DNA of 64,000 nucleotides, taken from assembly GCA_002490835.1 (NCBI GenBank), contig DKUU01000020.1, forward strand, positions 5,696 through 69,695, read 5' to 3'. Under the pieces are notes generated by a model. The model did not search any database. It was not told the origin of the DNA and saw only the letters and a list, made by a program, of their open reading frames with translations. A program made the translations under genes and the position numbers. Positions 1 through 64,000 of this stretch are shown here, piece by piece; the first letter of the stretch is position 1; every line of letters begins with the position of its first letter. Origin of the DNA: Lachnospiraceae bacterium UBA7196 (lineage in GTDB: Bacteria > Bacillota > Clostridia > Lachnospirales > Lachnospiraceae).

Positions 1-89
1 TATTTGCTATAAGAGAAAGTCTGCCTATTGGATAGACTGTGTCGTAAAATCAGGATAGGTTTCAAGTGTGAGAGCTGGAGGCGTAAGAT

Positions 90-1301
90 ATGCGTAGAAA
101 CTTAAAAAAAGCGGCGGCTTTTGGTCTGGCAGTGTTGATCGGGTGCATGATGCCGATGGGTACGATGCTGGCGGAGGAAAGCGGTGAGACGGCGGTGAGC
201 GTCGTTTCTGAAAATGATTTGCCGGAAGAGGAGAACTCGTCTGACAATGAAACGGTTTCGGGTGAGGAGAATCTTTCCGGTGAGGAGAATGTTTCGGATG
301 AAGAGAATGTTCCGGACGAAAAAGATGCCTCTGACGGTGAGGATGTCCCGGACGGTGAGAATGCCGCAGATGTTACAGATGGTGAGGCAGCGGTATCGGA
401 AGGGGAAGATGTGCCGGAAGCTGCGGCAGTTGCCCTGCAGCAGGAGAGCGCCGTTACGGCTGTACTGACAGCGGAGCCGGAAGCGGAGACAAACGATGCA
501 CAGACGACGGATAGTGCGGCTGCGCCGGTGATCAGCATTACAAGAGGCGGAGCAGATAAAACGTTTCCTTTGGGCGGTGAACTCACGTTTGAATATACTA
601 ATAACTGGGGGACGATGTTTGACGTGTCTGTCAGTCAGAACGATCTGGAAATCACATCCTATTGCTATTTGGATAAGGTGACGGACAGGGAAGCCGCGGC
701 GAAGACACTAGAGCAGATGGATTCTTTGGGGTGGATGAAACAGGACCCGCCTATGAACTTTCGCCCTCTGCGTGACGGCTGTTATGTCGTATATATAAAA
801 GTAGAGGCGGGGGGACAGAACCATTACGCCCGTTCCTGTGGTCTCGTAGTAGACACCGTGAAGCCCGTCATAAAAGAAGCTGTATCAGGAACGGTATTAG
901 CGTCAGGGCAAACCTACCCGAAGGGAACCAGATTTTTGGTTGAGGACGATAATTTAGACAGTGTTTGGGTGAACCAGCAGCCGGTAACTCCCGAAAACGG
1001 CAGCTATCTGATGGTCGCAAAGGAGAATAGTACATCCTGTGAGATCAAGGCGGTCGATAAGGCGGGGAATGAAGAGACTTACGCGATTACCATTCCGGAC
1101 AGCGGTTCGCCGGGAGATGACGAAGAACAGCCAAAACCTGACAATACTGTCATTTCAGAAAGTAAAGATTACGTTCTGCAGGCGGGCGTGAAATACCATC
1201 TGGCGGCAGGGAAATGGAAAGTAAACGACGATTCGTCGGTTTATGAAGGTGATAATGATTTTTATGTAACGGCGGACGGTACTTATCATTTTTCAAAATA
1301 A
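90..1301 (+). CDS. Secreted or surface protein with an acidic repeat region; family not recognised
   Basis: Track ORF. GGAGG lies about 9 nt upstream of the ATG. N-terminus is signal-peptide-like (KKAAAFGLAVLIGCMMPMG). Imperfect acidic repeats (SGEEN/SDEEN/DGED) are followed by a beta-rich C-terminal half. Confidence 0.6.
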   Translation: MRRNLKKAAAFGLAVLIGCMMPMGTMLAEESGETAVSVVSENDLPEEENSSDNETVSGEENLSGEENVSDEENVPDEKDASDGEDVPDGENAADVTDGEAAVSEGEDVPEAAAVALQQESAVTAVLTAEPEAETNDAQTTDSAAAPVISITRGGADKTFPLGGELTFEYTNNWGTMFDVSVSQNDLEITSYCYLDKVTDREAAAKTLEQMDSLGWMKQDPPMNFRPLRDGCYVVYIKVEAGGQNHYARSCGLVVDTVKPVIKEAVSGTVLASGQTYPKGTRFLVEDDNLDSVWVNQQPVTPENGSYLMVAKENSTSCEIKAVDKAGNEETYAITIPDSGSPGDDEEQPKPDNTVISESKDYVLQAGVKYHLAAGKWKVNDDSSVYEGDNDFYVTADGTYHFSK

Positions 1302-1343
1302 ACTGTGAATGGTAAGAAGGAAACCGAAAGAGGGGCGTGTCAG

Positions 1344-2855
1344 ATGAAAGAAAAATTGTTGTCAAATAAGAAGATTATCATTTGTACCTGCGCAGCGGCG
1401 GCGGTGATCGTTGCGGCGGCAGTCGTACTGTTATCCAATAAGGAAGAAGCCTACCGATCCATAATGGTTTACGATGTAACGGGAAATGTCGTGATCGAGC
1501 GGGCGTCTGTGGGAGAAATGGCCGCGGCACAAAACCTGTATCTGGAATCGGGCGATCGTGTCAGCGTGGCGGCGGATTCCGGCATGCGCATGAAGCTGGA
1601 TGACGATAAGTATGTGTTCGCGGAGGCGGAAACGATTTTTTCTGTGGAAGCGGAGGGGACGGATACGGATTCCAAAACGAAAATATCTCTGGAACAGGGT
1701 GCGATCACCAATGAGATCCAACATCCTTTGAGCGAGGGTTCCCAGTATGAGACTTCCACGCCCAATTCCGTGATGGCGGTTAGAGGAACGATTTACCGTG
1801 TGGAATTATACGAGGAAGAAACCGTAGATAACGAAGATAAAATTACAAAACTGTGCTGCTTTCAGGGGCAGGTCAGTACAAAGCCCATTCTTGCGGATAG
1901 ATCTTTCGGAGAAGAAATATTGGTTCCGGCAGGCAAGGAATTGACTGTATACCATGACGGATCGGTGAGCGAAATCAGGGACATTGCCTATGAAGAACTT
2001 CCCGCGCAGGCGATCGGGAACCTGAAGGAGATGATGGAGAATGGACAGTCTGTCACGGGCATTTCTCTTGAGGAGTTGACACAGCTTGCCGCCGGACCGG
2101 CGGATGATAGCGAAGCGCCGGAAAGCGAAACATATCAGGAACAGCAGCCTGAGACGGAGCAGAGCGGACAGCCTGAAACAGCGGACGCAGCGCAGCGAAG
2201 CGGGGCCGAGCAGGCAGCGGACACGCAGATACATACGGAAACGGATACGGTTAAGAACGATACGGCTGCAACGGTAAAGAAAGAGCAAAAGACTGAGGCC
2301 CCGCAGCCGCCGACCCCTAAGCCGCAGCCGTCGAAAAAAACACAGCCGGCGGACAGCGGCAGCACGGACAATGGCAATACGGACGAGGGGGCTCAGGGAA
2401 ATGATTCCGGTTCCGATCAGGGAGGATCCGGTCAGGATAAACCGAATCAACCGGATAAGCCGGATAAACCCGGCAAACCGGATAAGCCCGATAAGCCGGA
2501 TAAGCCAGACAAACCGGATAAGCCGGATGAACCGGATAAGCCGGATGAACCGGATAAGCCGGATGAACCAGACAAACCGGATAAGCCGGATGAACCGGAT
2601 AAGCCGGATGAACCGGATAAGCCGGATGAACCGGACAAACCGGATGAACCAGACAAACCCGACAAACCGGATGAACCCGATAAACCCGAAATTTTCACAG
2701 TGACTTTTATGTATGAGGGTAAGGTATTTGCGACGCAGAAGGTAGAAAGCGGAGGGATGGCCACAGTACCGGTATTGCGGCCAAATCAGAGCGGCGCGTG
2801 GGATTTTGACTTTACAACGAAGATCGGGGCGAATACTACAATATCTTGGAAATAG
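1344..2855 (+). CDS. Membrane-anchored FecR-like protein with a (PDK/PDE)n linker and a C-terminal Listeria-Bacteroides-type repeat
   Basis: Start moved from the track GTG at 1305 to ATG 1344, which has GAGGGG about 8 nt upstream. One N-terminal TM helix (IIICTCAAAAVIVAAAVVLL). FecR-like core ends in AVRGTIYRV. Proline/acidic tandem linker. C-terminal FTVTFMYEG..SGAWDFDF repeat. Confidence 0.62.
   Translation: MKEKLLSNKKIIICTCAAAAVIVAAAVVLLSNKEEAYRSIMVYDVTGNVVIERASVGEMAAAQNLYLESGDRVSVAADSGMRMKLDDDKYVFAEAETIFSVEAEGTDTDSKTKISLEQGAITNEIQHPLSEGSQYETSTPNSVMAVRGTIYRVELYEEETVDNEDKITKLCCFQGQVSTKPILADRSFGEEILVPAGKELTVYHDGSVSEIRDIAYEELPAQAIGNLKEMMENGQSVTGISLEELTQLAAGPADDSEAPESETYQEQQPETEQSGQPETADAAQRSGAEQAADTQIHTETDTVKNDTAATVKKEQKTEAPQPPTPKPQPSKKTQPADSGSTDNGNTDEGAQGNDSGSDQGGSGQDKPNQPDKPDKPGKPDKPDKPDKPDKPDKPDEPDKPDEPDKPDEPDKPDKPDEPDKPDEPDKPDEPDKPDEPDKPDKPDEPDKPEIFTVTFMYEGKVFATQKVESGGMATVPVLRPNQSGAWDFDFTTKIGANTTISWK
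2436..2690 (+). repeat. In-frame tandem 9-bp (PDK/PDE) repeat tract, about 28 units, with an 18-bp superperiod (ccggataagccggatgaa)
   Basis: Read directly from the DNA and from the translation QDKPNQPDKPDKPGKPDKPDKP...PDEPDKPE. Confidence 0.95.
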
Positions 2856-2890
2856 ACGTCATCCATAGGAAAGATATGAGATAAATCCGA

Positions 2891-4729
2891 ATGAAATATT
2901 GGCTTAAAATGAAAACGGCGGCGGTTACTGCCGCCGTTATTCTAACCTCTCTGGCATTTTTATATGTTGGTACGGTGAATTTTTGGGATATGGGGATATC
3001 TGACAGGCTGAACCAGCGTGAGAGCGTGACGAATAAGAAAATTTATATTATCGGCATCGACGATAAGACGCTGAAACAGTACGGTCCCGTCAATACCTGG
3101 AGCAGGGAGATTCCGGCGAAACTGGTATCCCTGTTAAACGGTGCGGACGGCGCACGTCCGGCGGTGATCGGCTTCGATGTGATCTACAGTGAAGAGGCTG
3201 ACCGGGATGCGGACGATCATTTTGCAGCAGTCTGCGGTGAAGCCGGTAATGTGGTCGCAGCCATGAGCTTTTCTTTTAAGGGACAGCCCGAAAAAGGGGA
3301 GGACGGCCGCATCACTTACAATCCCTATCACGTGGATCATGTGATCGAGCCGTATGAGAGTTTGCAAAACGGAGTCATGCGCGGATTTGCCAATACTTTT
3401 GTAGACGGGGATGGCTATGTGCGGCAGGCTATGGCCTATCTGGATTATGAGGGTGTCAGGGAATACAGTCTCTCCTCGCAGGTTTATCGGGTCTATCAGG
3501 AGAGCCGGGGAGAAGAAGCGGTATTTCCGGCTGTTTACGGGAGGAATAACCGCTTTTATTTCACCTATTCCGGTAAGCCGGGCGGATACAGCGTCCTTTC
3601 CGTGGCGGATGTGCTGGATGGCACGGTGGAGCCTGCGCTTTTTCAGGACGCGGTGGTATTGGTGGGCGCATATGCCGTGGGCATGCAGGATTCTTATATG
3701 CCGGCGATCGCCCATAACAGTCAGATGTACGGGGTGGAGATTCATGCAAATATCATAGAAGCCCTGCTGGAAGGAAGGACACAGCTTCCGGCATCGCCTT
3801 TCCTCTATGCGCTGGCAGCGGCAGTTTTGTGCGGCATATTCTATGTTTTCAGTGAAAAAATCAGGATGCTGTTTTCCACGATCCTGCTGGCAGCGCTGAT
3901 CGTCTTTAATCTTATTTTTTCGAAGATCATGTATGGGAAGGGGTGGATCGTTCCGACGATCCTTTTGCCGGCCTGCCTGTTGGTCATTTATCTGGCGCAG
4001 ATGGTACATATGTATCTTGCGGAAATCATGAGAAGACGTCGCGTAGTTAATGTCTTTAAGCAGTATGTGGCGCCGCAGGTGGTGGATAAGATCAGCAAGG
4101 ACAAGGATTTTGAATTGGTGATCGGCGGAGAAAACCGCCATATCGCGGTGCTGTTTGTGGATATCCGCGGATTTACCACGATGTCGGAAAGCCTGCGGCC
4201 GGAGGAAGTGGTGGAGATTTTGAACGAATATCTGGGGCTCACCACGCAGGCGATCTTTGACAACGGCGGGACTTTGGATAAGTTTGTGGGCGACGCGACC
4301 ATGGCGGTCTTCAATGCGCCTTTCGATCTGGACGACTATATTTTCCGGGCGGTCGCTACCGCATGGGATATGCAGGCGGGAGCGGAGAAAATTGCCGAAA
4401 AGTTCCGCAAACGATACGGTAAGAGCGTTTCCTTCGGCATCGGTGTCAACTGTGGAAATGCCGTTGTGGGCAATATCGGCTGCGATTTCCGGATGGATTA
4501 TACGGCGATCGGGGATACCGTCAATACGGCGGCCAGACTGGAGAGCAATGCACGGCCCGGGCAGATATTGATCAGCGGGGAAGTCTATGAGGCGGTAAAG
4601 GACAGGGTGGATGTGACGCCGATCGGGGAGATCCCCCTGAAGGGAAAGAGCAACGGTGTTTTTGTGTATCAGGTAGACGGTGTGAGAAGTACTTCGAAAG
4701 CGAAACAGCAGAGTCAGGGAGGCGCGTAA
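2891..4729 (+). CDS. CHASE2 sensor fused to a class III nucleotidyl (adenylate/guanylate) cyclase
   Basis: N-terminal TM helix, then a CHASE2-like extracytoplasmic region (IYIIGIDDKTL, GFANTFVDGDGYVR). Three or four further TM helices. Cyclase core has IAVLFVDIRGFTTMSE, LDKFVGDATMAVFNAP and YTAIGDTVNTAARLE. Lys in DKFVGD suggests adenine specificity. Confidence 0.87.
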   Translation: MKYWLKMKTAAVTAAVILTSLAFLYVGTVNFWDMGISDRLNQRESVTNKKIYIIGIDDKTLKQYGPVNTWSREIPAKLVSLLNGADGARPAVIGFDVIYSEEADRDADDHFAAVCGEAGNVVAAMSFSFKGQPEKGEDGRITYNPYHVDHVIEPYESLQNGVMRGFANTFVDGDGYVRQAMAYLDYEGVREYSLSSQVYRVYQESRGEEAVFPAVYGRNNRFYFTYSGKPGGYSVLSVADVLDGTVEPALFQDAVVLVGAYAVGMQDSYMPAIAHNSQMYGVEIHANIIEALLEGRTQLPASPFLYALAAAVLCGIFYVFSEKIRMLFSTILLAALIVFNLIFSKIMYGKGWIVPTILLPACLLVIYLAQMVHMYLAEIMRRRRVVNVFKQYVAPQVVDKISKDKDFELVIGGENRHIAVLFVDIRGFTTMSESLRPEEVVEILNEYLGLTTQAIFDNGGTLDKFVGDATMAVFNAPFDLDDYIFRAVATAWDMQAGAEKIAEKFRKRYGKSVSFGIGVNCGNAVVGNIGCDFRMDYTAIGDTVNTAARLESNARPGQILISGEVYEAVKDRVDVTPIGEIPLKGKSNGVFVYQVDGVRSTSKAKQQSQGGA

Positions 4730-4732
4730 AGG

Positions 4733-5560
4733 ATGAGCAGACTGTATTTGGTTCCCGACCGAAAAGATATGAAAAGAATGTGCGATCTGGCGGAGGCCTA
4801 CGGGTGCGCGTTTGAATATAATGATTTTTTTCTGCCTAAGGTCATGGACGACGCCAAGGAGCAGGAAGAAATTATTGCGGATTACAGAAAGTACAGAGAA
4901 GGATTTTCCGGAAGCGGACTGGCTGAAAACGGATTTTCGGCGGATACTATGCACGGGGCTTTTTTAGATGTGACGATTCATAGCGACGATTCCCTGATCC
5001 GGGATGTTTCCATGCGGCGGGTGCGGCAGTCTATGGAGACGGCAAAGCGCATGGGATTAAAGGGCATCGTGTTCCATACCGGGCGGTTGGCCGGCTTCCG
5101 GTCGGCCGGGTATCTGAAAAACTGGCGAGACAGAAACGTATCTTTTTTTACGGAGATTGCGGCGCAGTATCCGGAGCAGCAGATTTATATGGAGAATATG
5201 TTTGACGAAGCGCCCGACGTTCTGGCGGGGCTGGCGGAGCAGATGCGGGATGTTGAAAATTTCGGCATCTGTCTGGATTATGCCCATGCTATGATCTTTT
5301 CAAAATGTTCGGGACGGGAGTGGATCGAGCCGCTGGCGCCTTACATCCGCCATATTCACATCAATGACAACGATCTGCAGCATGATCTTCATCTGGCAGT
5401 GGGTGCGGGACGGCTGGACTGGCAGGAATTTGACCATTTGATCAGGCAGTACGATATAGAGGCGCCGGTACTTGTGGAAGTGAACGGGTACGAGGCGCAG
5501 AAGGAATCGCTTCAGTACATGAAACGGGACGGAATCTATCCGATGGAAAGGGAAAGGTAA
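4733..5560 (+). CDS. Xylose-isomerase-like TIM-barrel protein (sugar phosphate isomerase/epimerase, AP_endonuc_2 family)
   Basis: Motifs GIVFHTG, YMENMF, ICLDYAHA and HIHINDN. Starts 3 nt after the cyclase stop. Confidence 0.7.
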   Translation: MSRLYLVPDRKDMKRMCDLAEAYGCAFEYNDFFLPKVMDDAKEQEEIIADYRKYREGFSGSGLAENGFSADTMHGAFLDVTIHSDDSLIRDVSMRRVRQSMETAKRMGLKGIVFHTGRLAGFRSAGYLKNWRDRNVSFFTEIAAQYPEQQIYMENMFDEAPDVLAGLAEQMRDVENFGICLDYAHAMIFSKCSGREWIEPLAPYIRHIHINDNDLQHDLHLAVGAGRLDWQEFDHLIRQYDIEAPVLVEVNGYEAQKESLQYMKRDGIYPMERER

Positions 5561-5567
5561 GAGCGGG

Positions 5568-7043
5568 ATGCATCTGCAATATGAAGACTTTGAGAAAATC
5601 ATGGATATCGGCATACGACTTTCCACGGAACGGGACAGGAACCGTCTGCTGCTGACCATACTGGATAAGGGGATGGAGATCACAAACTGTGATGCAAGCA
5701 CCCTGTATCTGTATGAAAAGGAAGAACTGCATTTTAAGTATATGAAGACGCTCTCCCAAGGGATTAACAGAGGATCGGACGGCGAAGTCATCGATCTGCC
5801 GCCCGTGCCGATGAAGGAAGAAAATGTATGTTCCTATGCGGCTATTCATCAGGAAGTCGTCAATATACCGGATGTCTATGCCAGCAGCCGCTTTGATTTT
5901 TCCGGTCCCAGACAGTATGACAGCCTGACCGGATACCGCACGCAGTCGCAGCTGGTGGTGCCTCTGGCAAATAATGAAAACGAACTGATCGGCGTGCTGC
6001 AGTTGATCAATGCCATGGATGAAACGGGCAGCGTGATTGCGTTCAATGAAGAGTATGAGATCATCATCCGCGCGCTGGGAGCCATTGCAGCCATCGAGCT
6101 GACGAATCTTTCCTATGTGGAGGCGTTGAAGACACAGATTTATTCTTTTGTAGAAGCGCTGACGACGGCTCTGGAGGAAAGGACGCCTTACAATGCGCTC
6201 CATACAAGGAATGTCGAAAAATACGCGAGCCTGCTGGCGGATTATATCACGCAGTTGCATGGGGAAGGAAAGTGCGAAAAGACATTTGATCAGGCCAGAA
6301 AGGAACAACTGATGCTGGCGGCGCTCATTCACGATATCGGTAAGCTGGCGGTGCCTCTTAGCATCATGAATAAGGCGACCAGATTGAATAGCCGGATCGA
6401 GAAAATAGACGACCGGTTTGCGCTGCTTAGGGCCTTGTATGAGATTGATATGCTGCGGGGCAGGATCACGGCGGCGGAATATGAGGAGACGGTAAAGGAT
6501 CTGGAAACGGAACTTGCTTTTATCCATGCGATCGATGTGGTCGATTATGTGACGGACAAAGACTGCGAACATATAAAGAAGCTGGCCGAAAAACAGCATA
6601 CAGGAGAGGAGGGTGCAGCCCTTTCCTATCTGACGCCACAGGAGGCGGAATGTCTGGCGATCCGCAGCGGTACGCTGACTTTGAAAGAGCGCAGGGAGAT
6701 GGAAAATCATGTGGTCATGACTTCCCGGATCTTGGAAAAAGTGGAGTTTTATAAAGGATTTTCCATGGTGCCGAAGTGGGTGGGCGCACATCATGAGTAT
6801 CTGGATGGCAGCGGTTATCCGAAAGGTTTAAAAGGCGACGAACTCGATCTGGAGACAAGGCTTTTGACGGTGGTGGACATCTATGACGCGCTGGTGGCCA
6901 CGGACAGGCCTTATAAGGAGCCGATCTCAAGGCCGAAGGCGATCCAGATTTTAAAAGATATGGCGAAGAAAGGAAAAGTCGATCTGCAGCTTGTGGAGTG
7001 GCTGGACGAGGCCTTGGAGAAGGAAGGAGTGGCTGACACATAG
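5568..7043 (+). CDS. GAF domain plus HD-GYP phosphodiesterase
   Basis: N-terminal GAF-like region (CDASTLYLY..QLVVPL..IGVLQLINA). HD-GYP motifs HTRNVEKYA, LIHDIGKLAVP, GAHHEYLDGSGYPKGL and VVDIYDALVATDRPYK are all canonical. Confidence 0.87.
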   Translation: MHLQYEDFEKIMDIGIRLSTERDRNRLLLTILDKGMEITNCDASTLYLYEKEELHFKYMKTLSQGINRGSDGEVIDLPPVPMKEENVCSYAAIHQEVVNIPDVYASSRFDFSGPRQYDSLTGYRTQSQLVVPLANNENELIGVLQLINAMDETGSVIAFNEEYEIIIRALGAIAAIELTNLSYVEALKTQIYSFVEALTTALEERTPYNALHTRNVEKYASLLADYITQLHGEGKCEKTFDQARKEQLMLAALIHDIGKLAVPLSIMNKATRLNSRIEKIDDRFALLRALYEIDMLRGRITAAEYEETVKDLETELAFIHAIDVVDYVTDKDCEHIKKLAEKQHTGEEGAALSYLTPQEAECLAIRSGTLTLKERREMENHVVMTSRILEKVEFYKGFSMVPKWVGAHHEYLDGSGYPKGLKGDELDLETRLLTVVDIYDALVATDRPYKEPISRPKAIQILKDMAKKGKVDLQLVEWLDEALEKEGVADT

Positions 7044-7061
7044 GCCGCCGACGAGGGCGGC

Positions 7062-8447
7062 TTATGCGCCATATAACTCTTTAAGGGTAAGCAGACGTAC
7101 GTCCGCATCCTGCGCTTTTAGCGCTGCCGTGAACCCGGATTTGGAGAAAATATAGTAATAGTACTTTTCAAAATGTCTCATGGCGGCGGCGTAATCTTTT
7201 AACAAGGCCAATTCGTCCGCATCGACGGGAGCGTTCCGGTATTTACAGGAGCCGACGATACAGGCGTTTTCATCCGCTGCGGACACGACCAGATCGATCT
7301 GCGCCTGTTTGTGTGTCTGCGGATGGCCGCCCCACCACTGACCAATCTCGCCAAGTAAAATAGGGAGATCGTCGGCATAATATAAAATATAGTCGCGGCA
7401 CATTTTCTCAAAAGTCAATCCCATATAGTCGGATAAACGGGGTTCGATGGCTGCCGCGTAGTTGTCTTCTATTCTGCCGGAGAGGATAGAAGACATATTT
7501 TTGGGCACAAAAGTAAACCAAAAACGGAAAAACTGGTCGTCGATCAGATAAATGGAACGTTTGCCGCCGGATTCCGTGACAGGTGTTTCCCGTTTGATGA
7601 TACCGAGTGTGATCAGGTTGGAAAGGTATTTGCTGCAAAGTCCGCTTTCCATGCCGACAGTGGTTGCAATCTCGGAAAGCCTCGTCCTGCCGGAGGCGAT
7701 AGCGGTGATGATGGCATTGTAGGTGGAAGGTTCCCGCAGTTCCTGTTTAAAGAGATTGGAAGGCTCCTCAAATAAAAGCGCGTTCTTATTGAAAAGATGC
7801 TGCAGCAGGTTCTCGCGAATGGACAAGGTGGGCGAAAACTGTTCCAGATAGAGGGGGATGCCGCCGGTGATGCCGTACATCAGGGCTTTTTCCTCAAAGG
7901 AATAGTTCGGGAACCATTTTCCGGTCTCTAAATATTGGAAGGGCAGAATCTTAAACTGCGCTGTACGGCGGCCGTAGAGAGGACTCTGGTAGCCCAGCAC
8001 CTGCTTTTCCATAAAGCTCATGGAGGAGCCGCAGAGGATCAGAAACAGCTTAGTTGCTTTAAACTGGTGGTCAAGGTAGTTTTGCAGCAGGGAGGAGATG
8101 CCTTTTTCCGCGCCGGCGAGGTAGGGGTATTCGTCGATCACTACGATCAGGCGCTCTGAGGATGCGATTTCGGCAAGACGGGTAAACGCGTCTCCAAAGC
8201 TGCGGAAAGTCATATGGGCGCTGCTGTTTGTATCTACTTCCGCTATGGCGTTTGAGAAAGATTCCAGATTTTGCACCGTGTTGTTTTCCTGCGCGGCAAA
8301 AAAGACAGTCTTTTTGCCCTTGCAAAACTCTGTGATCAGCGTGGTTTTCCCGACGCGCCTGCGCCCATAGATGATGGCGACTTCCAGTTTGCCGCTTGCG
8401 TACATTTGATTCAATTTTTTAAGTTCCTGATCGCGGCCGATGAACAT
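7062..8447 (-). CDS. AAA+ (Arch_ATPase-like) ATPase with wHTH and C-terminal DUF234 domain, paralog 1
   Basis: Start trimmed to ATG 8447, which has AGGAGG 7 nt upstream. The track start at 8489 lacks an RBS. Walker A is YGRRRVGKTTLI and Walker B is LIVVIDEYPYL. wHTH is RLSEIATTVGMESGLCSKYLSNLITLGII. C-terminal IDLVV..VGSCKY is a PD-(D/E)xK-like motif with Ser at the acidic position. Confidence 0.82.
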   Translation of the reverse strand: MFIGRDQELKKLNQMYASGKLEVAIIYGRRRVGKTTLITEFCKGKKTVFFAAQENNTVQNLESFSNAIAEVDTNSSAHMTFRSFGDAFTRLAEIASSERLIVVIDEYPYLAGAEKGISSLLQNYLDHQFKATKLFLILCGSSMSFMEKQVLGYQSPLYGRRTAQFKILPFQYLETGKWFPNYSFEEKALMYGITGGIPLYLEQFSPTLSIRENLLQHLFNKNALLFEEPSNLFKQELREPSTYNAIITAIASGRTRLSEIATTVGMESGLCSKYLSNLITLGIIKRETPVTESGGKRSIYLIDDQFFRFWFTFVPKNMSSILSGRIEDNYAAAIEPRLSDYMGLTFEKMCRDYILYYADDLPILLGEIGQWWGGHPQTHKQAQIDLVVSAADENACIVGSCKYRNAPVDADELALLKDYAAAMRHFEKYYYYIFSKSGFTAALKAQDADVRLLTLKELYGA

Positions 8448-8490
8448 GCGGCGTCCTCCTTTTATAAATGCGGTTTTTAGGTATATCAAA

Positions 8491-8516
8491 ATATACTATA
8501 TCACGATATACTATAT
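8491..8516. promoter_or_regulatory. Two perfect 11-bp direct repeats (ATATACTATAT, 4-bp spacer, 15-bp period) overlapping the putative -10 of ATPase paralog 1
   Basis: Read directly. Copies are at 8491-8501 and 8506-8516. A minus-strand TATAAT lies at 8520-8515. The region is a divergent promoter shared with the response-regulator gene. Confidence 0.55.
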
Positions 8517-8653
8517 TATACATCAGTAAATAGACGGGTGTCAAGTGCAGCATAATACGGTATAATCATAGTTATGATACAAATTTGATGATTTTAACAG
8601 AATGGAAGGACAGAAAACAGATTCGAGAGCATGAGCAGACGAGAGGAAAAACG

Positions 8654-9364
8654 ATGAACCCTTACAAGATTCTGCTGGTGGAGGATGACGCCGAGATCAG
8701 CGAAATGTTAAAAAATTATCTGGAAACGGAGCGGTATGAAGTGGCCTGCGCCCTTGACGGGCAGCAGGCCTGCGCTATGTTTGACGCCGCGTCGTATGAC
8801 CTTGTCCTTCTTGATCTGATGATCCCGAAGGTGAGCGGCATGGGCGTGATGCAGCACATCCGGCAAAACAGTTTCGTGCCGATCATCATCCTTTCCGCCA
8901 AGGACTCGGAGAGCGACAAGATGCTGGGGCTGGGTCTGGGAGCGGACGATTATATCACCAAACCTTTCTCAGTGGTGGAGGTGACGGCCCGGATCAAAGC
9001 GGCCCTTAGAAGGACGATACAGTATGACAATGCAGCCGTGGAGATGTCTGCACGGGCATCCTCTATCCTTACAGTGGGAGAACTGACCATGAATCTGTCT
9101 GACTATACGGTCAAAAAGGGCGAAGAAACCATTGACCTGACAGCCAAGGAATTTGAAATTTTGAAGCTTCTGATGCAGAACCCGAAAAAGGTTTACACCA
9201 AAGAGCAGCTCTATTCGCTGGTGTGGCAGGATGCGTACTGCGGGGATGAAAACGCGGTGAACGTGCATATCAGCAGGCTGCGGGGCAAGATCGAGGAAGA
9301 CCCGCGAAATCCCGGATATGTGCTGACTGTGTGGGGAATCGGGTACAAATTAGGAGATGTGTGA
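8654..9364 (+). CDS. OmpR/PhoB-family response regulator
   Basis: Start at ATG 8654 (MNPYKILLVEDD) with GAGAGG upstream. Receiver motifs include LVLLDLMIP. C-terminal winged helix has LTAKEFEILKLL and GIGYKL. Confidence 0.92.
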   Translation: MNPYKILLVEDDAEISEMLKNYLETERYEVACALDGQQACAMFDAASYDLVLLDLMIPKVSGMGVMQHIRQNSFVPIIILSAKDSESDKMLGLGLGADDYITKPFSVVEVTARIKAALRRTIQYDNAAVEMSARASSILTVGELTMNLSDYTVKKGEETIDLTAKEFEILKLLMQNPKKVYTKEQLYSLVWQDAYCGDENAVNVHISRLRGKIEEDPRNPGYVLTVWGIGYKLGDV

Positions 9365-10302
9365 TGTTTGAAACGAAGATGCAGGGAGAGATCCGTGAAC
9401 TTAGACAAAATTTGCAGACGATTCTGGACGAGGATGGCGGCGGACGGGTGACGGTCTTCACGGAAAATAGAGAGCTGAAAGAGCTGGCGGCGCAGATCAA
9501 CCGCCTTCTGGAAGAAAAGGCGAAGACTGAGGCGGATTTTCGCCGCTCCGAGATCGCTTCCCGCAAGATGCTGTCCAATATTTCCCATGATCTGAAAACG
9601 CCCCTGACCGTAATCCGGGGTTATCTGGAGATCATGAGGACCAAAGGTGAGGCGGCTTTGGCGGCGCAGGCAGGATTGGGAACACAGGCGGAAGCAGGAA
9701 TGCAGACAGCATCGGAAATGCCGGCTGACCTGCAGATGCTTCTAAAGGCTGAAGAAAAGGCTAAGGCTCTGATGGCGCTGATCGACAGCTTTTTTTCATT
9801 GGCGAAGCTGGAGGCGGGAGATACGCAGATTTCGCTTTTCCCGCTGGATGTCTGCGAGCTGTGTCGGGAGAGCGTGCTTGATTTCTATGAGATGCTGACG
9901 GCGGCGGACTTTCAGGTGGAGGTCGGGCTGCCGGATGAGGCTGTCCTTGTGCAGGGCAATCGTGAAGCTTTGCAGCGCATCCTCTCCAATCTCATCTCCA
10001 ATGTGATCCGCTACGGTTCGGCGGGTAAGTATCTGGGCGTCTTTTTGAGGACGGACGGGCAGTCGGCATACATCGACGTGGTTGACAAAGGCAAGGGCAT
10101 CGACAGTGCGTTTGCCAAGAGCGTGTTTGAAAGGCTTTTTACCATGGAGGATTCCCGCAGCCGCAGCGTGCAGGGCAACGGCCTTGGGCTGACGATCGCC
10201 AAGAGGCTGGCGGAGCAGATGGGCGGGGAACTGACGCTTAAGAGTAAGCCGCATGTGCGGACGGTCTTTACGGTAAAATTGAATCGCGAAAGAAATTTGT
10301 AA
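9364..10302 (+). CDS. Histidine kinase with no transmembrane segment (HisKA + HATPase_c only)
   Basis: ATG 9364 overlaps the regulator's TGA by 1 nt. H-box is SNISHDLKTPL, N-box is LSNLISNVIRYG, G-box is GNGLGLTIAKRL. The N-terminal 70 residues are hydrophilic, with only a HAMP-like helix (ENRELKELAAQINRLLEE). Confidence 0.86.
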   Translation: MFETKMQGEIRELRQNLQTILDEDGGGRVTVFTENRELKELAAQINRLLEEKAKTEADFRRSEIASRKMLSNISHDLKTPLTVIRGYLEIMRTKGEAALAAQAGLGTQAEAGMQTASEMPADLQMLLKAEEKAKALMALIDSFFSLAKLEAGDTQISLFPLDVCELCRESVLDFYEMLTAADFQVEVGLPDEAVLVQGNREALQRILSNLISNVIRYGSAGKYLGVFLRTDGQSAYIDVVDKGKGIDSAFAKSVFERLFTMEDSRSRSVQGNGLGLTIAKRLAEQMGGELTLKSKPHVRTVFTVKLNRERNL

Positions 10303-10395
10303 GAATTAGGCAAGAGTTTTGAAAATCGCAGCCGCTACAATAGGTGACAGTCGATCGGATCAAGAACTTTCGAGCGACAGAAAGGAGGCAGCGAA

Positions 10396-11319
10396 ATGTC
10401 CTATATTTTACAGACCAGCCGTCTGACCAAGACCATTGGCGGCAAAGAGCTGGTAAGAGACGTGGATATCCACGTGAAAAAGGGTGAGATTTACGGGTTT
10501 CTGGGGCCGAACGGCGCGGGCAAGACCACGGTCATGAAGATGGTCATGAACCTCTGGAAGCCGACACAAGGGGTCATCGAGCTTTTCGGAAAGCCGCTTA
10601 CGCCGCAGTCGTACGAGGTGTTCAGGCGGATCGGCAGCATCATTGAATTTCCTACATTTTACGAGCATATGACGGGGTTTGAGAATTTGCGGATGCACTG
10701 TGAGTACATGGGCTATTATCAGCACGGGAGCGTGGATAAGGCGCTGGAGATGCTGCATCTGACGGAGGCGGCGAAAAAGCCGGTGAAGAATTATTCGCTG
10801 GGTATGAAGGAGCGTCTGGGAATTGCCAGAGCAATATTATGCAAACCAGAATTACTGATCCTTGATGAGCCGACCAACGGCCTTGATCCGGCAGGCATGA
10901 AACAGATCCGCGAACTGCTGCGGACGCTGTGTACGGAGCAGGGGACGACGATTTTGGTATCTTCGCATATTCTTTCGGAGATCGAGAGCATGGCGGACAC
11001 GATTGGCATCATACATCAGGGCAGGATGAGAAAGGAGATCGGCTTAAAAGAGATCGAGGAGATGAGTCTTGCCTATATGGAATTGACGGTGCAGAATCCG
11101 GAACGGGCGGCCTATGTGCTGGCCGATCAGCTGGGACTTAGTAATTTTAAGGTGCTCGACGGGGGAATAATCCGCATTTATGACAATCGTGTCACAATAG
11201 AGGAGATCGCGAAAGTGCTGGCGATAAACGAGGTGGCAGTGACGTCACTGGGGAGAAAGGCGGAGACGCTGGAGGATTATTTCTTGAAATTAACTGGGGA
11301 GGTGAAGGCGGATGCTTAA
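10396..11319 (+). CDS. ABC transporter ATP-binding protein (ABC-2, antimicrobial-peptide-type)
   Basis: Walker A GPNGAGKTT, signature YSLGMKERL, Walker B LLILDEPTNGLD, H-loop SSHIL. Confidence 0.92.
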   Translation: MSYILQTSRLTKTIGGKELVRDVDIHVKKGEIYGFLGPNGAGKTTVMKMVMNLWKPTQGVIELFGKPLTPQSYEVFRRIGSIIEFPTFYEHMTGFENLRMHCEYMGYYQHGSVDKALEMLHLTEAAKKPVKNYSLGMKERLGIARAILCKPELLILDEPTNGLDPAGMKQIRELLRTLCTEQGTTILVSSHILSEIESMADTIGIIHQGRMRKEIGLKEIEEMSLAYMELTVQNPERAAYVLADQLGLSNFKVLDGGIIRIYDNRVTIEEIAKVLAINEVAVTSLGRKAETLEDYFLKLTGEVKADA

Positions 11320-12001
11320 ATTAATCAGATTAGAATGGAAGAAAAATAATATCGGGAAACAAATCCGCATCGCGGTGATCACGACGGCGGTCCTCATGTT
11401 GTTCATGCTGATGACGGCGCGGGAACTGGAGACGACGGAAACGCTGGAGGCGTACGGAAAAAGTATGCTGGACGCTTCCGTGGCGCTGTTTGTCCATATG
11501 TCGTACATGGTCTTTACGGGGGTGATGATTGCAGGCTACATCGTGGGCGCCTACGAAAAGAAGACGATCAACCTGATGTTTTCTTATCCGATCAGCCGCG
11601 CGAAGATCATTTTGGCAAAGGTTTTGGCAGTGTGGATCTTTGATTTTGTGGCGATGGTGATAAGTAAGGCCCTGCTTTACGCGGGATTGCTCCTGACGAA
11701 GTCTGTTACGGGCATCAATGCAGAGGGGCTTTTGATCGGGGAGCCGTCGTTTTGGCTGGACGCCGTCCTCTCTTCGGCAGCCATGGTGAGCATCAGCTTT
11801 ATCGCCCTGCCCATCGGCATGAAAATGAAGTCGTCAAAGGCGGCGATCGTCGCGGCGGTCATTATCGTCTGTTTTACGCAGGGGCAGATCGGATCGGTGA
11901 CGTTAGTCAATAATATGACCTTTTACGCCGTCCTGTTCGCGGTGGCCGTGGCGAGCGTGTGGCTGTCGGTGCGGCGGGTGGAAGTGCGGGATGTGATGTA
12001 G
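11312..12001 (+). CDS. ABC-2-type permease
   Basis: Overlaps the ATPase gene by 8 nt. About 6 predicted TM helices. No family motif recognised beyond topology and context. Confidence 0.7.
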   Translation: MLKLIRLEWKKNNIGKQIRIAVITTAVLMLFMLMTARELETTETLEAYGKSMLDASVALFVHMSYMVFTGVMIAGYIVGAYEKKTINLMFSYPISRAKIILAKVLAVWIFDFVAMVISKALLYAGLLLTKSVTGINAEGLLIGEPSFWLDAVLSSAAMVSISFIALPIGMKMKSSKAAIVAAVIIVCFTQGQIGSVTLVNNMTFYAVLFAVAVASVWLSVRRVEVRDVM

Positions 12002-12060
12002 AGATGTGGCGGTCTTTAAGGAAATTGTGCGCAGGATCGATGGAATCTGCCCGGATGTGT

Positions 12061-12089
12061 TTGACGGCTTCTTCCCGACAGTTTATAAT
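12061..12089 (+). promoter_or_regulatory. Sigma-A-type promoter upstream of dnaE
   Basis: TTGACG (12061-12066), 17-nt spacer, TATAAT (12084-12089). Confidence 0.5.
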
Positions 12090-12152
12090 GATTAAGTCAA
12101 TAGAAATCATGATTTAAGACAGCTGCACACGAGATTCGGGAAGGATACCAAC

Positions 12153-15100
12153 ATGGCGTTTGCACATCTGCATGTCCACACGGAGTTCAGTCTTTTGGAC
12201 GGTTCCAACAAAATAAAAGAGTACGTAAGGTACGTGAAAGAGCTGGGGATGGACAGCGCTGCGATCACGGATCACGGCGTGATGTACGGCGTCGTCGATT
12301 TTTATAAGGCGGCGAAGGAGGCGGGGATCAATCCTGTCATCGGCTGTGAGGTCTATGTGGCGCCGCACTCCCGCTTTGACAGGGAACTGACCGGCGGCGA
12401 GGACCGCTATTATCATCTGGTTCTCCTTGCAGAAAATAACACGGGTTATGCTAATCTGGTAAAGATCGTCAGCAAGGGCTTTACGGAGGGCTATTATTAC
12501 AGGCCGCGCGTGGACTTTGAGGTGCTGGAGCAGTATCACGAGGGCATTATCGCGCTCTCGGCCTGTCTGGCGGGGGAAGTGCCCCGCTATATTCAAAAAG
12601 GTCTGGTGGAGGAGGCGAAGAAAGCCGCCTTAAAGTATCAGGCCGTTTTTGGCAAAGATAATTATTTTCTGGAATTGCAGGATCACGGGATCCCGGCGCA
12701 GCAGTCGGTCAATTCCGTGCTTCTTCGCATGAGTAAGGAATTAGACATTCCTCTTGTGGCCACCAACGACGTACACTATACTTACGCGGAAGACGCCCAG
12801 CCCCATGATGTCCTGCTCTGCCTGCAGACGGGAAAGAAGGTGGCGGATGAGGACCGCATGCGCTACGAGGGCGGACAGTATTACGTGAAGAGCGAGGAGG
12901 AGATGAAGGGGCTGTTCCCCTATGCGTGGGAGGCGGTGGAAAATACCCAGCGGATCGCCGACCGCTGTCATGTGGAGATCGAGTTCGGGCATTACAAGGT
13001 GCCGCATTATGACGCACCGGAGGGTTACGATTCTTGGAGTTATCTGAATAAACTGTGTCAGGACGGGATGAAGGAGCGCTATCCAAAGGACGACGGTACG
13101 CTGCAAAAACGTCTGGCTTATGAACTTGATACCATTAAAAATATGGGTTTTGTGGACTATTTCCTGATCGTGTGGGACTATATCAATTTTTGTCGCGAAA
13201 ACGGGATCGCTGTGGGGCCGGGCAGGGGTTCGGCGGCGGGCAGCATCGTATCCTATTGCCTGAAAATAACCAACATCGACCCGATCAAATACAGTCTGCT
13301 GTTCGAAAGGTTTTTGAATCCCGAGCGCGTCTCCATGCCGGATATCGACGTGGATTTCTGCTTTGAGAGAAGACAGGAAGTGATTGACTATGTTGGTCAA
13401 AAATACGGCAGCGACAGGGTGGTACAGATCGTCACCTTCGGTACGATGGCGGCTAAGGGTGTGATCCGCGACGTGGGCAGGGTGATGGATCTGCCATATG
13501 CCTATGTGGACCGGCTCGCGAAGATGATACCGCTTGAACAGAATCAGGGGGTTTCCATCGACCGGGCGTTAGAAATGAATCCGGAGTTTAAGAGCCTCTA
13601 TGAGGAGGACGAGCAGGTACACGGCCTGATCGATATGTGCAGAAGGCTGGAGGGACTGCCCAGACACACGTCCATGCACGCGGCGGGCGTGGTGATCTGT
13701 CCGGAGTCGGCGGATGAGTTTGTCCCGCTCTCCCGCGGGTCCGACGGCTCTATCACTACCCAGTTTCCGATGACGACCATCGAGGAGCTGGGGCTTCTGA
13801 AAATGGACTTTCTGGGGCTTAGGACCCTGACGGTGATCCAGAGTGCGGTGCGTCTGGTGGAGGAGAGCAAGGGAATCGTCATTGACATTGATAATATTGA
13901 CTACGATGACAAGGCGGTGCTGGCCTCTCTGGGAACAGGGCGGACGGACGGCGTATTTCAGTTGGAGAGCGGCGGCATGAAGAGCTTTATGAAGGAGCTA
14001 AAGCCGCAGAGTCTTGAGGATGTGATCGCGGGCATCTCCCTCTACCGGCCGGGGCCGATGGATTTTATTCCCAAATATATCAAGGGCAAGAACCATCCGG
14101 AGACCGTGACCTACGACTGCCCGCAGTTAGAGCCGATTTTAGCGCCCACTTACGGCTGTATCGTGTATCAGGAACAGGTGATGCAGATCGTGAGAGAACT
14201 CGGCGGCTACACCATGGGCCGCAGCGATCTGGTGCGCCGTGCGATGAGTAAGAAAAAGCAGTACGTGATGGAGCAGGAGCGGAAGAATTTCACTTACGGA
14301 AATCCCGAGGAGGGCGTGCCGGGCTGCGTGGCCAACGGCATCGACGCGCAGGTGGCGGATCACATTTACGATACGATGATGGATTTTGCCAAGTACGCCT
14401 TCAATAAGTCGCACGCAGCCTGCTATGCGGTGGTAGCCTACCAGACAGCCTATCTGAAATATTATCATCCCGTGGAGTTTATGGCGGCCCTGATGACTTC
14501 CGTGATCGACAATCCCAGTAAAGTGGCGGAGTATATCATGACCAGCCGCTCTATGGGGATCCAGATCCTGCCCCCTGACATCAACGTGGGCGCGAACGGC
14601 TTTTCTGTTTCGGGCGGACAGATCCGCTATGCCCTCTCCGCGATCAAGAGCGTGGGGCGGCCCGTGATCGATGCGGTGGTGGCGGAGCGCGAGGCCAGAG
14701 GACCTTTCCGGAATCTGGGTGATTTCGTGACCCGCGTGACGGACCGTGATATGAATAAACGCATTATCGAGCACTTCATCAAGGCGGGCGCTATGGACAG
14801 TCTGGGCGGGACGCGCAAGCAGCTTTTAAGCGTCTACCTGCAAGTGGTTGACGGCATTCAGCAGAACCGCAAGAACAATCTGGCGGGGCAGATTTCCCTC
14901 TTTGATATCGCGGATGAAGAGGAGAAGGCGGATTTTAAGGTGACCCTGCCCGATGTGGGAGAATATTCGAAAGAGATGAGGCTGGCCTTTGAGAAGGAGG
15001 TGCTGGGCATCTACATCAGCGGTCATCCTCTGGAAGAATATCAGGAACTTTGGAAGAAGCATATCACCAATACGACGGCGGATTTTGTCTGGAACGAGGA

Positions 15101-15608
15101 GACGAACGACACCCGCGTGCAGGATGGCGCAAAAGTCACGATTGGCGGCATGATCGCGGAGAAGAAGATCAAGTATACGAAAAGCGAGAAGGTCATGGCC
15201 TTTTTGCAGGTGGAGGATCTGGTCGGCTCTGTGGAAGTAATCGTATTCCCGAAAGATTATGAACGGTACGGAAACAGCATCGTGGAGGATGGAAAAGTCT
15301 TTGTCAAAGGACGCGCCTCTGTGGAAGAAGATAAGGACGCGAAACTGGTCTGCGAACAGATCACGCCCTTCGAGCAGGTGCCAAGGAAGCTGTGGATCAA
15401 ATTTCCCACCAAAGAGGCTTACGAGCAGAATCGGGACACGCTTTTTGGGATTCTGCGGGGGGAAGAAGGAAAGGACAGCGTGGTGATCTATGTGGAGAAC
15501 CCGAAGGCTATGAATCCGCTGTCCGCGAATTGGAATGTGGACGCGAACGGGCTGCTGGTGGAGAGGCTTCAGAAGGCGTTCGGGGAGGGGAATGTGAAAG
15601 TGGTGTAA
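12153..15608 (+). CDS. dnaE: DNA polymerase III alpha subunit
   Basis: 1151 aa. PHP domain begins MAFAHLHVHTEFSLLDG. Polymerase core motifs include PDIDVDF and KMDFLGLRTL. C-terminal OB-fold region. Confidence 0.97.
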   Translation: MAFAHLHVHTEFSLLDGSNKIKEYVRYVKELGMDSAAITDHGVMYGVVDFYKAAKEAGINPVIGCEVYVAPHSRFDRELTGGEDRYYHLVLLAENNTGYANLVKIVSKGFTEGYYYRPRVDFEVLEQYHEGIIALSACLAGEVPRYIQKGLVEEAKKAALKYQAVFGKDNYFLELQDHGIPAQQSVNSVLLRMSKELDIPLVATNDVHYTYAEDAQPHDVLLCLQTGKKVADEDRMRYEGGQYYVKSEEEMKGLFPYAWEAVENTQRIADRCHVEIEFGHYKVPHYDAPEGYDSWSYLNKLCQDGMKERYPKDDGTLQKRLAYELDTIKNMGFVDYFLIVWDYINFCRENGIAVGPGRGSAAGSIVSYCLKITNIDPIKYSLLFERFLNPERVSMPDIDVDFCFERRQEVIDYVGQKYGSDRVVQIVTFGTMAAKGVIRDVGRVMDLPYAYVDRLAKMIPLEQNQGVSIDRALEMNPEFKSLYEEDEQVHGLIDMCRRLEGLPRHTSMHAAGVVICPESADEFVPLSRGSDGSITTQFPMTTIEELGLLKMDFLGLRTLTVIQSAVRLVEESKGIVIDIDNIDYDDKAVLASLGTGRTDGVFQLESGGMKSFMKELKPQSLEDVIAGISLYRPGPMDFIPKYIKGKNHPETVTYDCPQLEPILAPTYGCIVYQEQVMQIVRELGGYTMGRSDLVRRAMSKKKQYVMEQERKNFTYGNPEEGVPGCVANGIDAQVADHIYDTMMDFAKYAFNKSHAACYAVVAYQTAYLKYYHPVEFMAALMTSVIDNPSKVAEYIMTSRSMGIQILPPDINVGANGFSVSGGQIRYALSAIKSVGRPVIDAVVAEREARGPFRNLGDFVTRVTDRDMNKRIIEHFIKAGAMDSLGGTRKQLLSVYLQVVDGIQQNRKNNLAGQISLFDIADEEEKADFKVTLPDVGEYSKEMRLAFEKEVLGIYISGHPLEEYQELWKKHITNTTADFVWNEETNDTRVQDGAKVTIGGMIAEKKIKYTKSEKVMAFLQVEDLVGSVEVIVFPKDYERYGNSIVEDGKVFVKGRASVEEDKDAKLVCEQITPFEQVPRKLWIKFPTKEAYEQNRDTLFGILRGEEGKDSVVIYVENPKAMNPLSANWNVDANGLLVERLQKAFGEGNVKVV

Positions 15609-15706
15609 AAATATTGAAAAAGCAATAATAATAGAGTAAAATAAAGGAGTAAAATTTTGTCTATGGGCAGGTACGTCCGGCGGGGCAGAAAGGTATGGGA
15701 TACGGT

Positions 15707-16675
15707 ATGGCGAAGCAGATTAAGACGATCGGCGTTCTGACAAGCGGCGGCGACGCGCCGGGTATGAATGCGGCGATCCGCGCGGTGGTCAGAAAGGGGA
15801 TTGACAACGGCGTTAAAGTCAAGGGGATCAAGAAGGGATATCAGGGTCTTCTAAACGAAGAGATCATAGATATGGAAAAATGGACGGTGTCGGATACGAT
15901 CCAGCGGGGCGGCACGATCCTTGGTACGGCGCGCTGCCATGAATTTCGCACCGAGGAGGGTCAGCAGAAGGGGGCTGATATCTGCCACAAGCATGGAATC
16001 GACGGTCTGGTAGTCATCGGCGGCGACGGTTCTTACCGGGGCGCACAGGCCCTGTCCAGACACGGGATCAATACCATCGGCATACCGGGAACCATTGATT
16101 TGGATATCGCCTGCACGGAGTACACCATCGGCTTTGACACGGCTATCAATACCGCGATGCAGGCTATCGATAAGGTGCGTGATACCTCGTCTTCCCATGA
16201 GCGCTGCAGTATCATCGAGGTCATGGGCAGGAATGCGGGTTATATCGCGTTGTGGTGCGGTATCTCCAACGGCGCGGAGGATATCCTGCTTCCGGAAAAA
16301 TACGATTTTAATGAGCAGCAGATCATCAACAATATCATTGCCAACAGGAAGCGCGGCAAGACCCACCACCTGATCATCAACGCGGAGGGCATCGGGCATT
16401 CCACTTCCATGGCGAGAAGGATCGAGGCGGCGACGGGCATCGAGACCAGAGCCACGATTTTAGGTTACATGCAGCGCGGCGGTTCGCCCACCTGTAAAGA
16501 CCGCTATTATGCTTCGATCATGGGCTGCTATGCGGCGGACATTCTCTGTGAGGGTAAGACGAACCGCGTAGTCGGCTACCAGCACGGCGAGTTTTTGGAT
16601 TTCGACATCGAGGAAGCGCTCAATATGGAGAAGGGGATACCGGATTATCCCTACGAGATGTCGAAGATTTTATGA
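15707..16675 (+). CDS. pfkA: ATP-dependent 6-phosphofructokinase
   Basis: Motifs IGVLTSGGDAPGMNAAIRAVV, VVIGGDGSYRGA, PGTIDLD and MGRNAGYIAL. Start chosen at ATG 15707, which gives a canonical N-terminus. Confidence 0.95.
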   Translation: MAKQIKTIGVLTSGGDAPGMNAAIRAVVRKGIDNGVKVKGIKKGYQGLLNEEIIDMEKWTVSDTIQRGGTILGTARCHEFRTEEGQQKGADICHKHGIDGLVVIGGDGSYRGAQALSRHGINTIGIPGTIDLDIACTEYTIGFDTAINTAMQAIDKVRDTSSSHERCSIIEVMGRNAGYIALWCGISNGAEDILLPEKYDFNEQQIINNIIANRKRGKTHHLIINAEGIGHSTSMARRIEAATGIETRATILGYMQRGGSPTCKDRYYASIMGCYAADILCEGKTNRVVGYQHGEFLDFDIEEALNMEKGIPDYPYEMSKIL

Positions 16676-17478
16676 TTACCAGTACACACAACAAATTCAT
16701 CAAAGAGGCCGTGGCCCTTCTCGCGAAAAAAAAGGAGCGAGACCGGCGCGGTCTCTTTGTGGTGGAAGGCGTGAAGCTGTTTGAGGAAGCGCCGGCGGAG
16801 CGGATCGTGCAGGTGTATCTGGCGCAGAGCTCCGAAAAGGAAATGAACGCGCAGTTTGGGGAAAAGTTAAAAAATCTTCCCTGTGAAGTCGTGACGGACG
16901 AGGTGTTTGTAAAGATGTCGGATACGGTGACGCCGCAGGGGATCCTTTGTCTGATACGGCAGCAGCACTATAATATAGAAGAAATCCTGCGTGAGCAAAA
17001 TAAAAAACAACCGTTATTAATGGTGCTGGAGGACATACAGGATCCGGGCAATCTGGGAACCATCTTTCGCACGGCGGAGGCTGCGGGGGCGGACGGCGTG
17101 ATCATGAGCAGCAGGACAGCGGATATCTACAATCCAAAAACCATCCGTTCCACAATGGGTTCCATTTACCGCGTACCCTTTCTATATGTAGATGCGCTTA
17201 CCCCTGTGATGGAGAGACTTAGAGAACAGGGCGTGCGCAGCTATGCGGCGCATCTTGCGGGGGAGACGGACTATGATACCAAGGATTACAGGGAGGGCAC
17301 GGCCTTTTTGATTGGAAATGAGGGCCGCGGGCTGCGGGAAGAAACGGCAGCGGCTGCAGACGAATGGATCAGGCTTCCTATGGAAGGGAAAGTGGAATCG
17401 TTGAACGCTGCGGTGGCGTCCTCGATCTTATTATATGAAGCCTATCGACAGCGGAAAAAATGCCTTGCAATGAGTTAA
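16672..17478 (+). CDS. TrmH/SpoU-family RNA 2'-O-methyltransferase
   Basis: ATGA overlap with the pfkA stop. Motifs LEDIQDPGNLGTIFRTAEAAG, FLIGNEGRGL and ESLNAAVASSILLYE. Confidence 0.86.
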   Translation: MITSTHNKFIKEAVALLAKKKERDRRGLFVVEGVKLFEEAPAERIVQVYLAQSSEKEMNAQFGEKLKNLPCEVVTDEVFVKMSDTVTPQGILCLIRQQHYNIEEILREQNKKQPLLMVLEDIQDPGNLGTIFRTAEAAGADGVIMSSRTADIYNPKTIRSTMGSIYRVPFLYVDALTPVMERLREQGVRSYAAHLAGETDYDTKDYREGTAFLIGNEGRGLREETAAAADEWIRLPMEGKVESLNAAVASSILLYEAYRQRKKCLAMS

Positions 17479-17625
17479 ATCAGGATTTAATTATAAAAAT
17501 GCAGGCGCGGTCACCTTGCGCGAAAGAACGGCAGCATTGCGGGAGAAATGTCGCAAAGTGCCGTAAAATCAAGAAAAATAGCGAGTGTTATCTTGAAAAG
17601 CAAGAAGAAAGGGAGGAGCTTAAAT

Positions 17626-18420
17626 ATGAAAATAGGATTTATCGGGCTGGGGAATATGGCGCGGGCTATCATCGGCGGTATGCTGCGGGAAGGGATTGCC
17701 GCGCGGGAGGATATCATCGGTTCGGCGAAGACGCAGAAGACGCTTGACGCCGTGCAGAAGGAGTACGGTATCGGTACAGAGTCCGATAACCGTATCGTGG
17801 CGAAGGAGGCGGACGTTCTCATTCTGGCGGTAAAGCCGCAGTTTTTGGAAGGCGTGATCGCAGAGATCAGGGACGTGGTAAAAGAAGGGACGCTGGTGAT
17901 CAGCATTGCGGCGGGTAAGAATCTTTCATGGCTTGCGGAGGCTTTCGGCGGATCGTTTGGGATCGTGCGCTGTATGCCGAACACGCCGGCCCTTGTCGGC
18001 GAGGGTTGTACGGGCGTCTGTGCAAACGACAGGGTGACGGAGGAAGAACTGGCTTACAGCCTGCGGCTGATGGGGAGTTTCGGCAGAGCCAGCCTTGTGG
18101 AGGAGCGGCTGATGGATGCGGTGGGCGCGGTGAGCGGTTCGTCCCCCGCCTACGTGTTCATGTTCATCGAGGCGATGGCGGATGCGGGCGTGGCGGCGGG
18201 CATGCCGCGCGCGCAGGCCTATGAATTTGCGGCGCAGGCAGTCTGCGGCAGCGCAAAGCTCATGCTGGAGACGGGAAAGCATCCCGGCGAACTCAAGGAT
18301 ATGGTCTGTTCTCCGGGAGGGACTACCATAGAGGGCGTAAAAGTGTTGGAGAAGGCAGGCTTTCGCGGCGCGGTGATGGATGCCCTGCTTGCCGCGGTGG
18401 AAAAAACCCGCAGGTTGTGA
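17626..18420 (+). CDS. proC: Pyrroline-5-carboxylate reductase
   Basis: GGGAGGAG RBS. Rossmann motif MKIGFIGLGNMARAII. Also AVKPQ, RCMPNTPALVGEG and SPGGTTIEG. Confidence 0.93.
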   Translation: MKIGFIGLGNMARAIIGGMLREGIAAREDIIGSAKTQKTLDAVQKEYGIGTESDNRIVAKEADVLILAVKPQFLEGVIAEIRDVVKEGTLVISIAAGKNLSWLAEAFGGSFGIVRCMPNTPALVGEGCTGVCANDRVTEEELAYSLRLMGSFGRASLVEERLMDAVGAVSGSSPAYVFMFIEAMADAGVAAGMPRAQAYEFAAQAVCGSAKLMLETGKHPGELKDMVCSPGGTTIEGVKVLEKAGFRGAVMDALLAAVEKTRRL

Positions 18421-18495
18421 TTGTCGGAATATCTTGTACCTTGTAAAAAATTAGTAACAAAATATTGATATATTTCAGAGCCAAATTGTATAAAC

Positions 18496-18524
18496 TTGAC
18501 AAAGAATAGGTGTTTTGCTAAAAT
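18496..18524 (+). promoter_or_regulatory. Sigma-A-type promoter upstream of the SleB-like gene
   Basis: TTGACA (18496-18501), 17-nt spacer, TAAAAT (18519-18524). Confidence 0.5.
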
Positions 18525-18604
18525 ATTCCATACTTAATCAAACTGTAACATTTTTGTAACATTCTTAATGAGTTTTGAAGGTATGGATCAAGACGGAGGG
18601 AGCT

Positions 18605-19678
18605 ATGCTGAGAGGCTATAAACTTCTGTGCGCCGGTCTTATTCTTGGAATCTGTTTATGCTGTTTGTCTCTGGAGACGCAGGCGAGCGGCATCGACTCT
18701 ATGGATTCTATTAATGTTGGGATATCTCAGATCGTGGATCCTACGGGAAAATCCGCGAATGAAGATGCCCTTAGAGAACTGACACAAGTGTCACAAGCTA
18801 ACGGCGGACAGGCAAAGAAAGAGACGGATCTGGTGATGGCGAATGTGCAGATCGCTCTGAATGTGCGTGCGGAGGCCGACGAGGAGTCCGATAAGGTGGG
18901 CTTGCTCTACAAGGACTGCGGCGGCAGGATATTGGAGAGAAAAGACGGCTGGACAAGACTGCGCAGCGGCAATCTGGTGGGCTGGGCCAGCGATGAGTAT
19001 CTTCTATTCGGAGAGGATGCGGAGGCTCTGGCCAACGATGTGGGAAATCTGATCGTGCAGATCGAGACGGAAACGCTCTGCGTGCGGGAAGAGCCGAGCG
19101 GCGAAGCCACCGCGGTGGGCTTTATCCCGCAGGATCAGGAGTTAGAGATCGTCGAGGTACTCGATGATGACTGGATCAGTGTCGATTATGAAGGGCAGAC
19201 AGGTTATGTGTCGGCAGAGTACGTGGATGTCGATTTCCACATCGACGAGGGCGAGACGCTGATCGCGATCAAAAAGAGAGAAGAGGAAGAGCGGCAGGCG
19301 AAGCTGACAGCAAACCGCGGCGCTGTGGTGGTAGGCGGCGACGATACCAGACTGTTGGCGGCACTGATCTACTGCGAGGCCGGCATCGAGACCTACAACG
19401 GCAAACTGGCAGTGGGCGCAGTGGTGATGAACCGTGTCAGGAGCGGCGCTTATCCCAATACAGTATCGGGTGTTATTTTTGCATCGGGGCAGTTTACGCC
19501 CGCGATGAACGGCAAGGTGGCAAGAGTTTACGGCGGTGATATCCCGGAGAGCTGCTGGGAAGCGGCCAGAGCGGCTATCAACGGCGAGACGAATGTTGGC
19601 GATGCGACGCATTTCAGATCGCTTAAGGCGGCGGGGAACCATACGGGGCTGGTGATCGATCGGCAAATTTTCTGGTAA
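18605..19678 (+). CDS. Secreted cell-wall hydrolase, SleB/Hydrolase_2 family, with SH3-like repeats
   Basis: Start at ATG 18605, after GACGGAGGG. Signal peptide present. Two SH3b-like segments (LNVRAEADEESDKVG, LCVREEPSGEATAVG). C-terminal motifs LLAALIYCEAG, VVMNRVRSGAYPNTV, FASGQFTP and ATHF. Confidence 0.82.
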   Translation: MLRGYKLLCAGLILGICLCCLSLETQASGIDSMDSINVGISQIVDPTGKSANEDALRELTQVSQANGGQAKKETDLVMANVQIALNVRAEADEESDKVGLLYKDCGGRILERKDGWTRLRSGNLVGWASDEYLLFGEDAEALANDVGNLIVQIETETLCVREEPSGEATAVGFIPQDQELEIVEVLDDDWISVDYEGQTGYVSAEYVDVDFHIDEGETLIAIKKREEEERQAKLTANRGAVVVGGDDTRLLAALIYCEAGIETYNGKLAVGAVVMNRVRSGAYPNTVSGVIFASGQFTPAMNGKVARVYGGDIPESCWEAARAAINGETNVGDATHFRSLKAAGNHTGLVIDRQIFW

Positions 19679-19753
19679 ACCTTGCTATTATGGGGATATA
19701 TAGTACCATGGAAGAAGGGGAAATTGTTCTGACATGGAGGATGAGAAAAGAGG

Positions 19754-20197
19754 ATGGAACTTTTGAATATGACGATGTTCTGGCTGGTCATTTTGGTACT
19801 GCTGGTGGTCATAGAGCTTTTGACGATGGGATTGACGACGGTCTGGTTTGCCGGCGGTGCGCTGGCGGCCACGCTCGCGTCTTTGATCGGTCTGCCGCTG
19901 GCGATACAGATCATTCTGTTCCTTTTGGTGTCGGGGCTGCTGCTGTTTTTTACGAGGCCGATCGCAGTGAAGTACTTTAACAAAGACCGGGTGCGCACCA
20001 ATGCGGAGAGTCTGGTGGGCCGGCAGGCGATCGTGATCAGCGAGATCGATAACCTGCAGGGGATCGGACAGATCAATGTAGGCGGCATGGAGTGGTCCGC
20101 CAGAACCAGAGACGAGAATATTACGCTCCCCGTGGGCGCGGTGGTCATTGTGCTGGCGATAGACGGCGTAAAGCTGATCGTGGAAGAGAAAAAGTAA
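19754..20197 (+). CDS. NfeD-family membrane protein
   Basis: Three or four N-terminal TM helices plus a C-terminal OB-like soluble domain (GRQAIVISEI..INVGGMEWSA). Lies immediately upstream of an SPFH gene, the classic pairing. Confidence 0.8.
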   Translation: MELLNMTMFWLVILVLLVVIELLTMGLTTVWFAGGALAATLASLIGLPLAIQIILFLLVSGLLLFFTRPIAVKYFNKDRVRTNAESLVGRQAIVISEIDNLQGIGQINVGGMEWSARTRDENITLPVGAVVIVLAIDGVKLIVEEKK

Positions 20198-20211
20198 AAA
20201 GGAGAAAAATT

Positions 20212-21132
20212 ATGGGTGGAATCATTGCTTTTGTGGTACTGTTGATCCTTGCGCTGATGGTTTTGATGTCCTGCATCAAGATCGTACCGCAGGCGCACGC
20301 TTACGTGGTGGAGCGTCTCGGCGCTTACCAGCAGACTTGGTCCGTCGGCCTGCACATCAAGGTGCCTTTTATCGATATCGTGGCTAAGAGGGTAAATCTC
20401 AAGGAGCAGGTGGTGGATTTCGCGCCCCAGCCGGTGATCACGAAGGATAACGTTACCATGCGCATCGATACGGTGGTCTTTTTCCAGATCACGGATCCGA
20501 AGCTTTTTGCTTACGGCGTGGAGAACCCGATCATGGCGATCGAGAATCTGACGGCTACGACGCTTAGAAACATCATCGGTGAGATGGAACTTGACCAGAC
20601 GCTGACGTCGCGTGAGGTAATCAATACAAAGATGCGCGCGTCCCTCGATATCGCGACCGATCCTTGGGGTATCAAGGTGAACCGCGTGGAGCTGAAGAAC
20701 ATCATTCCGCCGGCGGCGATTCAGGACGCGATGGAGAAGCAGATGAAGGCGGAGCGTGAGCGCCGTGAGGCGATCCTGAGAGCCGAGGGTGAGAAGAAGT
20801 CCACCATTCTGGTGGCCGAAGGTCAGAAGGAATCGGCGATTTTGGAAGCGGAAGCGGAGAAACAGTCCGCGATCTTAAGAGCTGAGGCTGAAAAGGAAAA
20901 GATGATCCGCGAGGCGGAAGGTGAGGCGGAAGCGATCCTCAAGGTGCAGCAGGCTACGGCCGACGGTATCCGCATGATCCGCGAGGCGGGCGCTGATGAA
21001 GCCGTTTTAAAGATTAAGAGTCTGGAAGCTTTCGAGCGGGCGGCAAACGGGCAGGCTACGAAGATCATCATTCCTTCGGAAATTCAGGGGATCGCCGGAC
21101 TTGCGGCATCGGCGAAGGAAATTTTAAAGTAA
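20212..21132 (+). CDS. SPFH/Band-7 (stomatin-like) protein
   Basis: Start at ATG 20212, after GGAGAAAAATT. N-terminal TM helix. SPFH core (IVPQAHAYVVERLG, TKDNV, RVELKNI). C-terminal Ala/Glu-rich coiled coil. Confidence 0.9.
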   Translation: MGGIIAFVVLLILALMVLMSCIKIVPQAHAYVVERLGAYQQTWSVGLHIKVPFIDIVAKRVNLKEQVVDFAPQPVITKDNVTMRIDTVVFFQITDPKLFAYGVENPIMAIENLTATTLRNIIGEMELDQTLTSREVINTKMRASLDIATDPWGIKVNRVELKNIIPPAAIQDAMEKQMKAERERREAILRAEGEKKSTILVAEGQKESAILEAEAEKQSAILRAEAEKEKMIREAEGEAEAILKVQQATADGIRMIREAGADEAVLKIKSLEAFERAANGQATKIIIPSEIQGIAGLAASAKEILK

Positions 21133-21279
21133 AATAACGCATGTTGTATAATGCGGTTTGAGCAGAAAGATTCGTATAGAGCGGACGTAAATAAGCAACA
21201 GGGCGGTTTGTCTAACCGTCCTGTTTGACATCATTGCTGCCGGCCGGCAGCGGCTTACATATGGGAAGGAGACAAAAGT

Positions 21280-22272
21280 ATGGATTTAAAGGGACGGCAT
21301 TTTTTGAAGCTGCTTGATTTTACGCCGGAGGAGATACTATATCTGGTGGATACGGCGGCGGACTTGAAGGATAAGAAAAAGAAGGGAATCCCCGTGGATG
21401 TCCTGCGGGGGAAGAACGTGGCCCTGATCTTTGAAAAGACCAGTACCAGAACCCGCTGTGCCTTCGAGGTGGCGGCGCATGATCTGGGCATGGGGAGCAC
21501 CTATCTGGATCCGGTCGCTTCGCAGATCGGGAAAAAAGAGAGCATTGCGGACACGGCGCGGGTGCTGGGGCGTATGTTTGAGGGCATCGAGTATCGGGGC
21601 TTCGGGCAGGAGATCGTGGAGGAGATCGCGAAATATGCGGGCGTACCCGTGTGGAACGGCCTGACCAACGAATTTCATCCTACGCAGATGCTTGCCGACC
21701 TTCTCACCATACGGGAACATTTCGGCAGGCTTTCCGGCATCCGGCTGACCTATCTGGGCGACGCGCGCTACAATACGGGCAATTCGCTGATGGTGGTCTG
21801 CGCGAAGATGGGGATGCACTTTACTGCCTGCACAAACCGCAAATATTTTCCGGAAGAAGCGCTGGTGAAGACTTGTCAGGAAATCGCGGCGCAGACCGGC
21901 GGCAGCATCCGGCTGACGGAGGATGTGGAAGAGGGCGCGGCGGGCGCAGACGTGATCTGTACCGACGTGTGGGTTTCCATGGGCGAGCCGGCGGAGATCT
22001 GGGAGGAACGGCTCAAAGACCTTCTGCCCTATCAGGTCAACGCGAAGGTAATGGCGTTTGCGGACAAGGGAGCCGTCTTTATGCACTGTCTTCCTGCCTT
22101 TCACGACCACAATACGGGCATCGGCAAGGAGATCGGCGAACGGTACGGACTGGCGGAGCTTGAGGTAACGGACGAGGTGTTTGAGTCGCCGCAGTCCCTT
22201 GTGTTCGATGAGGCGGAGAATCGGATGCACACGATAAAAGCGGTGATGTTGACCACGCTCGGGCGAGCGTGA
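21280..22272 (+). CDS. argF: Ornithine carbamoyltransferase
   Basis: Motifs [22 protein letters not shown] and HCLPAF. Anabolic versus catabolic role cannot be decided from sequence alone. Confidence 0.92.
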
Positions 22273-22382
22273 AAAGTGCTTCTAAAGACGTCCCGCCATT
22301 GGACGGGACGCCAAGAAGCACTAAGTTTCACGCGGGAGAATGCCTGAAATACGGCATTCTCCGCAGAAATGGAGAAACATCC

Positions 22383-23396
22383 ATGAAAACGGACAGATCG
22401 GATATTTTGGCATGCCTGCGCGGCAGCGGGGACTATGTTTCGGGGCAGCAGCTTTGCGAGCGTCTGGGCGTCTCCCGCACGGCGGTGTGGAAGGTCATCA
22501 ACCAATTGAAGGCGGAAGGCTATCGTATCGAGTCGGTTTCCAGACGGGGTTATCGTCTGGTGGAAAGTCCGGAGGATGTGCTTTCGGAGGGCGAGATCGT
22601 AAGCCGCCTGAATACGACGTGGGCGGGCAGAACGCTTTATTACCGGGAAGAGACCGGCTCCACCAACAATGACGCGAAACGCTGCGGCGAGGAGGGAGAT
22701 CCCCACGGGACGGTGGTGGCTGCCGATATCCAGAATGCGGGCAAAGGCCGACGGGGCAGGGGCTGGCAGACGATCCCCGGCACGGCGCTTTCCTTTAGTA
22801 TTCTGCTGCGGCCTTCTTTTCCGGCGGAACGGGCTTCCATGATCACGCTGGTGATGGCGCTGGCTGTGGCGGAGGCCGTGGAGGCAGCGCTGGATGGAAA
22901 TATGTCTGTCCGCATCAAATGGCCGAATGACATTGTGATAAACCGCAGAAAAGTGTGCGGTATGCTGACGGAAATGACCATGACGCCGGAACTTGACGAG
23001 ATTCAGTATCTGGTGGTGGGTGTCGGTATCAATGTCAACAATGAAAGTTTGCAGGAATTTCAAGAAGAGATCAGGGACACAGCCACTTCTCTGCGGATCG
23101 AGGCCGGGCGGCGCATCAACCGGGCGGCGCTCTTGGGAGATGTGCTGGGCCGCTTTGAGAAATATTATCAGACATTTTTGGAAACACTGGATATGTCCCG
23201 TCTGCGGGAAACGTATCAGGCCCGCCTGCAGGGGCTTGGAAATGAGGTGCGCGTACTCGATCCGGCGGGGGAGTACACGGGTGTCTCGCGGGGCATCAAT
23301 GACAGGGGCGAACTGATCGTGGAGCGGGAAAGCGGTGAGCGCGTGGCGGTCTACGCCGGAGAAGTGTCGGTGAGGGGATTGTACGGGTACGTCTAG
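22383..23396 (+). CDS. birA: Bifunctional biotin-protein ligase and biotin operon repressor
   Basis: Start at ATG 22383, after GGAGA. N-terminal wHTH (SGQQLCERLGVSRTAVWKVINQLK). Ligase motifs GKGRRGRGW and KWPNDI. Confidence 0.9.
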   Translation: MKTDRSDILACLRGSGDYVSGQQLCERLGVSRTAVWKVINQLKAEGYRIESVSRRGYRLVESPEDVLSEGEIVSRLNTTWAGRTLYYREETGSTNNDAKRCGEEGDPHGTVVAADIQNAGKGRRGRGWQTIPGTALSFSILLRPSFPAERASMITLVMALAVAEAVEAALDGNMSVRIKWPNDIVINRRKVCGMLTEMTMTPELDEIQYLVVGVGINVNNESLQEFQEEIRDTATSLRIEAGRRINRAALLGDVLGRFEKYYQTFLETLDMSRLRETYQARLQGLGNEVRVLDPAGEYTGVSRGINDRGELIVERESGERVAVYAGEVSVRGLYGYV

Positions 23397-23425
23397 CAGC
23401 ATTCCCCGTATATCGAGGTGGTATT

Positions 23426-23758
23426 ATGAAGGATAACAGAATCGTACTCTGCGGCGCGAACGCCTACGAGAAGAAATATTATTTTAACAAGCAGTTCGAT
23501 AAGATTCCGCAGTCAATCCAAGAGGAACTGCACGTGATCTGCGTCCTCTTCACAGAGGAGGTGGGCGGTGTCTTCACCATTGCTTTTGATGAGGATGGGA
23601 CCGTCCTGCTGGAGACCGATGCCGAGGAGGACGATCTGCTCTACGACGAGATCAGCAGCGGCCTTTTAGTAGGGGAGATTCGCCGTAACCGACAGGAGCT
23701 GTTAGAGTCGTTACAGCTATATTACAGAGTCTTCATATTGCATGAGGAGATACAATAA
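23426..23758 (+). CDS. Small acidic hypothetical protein
   Basis: Track ORF with GAGGTGG RBS. No motif recognised. Confidence 0.5.
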   Translation: MKDNRIVLCGANAYEKKYYFNKQFDKIPQSIQEELHVICVLFTEEVGGVFTIAFDEDGTVLLETDAEEDDLLYDEISSGLLVGEIRRNRQELLESLQLYYRVFILHEEIQ

Positions 23759-23802
23759 ATTAGAGGATTGTGTGCCCAATCTCAAAAATAATCAGGAGGG
23801 AT

Positions 23803-24774
23803 ATGATGTCTTATCTGCACCCGCTCGCCCTCGGCAGCGTCACCCTGAAAAATAATCTCATACTGGCTCCCATGGCAGGCGTGACGGACCTGCCATTTCG
23901 TTTGCTGTGCAGCGAACAGGGGGCGGGCCTGACCGGCATGGAGATGGTGAGCGCCAAGGCTATTCTCTATGGGAATAAAAATACGGAGGGGCTCCTTGCA
24001 ATCCATCCGCAGGAGGGGCCGGTGTCTTTACAGTTGTTCGGCTCCGATCCGAAGATCGTCAGCGAGATGGCGGCGCGCATCGAAGAACGTCCTTTTGCGG
24101 TGCTGGATTTCAATATGGGCTGTCCCGTGCCGAAGATCGTCGGAAACGGCGAGGGTTCGGCCCTGATGCGGGAGCCGAAACTGGCGGGGGAGATCATTGC
24201 CGCCACGGTAAAGGCCGTGAAAAAGCCGGTGACGGTGAAGATTCGCAAGGGCTTTGACGAGGAGCACGTCAATGCGGTGGAGATTGCGAAGATCGCGGAA
24301 GATGCGGGCGCCGCCGCCGTGGCCGTACACGGCAGGACGAGGGAGCAGTTTTACAGCGGACAGGCGGACTGGGAGATCATAGCGAAAGTCAAGGAGGCAA
24401 TCTCCATTCCCGTAATCGGAAACGGCGATGTCACGGACGGCGAAAGCGCCCGCAGGATGCTTGCGGAAACAGGCTGCGACGGGGTGATGATCGGCCGCGC
24501 CGCCAGAGGCAATCCATGGCTGTTTGGGGAGATCGCCGCGTATCTGGAAGACGGGCGGACGCTGCCCGCCGTGTCGCCTGCGGAGAAAAAGGAAATGATG
24601 CTGCGCCACGCCGCGCTTCAACTGGAAACCAAAGGCGCGTATACGGGTGTGCGGGAAATGCGCAAGCACCTGTCTTGGTATACGGCGGGAATGCCAAACT
24701 CCGCGAAACTCAGAGGGCAGGTCAATCAGGCGGAAAGCTTTGAGGAGATCAGGCGTCTGGTGGAATCCCTGTAA
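23803..24774 (+). CDS. dusB: tRNA-dihydrouridine synthase
   Basis: Start at ATG 23803, after CAGGAGGG. Motifs LAPMAGVTDLPFR, DFNMGCP, HGRTREQ and VIGNGD. Confidence 0.9.
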   Translation: MMSYLHPLALGSVTLKNNLILAPMAGVTDLPFRLLCSEQGAGLTGMEMVSAKAILYGNKNTEGLLAIHPQEGPVSLQLFGSDPKIVSEMAARIEERPFAVLDFNMGCPVPKIVGNGEGSALMREPKLAGEIIAATVKAVKKPVTVKIRKGFDEEHVNAVEIAKIAEDAGAAAVAVHGRTREQFYSGQADWEIIAKVKEAISIPVIGNGDVTDGESARRMLAETGCDGVMIGRAARGNPWLFGEIAAYLEDGRTLPAVSPAEKKEMMLRHAALQLETKGAYTGVREMRKHLSWYTAGMPNSAKLRGQVNQAESFEEIRRLVESL

Positions 24775-24827
24775 GATATGCTGCATATACTGTCTCAGAG
24801 AAGAATAGAAATATCGGGTGTTATTAA

Positions 24828-25691
24828 ATGGAGAGCCTGCTTTATTTTTATCCGGCCCCTGAGGGCATGTATCAAAAGGACGCGGCAAGGAGACACTGGT
24901 GGCAGGATGCCGCTTTACTGTTACAGGAACTGCCTGCGAAAGAGCGGGAGCCTTTCTTTTTGCTGGTGGGTTGTCCCGTGCCGGCCTATTACCATGGCAG
25001 GCGCTCATGGCCGCCGGATGTCCTGTCGGCATGTATGGCGGAGGCGGTATATGGAGCAAAGGGGATGGCCGACGTCTGGCTGCACCCTGATATTATGACA
25101 CTAGTGTCAGAAGAGTACCGGGAACGATGGGAGCCGCGGCGGGACACGCTGGAACGGCTGCTTTCCTGCCTGATCTCAGTCTATGCGGCGGACTGCATAA
25201 AAAGGAACGGCGGGGCGACGGTGTTTTTGGGAAGGGCTACCGATACGCTTTGGCAGATAGAGATGACGGGAGAGCTTCTTTCGCCCTATCTGTCCCGGAT
25301 CAACCGTCTCACCTTCTGGTATGAGGAGGCGGAAGGGGCCGATCTCTGGGAGGAGGCGGAAGGCTATCTGGAAGTTTATCGTTATGAGTATGGCCTTACG
25401 CCCTGCCTTTTACCCTATGGGAGCAAGGGCGGGAGGAAGCTGATAGAAAAAGCCTCCGACAGCCAAAAGATGCGGGATGACAGGGAATCCGGGCGCGGCC
25501 TGCTCCTTGACTATGGCGCACCCTTAGACAGGCTGCGGTTTGGGGACTTTAACGAGGCTGTCTATATCGATGCGGAGGGCAGTCCCTTAAAGGAGCGGAA
25601 ATGCCTTGCAAAAGGCGGGAGCATCCGTTATGTTTCGCCGTTTAAATACCTTGACACTGTGGTAAAAAATGAGTATGATAGAAAAGATTGA
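24828..25691 (+). CDS. Hypothetical soluble protein, 287 aa, rich in Trp/Tyr/Glu/Arg
   Basis: Track ORF in the same orientation as its neighbours. No TM segment and no motif recognised. Confidence 0.5.
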   Translation: MESLLYFYPAPEGMYQKDAARRHWWQDAALLLQELPAKEREPFFLLVGCPVPAYYHGRRSWPPDVLSACMAEAVYGAKGMADVWLHPDIMTLVSEEYRERWEPRRDTLERLLSCLISVYAADCIKRNGGATVFLGRATDTLWQIEMTGELLSPYLSRINRLTFWYEEAEGADLWEEAEGYLEVYRYEYGLTPCLLPYGSKGGRKLIEKASDSQKMRDDRESGRGLLLDYGAPLDRLRFGDFNEAVYIDAEGSPLKERKCLAKGGSIRYVSPFKYLDTVVKNEYDRKD

Positions 25692-25798
25692 AAAATCAGT
25701 GAAAACATTTCGGAATCAGCGGAAATGGAAATGAGAAAGACAGCGTGAATCAGGCAGAATGAGAACGTGTATCAAATAGAGGGAAAGGACGAATTAAA

Positions 25799-26281
25799 AT
25801 GCATGAGAAGAAAAACATCTTAACTTATGAGGGCCTGCGTAAGTACGAAGAAGAGCTCCATGACTTAAAGGTGGTAAAGCGTAAGGAAGTGGCGCAGAAG
25901 ATCAAGGAGGCAAGGGAGCAGGGCGATCTCTCCGAGAATGCGGAGTATGATGCGGCCAAGGATGAACAGCGCGACATTGAGGCGAGGATCGAGGAGCTGG
26001 AGAAGATCCTCAAAAACGCCGAGGTCGTGGTGGAGGATGAAGTCGATCTGGATAAGATCAACATCGGCTGTCAGGTAAAGATCCTTGACATGGAATTTAA
26101 CGAGGAACTGGAATATAAAATTGTAGGTTCTACAGAGGCCAACAGCTTAAAGGGAAAAATCTCAAATGAGTCCCCTGTCGGCAAGGCGCTGATTGGCAGC
26201 AAAGTTGGAGAGACTGTGGAGGTAGAGACGCAGGCGGGCATGATCCGTTACAAGGTATTAGAGATTCAGCGGTCTAACTAA
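25799..26281 (+). CDS. greA: Transcription elongation factor GreA
   Basis: 160 aa. N-terminal coiled coil with [16 protein letters not shown]-terminal FKBP-like domain has SPVGKALIG. Confidence 0.95.
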
Positions 26282-26338
26282 ATAGATTTTCAAAGGGAAA
26301 GAAATGCGAAGCGGCAGGAATGTGCGGAAAGAGAAGGG

Positions 26339-28459
26339 ATGAAGATGGCGGAAGCACAGAATCAGGATATTAATCAGCTTTTGAAGGTCAGACGGGAGAA
26401 GCTTACGGCGCTGCAGGAAGCGGGGAAGGATCCCTTTCAGATCACGAAATACGATGTGACCCATCACAGTCAGGAAATCAGGGACGGTTTTGATGCGCTG
26501 GAGGGAAAGAAAGTCTCCATTGCGGGCCGTGTGATGAGTAAGCGCGTGATGGGTAAGGCGTCTTTTTGCAATGTGCAGGATCTTTTGGGCGATATTCAGG
26601 TCTATGTGGCAAGGGACAGCATCGGGGAAGAGGCTTACGCCGACTTCAAGAAATATGACGTGGGTGACATTGTCGGCATCGAGGGAGAGGTCTTTAAGAC
26701 CAAAACAGGCGAGATTTCCGTGCATGCGGCAAAAGTGACACTCCTGTCAAAAAGTCTTCAGATCCTGCCGGAGAAGTATCACGGTCTGGTGAATACCGAT
26801 ATCCGTTACCGCCAGCGTTACACCGATCTCATCATGAATGAGGATGTAAAAAAGACCTTTGTGGCGCGCTCGAAGATCATCAGCGCCATCAGGCGCTATC
26901 TGGACGGTCAGGGTTTTCTGGAGGTGGAGACCCCGATGCTTGTCTCCAACGCGGGCGGCGCGGCGGCAAGGCCCTTCGAGACGCATTACAATGCGCTGGA
27001 CGAGGATGTGAAACTGCGCATCTCTCTGGAATTATACTTAAAGAGACTGATCGTGGGCGGCTTGGAGCGCGTCTACGAGATCGGCAGGGTGTTCCGCAAC
27101 GAAGGACTGGATGCGAGGCATAACCCTGAGTTTACGTTGATGGAGCTTTATCAGGCCTACACCGACTATAACGGCATGATGGACCTGACCGAGAATATGT
27201 TCCGCCATGTGGCAAAGGAAGTCTGCGGCACGACGCTCGTCTCCTATCAGGGCGAACAGATCGATCTGGGAAAGCCTTTCGAGCGCATTACCATGGTGGA
27301 AGCTGTGAAAAAATACGCGGGCGTAGATTTTGACGCAGTGGCAGACACGGAGGCTGCGAAGAAGCTGGCGGACGAAAAGGGTGTACACTACGAGGAACGC
27401 CACACCAAGGGCGATATCATCAACCTCTTCTTCGAGGAGTTCGTGGAAGAGCATCTGGTACAGCCTACCTTTGTGATGGATCATCCTGTGGAGATCTCGC
27501 CCCTCACCAAGAGAAAGCCGGACAAGCCGGAGTATGTGGAGCGGTTCGAACTGTTCATTACGGCGAGGGAGATGTGCAACGCCTATTCGGAGCTTAACGA
27601 CCCCATCGACCAGCGGGAGCGTTTCAAGGCGCAGGAAGCGGCGCTGGCGGCGGGCGACGAGGAGGCAAACACAACCGACGAGGACTTTATGAACGCGCTG
27701 GAGATCGGAATGCCCCCGACGGGCGGCATCGGCTACGGCATCGACAGGCTGGTGATGTTACTCACTGATTCCCCCGCGATCCGCGACGTGCTGCTGTTCC
27801 CGACCATGAAAAGTCTGGACAAAAAGCCTTCCGACGGGGCGAAATCTGCGAAAAAGCAGGCGGCAGGCGAGGCGAAAAAGAGCAGCGTGACCCGCGAACA
27901 GGCATTGGAACTGTTGAAGAAGTACAACAAAGAGCCCTTTCATATCCAGCATGCCCTGACCGTGGAGGGTGTGATGCGCTGGTACGCGAAAGAATTGGGC
28001 TATGCGGCGGAAGAAGAGTTCTGGGGCATCACCGGACTTTTGCATGATATCGACTTTGAACTTTATCCGGAGGAACACTGCAAGAAAGCGCCCGAACTGC
28101 TGCGAGAGGGCGGCGTGGGCGAGGATATGATCTACGCGGTCTGTTCCCACGGTTTTGGAATCTGCAGCGAAGAAGAACCGAAACTGGAGATGGAGAAGGT
28201 GCTGTTTGCGGCCGACGAGCTGACGGGCCTGATCTGGTCCTGTGCGCTGATGCGTCCTTCTAAGAGCGTTATGGATATGGAAGTCAAGAGCCTGAAAAAG
28301 AAATTTAAGGATAAAAAGTTTGCGGCGGGCTGTTCCAGAGAGATCATTGCGCAGGGCGCGGAAATGCTCGGCTGGGAACTGGACGAGCTGTTTGAGAGGA
28401 CGATTCAGGCGATGAGAAGCTGCGAGGAATCTGTGGCGGCGGCGATGGAGAGCCTGTAG
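26339..28459 (+). CDS. lysS: Class II lysyl-tRNA synthetase fused to a C-terminal HD-domain hydrolase
   Basis: The LysRS core covers residues 1 to about 491 (RVYEIGRVFRNEG, GIGYGIDRLVMLL, LLFPTMK). A Lys/Ala/Ser linker follows. The HD module is about 190 aa (HIQHALTV, LLHDIDF, AADELT). Confidence 0.9.
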   Translation: MKMAEAQNQDINQLLKVRREKLTALQEAGKDPFQITKYDVTHHSQEIRDGFDALEGKKVSIAGRVMSKRVMGKASFCNVQDLLGDIQVYVARDSIGEEAYADFKKYDVGDIVGIEGEVFKTKTGEISVHAAKVTLLSKSLQILPEKYHGLVNTDIRYRQRYTDLIMNEDVKKTFVARSKIISAIRRYLDGQGFLEVETPMLVSNAGGAAARPFETHYNALDEDVKLRISLELYLKRLIVGGLERVYEIGRVFRNEGLDARHNPEFTLMELYQAYTDYNGMMDLTENMFRHVAKEVCGTTLVSYQGEQIDLGKPFERITMVEAVKKYAGVDFDAVADTEAAKKLADEKGVHYEERHTKGDIINLFFEEFVEEHLVQPTFVMDHPVEISPLTKRKPDKPEYVERFELFITAREMCNAYSELNDPIDQRERFKAQEAALAAGDEEANTTDEDFMNALEIGMPPTGGIGYGIDRLVMLLTDSPAIRDVLLFPTMKSLDKKPSDGAKSAKKQAAGEAKKSSVTREQALELLKKYNKEPFHIQHALTVEGVMRWYAKELGYAAEEEFWGITGLLHDIDFELYPEEHCKKAPELLREGGVGEDMIYAVCSHGFGICSEEEPKLEMEKVLFAADELTGLIWSCALMRPSKSVMDMEVKSLKKKFKDKKFAAGCSREIIAQGAEMLGWELDELFERTIQAMRSCEESVAAAMESL

Positions 28460-28472
28460 GGAGAATATCCGT

Positions 28473-30641
28473 TTGAATAACATAGAGATTTCTATCCTAA
28501 ATTGCGAAAATCAGCTGCTTACCTGCAGGAAGCAGCTGAACGATCTGATCTGCGAATATGACAGCCAAAAGATCAATCATTCTCTGGTCAGTTATAAAAT
28601 CGGCTATCTGAAGAATGAAATCGATCAGATCGACCGTCAGTTAGCGATGCTGCGGGCTGAATTGTACGAACAGCCGCAGGAAACGGACATCCGGCAGCAG
28701 AATGGGAAACCGGCGCAGAATATGGAAGGAGCGCAGGGGCCGTTTGCGCAGCCGCAGAGGAATGTTCAGCCGGCTGCTGCGCCCGCAAAATCCAAGGATC
28801 TGGAAAATATCATCGGCAAATCATGGATGGGCATCTTTGCCTCGATCCTGATCTTTGTCAGTTTTATTCTGTTTGCCACATTGTTAGCTCCCTTTATCAC
28901 GGATGCCATCAAAATGGCGGCAATGTATCTTGTGAGCATATCCTTTACGCTGTTCGGCCTTATCAAGTTAAGAAAGCATCATAACAAACTGTATCTGGCC
29001 ATCAGCAGCTGCGGGGTCAGTGCGGTCTGGCTTTCCCTGTTTTTGACCAATCTGTACTTCAAAGCGATAGGAGAGGTCGCACTTTACCTGTGCATCCTGA
29101 TCTGGGCGGTGTTTGTCTGCTATTTATCGAGATGGCGGGACCGGGTATTTCAGATCATAGGTCAGAGCGGCATTACGATTGCCTTGTTTTTTGGGATCAT
29201 TTTATGTACGGAGACAGAAGACAGTGTTAAATTTCTGATGCTGGGGCTGTTTTTTGCGGTGACTGCGTCTATCTTCTATGCGAGCAGCTACACAAGGGAA
29301 TTTCGTAAAAATATTATCAATAACGCATTTAACGCGGTGAATCTCTTTCAATTGCTGGTCGGTTATTGTCTGATGGATGCGCCGAAACTATTTTCGGGGG
29401 AGAAGGTATCCGGAGGATGGACGGCCTATTGTATCGAGATGACCGGCATTGTGATTTTGATATTCATTCTGCTGCAGTTCGCGGTGTTCCTTGTCTCCAC
29501 ATTGAAAGAAGATAATATAGATTTTGGCCTCTTTATGATCGCCAATGCCATGCTGACGATGCTTTTTGTCTTCCGCATGACACATGGAGCGGAGGACAGT
29601 CTCAGGGGCGCGGTCTATTTAGGGATCAGCTTTATGCTGCTGGCCGTGATAGAAAACAAATTTGCGGACAGGAAGGATGACGGCAGGACGCTGATGCAGG
29701 TCTTTATTCCGCCCCTGTTTATCCTGTCTGTTTTCATGATCGACCTCTTTCAGGATCATATCGGCCTGTCGTTCGTCATGGTTTTGTTTCTCCTGTTGGG
29801 ATATTATAAAAATGACGCTGTCTATAAGTATGAAAGCCTGATCGTCGCGGCCATTTACTGCTTTGCCGGCCTGAAGTACCCCATAGAACATTTTGGATTG
29901 GGACTGCTGTTCTTTGCGGCCCTTGCCGTTTTACTGTATCGTAAAAAGGAACAGTACCGCACTGCCTTTAAGTTATACGCCTATTTCATCGGACTGCTCT
30001 TTGTTTCTGTGGATCTGTACAGGCTGTTGGATGGTGTTGATATCAAATACGATATCGTCAGGACGGTTATCTTTACGGCGGCGGCATTGCTGAATGTTCT
30101 TGCGGCCAAAAGCATCTTTGTCAAAAATTTTCAGACGCTTGAGACGGAAAAGGTCTGCGCCAAAGCGGTAGGCATCACGAATGCGCTGTTTATGGTATAC
30201 AGCCTGTATGTCCTTGCGGATACGAAAAATGAGGTCTGCCACTTCATTCTTGTCTTACTGGCAATGATTATCTTTCTGGTCAATACAAAGAATCTTCTAA
30301 AACGGCATCAGGGGATGTGGCCGGGCATCTATATTGGGATCAAACTCACGGTTCTGATCGTCACCATCTTATCTTCCTATGATACGGCGAATTATGTGAT
30401 CAGTATTTCCGCCTTCCTGTTTGCCATCGTCAGCATCGTCGTCGGATTTCGGTTTGTCTTTAAGTCATTCCGCATCTACGGGCTGGTTCTTTCGCTGCTC
30501 AGCGTGGCAAAACTGATTTTGGTTGACATCAGTTACGAGAATACGCTGGGACATGCCCTGAGCTTTTTTGTCTGCGGTATCCTGTGTTTTGTCATCAGTC
30601 TCATCTATCATCTGATCGATAAGAAAGTGCAGGAAAAATGA
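28473..30641 (+). CDS. Large polytopic membrane protein, DUF2339-like
   Basis: TTG start with AGGGAGA 7 nt upstream. N-terminal coiled coil and a Gln/Pro-rich segment are followed by about 20 TM helices. Confidence 0.6.
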   Translation: MNNIEISILNCENQLLTCRKQLNDLICEYDSQKINHSLVSYKIGYLKNEIDQIDRQLAMLRAELYEQPQETDIRQQNGKPAQNMEGAQGPFAQPQRNVQPAAAPAKSKDLENIIGKSWMGIFASILIFVSFILFATLLAPFITDAIKMAAMYLVSISFTLFGLIKLRKHHNKLYLAISSCGVSAVWLSLFLTNLYFKAIGEVALYLCILIWAVFVCYLSRWRDRVFQIIGQSGITIALFFGIILCTETEDSVKFLMLGLFFAVTASIFYASSYTREFRKNIINNAFNAVNLFQLLVGYCLMDAPKLFSGEKVSGGWTAYCIEMTGIVILIFILLQFAVFLVSTLKEDNIDFGLFMIANAMLTMLFVFRMTHGAEDSLRGAVYLGISFMLLAVIENKFADRKDDGRTLMQVFIPPLFILSVFMIDLFQDHIGLSFVMVLFLLLGYYKNDAVYKYESLIVAAIYCFAGLKYPIEHFGLGLLFFAALAVLLYRKKEQYRTAFKLYAYFIGLLFVSVDLYRLLDGVDIKYDIVRTVIFTAAALLNVLAAKSIFVKNFQTLETEKVCAKAVGITNALFMVYSLYVLADTKNEVCHFILVLLAMIIFLVNTKNLLKRHQGMWPGIYIGIKLTVLIVTILSSYDTANYVISISAFLFAIVSIVVGFRFVFKSFRIYGLVLSLLSVAKLILVDISYENTLGHALSFFVCGILCFVISLIYHLIDKKVQEK

Positions 30642-30676
30642 AAAAACATTTCACCTTTGTTCCATAAATAAAATGT

Positions 30677-30705
30677 TTGAAACGGGATAAAATACGTGTT
30701 ATAAT
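30677..30705 (+). promoter_or_regulatory. Sigma-A-type promoter with extended -10, upstream of ATPase paralog 2
   Basis: TTGAAA (30677-30682), 17-nt spacer, TGtTATAAT (30697-30705). Confidence 0.5.
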
Positions 30706-30760
30706 TTATTCAACATAATTTTATTCAAATAATTTTTATTAAAATATATTTTATTAAAAT
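30705..30760 (+). repeat. Four direct copies of TTTATT(C/A)AA at an exact 15-bp period
   Basis: Copies start at 30705, 30720, 30735 and 30750. The last two extend to the 12-mer TTTTATTAAAAT. The array begins at the -10 element and runs into the leader of the 30805 gene. Confidence 0.85.
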
Positions 30761-30804
30761 CATTTTGAATAAAGTACATGGATTATTAAAAGAGGTGAAA
30801 GCGC

Positions 30805-32223
30805 ATGTTTATCGGCAGGGACAGGCAGTTACAAAGCTTACAGAAGCTCTATGAAAAAGAAGGATTCGCTATGTCGGTGATCTACGGGCGCAGGCGGATC
30901 GGGAAATCCACGCTGATCGTTGAGTTTGTGAAAGATAAGAAAAATATCTTTTATACCGCGACGAAGGTGGGCGGAGAAAAGAATCTCGAATTGTTTTCCA
31001 AACAGGCGCTGGCGGCATTGGAGCCGGCTTTGGGAGATGCGGCCTTTTCGTCGGTGGAGGCCGTTTTTGATTTTATCAGTCAGAAAATGCCGGATGAAAA
31101 GCTGGTGCTTGTGATCGATGAACTGCCTTATTGGGCGGAAAAAGACGAGGCGCTTCTTTCCGTCATGCAAAAATATATCGATACTGTGTGGAATGATAAA
31201 AACCTGATGATCATACTCTGCGGGTCCGCGCTCAGCTTTATGGAAAATAAAGTACTCAGCGAGAAAAGTCCGCTGTTTGGCAGAAGAGATTCCCAGATTA
31301 AGCTGGAGGCTTTTTCTTATAAGGAGACGGCTCTTTTTGTGCCGGATTATCCGGCGGAAGATAAAGCCATATGCTATGGGATAACGGGCGGCGTGGCAAA
31401 ATATCTTTCCCTGATCGACAAAGACAAGAGCCTTGATGAGAATATCAAAAAACTGTTTTTCCATCCCGACGGCTATCTGTATGATGAGACCAGAAATCTG
31501 CTTACGCAGGAGTTTACTGATATTACGCTGGTAAATAATGTCATTGAGCAGATTGCATCCGGTGTGAATACGCTGAACGGCATTGCGGGCAAGGTGAAAG
31601 AGAAAGAGCCTACTGTCCTGTATACACTGGAAAAACTGATCAGGGTAGGACTGGCGGAAAAGAAAAAGTGTATGACTGAGGAGAAAAATAAGAAAAAAAC
31701 GCAGTATGTGTTAAGGGATCACATGTTTAAATTCTGGTATGACTTTATCCCTAAGGCGCACAGCGTTATTGAGATGGGACAGGGCGACCTCTATTATGAA
31801 AAGGCGGTAAAACCGAATCTGCATGCCTTTATGGGAAGTGTCTTCGAGGAGATGTGTAGATACTATACACTGGAACAGGGCATACAGGGCCGGTATGACG
31901 GCTTCCTTACGCAGGTTGGCAGCTGGTGGGGCACAGAGCAGGTGGAAAACCAGACGGGAGAAAAGGTCTGTCAGTCTGCCGATATCGACGTATTTGCAGT
32001 CTCGGAAACAGATAAAACGGCAGTGGTCGGTGAATGTAAATTCCGGAATGAAAAAGTGGATAAAGCGGTGTATGATACGCTCCTTCAGCGGGCGGCTCTG
32101 GCCGCAGGGAAATACAGGGTGACAAAATATCTGTTTTTCTCGTTAGGCGGATACACGGATTGGTTTCATGCCAATGCAAACCGCGATGTGGTGCTGCTCA
32201 CATTGGATGATTTATACGCCTGA
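30805..32223 (+). CDS. AAA+ (Arch_ATPase-like) ATPase with wHTH and C-terminal DUF234 domain, paralog 2
   Basis: Walker A is YGRRRIGKSTLI and Walker B is LVLVIDELPYW. C-terminal DIDVF..VGECKF is an intact PD-(D/E)xK-like motif. By manual alignment, 27 of the first 52 residues match paralog 1. Confidence 0.82.
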   Translation: MFIGRDRQLQSLQKLYEKEGFAMSVIYGRRRIGKSTLIVEFVKDKKNIFYTATKVGGEKNLELFSKQALAALEPALGDAAFSSVEAVFDFISQKMPDEKLVLVIDELPYWAEKDEALLSVMQKYIDTVWNDKNLMIILCGSALSFMENKVLSEKSPLFGRRDSQIKLEAFSYKETALFVPDYPAEDKAICYGITGGVAKYLSLIDKDKSLDENIKKLFFHPDGYLYDETRNLLTQEFTDITLVNNVIEQIASGVNTLNGIAGKVKEKEPTVLYTLEKLIRVGLAEKKKCMTEEKNKKKTQYVLRDHMFKFWYDFIPKAHSVIEMGQGDLYYEKAVKPNLHAFMGSVFEEMCRYYTLEQGIQGRYDGFLTQVGSWWGTEQVENQTGEKVCQSADIDVFAVSETDKTAVVGECKFRNEKVDKAVYDTLLQRAALAAGKYRVTKYLFFSLGGYTDWFHANANRDVVLLTLDDLYA

Positions 32224-34113
32224 TTCCTTTCGCTTCCTTTTATTTTCATACATCTTTTCATCCGCTTCTTTCATCAGCTTTTCGTAGTCCGCAGGCTGGT
32301 CGCTCAGACTAAAACCGAAGGAAAACTGAAGCGGAACGCGCACCTGATCGTTTAAGTCGGCAAAGCTGTTACTTTGCAGACCGGTGAGCAGCGCGATGGT
32401 GTCGGTCAATTCCTGCTCGCTGCCATAGCGGTACAGGAATAGCAGGAATTCGTCGCCGCCAAGTCTTGCGGACACACAGCTTTTGGGACCGAAATCCCGA
32501 AGCAGCGAGGCAATCTCCTTTAAGTAGACGTCGCCGGCGTCATGGCCGTAGGTATCGTTGATCGTTTTTAAATTATCCGCATCGATCATGACCACCGCGC
32601 TGCAGCCGAGTGTTTCCGGCTCGCCAAACAGGGCGGAAAGTCTGATTTCCAGACCGCGGCGGTTGAAAAGACCGGTCAGCAGATCATAATCCCGCTCGGC
32701 TTCTATTTTGCGACGTCTTTTGATCTCCTCCGTCACATCGATGACAACGCCGAAGATTTCATTCTCCTTGTCCAGTTCCTCCAGTTTCACATAGTGCTCT
32801 TTCAAGGCGTATACATTGGTTTCACCGGCAACAGGATCGCTGCGCAGCGCAGTGATAAACGACTGAAACAATGTATAATCGGAAGACAATCTATCGGCCT
32901 CGTCCGCTTCCAGACAGAGGATGCGGGGCACGTGCTGAGTGATCCGCACCCGCTTCATATGGTGGTTGTACTCGTATACGCCGATATACATATTTGTCTT
33001 GCTTAAAACGTAAGACATTTTTTTATTATTATCCAAAAGACTCTGTTTCATGCGGTTGATGTAACCGCTCAGCTCCGAAAACTCCACGCTGTTTTGTATG
33101 TCGATCATTTCGTCTAGATTGCCCTGCGTAATGCTGTGCAGTTTTTCGTTTACGCTGCGGATTCCTCCAACGACATAGAGATTCATATATTTGGTGACGA
33201 CGTGGGAGAGGATAAACGCAATGGTGATCAGGCAGACCGCCAGAGCGGCCGTTATGGGCGGGATGCCCCTGTACATCTCGTGGCAGGAGAGGACGCGGCC
33301 GATATAATTGCCGTTTTTTTCGCGAAAGACACAGTAGGAATTTACGCCATTTACTTTGGCGTGAAACGATGTCGTACCTACAGCGATCTTGTCAAGGTCA
33401 AGGCCGATGTCCGAAAGATTTTTGCCGACACTTGGCAGATCGGTGGAGCCGACGATCTCACCGGAACCGACCACAGCGTAATAATTTGCTTGCGGATTGA
33501 CGCGGAACAGGGAAAAAAGATAGGAAAGCTCGTTTTTCTCAGTCGCTTTCAGGACATTGACGGGCTCCATGCCTACCTGCACGATGAACGCTTCGCTTTT
33601 GCTCCAGAGCGCGGAGTACTGCATTAGTTTCGCTTCCGCCGTATTGGGGGTGATGTCCTGCACAAGGCACAGGGATTTATCTGTAAGCAGGGGTTTGAAA
33701 AAACGCATCTGCTCTCCGGAATCAAAGGTATAATCATAATATTCAGGGTGGGTTCCCGCATAGATACGGCCTGTGGTATCGAAAATGTGAATCTCATCTA
33801 CTTCCATCATTCTGGCAATCCGCTTCAGCTCCTCCACGCTGTCTAAGACGGAAGGATTATCTTCAATGATATAGGCGATCGCTTCCGCGTTGTGCTGACA
33901 TGTCTGCTGATAGGCTGCCTTAGTTTCTTCAAGCTCTTCCTGATTTCGTTCCAGAAGCTGTCCGATCTGGTAAAAGGTTTCTCCGGCGGTTTCCCGCGCC
34001 AGCTTCTGCTCGTGTGTGAACTGGAAATATAAAATCACTGCCAGAAGAAAGGCTACGAGCAGAAAGGTGACATGGCGCATATAATGACTGATGATATTTC
34101 TAAGAGTCTGCAT
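32212..34113 (-). CDS. Membrane-bound sensor diguanylate cyclase (GGDEF)
   Basis: TM helix, about 270-aa extracytoplasmic region, second TM helix, then a linker. GGDEF domain has LLTGLFNRRGL, DADNLKTINDTYGHDAGD and RLGGDEFLL. No RxxD I-site precedes GGDEF. The 3' end overlaps the convergent ATPase gene by 12 nt. Confidence 0.86.
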   Translation of the reverse strand: MQTLRNIISHYMRHVTFLLVAFLLAVILYFQFTHEQKLARETAGETFYQIGQLLERNQEELEETKAAYQQTCQHNAEAIAYIIEDNPSVLDSVEELKRIARMMEVDEIHIFDTTGRIYAGTHPEYYDYTFDSGEQMRFFKPLLTDKSLCLVQDITPNTAEAKLMQYSALWSKSEAFIVQVGMEPVNVLKATEKNELSYLFSLFRVNPQANYYAVVGSGEIVGSTDLPSVGKNLSDIGLDLDKIAVGTTSFHAKVNGVNSYCVFREKNGNYIGRVLSCHEMYRGIPPITAALAVCLITIAFILSHVVTKYMNLYVVGGIRSVNEKLHSITQGNLDEMIDIQNSVEFSELSGYINRMKQSLLDNNKKMSYVLSKTNMYIGVYEYNHHMKRVRITQHVPRILCLEADEADRLSSDYTLFQSFITALRSDPVAGETNVYALKEHYVKLEELDKENEIFGVVIDVTEEIKRRRKIEAERDYDLLTGLFNRRGLEIRLSALFGEPETLGCSAVVMIDADNLKTINDTYGHDAGDVYLKEIASLLRDFGPKSCVSARLGGDEFLLFLYRYGSEQELTDTIALLTGLQSNSFADLNDQVRVPLQFSFGFSLSDQPADYEKLMKEADEKMYENKRKRKESGV

Positions 34114-34211
34114 GGATATCTCCTTTGAGGATTCCGGTCTATAACACGGACAACTGGTTTACATAAATCAACTCAAACAGATAGCGGTAATTATATGAAA
34201 CCGTACATAAG

Positions 34212-34227
34212 ATACTATATATAGTAT
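34212..34227. promoter_or_regulatory. Perfect 16-bp palindrome ATACTATATATAGTAT in the divergent intergenic region
   Basis: Read directly. It lies about 100 nt upstream of the GGDEF start and about 190 nt upstream of the membrane-protein start. Confidence 0.4.
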
Positions 34228-34416
34228 GGTGTGTCAAGAAAAAAGGACATTTTGCGGGAAATGCGCCATTATTTGCGAAACTTAAGTAAATTTACCCTCA
34301 AATAAAAAATAGGGGGAATACTTGCACAGGGACAGATCAGAATGGTAAACTGATTGAGGGAAAACGAAACGAAAACGGTGACCATAGGATGTCACGGGTG
34401 AGGCAGAGGAGCAAAG

Positions 34417-36816
34417 ATGGATCCTGCAATGGAGAAAAATGCGTGTGATCGCGGTCATAAGTTTAATAGAGAATGTCTGGTCCTGACGGCCGGGCTTTTG
34501 CTGATGCTTCTGGTCTTATCACGTTATGTTGTGAATGGACAACCGGTGGATATCAGAAGCGACAATGCAAAGACAGAGATCGGACTGCCGCTTAGCGACG
34601 ATGTCGAAATTATGCAGCCGATGATCATCACGGAGGAGATGAACTGGCGGCAGGGGTACTATGCGCTGCGTTTTACGTACTGTGATAAGAACAGTGACGG
34701 GCGGGTCGTTTATACGGTCAGGCAGGGGGAAGCGCTGCAGAAGGGAAGCATTGCACTGTGTGATATCGATGCCGGTGAGTGGACGCGGCTTTCCGGACTT
34801 TCGCCCGGCCGGCTGGAAGCCGGAGAAGCGCTCCTTATGCTTAGCACGGAAGGTGTGGCGCAGGGAGCGCTTGAGATCGGTGCCGGAGAAGATTATTACG
34901 GTTTCGGCATTGCGGAATATAATGGTGTAAAGCAGAGTCTTACGCTGGCACAGGCATATCATTATCATATTGTGGATATGGAGTATCGGATTAGACTGGT
35001 TTGTTATGCCCTCGTTCTGTTGTGTGTCCTGCTGCTTATCTTGTTGGTAAGAGACGGACGGATTGGCGACAAAGGGAAGAGTCTGGCGGCGTTTGGCGTG
35101 ATGACGGTACTGTTTATGGCCGTTATCTATCTGCTGGACAGTTCGATCTACATACAGCCGACTTATGCGGAGGCGGTGACGAATTTCCTTAAATTTGCGC
35201 GGGAAAAGAAATTTATGGATAATTTGCTGGTTACGGACGCGGGTTATCTTCCGCTGCTGCCGCGCCTGATCACTTTGTTTTTTGTGAAAGTCTTACGGGT
35301 ACCGGCCGCATATGCGCTGTATTTAATGCAATTCACGGCTTGTTTATTGTGCAGTATGATCTGGTCGTTTTTTGTACTGTATCCTTTTCACCGGTTCATG
35401 AAGCTGTCCGGCCGGATCCTCTGGTGTATTCTGGTGATGCTGACATGCTTTTACGAGGAGACGCTGTTTTTTACCAATCATGCGTATTGGGGAATCTACT
35501 TTCTGCTCCTGATGATGATTGCCGATCTGAACGTATTTCCGCGGTGGCTCTATGCAGTATTGACAGCTTTTGGAGCGGTGTTTTGTCTTTCTAAGGGCAC
35601 CTATGCCGTTGTACTGCCGCTTGCGGTGCTTGCCATGGTCTTTTTCTATCGGAGCATGGACAGGCGGGAGAAGGTTTTTCTGTGCACGGCGGGAGCGGCT
35701 GCTTTATTGCAGATTTTGTATTCCTTTAGCGGGCAGGGTGACGGGGGCAGCTGGGTCTCTGCTGCGGCAAACGGCGGGATCGCATACTGGATCAGGCTGG
35801 TCTGCAGGGCGTTTGTGGAATTTACCGCCTATTTGCTGCGACCGCTTGGAGGTGCGATAAACCGGATACCTATAGTTATTTTATTGTTAACGCTTGTGGC
35901 GATTGGCTTTCTGGTGGCAGGTTTTACAGGGAAGGTGCTGCTTTCTCTCCTGCGTGGAAAGAAAGTGAGCAGGCCGCAGAGGAATTTCTGGCTCATTGTG
36001 ATGTACCAGATGATCGTGACGGTATTTTTTTTGGTGACTGTTAAGGCGGTTCCGGATTCATGGAAGAATATGGGCTTTATTTCATTTCGACAGATGGGTC
36101 ATAAATATGAGATTTTTTCTTCTATCGGTTTTTATCTGCTGCTGCTGACGGGAAGCGGTTTGCTGCGGCAGGCAGCGGAAACCGGAGCGGCGAATGCAGA
36201 ATCCGCAGCGGGCAACGGGATCTGGCATGGCATATATGAAATCGGTAGTAGGTACGGTATTCTCGCGCTGACGGCAGTTTTTTGCCTGACGCACCCTGTC
36301 ATGCAGCTGACGGGATGGGCGCAGGCAAAAACATCCGATGGGCGGGTTTATGCCGGGGATATCAACGCAGACTGGCAGGCTTGTAAGGATATGATATATC
36401 GCAGCTCCTTTTTTGTTCCGGTTCGGGACGGCAACTGGGGATACAGCCGTAACGCTACGGTTTATCAGGTGGGGGCGGATGTTTATTTTGAGGAGACGTC
36501 CTGCGTTAATCTCGAAGAGAAGATAGCCGGTTACCGGAACACATATGAGATACAGGACGAAGCGACGGCACAGAATCTGATTGGCGTAATGATCGATCGT
36601 CCGGAGCGGATTCCTTATGCAGATTGTCGTATCCGGCTGTTGGATGCGGACGATCAGGTGATTGCAGAGACGGGACAGACAGGCGGCGGCAGATATAAGA
36701 AATGCTATTTCACGTTTGCCGATCCGGTAAGCGGCGTCAAAAAAATGGAATTTGTGGATGCCGACGGGGAACCGGTTTGGTATAAAGATTATATCGCATG
36801 GATCACGGCATGGTAA
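34417..36816 (+). CDS. Large polytopic membrane protein (799 aa), family unknown
   Basis: GAGGAG RBS. N-terminal TM helix, extracytoplasmic domain of about 150 aa, at least 12 TM helices, then a soluble C-terminal domain of about 200 aa. Confidence 0.6.
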   Translation: MDPAMEKNACDRGHKFNRECLVLTAGLLLMLLVLSRYVVNGQPVDIRSDNAKTEIGLPLSDDVEIMQPMIITEEMNWRQGYYALRFTYCDKNSDGRVVYTVRQGEALQKGSIALCDIDAGEWTRLSGLSPGRLEAGEALLMLSTEGVAQGALEIGAGEDYYGFGIAEYNGVKQSLTLAQAYHYHIVDMEYRIRLVCYALVLLCVLLLILLVRDGRIGDKGKSLAAFGVMTVLFMAVIYLLDSSIYIQPTYAEAVTNFLKFAREKKFMDNLLVTDAGYLPLLPRLITLFFVKVLRVPAAYALYLMQFTACLLCSMIWSFFVLYPFHRFMKLSGRILWCILVMLTCFYEETLFFTNHAYWGIYFLLLMMIADLNVFPRWLYAVLTAFGAVFCLSKGTYAVVLPLAVLAMVFFYRSMDRREKVFLCTAGAAALLQILYSFSGQGDGGSWVSAAANGGIAYWIRLVCRAFVEFTAYLLRPLGGAINRIPIVILLLTLVAIGFLVAGFTGKVLLSLLRGKKVSRPQRNFWLIVMYQMIVTVFFLVTVKAVPDSWKNMGFISFRQMGHKYEIFSSIGFYLLLLTGSGLLRQAAETGAANAESAAGNGIWHGIYEIGSRYGILALTAVFCLTHPVMQLTGWAQAKTSDGRVYAGDINADWQACKDMIYRSSFFVPVRDGNWGYSRNATVYQVGADVYFEETSCVNLEEKIAGYRNTYEIQDEATAQNLIGVMIDRPERIPYADCRIRLLDADDQVIAETGQTGGGRYKKCYFTFADPVSGVKKMEFVDADGEPVWYKDYIAWITAW

Positions 36817-36888
36817 AACGGATATTCCTAAATGGTGAAGAACGGCAGATTTAGGCGGTTAGAAGAAGGAAGCGGGGGAAAATCCACA

Positions 36889-36917
36889 TTGACATTCAGA
36901 GCCGGTAAGTGTATAAT
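36889..36917 (+). promoter_or_regulatory. Sigma-A-type promoter heading the chemosensory/HD-GYP operon
   Basis: TTGACA (36889-36894), 17-nt spacer, TATAAT (36912-36917). Confidence 0.55.
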
Positions 36918-37021
36918 AAAGCGGAAATTATGTAGTGTCAGATGTTATTTGAAAACATGTTACATAAAACAGGAAAGGGAGGGAGAGGTTTTGCCTGTTT
37001 CAGGGCAGACCCGGCGAGGAG

Positions 37022-38116
37022 ATGAGTGAGAATACGACCAGACAAAAGCTATTGATCGTGGATGACGAAGAAGTCAACAGAACCATACTCAGCCTGATGT
37101 TCGATTCCGATTATGACGTCGTGGAGGCGCAGAACGGGATGGAAGCGATCGACTTCATCGAAAAGGACGACGAGATCGCATTGATCCTGCTGGATGTGAT
37201 CATGCCGGTGATGGACGGTTTCGGCGTGCTTGACTACATGAAGGATAAGGAGCTTTTGGAAAAGATCCCCGTGATTCTGATCACGAGCATGACGCCGCAG
37301 GAGAGCGAGGAGAAGGCTTACGAGTACGGTATCGCGGATGTGATGCATAAGCCTTTTGAATCCGCTATCGTCAAGAGACGCGCGAAGAACATCATCGAAC
37401 TGTATCAGAATAAGAAGAATCTGGAAATTCGCTTAAAAGAGCGTGAGGAGACCATCCGCGAGCAGGAGAAGGCTATCCGCATGAACAACGAGTTCATGAT
37501 CGACGCCCTCGGCTCCGTCGTCGAGTTTAGGAGCGTTGAGACGGGCGACCATGTAAAGCGCATTAAGTACCTGACCAGAATCCTGTTAAAATACCTTGCG
37601 AAATATTTCCCGAAATACGGGCTGACGCCGGTGCAGATCGATCAGATCGCCAGAGCTTCCGCGCTCCATGACGTAGGTAAGATCGGCATTCCGGATTCCA
37701 TCCTCTTAAAGCCCGGAAAATTGACGCCGGATGAGTTTGAGGTGATGAAGACCCACACGACGATCGGCTGTGAGATACTGGAATCCTTCAAGCCGCAGTA
37801 TGAGGACGAATTTTATACCTACTGCTATGAGATCTGCCGCCACCATCACGAGAGAGCGGACGGCAAAGGGTATCCGGATCATCTGGCAGGGGATGAGATT
37901 CCGATCAGCGCGCAGATCGTTTCCATTGCGGACGTATATGAGGCGCTTGTCAGCGAGAGAGTCTATAAAACTGCATACAGCAATTCTGAGGCATATGAAA
38001 TGATCCTGAATGGAGAATGTGGACAGTTTTCGGACGACGTCATTGAGTGCTTTAAGCTTGCGAAAGAGGATTTCTTCAATATTGTGGAAGTGATCAATCT
38101 GTTCAATTTCACTTAA
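37022..38116 (+). CDS. Response regulator with a canonical HD-GYP output domain (RpfG-like)
   Basis: REC motifs LLIVDDEEVNR, ILLDVIMPVMDG and KP. Coiled-coil linker. HD-GYP motifs GDHVKRIKYL, ALHDVGKIGIPD, RHHHERADGKGYPDHL and IADVYEAL. Confidence 0.88.
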   Translation: MSENTTRQKLLIVDDEEVNRTILSLMFDSDYDVVEAQNGMEAIDFIEKDDEIALILLDVIMPVMDGFGVLDYMKDKELLEKIPVILITSMTPQESEEKAYEYGIADVMHKPFESAIVKRRAKNIIELYQNKKNLEIRLKEREETIREQEKAIRMNNEFMIDALGSVVEFRSVETGDHVKRIKYLTRILLKYLAKYFPKYGLTPVQIDQIARASALHDVGKIGIPDSILLKPGKLTPDEFEVMKTHTTIGCEILESFKPQYEDEFYTYCYEICRHHHERADGKGYPDHLAGDEIPISAQIVSIADVYEALVSERVYKTAYSNSEAYEMILNGECGQFSDDVIECFKLAKEDFFNIVEVINLFNFT

Positions 38117-38202
38117 AGGGTATCAGGCGACGAAGACTGTGAAACAGCGTGGTTTTGTTTTACAGTCTTTTTGTCATGACGGAAAGAGTGTGGAGGTAAA
38201 TT

Positions 38203-38580
38203 ATGGACGACAAATTCAGAAAGCAGTTGGAAGAAGGCGGTGCGGACGTGGAGACCACCTTGAAGCGCTTCATGGGAAACGACGCGATCTACCAGAAATT
38301 TCTGGGAAAGTTCCCCGCTGACCCGAACTACGCTAATCTGGGGATTCACATGGAGTCGGGAGCCTTTGAGGAAGCATACAAGTGTGCGCATGCCTTGAAG
38401 GGCGTGGTGGGCAATTTGGGTCTGACGCCGATCTTTAACAAAGTGTCCGATCTGGTAGAGGAGCTGCGCAACAAGGCGGCCGAAGAAGTGGATGCGGCCC
38501 GTGCGAACGAGTTATGGCAGGAGATCAAGGTGGTATATGAAAAATTTATCGCCATTATAAACGAGAACATCCCCCGGTAA
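38203..38580 (+). CDS. Stand-alone histidine phosphotransfer (Hpt) protein
   Basis: 125 aa, with GGAGG RBS. Canonical Hpt motif CAHALKGVVGNLGL. Confidence 0.8.
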   Translation: MDDKFRKQLEEGGADVETTLKRFMGNDAIYQKFLGKFPADPNYANLGIHMESGAFEEAYKCAHALKGVVGNLGLTPIFNKVSDLVEELRNKAAEEVDAARANELWQEIKVVYEKFIAIINENIPR

Positions 38581-38629
38581 TGAGGAATTTTTCGCTTATT
38601 GTCAGAAGATTTTCTGAGAGGAACTTACA

Positions 38630-40081
38630 ATGGAATTTGAATGGTTAAATTCCCGCATTGCGGACGAAACCATGGAACTTGTCCTTCTTTTCAACGAGGA
38701 GGGCAGTATTCTTTATGGCAATCAGGCGGCGGCGGCGAAGCTGGAATACGACGGGGATAAACTGGAAAAATGCAGTATGTCCCAGATCTTCCGGCAGGAC
38801 TTCCCCAATACGCACGACGGGTTTATTACCTTTGTTAAAAAGTGCATGAAGGGCGTCAAAGAGATGACCATGTACCGCAGCAACAATTCCTGTTTCTCGG
38901 TCAATGTCCGCATCTTTCCGGAAGATAAGACAGACGCTTATCTCCTTCTGGCGGAAGACATCTCGGCCCAGAAAAACATGAATATGCGCATCCGCGAACT
39001 CAAGGAGCGGGAGGAAGATAACTACCGTGCCAGAAATGAGTTTACCGCCAATGTGACGCATGAGCTGCGTACGCCGGTCAACGGCATCAAGGGGCATGTG
39101 CTGGAGCTGGTGGAGGAAGTTACGGATCCCGATCAGAAAAAGACGCTGGATATCGTTCTTAGCTGCTGTGACAATATGCTGACGATCATCAATGATATCC
39201 TCGATTTTGCGAAACTGGAATCCGGCAAGTTCGTGATCGATGAAAAACCCTTTGATTTTCAGGAGATGATGGATAAGGTGATCGCCACACACAGTGCGAC
39301 GGTCAATAAAAAAGAGCTGCACATGAGCGTGGACATCGATGAGAAGATTCCGAGAAAGCTGATCGGCGACGAGCTGCGGCTTACGCAGGTTCTTAATAAT
39401 CTTTTATCCAACGCCATAAAATTTACCATGGTTGGATATGTCAATGTGGTAGTTGGGATGACCAGACGGGTCAATGACGAAGTGGAGCTGTTCTTCATGG
39501 TGCGGGACAGCGGCATCGGCATCTCGCAGAAGGAACAGGACAGACTCTTCCAGAGTTTCAGTCAGGTGGACGCTTCCATCACCAGACGCTTCGGCGGCAC
39601 GGGACTGGGCCTTGCGATCACGAAACAATTGGTGGAGCTGATGCACGGCGACATCCATGTGGAGAGCGAGAAGGGGAAAGGAAGCGCCTTTTCTTTCTCG
39701 GTAAAGTTAAAGAGCGAGCAGATCCTCGACGAGGCGCAGAGTCAGGTCTATGTGAACTGGGAAGAATATGTGAAAGAAGGCGAGAACGGGAGCGTCGACC
39801 GCCTGATGCAGTTTGGCGAGGCGGAGAACCGCGAAGAACTCAAGAAACGTATGGATAAGCTGGTACTCTCCATCGAGATGGGCGCATGGGATAAGGCGGA
39901 ACTTCTGGCTTCCACCCTAAAGGCGCTCTTAGAGTCAGCGGGAGACGAGGACTTAAAGCGGCAGGTGCTGAGGATGGAGATGGCGATCCGCAAGTCGAAC
40001 TACGACAAGAGCGTGGAAATGTACGGCAAGCTGAAAGATGCGATCACGGAGCGGGTCGGCGATATCTGGAGCGCGGAGTAG
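38630..40081 (+). CDS. Cytoplasmic PAS histidine kinase with a C-terminal His-less Hpt-like tail
   Basis: No TM segment. PAS-like N-terminus. H-box is VTHELRTPVNGIKGH, N-box is LLSNAIKFT, G-box is GGTGLGLAITKQL. The last 100 aa or so are helical, with ASTLKALLESAG where an Hpt has AHxLKGxxxxxG. Confidence 0.87.
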   Translation: MEFEWLNSRIADETMELVLLFNEEGSILYGNQAAAAKLEYDGDKLEKCSMSQIFRQDFPNTHDGFITFVKKCMKGVKEMTMYRSNNSCFSVNVRIFPEDKTDAYLLLAEDISAQKNMNMRIRELKEREEDNYRARNEFTANVTHELRTPVNGIKGHVLELVEEVTDPDQKKTLDIVLSCCDNMLTIINDILDFAKLESGKFVIDEKPFDFQEMMDKVIATHSATVNKKELHMSVDIDEKIPRKLIGDELRLTQVLNNLLSNAIKFTMVGYVNVVVGMTRRVNDEVELFFMVRDSGIGISQKEQDRLFQSFSQVDASITRRFGGTGLGLAITKQLVELMHGDIHVESEKGKGSAFSFSVKLKSEQILDEAQSQVYVNWEEYVKEGENGSVDRLMQFGEAENREELKKRMDKLVLSIEMGAWDKAELLASTLKALLESAGDEDLKRQVLRMEMAIRKSNYDKSVEMYGKLKDAITERVGDIWSAE

Positions 40082-40103
40082 GCGGAATAAAAGGAGAACT
40101 GTG

Positions 40104-41165
40104 ATGGGGACGGAATATACCAATAAGAAAGCGCCCATGATCCTGATCGTGGACGACATCAGTGTGAATGTGACCATTCTGGAAAATATCCTCACCCACG
40201 AGGGTTATGAGACGATGACTGCCCTGAGTGTTCAGGAAGCGCTTACGCAGATCAAAAAAACGACGCCCGATCTGATCCTTTCCGATCTTTCCATGCCGGA
40301 GATCGACGGGCTGGAATTTTGCAGGATGCTGAAAAGCGATCAGCATACCAGAGACATTCCATTCATCTTTATCACGGTCTTAAACACCAGCAAAGAGAAG
40401 GAAGAGGCCTTTCTGGCGGGGGCGGTGGATTTTATTCCCAAGCCTTTTGATAATGTGGAGGTTCTCATGCGGGTGAGCAACCACTTAAGCATCTATCGAA
40501 TGCGTCAGGAGATGACGGACTATAACCGGATGATGCACAAGATGGTGGAGGAGCAGAAAAATCTCAATGAAAAGATCCATGCAAATGTGCTGCGGGCTCT
40601 TGCCAGACTGATGAAAAAGAAGGATCCCGAAAAGGGGACACACAGGTCGAACGTGGGTTATAACAGCAAGCTTTTGGCGCAGGGGATGCAGTTTTCTCCG
40701 GCTTATGAGGATGAGATCACGGACGAATTTATAGAAGCCATCGGCATCGCGGCCAGACTGCATGACGTAGGCAAATTCGTTCTGGAAGAGGAGCCGCCCA
40801 CAGAGGGTCCGGATCGGGACTATATCAAAAGATGTGTCGAGGAAGGCAGGGGCGTGATAGAAGAATTTGGCACCGAACAGGAAGAGGGCGGCGCGCTGGG
40901 GATGGCAAAGCAGATCGTTGCCTGCTGTTACGCGCACTGGGACGGCACGGGTTATCCGGTGATTTCCGGCGATGAGATCCCGTTGGCAGCGCGGATCGTA
41001 GCAGTAGTGGACGGGTTTGACGAGGCGACTGCGCCGGGAGAGGGGAAAAAGGTTTTATCTGTAGAAGAAGGCGTGGAATATATTACCAAAAATAGCGGCG
41101 TGTTGTACGATCCCGACGTTGTAGCGGTCTTTAAAAAGCTTTTTGGCCGGATGAGAACAAATTGA
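40104..41165 (+). CDS. Response regulator with a degenerate HD-GYP domain
   Basis: Start at ATG 40104, after AAGGAGA. REC motifs ILIVDD, ILSDLSMPEIDG and KP. RLHDVGK is retained, but the HHE(R/K)xDGxGYP motif reads YAHWDGTGYP. Confidence 0.8.
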   Translation: MGTEYTNKKAPMILIVDDISVNVTILENILTHEGYETMTALSVQEALTQIKKTTPDLILSDLSMPEIDGLEFCRMLKSDQHTRDIPFIFITVLNTSKEKEEAFLAGAVDFIPKPFDNVEVLMRVSNHLSIYRMRQEMTDYNRMMHKMVEEQKNLNEKIHANVLRALARLMKKKDPEKGTHRSNVGYNSKLLAQGMQFSPAYEDEITDEFIEAIGIAARLHDVGKFVLEEEPPTEGPDRDYIKRCVEEGRGVIEEFGTEQEEGGALGMAKQIVACCYAHWDGTGYPVISGDEIPLAARIVAVVDGFDEATAPGEGKKVLSVEEGVEYITKNSGVLYDPDVVAVFKKLFGRMRTN

Positions 41166-41220
41166 CTTTTGTTTGATTCTATGGTTTAATTAAAGATGGT
41201 AATTTGGGGAGGCGAAAGAA

Positions 41221-42024
41221 GTGATCACCGACAGTGAATTTAAGCGGATCGTCGGATATGTTCACAAACATTACGGCATCGATCTGAGTCAAAAAAAGGT
41301 TTTGGTGGGCGGAAGACTGGAGAACTATCTGGCCCGCAACGGTTACGCAAATTACGATGAGTTTATGGAGAAGGTGGAGAAGAATCCCAAGGGCAGTGAA
41401 TCCACGGATCTGGTCAACATTCTCACCACCAACCATACATATTTCATGCGCGAGAGCGAACATTTTGATTTCCTGAAGAATGTGGCGCTTCCCTGGGCAA
41501 AGGCCAAGGCCATGAACACGAGGGATTTAAGAGTCTGGTGCGGCGCTTCTTCTACGGGAGAAGAACCATACACGATGGCGATGATCATCAAAGACTTTTT
41601 CGCTATGGAGCGTCCGGCATGGGATACGAGACTGTTGGCGACGGACATCTCCATGCGGGTTTTGGATCATGCGGCGAAGGGCGTGTACCTGCAGGAGCAT
41701 ATCGATCCGCTGCCGGCGTCATGGAAGAAACGCTACTTTAAGCAGCTTAACGAAGAAGAATTCCGGGTAAAGGACGAGTTGAAAAAAGAGGTGATCTTCA
41801 GGCAGTTCAATCTGATGGATCCCATTCCATTTAAAAAGAAGTTTCATATCGTATTTTTAAGGAACGTAATGATTTACTTTCAGGATGATATCAAGTATCC
41901 GCTCATCGAACGGATCTACGATCATATGGAGCCGGGAGGCTATCTTTTCATCGGTCTGACGGAGAGGCTGGACCGCCAGAAAGTAAAGTTTAATTACGTT
42001 CAGCCATCAATCTATAGAAAGTAG
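41221..42024 (+). CDS. cheR: Chemotaxis protein methyltransferase
   Basis: GTG start after GGGGAGG. N-terminal helical domain. SAM-binding motif VWCGASSTGEEPYTMAM, plus FLRNVMIYF. Confidence 0.9.
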   Translation: MITDSEFKRIVGYVHKHYGIDLSQKKVLVGGRLENYLARNGYANYDEFMEKVEKNPKGSESTDLVNILTTNHTYFMRESEHFDFLKNVALPWAKAKAMNTRDLRVWCGASSTGEEPYTMAMIIKDFFAMERPAWDTRLLATDISMRVLDHAAKGVYLQEHIDPLPASWKKRYFKQLNEEEFRVKDELKKEVIFRQFNLMDPIPFKKKFHIVFLRNVMIYFQDDIKYPLIERIYDHMEPGGYLFIGLTERLDRQKVKFNYVQPSIYRK

Positions 42025-42035
42025 GGAATCGGAAT

Positions 42036-43061
42036 ATGATGCCTATCAGAGTATTGGTCGTTGACGATTCGCTGATGTTCCGTAAGCTTCTGGTAAAAGC
42101 TTTGAACGCGGATCCGAATATTGAAGTCGTGGCGGATGTGGAGGATGTCTATCAGGCGCGGGACGCCATTTTGAAATTTAAACCGGATGTAATGACGCTG
42201 GATGTGGAGATGCCGAAGATGAACGGTATCGAGTTTTTGCGGAGGCTGATGCCGCAGTATCCCCTTCCCGTCGTTATGATCAGTTCCTTAAACGATAAGG
42301 TCTTCGATGCGCTGGAGGCGGGTGCAGTCGATTTTGTTAACAAGCCTACGAATTTAAATCAGGCTCAGTTAAACGACTTCCTCTCGCAGGAATTGGCGGC
42401 GAAGGTCAAGATCGCTTCCACCGCAAAGGTCGGAAAGCTGAAACGGGCGGAAGCCACTTCTATCATGGGACATATCAGCGCGGCGGGCGGTAAGGACCGG
42501 ATCGTGGCGATTGGCGCGTCCACAGGAGGCACCGAGGCTATCTTCGAGGTAGTCAAACGCTTTAAGAGAGACATTCCGGGCGTTGTCATCGTACAGCACA
42601 TGCCGCCCGGTTTTACCAAGATGTATGCTGACCGCCTGAATAATTCATGCGAGGTGGCTGTCAAGGAAGCGCAGAGCGGCGACCGTGTCCTGCAGGGACA
42701 GGTGCTGATCGCGCCGGGAGACAGGCAGATGAAGCTTGTCAAAGTAAACGGCGTCTATCAGGTAGAGTGCAGGGGCACCGAGAAGGTGAGCGGACATTGC
42801 CCTTCCGTGGACGTATTGTTTTCCTCGGTGGCGAAGGCGGCCGGGAATAAGGCAGTCGGCGTCATCCTTACAGGTATGGGAGGCGACGGCGCGAAGGGAC
42901 TTTTGGAGATGCGGCAGGCCGGCGCGCTGACGGTAGGACAGGACGAAGCGACCTGCGTCGTCTACGGGATGCCTAAGGTGGCTTTCGACATAGGGGCCGT
43001 ACAGCAGCAAGCGCCGATCACGGCAATCGCAGGGAAGGTTTATAACCTGTTGAGCAAATAG
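42036..43061 (+). CDS. cheB: Chemotaxis response regulator protein-glutamate methylesterase
   Basis: REC motifs IRVLVVDDS and MTLDVEMPKMNG. Esterase motifs GASTGG, IVQHMPPGFT and GMGGDGA. Confidence 0.92.
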   Translation: MMPIRVLVVDDSLMFRKLLVKALNADPNIEVVADVEDVYQARDAILKFKPDVMTLDVEMPKMNGIEFLRRLMPQYPLPVVMISSLNDKVFDALEAGAVDFVNKPTNLNQAQLNDFLSQELAAKVKIASTAKVGKLKRAEATSIMGHISAAGGKDRIVAIGASTGGTEAIFEVVKRFKRDIPGVVIVQHMPPGFTKMYADRLNNSCEVAVKEAQSGDRVLQGQVLIAPGDRQMKLVKVNGVYQVECRGTEKVSGHCPSVDVLFSSVAKAAGNKAVGVILTGMGGDGAKGLLEMRQAGALTVGQDEATCVVYGMPKVAFDIGAVQQQAPITAIAGKVYNLLSK

Positions 43062-43111
43062 ATTTTACAGAGGATTGTAACAGAAAATTAAAAGAAAGGA
43101 GCTGGGCGCAG

Positions 43112-43504
43112 ATGAAGATTTTATTGGCTGAGGACGATTTCGCCAGCCGCAAATTTATGGACAAACAGCTATCGCGCTACGGAGAATGTGACGTGATGGT
43201 GGATGGCGAAGAAGCAGTGGATGCATTTATGATGGCGCTGGAGGATGGAGAGCCTTACGATCTGGCCTGCCTCGACGTGATGATGCCGGTTATGGACGGC
43301 TATCAGGTATTGAAAGCGATCCGCGACATTGAGGCGCAGAAAGGCATTCCCAAGAGCAAGCGCGTCAAGGTGATTATGACCACGGCGTTAAACGATGAGC
43401 GCAATGTCAAGATGGCGTTCGAGCTTGGATGCGAAGCCTATGCCGGGAAACCGATAGATGTGGAAAAGTTTGAAAAGGTTTTAAAGAAGCTGGGGCTGAT
43501 TTAG
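43112..43504 (+). CDS. cheY: Single-domain CheY-like receiver
   Basis: 130 aa. Motifs KILLAEDD, ACLDVMMPVMDG, MTTAL and GKP. Confidence 0.85.
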   Translation: MKILLAEDDFASRKFMDKQLSRYGECDVMVDGEEAVDAFMMALEDGEPYDLACLDVMMPVMDGYQVLKAIRDIEAQKGIPKSKRVKVIMTTALNDERNVKMAFELGCEAYAGKPIDVEKFEKVLKKLGLI

Positions 43505-43529
43505 GAAATCTTTAAGGTTAGGAGGAAGT

Positions 43530-45662
43530 ATGGCAGAAGAATTCAACACAGACAGTATGCTAGACATGTTTTTGTACGAGAGCGGCCAGCTTTTGGAAAA
43601 ACTGGAAGGCATCATATTAGAAAAACAGGATGCAGACTGCTTTGATGATTCCGATATCAATGAGATCTTCCGTGTCATGCACACCATCAAAGGTTCCTCA
43701 GGCGTTTTGATGTATGAGAACATTACCAAGGTAACCCATAAACTGGAAGATGTATTTTACTACCTGAGAGAATCCCATCCGGACGACGTACCGCACATGG
43801 AACTGGTGGAGAAGGTACTTGCCGTGTCAGATTTTGTGACAGGGGAGCTTGACAAACTCAAGAGCGGAGAGACCCCTGATGGTGATGAAAAGCAGCTTGT
43901 AGAGGATTTGGACGAGTTTCTTAGCCGCCTGAAGGGCGAGATCAAGAAACAGGGCATCGAGATGCCGCAGGCGAACAGGCATGTGGAGCCGACGCAGTTC
44001 TACATCACGCCCGTGGCGGGGGATGACAGTCATTTTTATCGGATTTCGATCCATTATCGAAGCGATACGCAGATGAGTAATCTGAGGGCGTATTCGGCTA
44101 CCTATGCCCTGAAAGAGGTGGCGGAGGATCTGCTCTATACGCCGGACGACATTCTTTCCAACGAGGCCAGCGCCGATGTGATTGTAGCCGAAGGCTTTCA
44201 TATGCTGCTGCAGACGAAGAGCTCCAAGGAGGAAGTCATCGCGCTGATCGACAGCTCGGAGGCGGAGGAGATCAATTTCGACGAGCTTACGAAGGAAGAA
44301 TACGGCAACGCACTCGGCGAGTTTGGCAGAGAGGACGCGATGCCGGCCGCGCAGCCTGCAGAGGCGGCCAAGGCGGACGATAAAGAGGCCAAAAAGGAAG
44401 GCCCGAAGCCCGGCGACTATGTGGTCAAGACCAAGGAAGCCGGTAAAGGTAAGACGCTTGCGAAGAACCAGCCGAAGCAGCAGAGCATCATCAGCGTGAA
44501 CGTGGAGAAGATGGATGCGCTGATGGATCTGATCGGTGAGCTCGTTATTGCGGAGGCGGTGGTCTTACAGAACCCCGACCTGAAGGTGCCGGGACTGGAG
44601 CTTTCTAACTTCCAGAAAGCGTCCGGACAGCTCTCCAAGATCACTACGGAGCTGCAGGAAGTCATTATGTCGATGCGCATGATGCCGCTGACCAATGTCT
44701 TCCAGAAGATGAGGAGAATCGTCTTCGACGTGTCCAGAAAGCTTGGCAAGGATATCGAGCTTGAGGTGATCGGTGAGAACACGGAAGTGGATAAAAATAT
44801 CATCGAGCATATCACCGATCCGTTGATGCACCTTGTAAGAAACTCGGTGGATCACGGTATCGAGGAGAATGCGGCGGATCGTACCTCGATCGGCAAGCCG
44901 GCCAAAGGAAAGATTACGCTGGAGGCCAAGAACGAGGGCGGCAAGGTTTATATCAGCGTCAAGGACGACGGCAAGGGCTTAAATAAAGAGAAATTGTACC
45001 AAAAAGCATTGGAGAAGGGCGTCATCGAGAACAAGCCGATGAACGAGTTTTCAGATAAGGAGATTTTCCGTTTTATTACGCTGCCGGGCTTTTCCACCAA
45101 GGAAGAGGTCACGGAGTATTCCGGCAGAGGCGTCGGTATGGACGTGGTGGTCAAGAACATTCAGACCATCAGCGGAAGACTCGATATCTCCAGTGTGGAG
45201 TTTGAAGGATCCGAGATGACTTTGGTGATCCCGCTGACGCTGGCGATCATCAACGGCATCGTTGTACAGGTAGGTAATTCCCCGTTTGTGATTGAGACGG
45301 CTTCGATCAAGGAATTTGTGCGAGTGGGTGAGGATGATCTCATTCATGAACCGAGCGGCGAGGAATATATTGTGTTAAGAGGCGAATGTTATCCTTTTAT
45401 CCGCCTGAACGAAAAGTATGATCTGCCTGATTCGATCAATAAGATCGAAGAGGGAATCATCGTGGTGTTAGAGCATGAAGGCAGTCAGGTATGCGTTCTG
45501 ATCGATAAGCTGCTGCAGGAACAGGAGATCGTGGTCAAACCGATCCCGTCCTATGTCAGAAAGGTCAAAGGTCTTTCGGGCTGTACGCAGTTAGGAGACG
45601 GAAGCATTGCGCTGATCCTTGATATCGCCGGACTGCTGATGCACGACGGAGAAAGGAGATAG
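43530..45662 (+). CDS. cheA: Chemotaxis histidine kinase CheA
   Basis: P1 Hpt domain has FRVMHTIKGSSG. P3 dimerisation domain. P4 has HLVRNSVDHGIE and GRGVGMDVV. P5 is a CheW-like domain. Confidence 0.95.
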   Translation: MAEEFNTDSMLDMFLYESGQLLEKLEGIILEKQDADCFDDSDINEIFRVMHTIKGSSGVLMYENITKVTHKLEDVFYYLRESHPDDVPHMELVEKVLAVSDFVTGELDKLKSGETPDGDEKQLVEDLDEFLSRLKGEIKKQGIEMPQANRHVEPTQFYITPVAGDDSHFYRISIHYRSDTQMSNLRAYSATYALKEVAEDLLYTPDDILSNEASADVIVAEGFHMLLQTKSSKEEVIALIDSSEAEEINFDELTKEEYGNALGEFGREDAMPAAQPAEAAKADDKEAKKEGPKPGDYVVKTKEAGKGKTLAKNQPKQQSIISVNVEKMDALMDLIGELVIAEAVVLQNPDLKVPGLELSNFQKASGQLSKITTELQEVIMSMRMMPLTNVFQKMRRIVFDVSRKLGKDIELEVIGENTEVDKNIIEHITDPLMHLVRNSVDHGIEENAADRTSIGKPAKGKITLEAKNEGGKVYISVKDDGKGLNKEKLYQKALEKGVIENKPMNEFSDKEIFRFITLPGFSTKEEVTEYSGRGVGMDVVVKNIQTISGRLDISSVEFEGSEMTLVIPLTLAIINGIVVQVGNSPFVIETASIKEFVRVGEDDLIHEPSGEEYIVLRGECYPFIRLNEKYDLPDSINKIEEGIIVVLEHEGSQVCVLIDKLLQEQEIVVKPIPSYVRKVKGLSGCTQLGDGSIALILDIAGLLMHDGERR

Positions 45663-45665
45663 TAC

Positions 45666-46208
45666 ATGGCTGAAGAGTTATTGAAAAATGAAGAAACAGA
45701 TGAAATGGATGAGCTGATGGAAGAGGATGATTCTCAAAAAGGGATGTTCATGATATTCCAGATCGGCAAAGAGTTCTTCGGTATCAGCATCAGCTATGTG
45801 AATGAGATCATTGCGATGCAGCCGATCGCGGCGATCCCTGAGGTAGACGACTACATCAAGGGACTGATCAATCTCCGGGGCAAGATCATTCCTGTGATCG
45901 ACGTCCGTACCCGATTTAAGATGGAACCGTGCGAATATACGGACAGGACGTGTATTATTGTCATCGATGTAAAAACGACCATGATCGGTCTGATCGTGGA
46001 GAAATTGGCGGATGTGGATACGATTGCCGAAGACAATATCGCACCGCCGCCGTCTCTTGGAAGGAAAGAGCACGAGCATAACAAATATGTGTACGGGCTG
46101 GCCAGAACAGGAGATACGGTAACGCTGCTTCTCGATCCGGAGAAGCTGATCAAACAGGATGATATCGTGGCTGTGGTAGAAGAAAGCCGTAAGGAAGAAC
46201 AATCATAA
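45666..46208 (+). CDS. cheW: Chemotaxis coupling protein CheW
   Basis: Starts 3 nt after the cheA stop. CheW fold motifs FGISISYVNEI and INLRGKIIPVIDVR. Confidence 0.9.
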   Translation: MAEELLKNEETDEMDELMEEDDSQKGMFMIFQIGKEFFGISISYVNEIIAMQPIAAIPEVDDYIKGLINLRGKIIPVIDVRTRFKMEPCEYTDRTCIIVIDVKTTMIGLIVEKLADVDTIAEDNIAPPPSLGRKEHEHNKYVYGLARTGDTVTLLLDPEKLIKQDDIVAVVEESRKEEQS

Positions 46209-46223
46209 AAAGGAGAGATTACC

Positions 46224-48008
46224 ATGAAGAAGAAATTTTCAATTAGTGACATGACTGTCAAGAACAAAATTACTTTGTTTAGCGTATTGTTGCTGGGTCT
46301 GATGCTCATCATTTCGGCAGTGGGTATCTGGTCCTCCAACATGGTAAACAAGGCGCGGACGAGTCTGAACAACAGCGCACTGGCACAGTATGATGTGACG
46401 CAGGGATTTGCTGATTTTTGTAATATCAAGGTTCGTGTGCGTAACATCCTGTTTGCCTACTACGATGATGCGGATGCGTTAAAGCAGCAGGAGCAGATGA
46501 TTGAGTCCTACAAGACGGATGCGAGAAAGTATCTGGACCTTTTCGAGAACAGAATGGGGAGTTTACCTGTAGAGATCCAGAACCAGTATCAGGAAGTGGA
46601 GGATAAGATCAATTCCTGGTATGAATCCACACAGACAGATATCGATCTGGCGAAAGCCGGCAAGGTGGATGAAGCGATCAACGATCTGATGACCAACGGC
46701 AAGGCGATCGCGGACGATGTGGAGGAGACGCTGACGGAGCTGATCACCGCAATCGAAACAGACACCAAGGCAAAGGAAGTGACGATCCAGCAGCAGCTTA
46801 CCGGACTGACCATCCTGCAGGCGGCAGTTGTGATTCTGGCAGTCCTGATCACCATCATGTACTGTCTGTTCCTGATCAAGGCGATTACCAAGCCGATGGC
46901 GAAGCTGTCCGAGGCGGCTAAGAAGATGACCATGGGCGATATCGATGTAGACTGTGAGAAAATCAACAATGACGATCTGGGCGAGCTGTTAGACGAGTTT
47001 GCACAGATGGCACAGGCGATCAAAGAGCAGACCAAGATCACGGAAGCAATCTCTCACGGCGATCTGACCAGAGAGGCGAAACCGAGAAGCGACAGGGACG
47101 TGCTGGGCAAGGCAATCGTCAGACTGCTTTCCGAGAACAACATGACGCTGAGCAACGTAAAAGAGGCGAGCGCACAGATTACGGTCGGTTCCGAGCAGGT
47201 GGCAAATGCCAGTCAGGCATTGGCGCAGGGTTCTACCGAGCAGGCAAGCGCGATCCAGCAGGTGACCGCTTCTATGGACGAAGTGACACAGCGTACCAAG
47301 GCGAATGCGACGCAGGCAGGCGAGGCAAATGTGCTTGTTAACAATATCAAAGAAATGGCGGCATCCGGCAATGAGCAGATGAAGTCCATGATCGGTGCGA
47401 TGGATGATATCAACGCATCCTCCGAGACGATCTCCAAGATTATTAAGACGATTGACGATATTGCATTCCAGACCAATATTCTGGCTCTGAATGCAGCGGT
47501 TGAGGCAGCGAGAGCAGGCGTACACGGCAAGGGCTTTGCAGTGGTGGCTGAGGAAGTGAGAAGTCTGGCAGCGAAGAGTGCGGCTGCGGCAAGCGAGACG
47601 GCTGAGATGATCGACGATACGATCCATAAAGTCGGCAACGGTACAAGAATCGCGCAGGATACGGCGAAGTCTCTTGACGAGATCGTAACCTCTATCGATG
47701 AGATCGTAGGACTGATCAGCAACATTACCTCTTCTTCCAACGATCAGGCAACGGCGATCTCCCAGATCGATCAGGCGATCTCTCAGGTATCTACCGTGGT
47801 ACAGACCAATGCGGCTACCAGTCAGGAATGTGCGGCGGCCAGCGAAGAGCTGTCGAATCAGGCAATCACTTTGAAGAACCTGATGGCGAAGTACCAGTTG
47901 GCGGCGGATTCTTACAGCAACAGCTTTGTGGCCGACAACAGTATCTCCGCAGCGTCGCATGACGACGAGCCTACGATCTCTTTGGATGGCGATTATGGGA
48001 AATATTAA
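46224..48008 (+). CDS. Methyl-accepting chemotaxis protein
   Basis: TM1, helical sensor of about 160 aa, TM2, HAMP domain. Signalling hairpin has [20 protein letters not shown]. Confidence 0.92.
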
Positions 48009-48054
48009 GAAGCGGCAGAACATAGAAAATAGAGCATGAGAGAGATGTTGGGAC

Positions 48055-48075
48055 GGCGGCTTGATGAAAGCCGCC
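48055..48075 (+). terminator. Hairpin after the MCP gene
   Basis: 8-bp stem GGCGGCTT/AAGCCGCC with a 5-nt loop. The downstream T-tract is weak and not adjacent. Confidence 0.45.
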
Positions 48076-48105
48076 ATCCTTTGCTTATTTTTGCGATAAC
48101 GCCAC

Positions 48106-48134
48106 TTGACATTTTAGAAAAAAGACATTATAAT
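48106..48134 (+). promoter_or_regulatory. Sigma-A-type promoter for tRNA-Arg
   Basis: TTGACA (48106-48111), 17-nt spacer, TATAAT (48129-48134). It ends 19 nt upstream of the tRNA. Confidence 0.6.
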
Positions 48135-48152
48135 AACCATTGTTGTAAAGAT

Positions 48153-48226
48153 GTGCGCTTAGCTCAGCTGGATAGAGCGTTTGGCTACGGACCAAAAGGT
48201 CGGGGGTTCGAATCCTCTAGCGCACG
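48153..48226 (+). tRNA. tRNA-Arg, anticodon ACG
   Basis: Folded by hand. 7-bp acceptor stem GTGCGCT/AGCGCAC. D arm GCTC..GAGC. Anticodon stem TTTGG/CCAAA with loop CTACGGA. T arm GGGGG-TTCGAAT-CCTCT. Discriminator G. No encoded CCA. Confidence 0.9.
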
Positions 48227-48240
48227 GTGATATTTGGAAA

Positions 48241-48272
48241 ACGGGAATGCCGGTGAGGGCATTCCCGTTTTC
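48241..48272 (+). terminator. Rho-independent terminator after the tRNA
   Basis: 11-bp stem ACGGGAATGCC/GGCATTCCCGT with a 6-nt loop, followed by TTTTCG. Confidence 0.7.
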
Positions 48273-48348
48273 GCATGTATCGCTCTTTTCTTATGGAGAT
48301 AGATGTGATACGATAGAATCAAAAGAAGACGAAAGGGAAAATATAAAC

Positions 48349-48792
48349 GTGAGAGTGTATCTGGATAATTGCAGCTATAATCGTCCTTATGATGATCAAT
48401 CTCAGATGCGTGTTCATTTGGAAACACAGGCCAAGCTTCATATACAGGATATGATAAGGGAAAAACGAATAGAGCTTGTTACATCATATATCCTAGATTT
48501 TGAGAATAGCAATAATCGTTCCATGCAGAAAAGGATGGCAATTAAAAGATTTATGGAAGAATATGCTGCGCTTTATGTAAGTAATAGGAATGAGAATGAG
48601 ATAGCTGAGCTTGCTGACTCCATAATGGAGACGGGTATTAAGGAGAAGGATGCTTATCATGTGGCCTGTGCCATGATGGCACAATGCAATTACTTTGTTA
48701 CGACAGATGATCGACTTTTGAAGTATCGGTCAGACAAAATAGCTATGGTAACGCCGGAGGAATTTATTAGAAGAATGGAGGTGGAGGATTAA
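48349..48792 (+). CDS. PIN-domain protein (VapC-like putative toxin/RNase)
   Basis: GTG start at 48349, after GAAAGGGAAA. The track ORF begins inside the tRNA, so it is trimmed. PIN acidic signature is present: VYLDNC, LETQ, KDAYHVACAM and FVTTDDRLL. Confidence 0.75.
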   Translation: MRVYLDNCSYNRPYDDQSQMRVHLETQAKLHIQDMIREKRIELVTSYILDFENSNNRSMQKRMAIKRFMEEYAALYVSNRNENEIAELADSIMETGIKEKDAYHVACAMMAQCNYFVTTDDRLLKYRSDKIAMVTPEEFIRRMEVED

Positions 48793-49016
48793 TGGCTAAT
48801 GCGGTAAAGATTTTGGATCAGGGTTTTTCCTGTCTGGTGGATCATATGGGAGTGATTGATGCAGAATATTTTATTTCGTTGATTAAAAGAGACGATTTTG
48901 ATTATACAGTATGGCAGAGGGAATATTTTGATAAAATGAAGATTGGTGAGTTCGCGAAAAAGGCATCCGCTTATGCCGATGAACATCCGTATGCGGGGAA
49001 GGCGCAGGTCTTATAA
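48792..49016 (+). CDS. 74-aa partner protein of the PIN gene, family unknown
   Basis: The ATG overlaps the PIN stop by 1 nt (TAATG). No RHH or HTH motif recognised. Confidence 0.5.
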   Translation: MANAVKILDQGFSCLVDHMGVIDAEYFISLIKRDDFDYTVWQREYFDKMKIGEFAKKASAYADEHPYAGKAQVL

Positions 49017-49025
49017 ATTGAGGTT

Positions 49026-49060
49026 ACCACCACAGTTGAATTTTCAATGTGGTGGTTTTT
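49026..49060 (+). terminator. Rho-independent terminator
   Basis: Long hairpin ACCACCACA-g-TTGAA-tt-TTCAA-TGTGGTGGT, followed by TTTT. Confidence 0.72.
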
Positions 49061-49311
49061 CTATGTACTAATCCTCTGTTAAATCTATAAGTTTTCTCAG
49101 CTCTTTTGCTTCTTCCTCTGTAATGCCCTCCTGATAACTAGAACAAAGATAGCGATATTTACATTATCTCCCAACGTAACGAAAGTTTCAGAGCGTTTAT
49201 TATTGCAACGATTTACTTTGTTGCGTATAAGGTCGTAATATTTTGTGGTTGATTAACATGGAACTAGAGTTTATTAAAAAGATAAATTTACATTGCTTTT
49301 AAATTTTTTTA

Positions 49312-49359
49312 TTGACAAACTGTATATACTGTATATAATGTAATATATACAGTATATAC
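49312..49359 (+). promoter_or_regulatory. Sigma-A-type promoter overlapped by a perfect 16-bp inverted-repeat operator
   Basis: TTGACA (49312-49317), 16-nt spacer, TATAAT (49334-49339). The arms are GTATATACTGTATATA (49322-49337) and TATATACAGTATATAC (49344-49359), with a 6-bp spacer. Confidence 0.65.
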
Positions 49360-49409
49360 TGAAGGCGCTGCCTGTGACGACAGGGAGCGCAAAATAAGGG
49401 AGGCAAGAT

Positions 49410-49781
49410 TTGAAGATCATTATTTCAAACCAGTCGGAGTTGCCGATTTATGCGCAGATCAGAGAGCAGCTCAAGGAACAGATTCTAAACGGACAGATCC
49501 CCGAGGGGGAGACCCTTCCTTCGATCCGCCAATTGGCGAAGGAGATCGGTGTCAGTGTCATCACCACCACCCGCGCGTACAGCGAATTAGAGCAGGAAGG
49601 CTTTATTGCCACTATGCAGGGCAAGGGCAGCGTGGTGCTTGCCACGGACAATTCCCTTCTGCGGGAGCAGTATCTTCTGCGGATCGAGGAGGGGCTGAGC
49701 ACGGCGATTGAGACGGCGAAGGCGATGGGAATGTCCGGGGAGGAACTGCGGGATATCTTTAACAACTTATTGGAAACATAA
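49410..49781 (+). CDS. GntR-family transcriptional regulator, YtrA-like short subfamily
   Basis: TTG start after AAGGGAGG. 123 aa. wHTH has LPSIRQLAKEIGVSVITTTRAYSELEQEGFI. The C-terminal domain is short. Confidence 0.88.
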   Translation: MKIIISNQSELPIYAQIREQLKEQILNGQIPEGETLPSIRQLAKEIGVSVITTTRAYSELEQEGFIATMQGKGSVVLATDNSLLREQYLLRIEEGLSTAIETAKAMGMSGEELRDIFNNLLET

Positions 49782-49834
49782 GGAAAGAGAAAACCGCTGC
49801 GAATTTCGGAGAGAAGTCAGGAGGGAAGAAGAAT

Positions 49835-50683
49835 ATGGAACTATTGGAAGTAAAAAATCTGTCGAAACAATATAAAAATTTTTCTTTACAGAATATCAGC
49901 TTTACCCTGCCCAAGGGCTATATCATGGGCTATGTAGGAGCCAACGGTTCGGGAAAGACCACGACCTTAAACCTGATCACGGGCCTCCAGAAAGCAAACG
50001 GGGGAGAAGTATTTATCGACGGGCTTTCCCGCGAGGAGGACGAGCGGGCATATAAGGAGAAAATCGGCTTTGTGGGGGACGACTGCTATTTTCCCGGCGA
50101 TTTTAAGATCAAACATATCCGCCGCGCACTGCAGGACTTTTATCCGACCTTTTCCAGAGAGAAATTTGACGGATTTATCCGTGACTGGAAGCTGCCGGAG
50201 AATAAAGCGACCAAGGATTTTTCCAGAGGCATGAAGGTTCTGTTGATGTTTGCGTCGGTGTTTGCCAGACAGACGAAACTCCTGGTGTTAGACGAGGCGA
50301 CGAATGGCCTTGATCCGGTGATGCGGGCGGATGTGGTGAAACTGTTGCAGGAATATGTGATGGACGGGGAGCGGAGCGTGATCTTCTCTACCCATATCTT
50401 GAGCGACTTGGAGCAGATCGCGGACTATATCTATTTTATTCACGAAGGCAGGACGGTCCTCTACGAGGCGAAGGATGAGCTGATCGAGAGTTTCCTGCTG
50501 GTAAAGGGCGAGACCGCGAAGATTCCGCCGGCACTGAAAAAGGAGCTGATCGGGGTGGATGAGAATGCCTACGGTTTTGAGGCGATCCTGCCCAGCGATA
50601 AGGCGGGGCTTTTAGGGAATGCGTTCCTTTATGAAAAGCCGACCATCGATCAGATTGTGATACACTATATCAAAAGTGCCTGA
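49835..50683 (+). CDS. ABC transporter ATP-binding protein
   Basis: Walker A GANGSGKTT, signature FSRGMKVLL, Walker B LLVLDEATNGLD, H-loop STHIL. Confidence 0.9.
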   Translation: MELLEVKNLSKQYKNFSLQNISFTLPKGYIMGYVGANGSGKTTTLNLITGLQKANGGEVFIDGLSREEDERAYKEKIGFVGDDCYFPGDFKIKHIRRALQDFYPTFSREKFDGFIRDWKLPENKATKDFSRGMKVLLMFASVFARQTKLLVLDEATNGLDPVMRADVVKLLQEYVMDGERSVIFSTHILSDLEQIADYIYFIHEGRTVLYEAKDELIESFLLVKGETAKIPPALKKELIGVDENAYGFEAILPSDKAGLLGNAFLYEKPTIDQIVIHYIKSA

Positions 50684-50862
50684 TGAGTGATATAATATTC
50701 GCGATGGCAATGAGCAGTGCACAGACGTAAGATGAAAAAATGGCAGCTTGCTGACAATTTTTTCAGATTGCGGATGTATAGGGCGAAGCCCGCGAGCGAG
50801 GAAAACCGTAGGTTTTTCGAGCGTATACTGCGGAGATGATATAATAAAAAGGAGAAACCAAG

Positions 50863-51549
50863 ATGAGAGCATTATATTATACGAAGATAGACTATATGTT
50901 GACGAGAAAGCAACTGCGTATCCTGCCGCTCTTTTTCCTGTTGGCGCTGCTGATGGGCAGAAATGCGGGTGTAGGAGACATGTCCCTGCCGGTGGCGTGT
51001 GCCTATGTGCTGTTTATATCATCCATTTTTTCAACGGCGCCGTTTGCGTACTCCGGCGGGAAAAACAGGGGCTTTCTGCTGCTGTTTCCAGCGACAGTAA
51101 CAGACAGGGTGGCGGGACGGTTTCTGTTCGGTTTGTCATTTATAGGGCTGCTGGGACTGTGCTGCGGCGCGATTTTTGGTGTCTGCGGGATGATGGGAGT
51201 GGAGATTCCACGCTGGACGATTGGCGTGGGGTTGTGCGAACTGGCGGTCGGGATCGTGCTGGTAACGCTGCAGAACCTGTTTTTCTTTCTGTTCGGAGAA
51301 GGAAAAGATAACTGGCAGTACCTCAATAATCTCGTGAGAACGCTGCCGGGGATCGTGATGTTTTTTGGGGCGAGTAGTATGGCAGGGATAGTGCAGGATG
51401 AGGTAGCCGCCGGCACGCTGCCGGATCTGGAAACCGTGTCCGGAATGCTGATGCAGGCGGGCGTACTTTCCATGGCGGCGGCGCTGCTTTTGACGGTGAT
51501 TGCGGCGGCGGTCTGCGCGAAGGTGATCGGCAAGCGGGATTATGCGTGA
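50863..51549 (+). CDS. Membrane protein, putative permease partner of the YtrA-type ABC module
   Basis: About 6 TM helices, with operon context. No motif recognised. There is a 179-nt gap after the ATPase gene. Confidence 0.6.
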   Translation: MRALYYTKIDYMLTRKQLRILPLFFLLALLMGRNAGVGDMSLPVACAYVLFISSIFSTAPFAYSGGKNRGFLLLFPATVTDRVAGRFLFGLSFIGLLGLCCGAIFGVCGMMGVEIPRWTIGVGLCELAVGIVLVTLQNLFFFLFGEGKDNWQYLNNLVRTLPGIVMFFGASSMAGIVQDEVAAGTLPDLETVSGMLMQAGVLSMAAALLLTVIAAAVCAKVIGKRDYA

Positions 51550-51789
51550 GCGCCTGCAGGGTTTGACATGGAGAAAAGTATGATACCTTTTTTGCTGTAC
51601 AAGAAGTTTTCAATTGATTCCGACAAGTCACCGGAGGAGGTGCGCCGCATCATGGAGGCAGAGACGAAGCGGTCCGGCGAGAATGGCGAAGCGGAAGCTG
51701 GAAGGGATGTTTGGAAATGCGGACATATAAAATGTTGTGTGTAGTAAATTTGGGTACATGACATGAATGTCATAAATGTAATGGTGAAT

Positions 51790-51817
51790 AAGGGAGCTGT
51801 CGGCTCCCTTATTTTTA
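51790..51817 (+). terminator. Rho-independent terminator
   Basis: Stem AAGGGAGC/GCTCCCTT with a 5-nt loop, followed by ATTTTTAT. Confidence 0.65.
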
Positions 51818-51841
51818 TGTTTTGAAAAAATTTATCAAAAA

Positions 51842-51868
51842 TGAAACTTTCGGCAAGTTTGAATCGTA
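51842..51868 (+). promoter_or_regulatory. ECF-type promoter (TGAAAC-N17-CGTA) upstream of the ECF sigma gene
   Basis: TGAAAC (51842-51847), 17-nt spacer, CGTA (51865-51868). It resembles the Bacillus SigW-class consensus TGAAAC-N16-CGTA and lies 88 nt upstream of the ATG. Confidence 0.45.
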
Positions 51869-51955
51869 TTATAAGTAGGACGACAAGACAATATATGTTA
51901 AGATGAAGGTGCTTGGAATGTAGAGCGACTTATTGACAGAAGGAAGCACGAGAGG

Positions 51956-52456
51956 ATGGAGCAGAAGTGGGGCTATCTGGCGGATGAGTACAGGGCTATG
52001 CTGTATCGGATCGCTTTCTCGAACATGAAGAATCGTGCGGACGCCGAAGACGCGGTGCAGGAGACCTTCCTGCGCTATATGAAGGGCGATGCGCCGATTC
52101 AGAACAAGGAACATGAGAAAGCATGGCTCATACGAACCACCATTCATATTTGTCTGGATATTTTGAAGAGCGGCTGGTATCAGAGGACGGTGTCCTTGGA
52201 CGAGTCTTTCACGAGTGCGGCAAAAAATATCTATCTGCCTTATCAGATCAGGGACGATCTGACGCTTGAGGCGGTGCTGCGGCTGCCGACGCATTACAGG
52301 AACCCGATTTACCTTTTTTATTATGAGGATTACACGATCCACGAGATTGCGGGTATCCTCAATGAGAAGGAAGGAACGATCAAGACAAGGCTGCGCAGGG
52401 GCAGGGAGGAAGTTAAAAAGATTCTCACGGAAGGAAACACGGAAAGGAGGCCGTAA
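51956..52456 (+). CDS. ECF-type sigma-70-family RNA polymerase sigma factor
   Basis: Region 2 has DAEDAVQETFLRY. Region 4 HTH has YTIHEIAGILNEKEGTIKTRLRRGR. Confidence 0.86.
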   Translation: MEQKWGYLADEYRAMLYRIAFSNMKNRADAEDAVQETFLRYMKGDAPIQNKEHEKAWLIRTTIHICLDILKSGWYQRTVSLDESFTSAAKNIYLPYQIRDDLTLEAVLRLPTHYRNPIYLFYYEDYTIHEIAGILNEKEGTIKTRLRRGREEVKKILTEGNTERRP

Positions 52457-52458
52457 CC

Positions 52459-53010
52459 ATGAGTATACAAGAGGTACAGGGGGCAAAGGAAGCGCCGGCA
52501 TATCAGAAAAAGAAAAAGACAGGCGGTGGGGAGGGCTTTCAGGAAAGCCTTCTGCAAAACCTAAGATCCAGAGAAAATGAAGAAGAGACAACTGCGGATT
52601 CCGCGCAGGGAGGAAAGCGGACGAAGGAGCCGTCCGAGACGGCCAGAATCGGCGTGACAGGCAGTGTGCGGGTGAATGCGGCCATGTTGACGGAGGCTGT
52701 GCAGACGGTGAAGGTGCGGCATATGCGTTATGAGGAGAGCGACCATGTAGAGATCGCGGTGACAGAAGGATATACCCTGAAAGGGAAACGTCTGGATGAC
52801 GCGGAGGATGCGGTGCGTGAGCAGCATGAGGATATGACAGATGTGTCAGAATATAATGCTGCGGAAGGCCAAAATAGAAGCAGGGTCTACGTGGAAGCAA
52901 AGTATGAGGACGGCAGAGTGGAGGCTTATCAGGTGGATGTGGGAAGGGTATCTGACAACACGGACCATATGATTGAGCGTTTTGCACTGGAAACGGTGCG
53001 GGAAGCGTAA
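52459..53010 (+). CDS. Hypothetical soluble acidic protein in the position of an anti-sigma factor
   Basis: Starts 2 nt after the sigma stop, with GGAGG RBS. No TM helix and no zinc-finger (HxxxCxxC) motif seen. Confidence 0.5.
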   Translation: MSIQEVQGAKEAPAYQKKKKTGGGEGFQESLLQNLRSRENEEETTADSAQGGKRTKEPSETARIGVTGSVRVNAAMLTEAVQTVKVRHMRYEESDHVEIAVTEGYTLKGKRLDDAEDAVREQHEDMTDVSEYNAAEGQNRSRVYVEAKYEDGRVEAYQVDVGRVSDNTDHMIERFALETVREA

Positions 53011-53035
53011 AAGCAGCGCAGAAAGGGAGATAACT

Positions 53036-53707
53036 ATGATCAACAATGACAGTTACCTGTGGAACAGGACATTCAACACGACAAATAATACAGCGCAGCA
53101 GCTGGCGAAGCAGATGAAGACGGCCAATCAGATGAAGAAGTCCGGAATGGAGGGAGTCGTCGATCCGGAAAGTTTTGCCGCGAAATTAAAGCGGGCTGAC
53201 GAATATGCAGCGTCGGGGGAGCATCACAGCGCGACTGATTCGATCGGCATTATGCTGCGGCAGATGGATGAGCCTGAGGCGGGCCAACCGGTGACCCAAG
53301 AGTTTTTTCATAACGGCGCGCGCGTTTCCATCACGAAGGACGCTATGTATGGAAACACCATTATTATCGGCGGCAGCGCGAATCCGGATTTGATCCATGT
53401 AAGCACTTCGGTGGGGACCGTTATCATCGATCTCAATGATATGACCAGCCTGATGAAGTGTTTGGATCTGTTTTCACCGGAGGATGTCAACGCCATTCTG
53501 AGGAAGATTCAGGAAGTGAAGCAGGCAAGAGAGGCGATGAGCCAGATTGACCGTATGCAGGATGAACTGATAAAGAACGGCCGAAAAGACGATGAGGACG
53601 GCGGGAAAGACAGCGGTGAGCAGTCTGTGAGCGAGGCCGTGGGTGTGGTCAGCGCGGAGGAAATGCGCGAGATCGAAGAGGGACGGGAGAAGAAATTTAT
53701 CGGGTGA
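53036..53707 (+). CDS. Hypothetical soluble protein (223 aa)
   Basis: Start at ATG 53036, after AGGGAGA. No TM helix. The C-terminus is an acidic coiled-coil-like tail. No family recognised. Confidence 0.5.
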   Translation: MINNDSYLWNRTFNTTNNTAQQLAKQMKTANQMKKSGMEGVVDPESFAAKLKRADEYAASGEHHSATDSIGIMLRQMDEPEAGQPVTQEFFHNGARVSITKDAMYGNTIIIGGSANPDLIHVSTSVGTVIIDLNDMTSLMKCLDLFSPEDVNAILRKIQEVKQAREAMSQIDRMQDELIKNGRKDDEDGGKDSGEQSVSEAVGVVSAEEMREIEEGREKKFIG

Positions 53708-53781
53708 TCTGCTTGCTTTCGTGAGAAGAACGGTGATACAATAAACACGAATCTTACGAAAAAGGAGCGGTGTACGGACCG

Positions 53782-54624
53782 ATGCAGAAAAAAATAGCGG
53801 TAATCAATGACATTGCGGGATACGGAAGATGCGCCATGACGGTGCTTCTTCCGATCATTTCTTATCTGGGGGTGCAGGCATGTCCGGTGCTTACCTCCGT
53901 GTTTTCGAGTAATACGGCTTTTCCCCATTTTTTTATGGATGATTATACGGACCGGATGGAAGCCTATCTGGCGAGCTGGGAAAAAATCGGCCTGAAACAG
54001 AAGTTTGACGGTATTGCAACCGGATATCTGGGCTCCGTCAGGCAGATTGAGATCGTGAAGCGCTTTGTGAAGGAATTTTCCGGCAAGGATACTCTTGTGA
54101 TCGTGGACCCGGTGATGGGGGATCATGGGCGTCTATACTCTGCCTATACGGTAGAGTTATGTACAGAACTCAGGGAACTGGTGGCACTGGCGGATATCGT
54201 TACGCCGAACCTGACGGAGGCCTGCCACCTTGCCGGCATGCCTTACAAAGATAAGGGCTGGAAGCGGAAAGAACTGTTCGAACTGGCCGGGCGGCTTGCC
54301 GCGATGGGACCTTCCCATGTCGTCATTACAGGGATTCCGCAGGGAGAATACCTTGCGAACTATGTGTTTGTGAAAAAGCCGGGGGAAGAGGTGGAAGCGC
54401 GGCTGATCCGCATCCATAAGGCGGGAGAGGAGCGGTGCAGTACGGGAGATGTGTTTACCGCCGTGATCGCGGCGGATGCTGTAAACGGCCTTCCCTTCGA
54501 CCGGTCTGTCAGGAAGGCTGCCGGTTTTGTGAAACGGTGCGTAGAGGAGGCGGTGACGCTTGGGACGCCGCCTGCGGAAGGGGTGCCGTTTGAGAATATT
54601 CTGTATCAGTTGAAGAGGGGCTGA
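53782..54624 (+). CDS. Pyridoxal/pyridoxamine kinase (ribokinase superfamily)
   Basis: Motifs INDIAGYGRC, IATGYLGS, VDPVMGDHG, TPNLTEA and STGDVFTA. The start is uncertain: ATG 53782 or GTG 53770. Confidence 0.78.
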   Translation: MQKKIAVINDIAGYGRCAMTVLLPIISYLGVQACPVLTSVFSSNTAFPHFFMDDYTDRMEAYLASWEKIGLKQKFDGIATGYLGSVRQIEIVKRFVKEFSGKDTLVIVDPVMGDHGRLYSAYTVELCTELRELVALADIVTPNLTEACHLAGMPYKDKGWKRKELFELAGRLAAMGPSHVVITGIPQGEYLANYVFVKKPGEEVEARLIRIHKAGEERCSTGDVFTAVIAADAVNGLPFDRSVRKAAGFVKRCVEEAVTLGTPPAEGVPFENILYQLKRG

Positions 54625-54640
54625 GCAGTGCGCGCACTGC

Positions 54641-55471
54641 TCAACTGGATAACGGGTACTCGAGTTCAAACGGATAGCCGTCCTTTTTATTTTTTTCAGA
54701 TAGCGTGTCCGTCTCGATCACGCAGAAATCGTCGCTCTTAATAACTTCTTTCATTTCTTCACGGATTGTTTCAAAGTCTGCCACATGGGTAGAGATTCTG
54801 CGGCAGGCGAAGCTTCCCTCATTGATGGTGCGGACGCTCTGCGCTACATCTTCCGAAGCGGGGGCGTCGCCGGTGATCGTGAGGAACATATGCCGTCTGT
54901 ACTGTCCGTTTCTGTATTCATGCAGCACGCCGGAAGGGTAAGCCACCACCGTGCCCATCTGCTGTGCGGTGACAAAGAGCTTTAAGATGTATTGCCCGTA
55001 ATATTTCGGTACATCCATTTCTTCCAGAGGAACGGTGAGCATCCGGCGGGTCACGATCTCGTTGTGGTAGAAGCCGTCCGGCAGCAGGACGCCGCTCTTG
55101 CTCTCCGGAATCTTTGCCAGTCCCGTCACGGAGCTTGCCATATTCTGCAGGGTCTCCTGCAGGGTGGCCAGACAGTTATGGATGTCGAGGATCTTCTGCT
55201 CGGCAAGGATCTTGCCGTCGTAGAGGAGCTTCTGCAGATTAATGGAAGAGTTCTCCACGTAGTTATTAAGGTCCTTTAAAGGGATGCCCAGCTTGATACA
55301 GACTGTGATCGCGTCCAAAAGGTAAAGCTGCTCGTTGGTATAGTAGCGGTAATTGGTCTCCGTATTGACAAAGGCAGGCTTCAGAATCCCGATTTGATCA
55401 TAGTAACGCAGGGATTTGATGCTCACGTTTTTTAATTTGGAAACTTTTCCGATGGACATATACTGACTCAT
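54641..55471 (-). CDS. MerR-family regulator with a GyrI-like effector-binding domain
   Basis: N-terminal HTH has IGKVSKLKNVSIKSLRYYDQIGILKP. A coiled coil follows, then a C-terminal domain of about 150 aa typical of BmrR-like proteins. Confidence 0.85.
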   Translation of the reverse strand: MSQYMSIGKVSKLKNVSIKSLRYYDQIGILKPAFVNTETNYRYYTNEQLYLLDAITVCIKLGIPLKDLNNYVENSSINLQKLLYDGKILAEQKILDIHNCLATLQETLQNMASSVTGLAKIPESKSGVLLPDGFYHNEIVTRRMLTVPLEEMDVPKYYGQYILKLFVTAQQMGTVVAYPSGVLHEYRNGQYRRHMFLTITGDAPASEDVAQSVRTINEGSFACRRISTHVADFETIREEMKEVIKSDDFCVIETDTLSEKNKKDGYPFELEYPLSS

Positions 55472-55739
55472 GGTTTATGCTCCTATAATGGAATAGATTA
55501 TCTTGAATTTCTCATAATTTGATTTCATCAAGTTCCAAACTATAACCCATTGGTAGAGTTCGGTAAGTCATATTTTGTCACAAATGTTTTGAGAAAACAA
55601 GTCCTTTTGGGAAACTAGTGGTGAGGAAAATTTGAGCCACAATATGCTGTATGGGTGTATGAAAAAGAGAAGATTGTTTTCTGCTTTTCCATCGGTTATA
55701 ATTTAGGCATAGAAAAACGCTTCGGAATGGAGGAGAACT

Positions 55740-56531
55740 ATGGCAAACATAACAGTAAGATATTTCTCGAATTGTCTGGTAAGACCTACTACTTTTGAAC
55801 TGTTCCTGCCCAACGATCCGCGCGCTGATCTGCCGCCGGATGCGGAACGTGAAATTTACGCGAAGCGTCCGATGAAGACGTTGTTTTTACTGCATGGTTA
55901 TACGGGCTGCGCGGGCAACTATGTGCCGGAATATCTGGCGGATCACTATCAGGTGGCAGTGATGGCGCCGAGCGGTGAGAACGGCTTTTGGCTGGACGGC
56001 ATTTCAACGGGGCATCGATTTGGTACGCTGCTGGGCGAGGAGATACCGGAATATCTGAACAAAACCTTTGGCTTGGCGGGGAGCGCAGAAGACACCTGCA
56101 TCCTCGGACTGTCGATGGGCGGCTTCGGCGCGCTGCACACGGGACTTGCCTACCCTGACCGTTTCGGCAAGATCGGCGCTATGTCTTCAGCCCTTATCGT
56201 GCATGAGGTGGCGGGGATGAAGCCGGGACAGGGAAACGGCGTCGCTAATTATGAGTATTATCGGGAATGTTTCGGCGAGCCGGAAAAGGTTTTGGAGAGC
56301 GAAAACAATCCGGAGACGCTGGTCGATAAACTCCTTGCGCAGAACAAAAAACTGCCTGAAATCTATATGGCCTGCGGCACGGAAGACTTCCTTCTGGAAA
56401 ACAACCGGGAGTTTCACCGCTTTTTGGAAGACAGAAAAGTTCCGCATGAGTACTTCGAGAGCAAGGGCACTCATGATATGACATTCTGGAACGAGTACAC
56501 CGAGAAAATCGTGAAGTGGATGTTCGCATAA
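55740..56531 (+). CDS. Esterase-family (esterase D-like) alpha/beta hydrolase
   Basis: Motif LFLLHGYTG. Nucleophile elbow GLSMGG. Distal D and H residues, including GTHDMTFW. Confidence 0.8.
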   Translation: MANITVRYFSNCLVRPTTFELFLPNDPRADLPPDAEREIYAKRPMKTLFLLHGYTGCAGNYVPEYLADHYQVAVMAPSGENGFWLDGISTGHRFGTLLGEEIPEYLNKTFGLAGSAEDTCILGLSMGGFGALHTGLAYPDRFGKIGAMSSALIVHEVAGMKPGQGNGVANYEYYRECFGEPEKVLESENNPETLVDKLLAQNKKLPEIYMACGTEDFLLENNREFHRFLEDRKVPHEYFESKGTHDMTFWNEYTEKIVKWMFA

Positions 56532-56561
56532 AAAAATCCCCCCAAAATGGGGGGATTTTTG
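56531..56561. terminator. Bidirectional rho-independent terminator between convergent genes
   Basis: AAAAAAT-CCCCCC-aaaat-GGGGGG-ATTTTT. A/T tracts lie on both sides. Confidence 0.78.
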
Positions 56562-56563
56562 AA

Positions 56564-58999
56564 TTAACCTAAGGTAACGATTACTTCATAACTCGTCTTC
56601 CCCTTCTCATAGGGCACCACGCACCCGTCGACAGCCTTCCCGTCCACGGTGATGGACTTCACGCCCTTCTCCACGTTATCAGGATTTAAGACCTTGATGT
56701 TGTAGGTGCCTTCCCGGAATTTACGGGTCAGGGTGAAGTCGCCGAAGCCCTTGGGCACGCAGGGATCGATGCTTAAGCCCTTGTGGGTCGGGTAAACGCC
56801 CAGAATGTGCTGGGAAACGTTGACAAAGGTCCATGCCGCCGTGCCGGTCAGCCAGCTGTTCTTTGCTTCGCCGTGGAATTTCGCGTCCGCGCCGGCCACC
56901 ATCTGCGAGTACACATAAGGCTCCGTGCGGTGGATCTCGCTGAACTCTTCCACATAGGCAGGGCAGGTTTTTTGATAAATTTCAAAGGCTCTGTCGCCGC
57001 GTCCGATGACCGTCTCCGCGATGGATACCCAAGGGTTATTGTGGCAGAAGATACCTGCATTCTCCTTGTATCCGGGCGGATAGGAAGAGATTTCACCAAG
57101 CTCTAAGTGGTATTTTGTGTAAGCAGGCTGTAAGATCATCACGCCGTACTTTGTGTCAAGTTTTTCTTTTACGGAATCAAGAGCCTTCTTTGCCAGCCCT
57201 TCCTTAACGCCGATGCCGGCCAGCGGGCAGAAACCGTTTGACTCAATGTAGATCTGGCCCTCTTCACATTCCTTGGAACCGATCTTCTTGCCGTAAGCGT
57301 CGTAGGCGCGGACGAACCAATCGCCGTCCCAACCGTCTTTGAGTACCGCGTCGTACATCTTCTGCACTTCTGCGCGTGCGCGGTCCGCTTCCGCCTGATC
57401 GTTCATCAGCTCGCAAAGCTGCGCGTATTCCTCGCCGTACTTAACAAACATGCCCGCGATGAACACGGACTCCGCCACGGGGCCCTCGGAAGGGCCGAAG
57501 GTCTGGAAGGATTCGCCCGGATGCTCGGAAAAGCAGTTTAAGTTCAGGCAGTCGTTCCAGTCGGCACGGCCAATTAACGGCAGATCATGAGGTCCCTTAT
57601 GATTTACGATATAGTCAAAGGAACGTTTCAGATGCTCCATCAAAGGTTTTGCGACACTCATGTCATTATCAAAAGGTACCTGCTCCGTGAGGATGGAGGT
57701 GTCGCCGCTCTCGCGCACATAGGCGGAGGTGCCGGCGATCAGCCACAGCGGGTCGTCATTGAAGCCGCTGCCGATGTCGGAATTTCCTTTTTTGGTGAGA
57801 GGCTGGTACTGGTGGTAGGCGCTGCCGTCCTCAAACTGCGTGGAAGCGATATCGATGATACGCTGTCTCGCTCGGTCGGGGATCAGGTGCACGAAGCCCA
57901 AAAGATCCTGACAGGAATCGCGGAAGCCCATGCCGCGGCCGATGCCCGACTCATAGTAGGAAGCGGAGCGGGACATATTGAAGGTCACCATGCACTGATA
58001 CTGGTTCCAGATATTGACCATACGGTCCACTTTATCGTTTGAGGACTTCACCGTATACTTGGAGAGAAGCTCGTTCCAGTATGCCTGCAGAGCAGCAAAA
58101 GCCTTATCCACATCTGCGTCGGTCTGATACTTGGCAAGCATTTTTTCGGCGGGTTTCTTATTGATGATGCCGGGCGCTTCCCACTTCTGGTCCTCAGGAT
58201 TTTCGATATAACCGAGGACGAAGACAAAGGTCTTGCTCTCGCCGGGATCAAGGGTCACGTTGATCTGGTGGGAGGCGATGGGAGACCAGCCGCTCGCCAT
58301 GGAGTTTGTGGCCTGTCCCTTCTCAACCACTTCCGGATTCGCCGCGCCGCGGTATGCGCCGAGAAAGGCGTCTCTGCTGGTATCGAAGCCGTCCACGGGC
58401 GTATTGACGGAATAGACCGCATAGTGGTTTCTGCGCTCTCTGTACTCTGTTTTATGGTAGATCGTGGAGCCGACCACTTCCACCTCTCCCGTGCTTAAAT
58501 TACGCTGAAAGTTTCGGGAATCGTCGTCCGCGTTCCACAGGCACCATTCCACGTAGGAGAAGAGGGTCGCGGTCTTTGCGCTGCCGCCTTTGTTGGTCAG
58601 CTTTACCTGACTGATCTCGCAGTTATCATCCATGGGAATGAAGGTGAGGACGGAGGCCTCAAGATCATTCTTTGCGCCCGTAAAGCGGCTGTAGCCGATA
58701 CCGTGACGGCACTCGTAGCTGTCAAGGTCCGTCTGCGTGGGTTTCCAGCCGGGATTCCAGACGGTATCGCCTTCTTTTATGTAGAAATACTTGCCGTTGA
58801 TATCGTTTGGCACGTCGTTGTAGCGGTAGCGGGTCATGCGAAGGAGCTTCGCATCCTTATAGAAGGTATAGCCGCCGCAGGTGTTGGAAAGTAACGTAAA
58901 GAACTCGTTGCAGCCTAAGTAGTTGATCCAAGGCAGGGGTGTCTTGGGGGTGGTGATGACGTACTCGCGGTTTGCGTCGTCAAAGTAACCAAATTTCAT
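56564..58999 (-). CDS. GH94 cellobiose (or cellodextrin/chitobiose) phosphorylase
   Basis: 811 aa. N-terminus is [29 protein letters not shown]. Catalytic region has [11 protein letters not shown]. Length and termini match cellobiose phosphorylases. Confidence 0.92.
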
Positions 59000-59049
59000 A
59001 GCGATAGTCTCCTTTTTCTTTTTTGGTTTTTCTGATTTGGAAAAGAAAG

Positions 59050-59059
59050 TAAACGTTTA
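59050..59059. promoter_or_regulatory. Candidate LacI-family operator core TAAACGTTTA
   Basis: 10-bp palindrome centred on CG, about 50 nt upstream of the GH94 start and divergent from the LacI gene. Confidence 0.35.
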
Positions 59060-59298
59060 AGTAAAACTCTCTTCCAATCGCATATTTCCATTATACAGAA
59101 GAAATTGGGAAAAAGCAATCCATATAATATATTCCGCGAAAATCCTTGAAAATACCTGTAAAAAGCATGGCGGACGCAAAATACATTGCATTGCGGGCTA
59201 ATCTATTGTACAATAAAGATACGAAAACGATTAAGACACAAAAGCAGGAAAGCAGAGAAAAAACGAAGGGATCGTTTTGACGCTGCGGGGAGTAGAAA

Positions 59299-60324
59299 AT
59301 GGTATCGATGAAGGATATTGCGGTGGCCTGCGGCGTGTCCGTGGCCACGGTCAGCAAGGCGCTGAACGATCAGAACGATATCGGCAGGAAGACGAAGGAA
59401 CGCGTGCGCCGGATGGCTGAGGAAATGGGTTATTTTTCTAATTCCGCGGCTAAAATGTTAAAGACGAACCGCAGTTACAATATCGGCGTCCTCTTTGCGC
59501 ATGAGGATTACAGCGGTCTGACTCACGACTACTATGCCGCCGTACTGGACAGCTTGAAACGCACGGTGGAGCAGCAGGGGTACGACATTACTTTTATCAA
59601 CAGTTATCAGCATTTTGCCGGAACGGCAAGCTATCTGGGGCATTGCAGGTCGAGGGGCTTCGACGGCATTGCTATCGTCTGTACGGACTTTTATTCGCCG
59701 GAGATCATAGAGCTTGTCAGGAGCGATATCCCCACGGTCACGCTGGATCATCTGTTTAACGACGTCTGTGCGGTGATGTCAAATAACGTACAGGGGATGC
59801 AGGATCTTTTGACTTATGTCTGGGAGAAGGGTCATAGGCGCGTGGCGTACATCCACGGGGCGGATTCGTCCGTGACCCAGAGCAGGCTGGCGTCCTTTTA
59901 TCGGACGGCAGTGCAGCTTGGCCTTACCATTCCGGACGAGTATATCAGGATGTCTCCTTACCGCGACACGAAGGGCGCCTATCGGGAAACCATGTATCTG
60001 CTGGGACTTTCCGAACCGCCTACCTGTATCCTTTATCCGGATGACTTTTCAGCCTTTGGCGGCTATAACGCGATCAGGGAGAGCGGCCTTAAAGTGGCGG
60101 AGGATGTTTCTGTCGCGGGGTATGACGGCATCAGGATCGCCAGACACATCGAGCCGACGCTGACGACGCTGCGGCAGGATACGGAAGAGCTGGGACATCA
60201 GGTGGGGGAGAAGCTGATCAGTCTGATCGAGCATCCAAAGACGACGCTGGTGGAGACGATCGTTGTGGAAGGACATGTGTTTTCGGGAAACTCCGTGAAA
60301 GATATTCGGGGAAAGAAAAAATGA
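59299..60324 (+). CDS. LacI-family transcriptional regulator
   Basis: HTH has MKDIAVACGVSVATVSKALN. A periplasmic-binding-protein-like sugar-binding core follows. Confidence 0.9.
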   Translation: MVSMKDIAVACGVSVATVSKALNDQNDIGRKTKERVRRMAEEMGYFSNSAAKMLKTNRSYNIGVLFAHEDYSGLTHDYYAAVLDSLKRTVEQQGYDITFINSYQHFAGTASYLGHCRSRGFDGIAIVCTDFYSPEIIELVRSDIPTVTLDHLFNDVCAVMSNNVQGMQDLLTYVWEKGHRRVAYIHGADSSVTQSRLASFYRTAVQLGLTIPDEYIRMSPYRDTKGAYRETMYLLGLSEPPTCILYPDDFSAFGGYNAIRESGLKVAEDVSVAGYDGIRIARHIEPTLTTLRQDTEELGHQVGEKLISLIEHPKTTLVETIVVEGHVFSGNSVKDIRGKKK

Positions 60325-60704
60325 TTTTATTTGACCAAACCAAATTAAAAGTGTACGATGGTTTCACAAGGTTGTGCGAGTATGCGGGCAGGACGAAAGA
60401 ATGGCAGCAGAGCCTCTGGAATGAATTTTTGGTAAATAAGGGGTTGTATGACGCTTTCGTCTATTATCTGGAGCAGCATGCGCTTCCGGAGACGCCAAAG
60501 TGCGAGGGCTATTCCCTGACGGACTGCTTCGTATGGCAGATGGAGCAGGATAATCTGCGTCGGGATACGGGGAAGAATACGGCGCAGTGCAATAAGGAAG
60601 ATATGGTGCTGCGCGCCTTTTTGATGATGGCGCAGATGCAGAGGCAGCCGGCGGAGCATTTGAGGAAGCTGCGCGAATGGAAGGGTATGGATCAGACCAT
60701 GTAA
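60321..60704 (+). CDS. Hypothetical protein (127 aa)
   Basis: ATGA overlap with the LacI stop. No motif recognised. Confidence 0.45.
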   Translation: MILFDQTKLKVYDGFTRLCEYAGRTKEWQQSLWNEFLVNKGLYDAFVYYLEQHALPETPKCEGYSLTDCFVWQMEQDNLRRDTGKNTAQCNKEDMVLRAFLMMAQMQRQPAEHLRKLREWKGMDQTM

Positions 60705-60751
60705 CGGCACAGCGGCCTTGCAAAAACGGACAGAGGAAAAAGGAAGTCAGG

Positions 60752-61195
60752 ATGGAACGAACAGAATTTATGGACAGGCTGCAGCGCGCGCTGGCTGGCG
60801 GCGTGAACAGCTCACAGGTGGCGGAAAATGTGCGCTACTATCAGGATTATATCGACACGGAGATCAGGAAAGGCAGGAGTGAGGCGGAGGTGCTTTCCGG
60901 TCTTGGGGATCCGAGACTTTTGGCAAAGAGCATCATTGAGGCCAATAAGCGTGCGGGTTACGTCGAGGGAACCAATCAGAATTTTGACGAGGAGACACAG
61001 GATGACAGGGCGCAGGGACGCGCAGGCGCTTCGTTTAGCGCCGTTCGTGTGCCGGGCTGGCTCATCTTACTGTTTGTGATCGTGATTGCGCTTCTCGTCA
61101 TTGGCCTGATCTTTTCCGCGATCTCTCTTTTAGCGCCCATCATCATCCCGGTGTTGCTCGTAATCCTGCTTTATCATTTTATTCGGGGCAGATGA
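60752..61195 (+). CDS. DUF1700-like membrane protein
   Basis: Start at ATG 60752. The N-terminus MERTEFMDRLQRAL..YYQDYID..LGDPRLLAKSI is typical of DUF1700. Hydrophobic C-terminal helices. Confidence 0.6.
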   Translation: MERTEFMDRLQRALAGGVNSSQVAENVRYYQDYIDTEIRKGRSEAEVLSGLGDPRLLAKSIIEANKRAGYVEGTNQNFDEETQDDRAQGRAGASFSAVRVPGWLILLFVIVIALLVIGLIFSAISLLAPIIIPVLLVILLYHFIRGR

Positions 61196-61279
61196 CAAAA
61201 GTAAATTTCATCGGAATTAATTTTCGGGTAAGGAAAAAGTTTCCCTGCCACCGTCGCACTTTCCTATAAAGTAAAATAC

Positions 61280-61306
61280 AACAGACCGTCAAAAAGACGG
61301 TCTGTT
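61280..61306 (+). terminator. Perfect 11-bp hairpin after the DUF1700 gene
   Basis: AACAGACCGTC-aaaaa-GACGGTCTGTT. There is no T-tract, so the terminator function is uncertain. Confidence 0.4.
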
Positions 61307-61486
61307 GAGGGGAGTATAAAAAATTGATATAAGGGTCTGTAGGCGGAGAATGAAGGGGTATCTCCGTCTACAATTATTATTATAGTACTTTTTCAGGAAA
61401 AAGCAACAAAAAATAGTATCAAAGTACCAACACCCCTTTTGGTGCTTTTATCTAAAAAAATAGTACTAAAGGCCCAGTATGCGGTT

Positions 61487-61516
61487 GAATAAGTTCGTTG
61501 TTTCTTTCTCATACTA
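61487..61516 (+). promoter_or_regulatory. Forespore sigma-G-type promoter candidate
   Basis: GAATA (61487-61491), 18-nt spacer, CATACTA (61510-61516). It fits the Bacillus consensus GHATR-N18-CATXHTA. Confidence 0.4.
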
Positions 61517-61552
61517 TTTCTGTAACACGAAACCAATCAGGAGGTATGGAAG

Positions 61553-61702
61553 ATGTCTAAAAACGATTTTAACCAGAACAGCCAGCAGAATGAGAAGCAG
61601 CAGGACAAGAACAACCAGAACAATTCGAAGAACAGTTCTAACAGCAGCTCCAACAACAGCTCCAAGAACAGTTCCGGCAACAGCAGCAAGGACAACTACT
61701 AA
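61553..61702 (+). CDS. Unannotated 49-aa Asn/Ser/Gln/Lys-rich hydrophilic protein, possible minor spore protein
   Basis: It falls below the ORF-track length cutoff. AGGAGG (61539-61544) lies 8 nt before the ATG. Translation is MSKNDFNQNSQQNEKQQDKNNQNNSKNSSNSSSNNSSKNSSGNSSKDNY. A terminator follows. Confidence 0.55.
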   Translation: MSKNDFNQNSQQNEKQQDKNNQNNSKNSSNSSSNNSSKNSSGNSSKDNY

Positions 61703-61720
61703 GCGCTGCCTGATCAGAGG

Positions 61721-61744
61721 GGGGACGCATTACGCGTCCCCTTT
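61721..61744 (+). terminator. Rho-independent terminator after the small ORF
   Basis: Stem GGGGACGC/GCGTCCCC with a 5-nt loop, followed by TTT. Confidence 0.6.
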
Positions 61745-61751
61745 CGCGTGC

Positions 61752-61780
61752 TTGACACGGAAATCGTTACAGCATACAAT
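61752..61780 (+). promoter_or_regulatory. Sigma-A-type promoter placed for a leaderless transcript
   Basis: TTGACA (61752-61757), 17-nt spacer, TACAAT (61775-61780). The ATG of the next gene begins 7 nt after the -10 element. Confidence 0.45.
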
Positions 61781-61786
61781 GTAGCT

Positions 61787-62935
61787 ATGGAAAAATTAGA
61801 GTATATCGTGCCCTGTCATTTCGGACTGGAAGCCGTATTGAAAAGAGAACTCACTAAGCTGGGATTAGCGATCACCTGCGTTGACGACGGCCGGATCACT
61901 TTTAGCGGGGATGTCGGCGCGCTTTGCCGCGCCAATGTTTTTTTGCGCAGCGCAGAGCGGGTACTGATTAAGATAGGAAGTTTTCGTGCGGAGACCTTTG
62001 AGGAGCTTTTTCAGGGAACGCGGGAACTGCCCTGGGAAGCTTATATCCCGAAGGACGGGAAATTCTGGGTGGCAAAGGCGGCCAGTGTGAAAAGTAAGCT
62101 TTTCAGCCCGTCAGACATCCAGTCGGTGATGAAAAAGGCGATGGTGGAGCGCATGAAGAGCGTCTACCATATCGACTGGTTTACGGAGAGCGGCGCATCC
62201 TATCCTGTCCGTGTCTTCATCAAAAAAGACGAGGTGACGGTGGGACTGGATACTTCGGGGGAATCCTTACATAAACGGGGCTACCGCAAGCTTGTGGCCA
62301 AAGCCCCGATCGCGGAGAATCTGGCGGCGGCGCTTCTGATGCTGACGCCTTGGCAGGGGGACAGGATATTGGTCGATCCCTTCTGCGGCAGCGGGACGAT
62401 CCCCATCGAGGCGGCAATGATGGCGGCCCATATCGCGCCCGGCAAAAACAGGAGCTTTCTGGCGCAGGAGTGGACGAAACTTGTGCCGCAGCGCCTTTGG
62501 CAGGCGGCTTTAGAGGAAGCGGCCGATTTGGAAGATCTTACCGTGCAGACACAGATTCAGGGCTACGATATCGACGAGGAGATGGTCTCCATCGCCAGAG
62601 CCAACGCGCGCCTTGCGGGGGTGGAAGGACTGATCCATTTTCAGCAAAGAGGCGTGGAACAGCTCAGTCATGCGAAAAAGTATGGGTTCATCCTCACCAA
62701 TCCACCCTATGGCGAGAGACTGGAGGAGAAGGAGAATCTGCAGGCGCTGTATCGGACGCTGGGAGAACGCTTTTTTGCGCTGGATTCGTGGTCGATGTAC
62801 GTGATCACGGCCTACGAGCAGGCGGAAGCGGCAATCGGCAGAAAGGCGGATAAGAACAGGAAGCTGTATAATGGCATGATGAAGACATATTTTTATCAGT
62901 ACATGGGTCCGAAACCCACCGGGAGCAAGAGATGA
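61787..62935 (+). CDS. THUMP-domain class I SAM-dependent RNA methyltransferase (RlmL/YpsC-like)
   Basis: Start at ATG 61787 (MEKLEYIVPCHFGLEAVLKREL). Motifs DPFCGSGTIPIEAA and TNPPYGERL. Confidence 0.85.
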   Translation: MEKLEYIVPCHFGLEAVLKRELTKLGLAITCVDDGRITFSGDVGALCRANVFLRSAERVLIKIGSFRAETFEELFQGTRELPWEAYIPKDGKFWVAKAASVKSKLFSPSDIQSVMKKAMVERMKSVYHIDWFTESGASYPVRVFIKKDEVTVGLDTSGESLHKRGYRKLVAKAPIAENLAAALLMLTPWQGDRILVDPFCGSGTIPIEAAMMAAHIAPGKNRSFLAQEWTKLVPQRLWQAALEEAADLEDLTVQTQIQGYDIDEEMVSIARANARLAGVEGLIHFQQRGVEQLSHAKKYGFILTNPPYGERLEEKENLQALYRTLGERFFALDSWSMYVITAYEQAEAAIGRKADKNRKLYNGMMKTYFYQYMGPKPTGSKR

Positions 62936-64000
62936 CACAGGCACAGGCGTTGATGAGAAGCACATTACTATACTGTATTCTGTTCGTGGCGGCGGCGATG
63001 AGCGTGATGCTTTATTATTCCGCGACAAAGACGGTAGATGTGCCGGATGTGGCGCAGGACGAGGTAGTTTCTTCCCAGCAGCCGCAGACGGAGCCAGTCG
63101 TTCCTGCGCAGACTGACGAAATTAGGATTGACCGGAATAGTCAGTCTACAAATTATTTCTGCGTGCCGATGCCGGAGAGCGTGAAGGCGGAAGAAGTGGT
63201 TTTGGAAAATCATTATATGAACGAAGAATTGTGGATCAGCATCAGTTCTTCCCAACCCGAATTATTTCAGGATTTTTACACGGCTAACAGTGTTTACGGA
63301 AACAGTAAGAATGTGAAGGACGGTCATTTTGAGGCGGGAAAGGAGCGGACATATCTGCGCTTTGCCTTAGATGGTGTGTACGAGTACAACAGTATTTTTG
63401 AGGATCATATTCTGTACGTGGAGTTTGTGCCGCCCAAAGAAGTATATGAGAAGATCATCGTGGTGGATCCCGCTTACGGCGGCGGGGAGACGGGCGTGGT
63501 GGAAAAGGATGTCATGTCTAAGGATATTACGCTGAATATCGCTAAGGCACTCAAGGCAAAACTCGACGGGAGTGACATCAAAGTTTACTATACCAGAATG
63601 GACGACAGCGATCCCGCGGCGGCGGACCGCGTGGGTCTCTCTGTGGCGACCAAGGCAGACATGCTGATCCGTATCGAGGTAAGCGGTGACGAAAACAGCA
63701 AACTTTACGGCACTACGACAGTCTACAACAGTCAGTTTTTCATTCCCGGTTTCGGCAACGTGGAGCTGGCGGATCTTCTGGAACGGGAAGTGGTCACTTC
63801 CATCAGCGGCAAGGCCGGCGGACTGGTCGAGGCGACGGAGGCGGATGAGGTGATCGGCAATGCAACGGTTCCAGCGGCGGCGGTCCGGGTGGGGTATCTC
63901 ACCAACAGTCAGGAGGCAATCCTCTTGCAGCGGGAGGATTATATTGAACGGATCGCGGATGGTATTTATAACGCGGTGATGAAAGCTTATGAGGTGCGTG
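62932..64000 (+). CDS. N-acetylmuramoyl-L-alanine amidase (Amidase_3), 3' end outside the window
   Basis: It is not in the ORF track because the frame has no stop within the window. ATGA overlap with the upstream stop. N-terminal TM helix. Amidase_3 motifs IIVVDPAYGGGETG, LSVATKADMLIRIE and PAAAVRVGYLTN. Confidence 0.8.
   Translation, partial: MTQAQALMRSTLLYCILFVAAAMSVMLYYSATKTVDVPDVAQDEVVSSQQPQTEPVVPAQTDEIRIDRNSQSTNYFCVPMPESVKAEEVVLENHYMNEELWISISSSQPELFQDFYTANSVYGNSKNVKDGHFEAGKERTYLRFALDGVYEYNSIFEDHILYVEFVPPKEVYEKIIVVDPAYGGGETGVVEKDVMSKDITLNIAKALKAKLDGSDIKVYYTRMDDSDPAAADRVGLSVATKADMLIRIEVSGDENSKLYGTTTVYNSQFFIPGFGNVELADLLEREVVTSISGKAGGLVEATEADEVIGNATVPAAAVRVGYLTNSQEAILLQREDYIERIADGIYNAVMKAYEVR

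Follow-up and report, generated by a model that had tools for sequence, protein, structure and literature searches.

In Xanthomonas, the hybrid kinase RpfC (HK-REC-Hpt) feeds the REC-HD-GYP response regulator RpfG (PMC3749722, PMC4504480). In Shewanella and Vibrio, the kinase HnoK works with the active phosphodiesterase regulator HnoB and the inhibitory degenerate REC-HD-GYP protein HnoD (bioRxiv 10.1101/2021.11.05.467447, PMC6335343). Among the c-di-GMP hydrolases of Clostridia, HD-GYP predominates, and RpfG-family members without activity work via protein contacts (bioRxiv 10.1101/2021.11.05.467447). The Wsp system of Pseudomonas is of the ACF class, and its CheA-like kinase WspE phosphorylates the REC-GGDEF cyclase WspR (PMC8846402). 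An extra kinase accompanies the che cluster in Che3 of Rhodospirillum centenum (CheS3/CheA3/CheY3; PMC3868531) and in Che3 of Myxococcus xanthus with CrdS/CrdA (PMC3147164), and experiments on both show that phosphate flow can be common to che clusters and classical kinases (PMC3868531, PMC3147164). The 36H receptors occur in F7-class systems, such as E. coli Che and Che2/Aer2 of Pseudomonas and Vibrio (PMC7184735).

The locus described here lies in the window, the whole 64,000-nucleotide stretch of Lachnospiraceae bacterium UBA7196 DNA that was analysed, and is assembled from known parts. It consists of ten ORFs, all on the + strand (37022-48008), which are preceded by a perfect promoter and followed by a strong terminator hairpin. 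The promoter, of the sigma-A/sigma-70 type (TTGACA-N17-TATAAT, 36889..36917, + strand), matches the consensus at 12/12 positions about 105 nt before the first gene, and the 5' leader between them gives neither a significant fold nor an Rfam match. Every one of the ten starts is preceded by a GGAGG-type ribosome-binding site. Gene 4 can start at 40038 or 40104 by ORF, and the orthologues support 40104; with this start, the intergenic gaps are, in order, 86, 49, 22, 55, 11, 50, 25, 3 and 15 nt, and no terminator-like match is found inside any of them. An intrinsic-terminator-like hairpin with a T-rich tract (48050..48093, stem 48050-48080, + strand) is located 3' of the MCP gene and folds at -24.2 kcal/mol (z = -4.05; 0/200 shuffles fold as well). 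Beyond it follows a tRNA-Arg gene, which has a 12/12 promoter of its own. No flagellar genes are found within the 64-kb window. The first-pass annotation had listed ten co-directional genes with these domains, in which a PAS kinase, a free Hpt and two REC-HD-GYP proteins join a full Che set, a good sigma-A promoter in front, gaps of 3-86 nt, the first hairpin after the MCP gene and no flagellar genes in the window, and all of this is borne out.

The promoter is conserved. TTGACA and TATAAT, with a varying spacer, are found 120-140 nt upstream of the orthologous first gene in 24/27 related loci, and in one further locus, in which the first-gene orthologue is moved, they are found 96 nt upstream with an 18-nt spacer. 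Both hexamers are accordingly conserved in 25/28 copies (the window plus the 27 related loci). The best promoter before the kinase gene in the window matches at only 8/12 positions and is not comparable to the front promoter; loci with the kinase as first gene have strong promoters (10-12/12) before it. Because a conserved consensus promoter is located in front, no comparable one precedes the kinase gene and a terminator follows only the MCP gene, the ten genes probably form a single conserved transcription unit. As judged from the genomes compared, dozens of related species share this layout.

The first four genes provide the parts of a phosphorelay. Gene 3 (38630..40081, + strand) encodes a soluble histidine kinase with PAS_9, HisKA and HATPase_c domains by Pfam, in which the phosphorylation site (H1) is His144. 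The best NCBIfam matches of its core are all hybrid kinases (BarA, 283 bits; TorS, LuxQ, LetS, RcsC and ArcB). The core thus resembles Hpt-using hybrid kinases of the BarA/TorS/LuxQ/ArcB type, yet the protein contains no REC. Its C-terminus carries an extra His-less four-helix bundle (residues ~398-476, nt ~39821-40057), which is absent from the first-pass description and is added here as a correction. This tail is conserved in 48 orthologues (W-KAE-LA-T-K-L, no His) and is modelled by AF2 with a pLDDT of 89.9; its best natural Foldseek matches are Hpt proteins, and these are weak (E at least 0.047). Gene 2 (38203..38580, + strand) encodes a stand-alone Hpt protein of 125 aa. Its Pfam Hpt score of 21.3 bits is below the cut-off of 24.6 bits; its profile matches the PDB structures of CheA P1, HPt proteins, YojN and YPD1. 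The AH-x-LKG motif, with His63 in AHALKG, is invariant, and H63, K66 and G67 are present in all copies. This protein is the predicted second histidine (H2) of the relay. Because a free Hpt stands beside a non-hybrid kinase, a separate receiver is implied as the intermediate, as was proposed previously.

Gene 1 (37022..38116, + strand) encodes a REC-HD-GYP response regulator of the RpfG family (Pfam REC 71 bits, HD_5 96 bits). All 28 copies keep its ExxxH, HD..K, H, HHE, DGxGYP and D residues without change, and its HD-GYP domain shows 89-96% identity between close relatives. The product is predicted to be a c-di-GMP phosphodiesterase and the terminal acceptor (D2). Gene 4 (40104..41165, + strand) encodes a second such regulator with a REC domain of 96 bits and a weak HD_5 domain of only 50 bits. 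Its HHE site is CYA in the window and HHA in relatives, Cys replaces the His after HD, and the conserved K and D vary; no orthologue in the window-type clade (L011-L047, L059) has the catalytic residues unaltered. Two REC-HD-GYP outputs, as originally listed, are present; the intact catalytic set is found in one of them, and the label 'degenerate' given to the other is correct. Because H, HD and GYP are retained, the degenerate domain appears not to be simply decaying. The REC residues DD/D/T/K of this protein are invariant. Among close relatives, its REC domain is 83-95% identical, as compared with 49-76% for its HD-GYP domain, which is the reverse of the intact gene 1 enzyme. The gene 4 product is predicted to be the intermediate receiver (D1), an HnoD-like regulator, or both. 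GGDEF genes lie on either side of the module, both here and in two related loci (L037, L038).

The remaining six genes encode the Che proteins and the chemoreceptor, all on the + strand. CheR (41221..42024) scores 188 bits for CheR and 45 bits for CheR_N by Pfam and matches PDB CheR with E ~1e-35. CheB (42036..43061) contains REC and CheB_methylest (211 bits) by Pfam, and exceeds the NCBIfam CheB cut-off with 393 bits. The single-domain CheY-like receiver (43112..43504, 130 aa, Pfam REC) is the best conserved protein of the cluster, with 94-100% identity between species whose CheA proteins share 78-98%. CheA (43530..45662) has a P1(Hpt)-P2-P3-P4-P5 arrangement (Pfam Hpt, P2, H-kinase_dim, HATPase_c and CheW) without a C-terminal receiver, and matches E. 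coli CheA at 4e-97 and T. maritima CheA at 2e-84. CheW (45666..46208; Pfam CheW 123 bits) matches E. coli CheW at 1.4e-23, as compared with 4e-9 for T. maritima. The transmembrane MCP (46224..48008) has a 4HB sensor (4HB_MCP), HAMP and a 36H-class signalling domain (MCPsignal). Its residues 276-571 (cytoplasmic part 9-304) align with Tsr 232-529 at 5e-45, as compared with 2e-17 for TM1143; a single 2-residue gap lies in the HAMP region and the signalling domain is gap-free. The class of the receptor, which had been left for later classification, is E. coli-like 36H as judged from this Tsr alignment. The pathway is similar to F7-class systems also in that CheW and CheA are nearer to the E. coli than to the Thermotoga proteins and in that the receptor has an aromatic C-terminal tail, conserved in 27/27 orthologues. 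It differs from them in its Lachnospiraceae host, in gene order, in the lack of CheZ, CheD and STAS/phosphatase genes, and in a CheA P2 that fits the Thermotoga/Bacillus-type Pfam model.

A P2 domain without a C-terminal REC is the architecture of a CheA directed to CheY and CheB, and not of the ACF/Wsp type (PMC10782961). The receivers also differ in helix 1, the signature of which is a correlate of partner class and no proof of specificity. DDxxxN is present in both HD-GYP receivers of the window (DDEEVN in gene 1) and in every Hpt-adjacent terminal receiver examined. In contrast, CheY has EDDFASRK, of the CheA-partner type and without the Hpt-partner Asn, and CheB has the CheB-like DDSLMFRK, again a CheA-partner signature without DDxxxN. 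Because CheA contains P2 but no REC, and CheY and CheB carry E. coli-like helix-1 motifs, the Che half and the relay half are probably wired separately.

The arrangement was compared among 49 Lachnospiraceae genome loci and 80 metagenome loci, which are phylogenetically related, so that locus counts are not independent. The PAS kinase gene and the degenerate-type REC-HD-GYP gene directly downstream form an invariant adjacent pair in 49/49 loci. The Hpt accompanies this pair in 30/30 loci, usually with the intact REC-HD-GYP as well. The che genes adjoin the pair in 41 of the 48 informative loci, in two different gene orders and over roughly 40-95% protein identity, and are missing in seven. The Hpt tracks the kinase pair also where che genes are absent. 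L037 is a compact four-gene operon without che genes, in which HD-GYP/Hpt follow the kinase pair, and in L044 the Hpt sits with the kinase pair alone; no che genes lie within reach in either. Conversely, che operons lack the Hpt in L030, L031, L040, L042, L043, L059 and clade A. The HD-GYP/Hpt pair acts like a unit that can be relocated and that has a promoter of its own, and in L032 it is placed after the MCP gene.

The reading that we prefer, and to which we give about an even chance, is that a split RpfC/RpfG-like relay is co-transcribed with a separately wired CheA-CheY/CheB pathway. We infer that the soluble PAS kinase would autophosphorylate at His144 and then phosphorylate the receiver of its neighbour, the degenerate REC-HD-GYP protein, which has lost catalysis but kept this domain. 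The free Hpt would take the phosphoryl group up at His63 and transfer it to the receiver of the intact REC-HD-GYP protein, turning on its phosphodiesterase activity, so that the relay probably switches on a c-di-GMP-degrading enzyme. The degenerate domain, with its retained GYP motif, may also serve as an HnoD-like protein-protein regulator. In the other module, MCP, CheW, CheA, CheY, CheB and CheR would constitute a full E. coli-like (36H) chemoreceptor pathway, in which CheA would phosphorylate CheY and CheB. Both modules would be under one promoter, with separate wiring. The relay is supported by the hybrid-type kinase core that has no REC, by the constant company of kinase pair and Hpt, by the opposite conservation of REC and HD-GYP in the two regulators, and by DDxxxN in their receivers. 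Distant relatives of the Hpt also speak for it: they adjoin HK-REC kinases and REC-fused c-di-GMP enzymes, directly following REC-HD-GYP, GGDEF-REC-HD-GYP, REC-HD-GYP-GGDEF or REC-GGDEF-EAL genes (dCache-HK-REC, REC-HD-GYP, Hpt in L136). The relay would be that of RpfC/RpfG with the hybrid kinase split into separate proteins: the four-step His-Asp-His-Asp logic ending on a REC-HD-GYP protein and the BarA/ArcB-like type of kinase core are shared. It differs in that each of the four phospho-sites has a protein of its own, a degenerate HD-GYP protein supplies the first receiver, the soluble kinase has a PAS input and only a His-less four-helix tail left, the host is a Gram-positive gut anaerobe, and the module is fused to a che operon.

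A branched system of the HnoK/HnoB/HnoD type is unlikely, though it deserves attention. The PAS kinase would phosphorylate both REC-HD-GYP proteins directly. The role of the degenerate one would be confined to phosphorylation-dependent inhibition or binding of the active enzyme or, via GYP, of GGDEF cyclases; the Hpt would import signals from hybrid kinases whose genes lie at other sites of the genome, and the Che pathway would be separate. As in the Hno system, a single kinase is accompanied by an active phosphodiesterase regulator and by a degenerate REC-HD-GYP protein with an intact receiver; the active enzyme is HD-GYP here and EAL there, and the window contains a free Hpt and no H-NOX partner. 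That a degenerate RpfG-family protein can modulate another phosphodiesterase is documented for HnoD (bioRxiv 10.1101/2021.11.05.467447), and the retention of HD and GYP and the nearby GGDEF genes are consistent with such a role. Because a sister clade (L048-L058) pairs the same kinase, with the same tail, with an apparently active, motif-intact REC-HD-GYP protein and no Hpt, the kinase may also function in a simple two-component pair, and in the window it may phosphorylate both regulators directly. The usual partners of the Hpt family, moreover, are hybrid kinases with a receiver of their own. However, the Hpt of the window type accompanies a non-hybrid kinase pair throughout, with no adjacent hybrid kinase in L037 and L044, and the much faster evolution of the output domain than of the receiver fits a receiver-centred role better than an HD-GYP binding role.

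The model of the first-pass annotation, in which CheA, the PAS kinase or both phosphorylate the CheY-like receiver, which feeds the Hpt and then REC-HD-GYP with the chemoreceptor array as input, is improbable, and a Che-to-Hpt relay through CheY is disfavoured. Every part is in one operon, kinase pair and che genes are linked, and by sequence CheY comes closest, among solved structures, to the Hpt-feeding receivers of SLN1-type hybrid kinases (5e-12, as compared with 2e-9 for E. coli CheY). In L046 and L141, the Hpt ends the che operon with no intact HD-GYP gene nearby, which fits a che-related role of the Hpt as well as the relay, and no characterised Che-to-HD-GYP system was found in the literature searched. 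However, CheY as the intermediate is not supported by its helix 1, nor the array as input by the loci in which Hpt and che genes occur apart. CheA as the donor is not supported either, its P2-containing, REC-less form being typical of motility-class kinases (PMC10782961), and no che association was found in the neighbourhoods examined for the distant Hpt relatives. The locus is similar to Wsp in that the genes of a chemoreceptor pathway stand together with that of a receiver-fused c-di-GMP enzyme. The Wsp kinase, however, has its own receiver and phosphorylates the enzyme directly, whereas the window adds a second dedicated kinase and an Hpt, its enzyme is predicted to degrade rather than make c-di-GMP, and its receiver signatures speak against CheA as the donor. 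It is similar to the Che3 systems in combining a che cluster with an additional kinase, PAS-type or orphan, and with a regulator whose output is not motility; in these, however, the outputs are cyst formation or gene expression via other regulator types, neither Hpt nor HD-GYP is present, and the CheA proteins are hybrid or phosphatase-acting.

Mere co-location, on one transcript in this lineage, of a chemotaxis operon for motility with a c-di-GMP two-component module unrelated to it is very improbable: the mobility of the HD-GYP/Hpt pair, the seven loci without che genes and the insulated wiring suggested by the receiver signatures agree with it, but the linkage of kinase pair and che genes across such divergence exceeds chance adjacency, and the internal promoter before the kinase is lost in the window-type arrangement. 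The tightness of this linkage hints at more than co-expression. According to the preferred reading of a split relay beside a separate Che pathway, co-transcription would tie the expression of a sensory pathway to a c-di-GMP-lowering switch that would favour motility.

The region at 36889–48093 on the forward strand contains a ten-gene operon including its promoter and terminator, as judged from open reading frames and Pfam domains. The products match, in order, REC and HD_5 (gene 1), Hpt (gene 2), PAS_9, HisKA and HATPase_c (gene 3), REC and a weak HD_5 (gene 4), CheR_N and CheR (gene 5), REC and CheB_methylest (gene 6), REC (gene 7), Hpt, P2, H-kinase_dim, HATPase_c and CheW (gene 8), CheW (gene 9), and 4HB_MCP, HAMP and MCPsignal (gene 10). 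This is the gene content described in the first-pass annotation, and its proposal that the genes form a single unit is borne out as well: none of the terminator-like matches falls in an intergenic gap, and a split by internal promoters or terminators is rejected, because only weak consensus matches, at chance level, are found, and these lie within genes. A GGAGG-type ribosome-binding site precedes the start codon of all ten genes, and the intergenic gaps are 86, 49, 22, 55, 11, 50, 25, 3 and 15 nt when gene 4 is started at 40104, in agreement with its orthologues and with public gene calls. The promoter at 36889–36917 (forward strand) matches the consensus at 12 of 12 positions, and a strong hairpin (−24.2 kcal/mol, z = −4.05) lies 3' of the MCP gene. 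The best promoter-like site ahead of the PAS kinase gene (gene 3) in the window matches at only 8 of 12 positions, while a strong promoter precedes the kinase gene at other loci where it comes first. This result supports transcription of the operon as one transcript from 36889. The consensus promoter moves with the gene for the intact HD-GYP protein (gene 1); 25 of 28 copies retain it, among them the one that has changed place at locus L032. A riboswitch or other leader in the 5' untranslated region of approximately 105 nt is rejected, because nothing in Rfam matches this region at a cut-off as loose as E ≤ 1 and it folds no better than its shuffles (z = −0.08). A tRNA-Arg(ACG) gene lies directly 3' of the operon terminator (48106–48227) and has its own perfect 12/12 promoter at 48106–48134.

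The window contains no flagellar genes, as had been noted from the sequence, and the rest of it consists of housekeeping and signalling genes. Likewise, no flagellar family recurs among the 25 commonest Pfam families listed for 127 ORFs that flank the operon at 18 related loci. A FapA gene is located upstream only in L059, in the position that corresponds to the 799-aa ORF just upstream of the window operon (34417–36816). This ORF has no Pfam match, is syntenic in close relatives and is unrelated to the FapA of L059. A HAMP-GGDEF cyclase gene on the minus strand (32212–34113) is also syntenic in close relatives. Other nucleotide-signalling genes are those for a CHASE2-adenylate/guanylate cyclase (2891–4729), which is preceded by two ORFs without Pfam matches (90–1301 and 1305–2855), and for a GAF-HD-GYP protein (5568–7043). 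Paralogous ATPase_2/DUF234 genes are present twice in the 64 kb, at 7062–8489 (minus strand) and 30805–32223 (plus strand). A third perfect consensus promoter (49312–49339) precedes a gene for a GntR-family regulator (49410–49781), which is followed by an ABC transporter ATPase gene (49835–50683) and a permease-like gene, this region extending over 49312–51549. Over 1–64000, each 2-kb bin shows a positive GC skew and nearly all genes are on the plus strand, as fits a leading-strand segment; the GC content dips to 42–44% at 30–32 kb and at 48–50 kb.

The gene-neighbourhood survey that had been suggested with the first-pass annotation was done by scanning one genome per species with a gene 4 alignment and identifying the neighbours within ±10 kb of each match through BLAST comparison with the proteins of the window. 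Conservation of the layout among the Lachnospiraceae loci is strong. The gene 4 orthologue has the PAS kinase gene immediately upstream at all 49 loci. This kinase pair is followed by CheR-CheB-CheY-CheA-CheW-MCP at 32 of the 49 loci, is preceded by CheR-CheB-CheY-CheW, without CheA, MCP or Hpt, at nine (a sister clade at 40–43% identity), and has no che genes at seven; one locus is uninformative. The genes for the intact REC-HD-GYP protein and the Hpt are immediately upstream of the kinase pair at 23 loci. Elsewhere they are missing, or lie 3' of the MCP gene (L032, L041 and L046) or 3' of gene 4 (L037 and L044). At L037, the genes for the kinase, the gene 4 orthologue, the intact HD-GYP protein and the Hpt form a compact operon without che genes. 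One orthologue cluster is found on at least 1000 metagenome contigs, and the organism belongs to Lachnospiraceae known from metagenome-assembled genomes. The sister clade has a six-gene operon, CheR-CheB-CheY-CheW-PAS kinase-REC-HD-GYP (L048–L050 and L053–L058; for example, L053:5673–11089), in which the HD-GYP motifs are intact and CheW abuts the PAS kinase gene; its flanks, DJ-1 upstream and tig, clpP and clpX downstream, are unrelated.

The two HD-GYP proteins differ in their catalytic motifs. Gene 1 (37022–38116) encodes an RpfG-family REC-HD-GYP protein with the full catalytic motif set, and this protein is predicted to be an enzyme: its ExxxH, HD..K, H, HHE, DGxGYP and D motifs are all canonical and are invariant in 28 of 28 copies, and the conservation of its HD-GYP domain equals or exceeds that of its receiver. 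Gene 4 (40104–41165), in contrast, encodes a protein that lacks this set. Its HHE motif is changed to CYA in the window and to HHA in most relatives, a Cys replaces the His after HD, the K and final D are variable, and the Pfam HD_5 score falls to 50 bits; HD, GYP and a perfect receiver are retained. All 49 orthologues share the DD/D/T/K residues of this receiver but have altered catalytic motifs, whose positions vary between species, and among close relatives the receivers are 83–95% identical, whereas the HD-GYP domains are only 49–76% identical. Judged by these motifs, the gene 4 protein is HnoD-like, combining an intact phospho-acceptor receiver with an altered HD-GYP domain. In Clostridia, c-di-GMP is hydrolysed predominantly by HD-GYP enzymes, and inactive members of the RpfG family work through protein contacts (bioRxiv 10.1101/2021.11.05.467447). 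The sister-clade counterpart of gene 4 retains HD, K, H, HHE, GYP and D. In the simplest history, a plain pair of kinase and REC-HD-GYP protein came first, the unit of intact HD-GYP protein and Hpt joined it later, and the old regulator then lost catalysis and kept a receiver-centred function.

The core of the PAS kinase is most similar to BarA, TorS, LuxQ, LetS, RcsC and ArcB, which are hybrid kinases that use Hpt domains. The PAS kinase itself is neither a hybrid nor an unorthodox kinase, since Pfam detects no REC domain in its 483 residues and the polypeptide carries no His-bearing Hpt domain. The H-box histidine, H144, is invariant. Approximately 100 residues that follow the catalytic domain are kept in 48 of 48 orthologues, and in all 48 this tail is without a His at the position aligned with the Hpt histidine. 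By conservation and a structure model, the tail contains a His-less four-helix bundle at residues ~398–476 (~39821–40057, forward strand), which is predicted with confidence when the tail is modelled alone (pLDDT 89.9). In a fold search, its best natural matches are Hpt proteins of plants, fungi and bacteria, but these matches are weak (best E 0.047), with generic four-helix bundles interleaved and no natural match at E ≤ 0.001. Assignment of the tail as a bona fide Hpt is rejected: a profile-profile alignment falls on the His helix, but with a probability of 5.8%, and no PDB sequence match is found. It is plausible from the model that the tail is a His-less Hpt remnant; the tail may be either such a remnant or a docking domain. 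Sister-clade kinases carry the tail as well, although an Hpt gene is absent there.

The gene 2 product is identified as an Hpt protein by its H-x-x-K-G motif and its profile matches. In the motif AHALKG, H63, K66 and G67 are invariant, and the profile matches CheA P1 (8e-4), HPt proteins (0.014), YojN and YPD1; the single-sequence Pfam Hpt score is 21.3, under the cut-off of 24.6. A search of a large protein set gives just 191 close relatives. The distant relatives come from scanning metagenomes with the Hpt alignment, which gives window-type operons and also Hpt relatives at 34–50% identity. Many of the distant relatives lie directly 3' of genes for REC-HD-GYP, GGDEF-REC-HD-GYP, REC-HD-GYP-GGDEF or REC-GGDEF-EAL proteins, and they often adjoin hybrid HK-REC kinases as well. 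At L136:6311–10327, for example, dCache-HK-REC, REC-HD-GYP and Hpt genes are consecutive, and an Hpt and a receiver-fused c-di-GMP enzyme are paired at L118:5655–10240 and L154:7923–10312, among other loci within L099–L170. These neighbourhoods suggest that this Hpt family supplies the middle histidine of relays ending on c-di-GMP enzymes, the first receiver of which probably normally comes from a hybrid kinase. The gut-metagenome pairs of L099–L170 look like a widespread Clostridial design for an Hpt-to-c-di-GMP relay.

The receiver that feeds the Hpt in the window is suggested by helix 1. Every terminal receiver adjoining an Hpt of this family, whether it belongs to a hybrid kinase or to a c-di-GMP enzyme, has DDxxxN in this helix. 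The two HD-GYP receivers of the window (DDEEVN and DDISVN) and the sister-clade regulator (DDVEVN) have the same pattern. Receivers that partner Hpt domains, such as those of SLN1, ArcB, RcsC and EvgS, typically have an Asn here. Helix 1 of CheY (EDDFASRK) and that of CheB (DDSLMFRK) have no Asn, and resemble those of E. coli CheY (DDFSTMRR) and CheB. The parts of a multistep phosphorelay are complete in the operon, with H144 of the kinase as H1, the Asp pockets of the two HD-GYP proteins as D1 and D2, and H63 of the Hpt as H2. In the likeliest mechanism, which we hold with about even confidence, phosphate would pass from His144 of the PAS kinase to the receiver of the degenerate HD-GYP protein, from this receiver to His63 of the Hpt, and from His63 to the receiver of the intact HD-GYP enzyme, which would thereby be activated for c-di-GMP hydrolysis. 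A CheA-CheY/CheB pathway would run in parallel under the same promoter, and the degenerate HD-GYP domain may also act like HnoD. Such a relay would be the RpfC/RpfG relay disassembled into separate proteins. The main rival, which is rather unlikely, is a branched two-component system, in which the Hpt serves distant hybrid kinases; in its favour, hybrid kinases adjoin distant relatives of the Hpt, and against it, the Hpt at L037 shares its compact operon with the kinase pair.

The six Che-core proteins all have Pfam matches well over the cut-off, and the catalytic Ser/His/Asp motifs of CheB and the P1 His of CheA are readable in the translations. Cytoplasmic residues 9–304 of the MCP align with residues 232–529 of Tsr (E 5e-45) with a sole gap of two residues, in the HAMP region, whereas the MCP matches TM1143, a 44H receptor of Thermotoga, at only 2e-17. 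The near-gapless alignment with Tsr and the far worse one with TM1143 place the MCP in the 36H length class. CheW is closer to the E. coli protein (1.4e-23) than to that of T. maritima (4e-9), as is CheA (4e-97 versus 2e-84), and CheR is equidistant. From these comparisons, the array proteins (43530–48008) of this Firmicute seem to be of the E. coli/F7 type and not of the Bacillus/Thermotoga F1 type. All MCP orthologues end, after a variable linker, in a conserved ISLDG(D/E)(F/Y)xKY sequence, which is similar to the CheR/CheB-tethering pentapeptide. Receptors of the 36H class pair with F7 systems, the ancestral output of which is unknown (PMC7184735). Chemosensory systems known to modulate c-di-GMP belonged to the ACF (Wsp) or Tfp class in a 2022 census (PMC8846402), and the kinases of these classes usually have a C-terminal receiver and usually miss P2 (PMC10782961). 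By architecture and receiver signature, the window system does not fit the ACF/Wsp type: its CheA is P1-P2-P3-P4-P5 without REC and its HD-GYP receivers are of the Hpt-partner type in helix 1, unlike those of CheY and CheB.

Coupling of the chemoreceptor array to the PAS kinase, physically or chemically, is unlikely, and retains some upside because the kinase pair is tightly linked to the che genes and the sister operon lacks CheA. It might take either of two forms. In one, the free Hpt might receive phosphate from CheA/CheY, and c-di-GMP hydrolysis would thereby come under the control of chemoeffectors. In the other, the PAS kinase of the sister clade, which is not a CheA, would have CheW, CheY and CheB as its own partners in chemotaxis adaptation and output, as is suggested by the absence of CheA and MCP from its operon. 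Precedents for a Che cluster that includes a second sensor kinase come from R. centenum (PMC3868531) and M. xanthus (PMC3147164). A full-text literature search found no characterised chemosensory pathway that signals via an Hpt or via an HD-GYP enzyme. The first-pass annotation had proposed that the CheY-like receiver carries phosphate from CheA and/or the PAS kinase to the Hpt and so to the REC-HD-GYP proteins. The overall similarity of CheY is weakly in favour of this relay, being higher to SLN1-type receivers (5e-12) than to E. coli CheY (2e-9), with mixed NCBIfam matches, but DDxxxN is present in the HD-GYP receivers and missing from CheY, CheB has no Asn in helix 1 either, and CheA has P2 and no receiver. 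CheY is thus not upheld as the intermediate that feeds the Hpt; the proposed relay is quite improbable, and among the readings under consideration a relay from Che through Hpt to HD-GYP has the least support. Mere co-location of the two halves without any coupling, at odds with the tight linkage of the kinase pair to the che genes, is very unlikely.

All parts of the operon come from known families and its layout is strongly conserved; its novelty is the arrangement. Kept in dozens of species, the operon offers a concrete circuit linking a chemoreceptor pathway with a predicted switch for c-di-GMP degradation. It would also be a natural case of a phosphorelay of the hybrid-kinase kind split over four genes, with a former enzyme apparently recruited as phospho-intermediate, and it provides a Firmicute with a receptor, CheW and CheA of the E. 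coli-like (36H) type. Lachnospiraceae rank with the most abundant commensals of the gut and their flagellins are major immune antigens; to our knowledge, their decision between swimming and settling has barely been studied. If the two halves of the operon do exchange phosphate, this would be the first known chemosensory pathway that works by way of an Hpt together with an HD-GYP enzyme.
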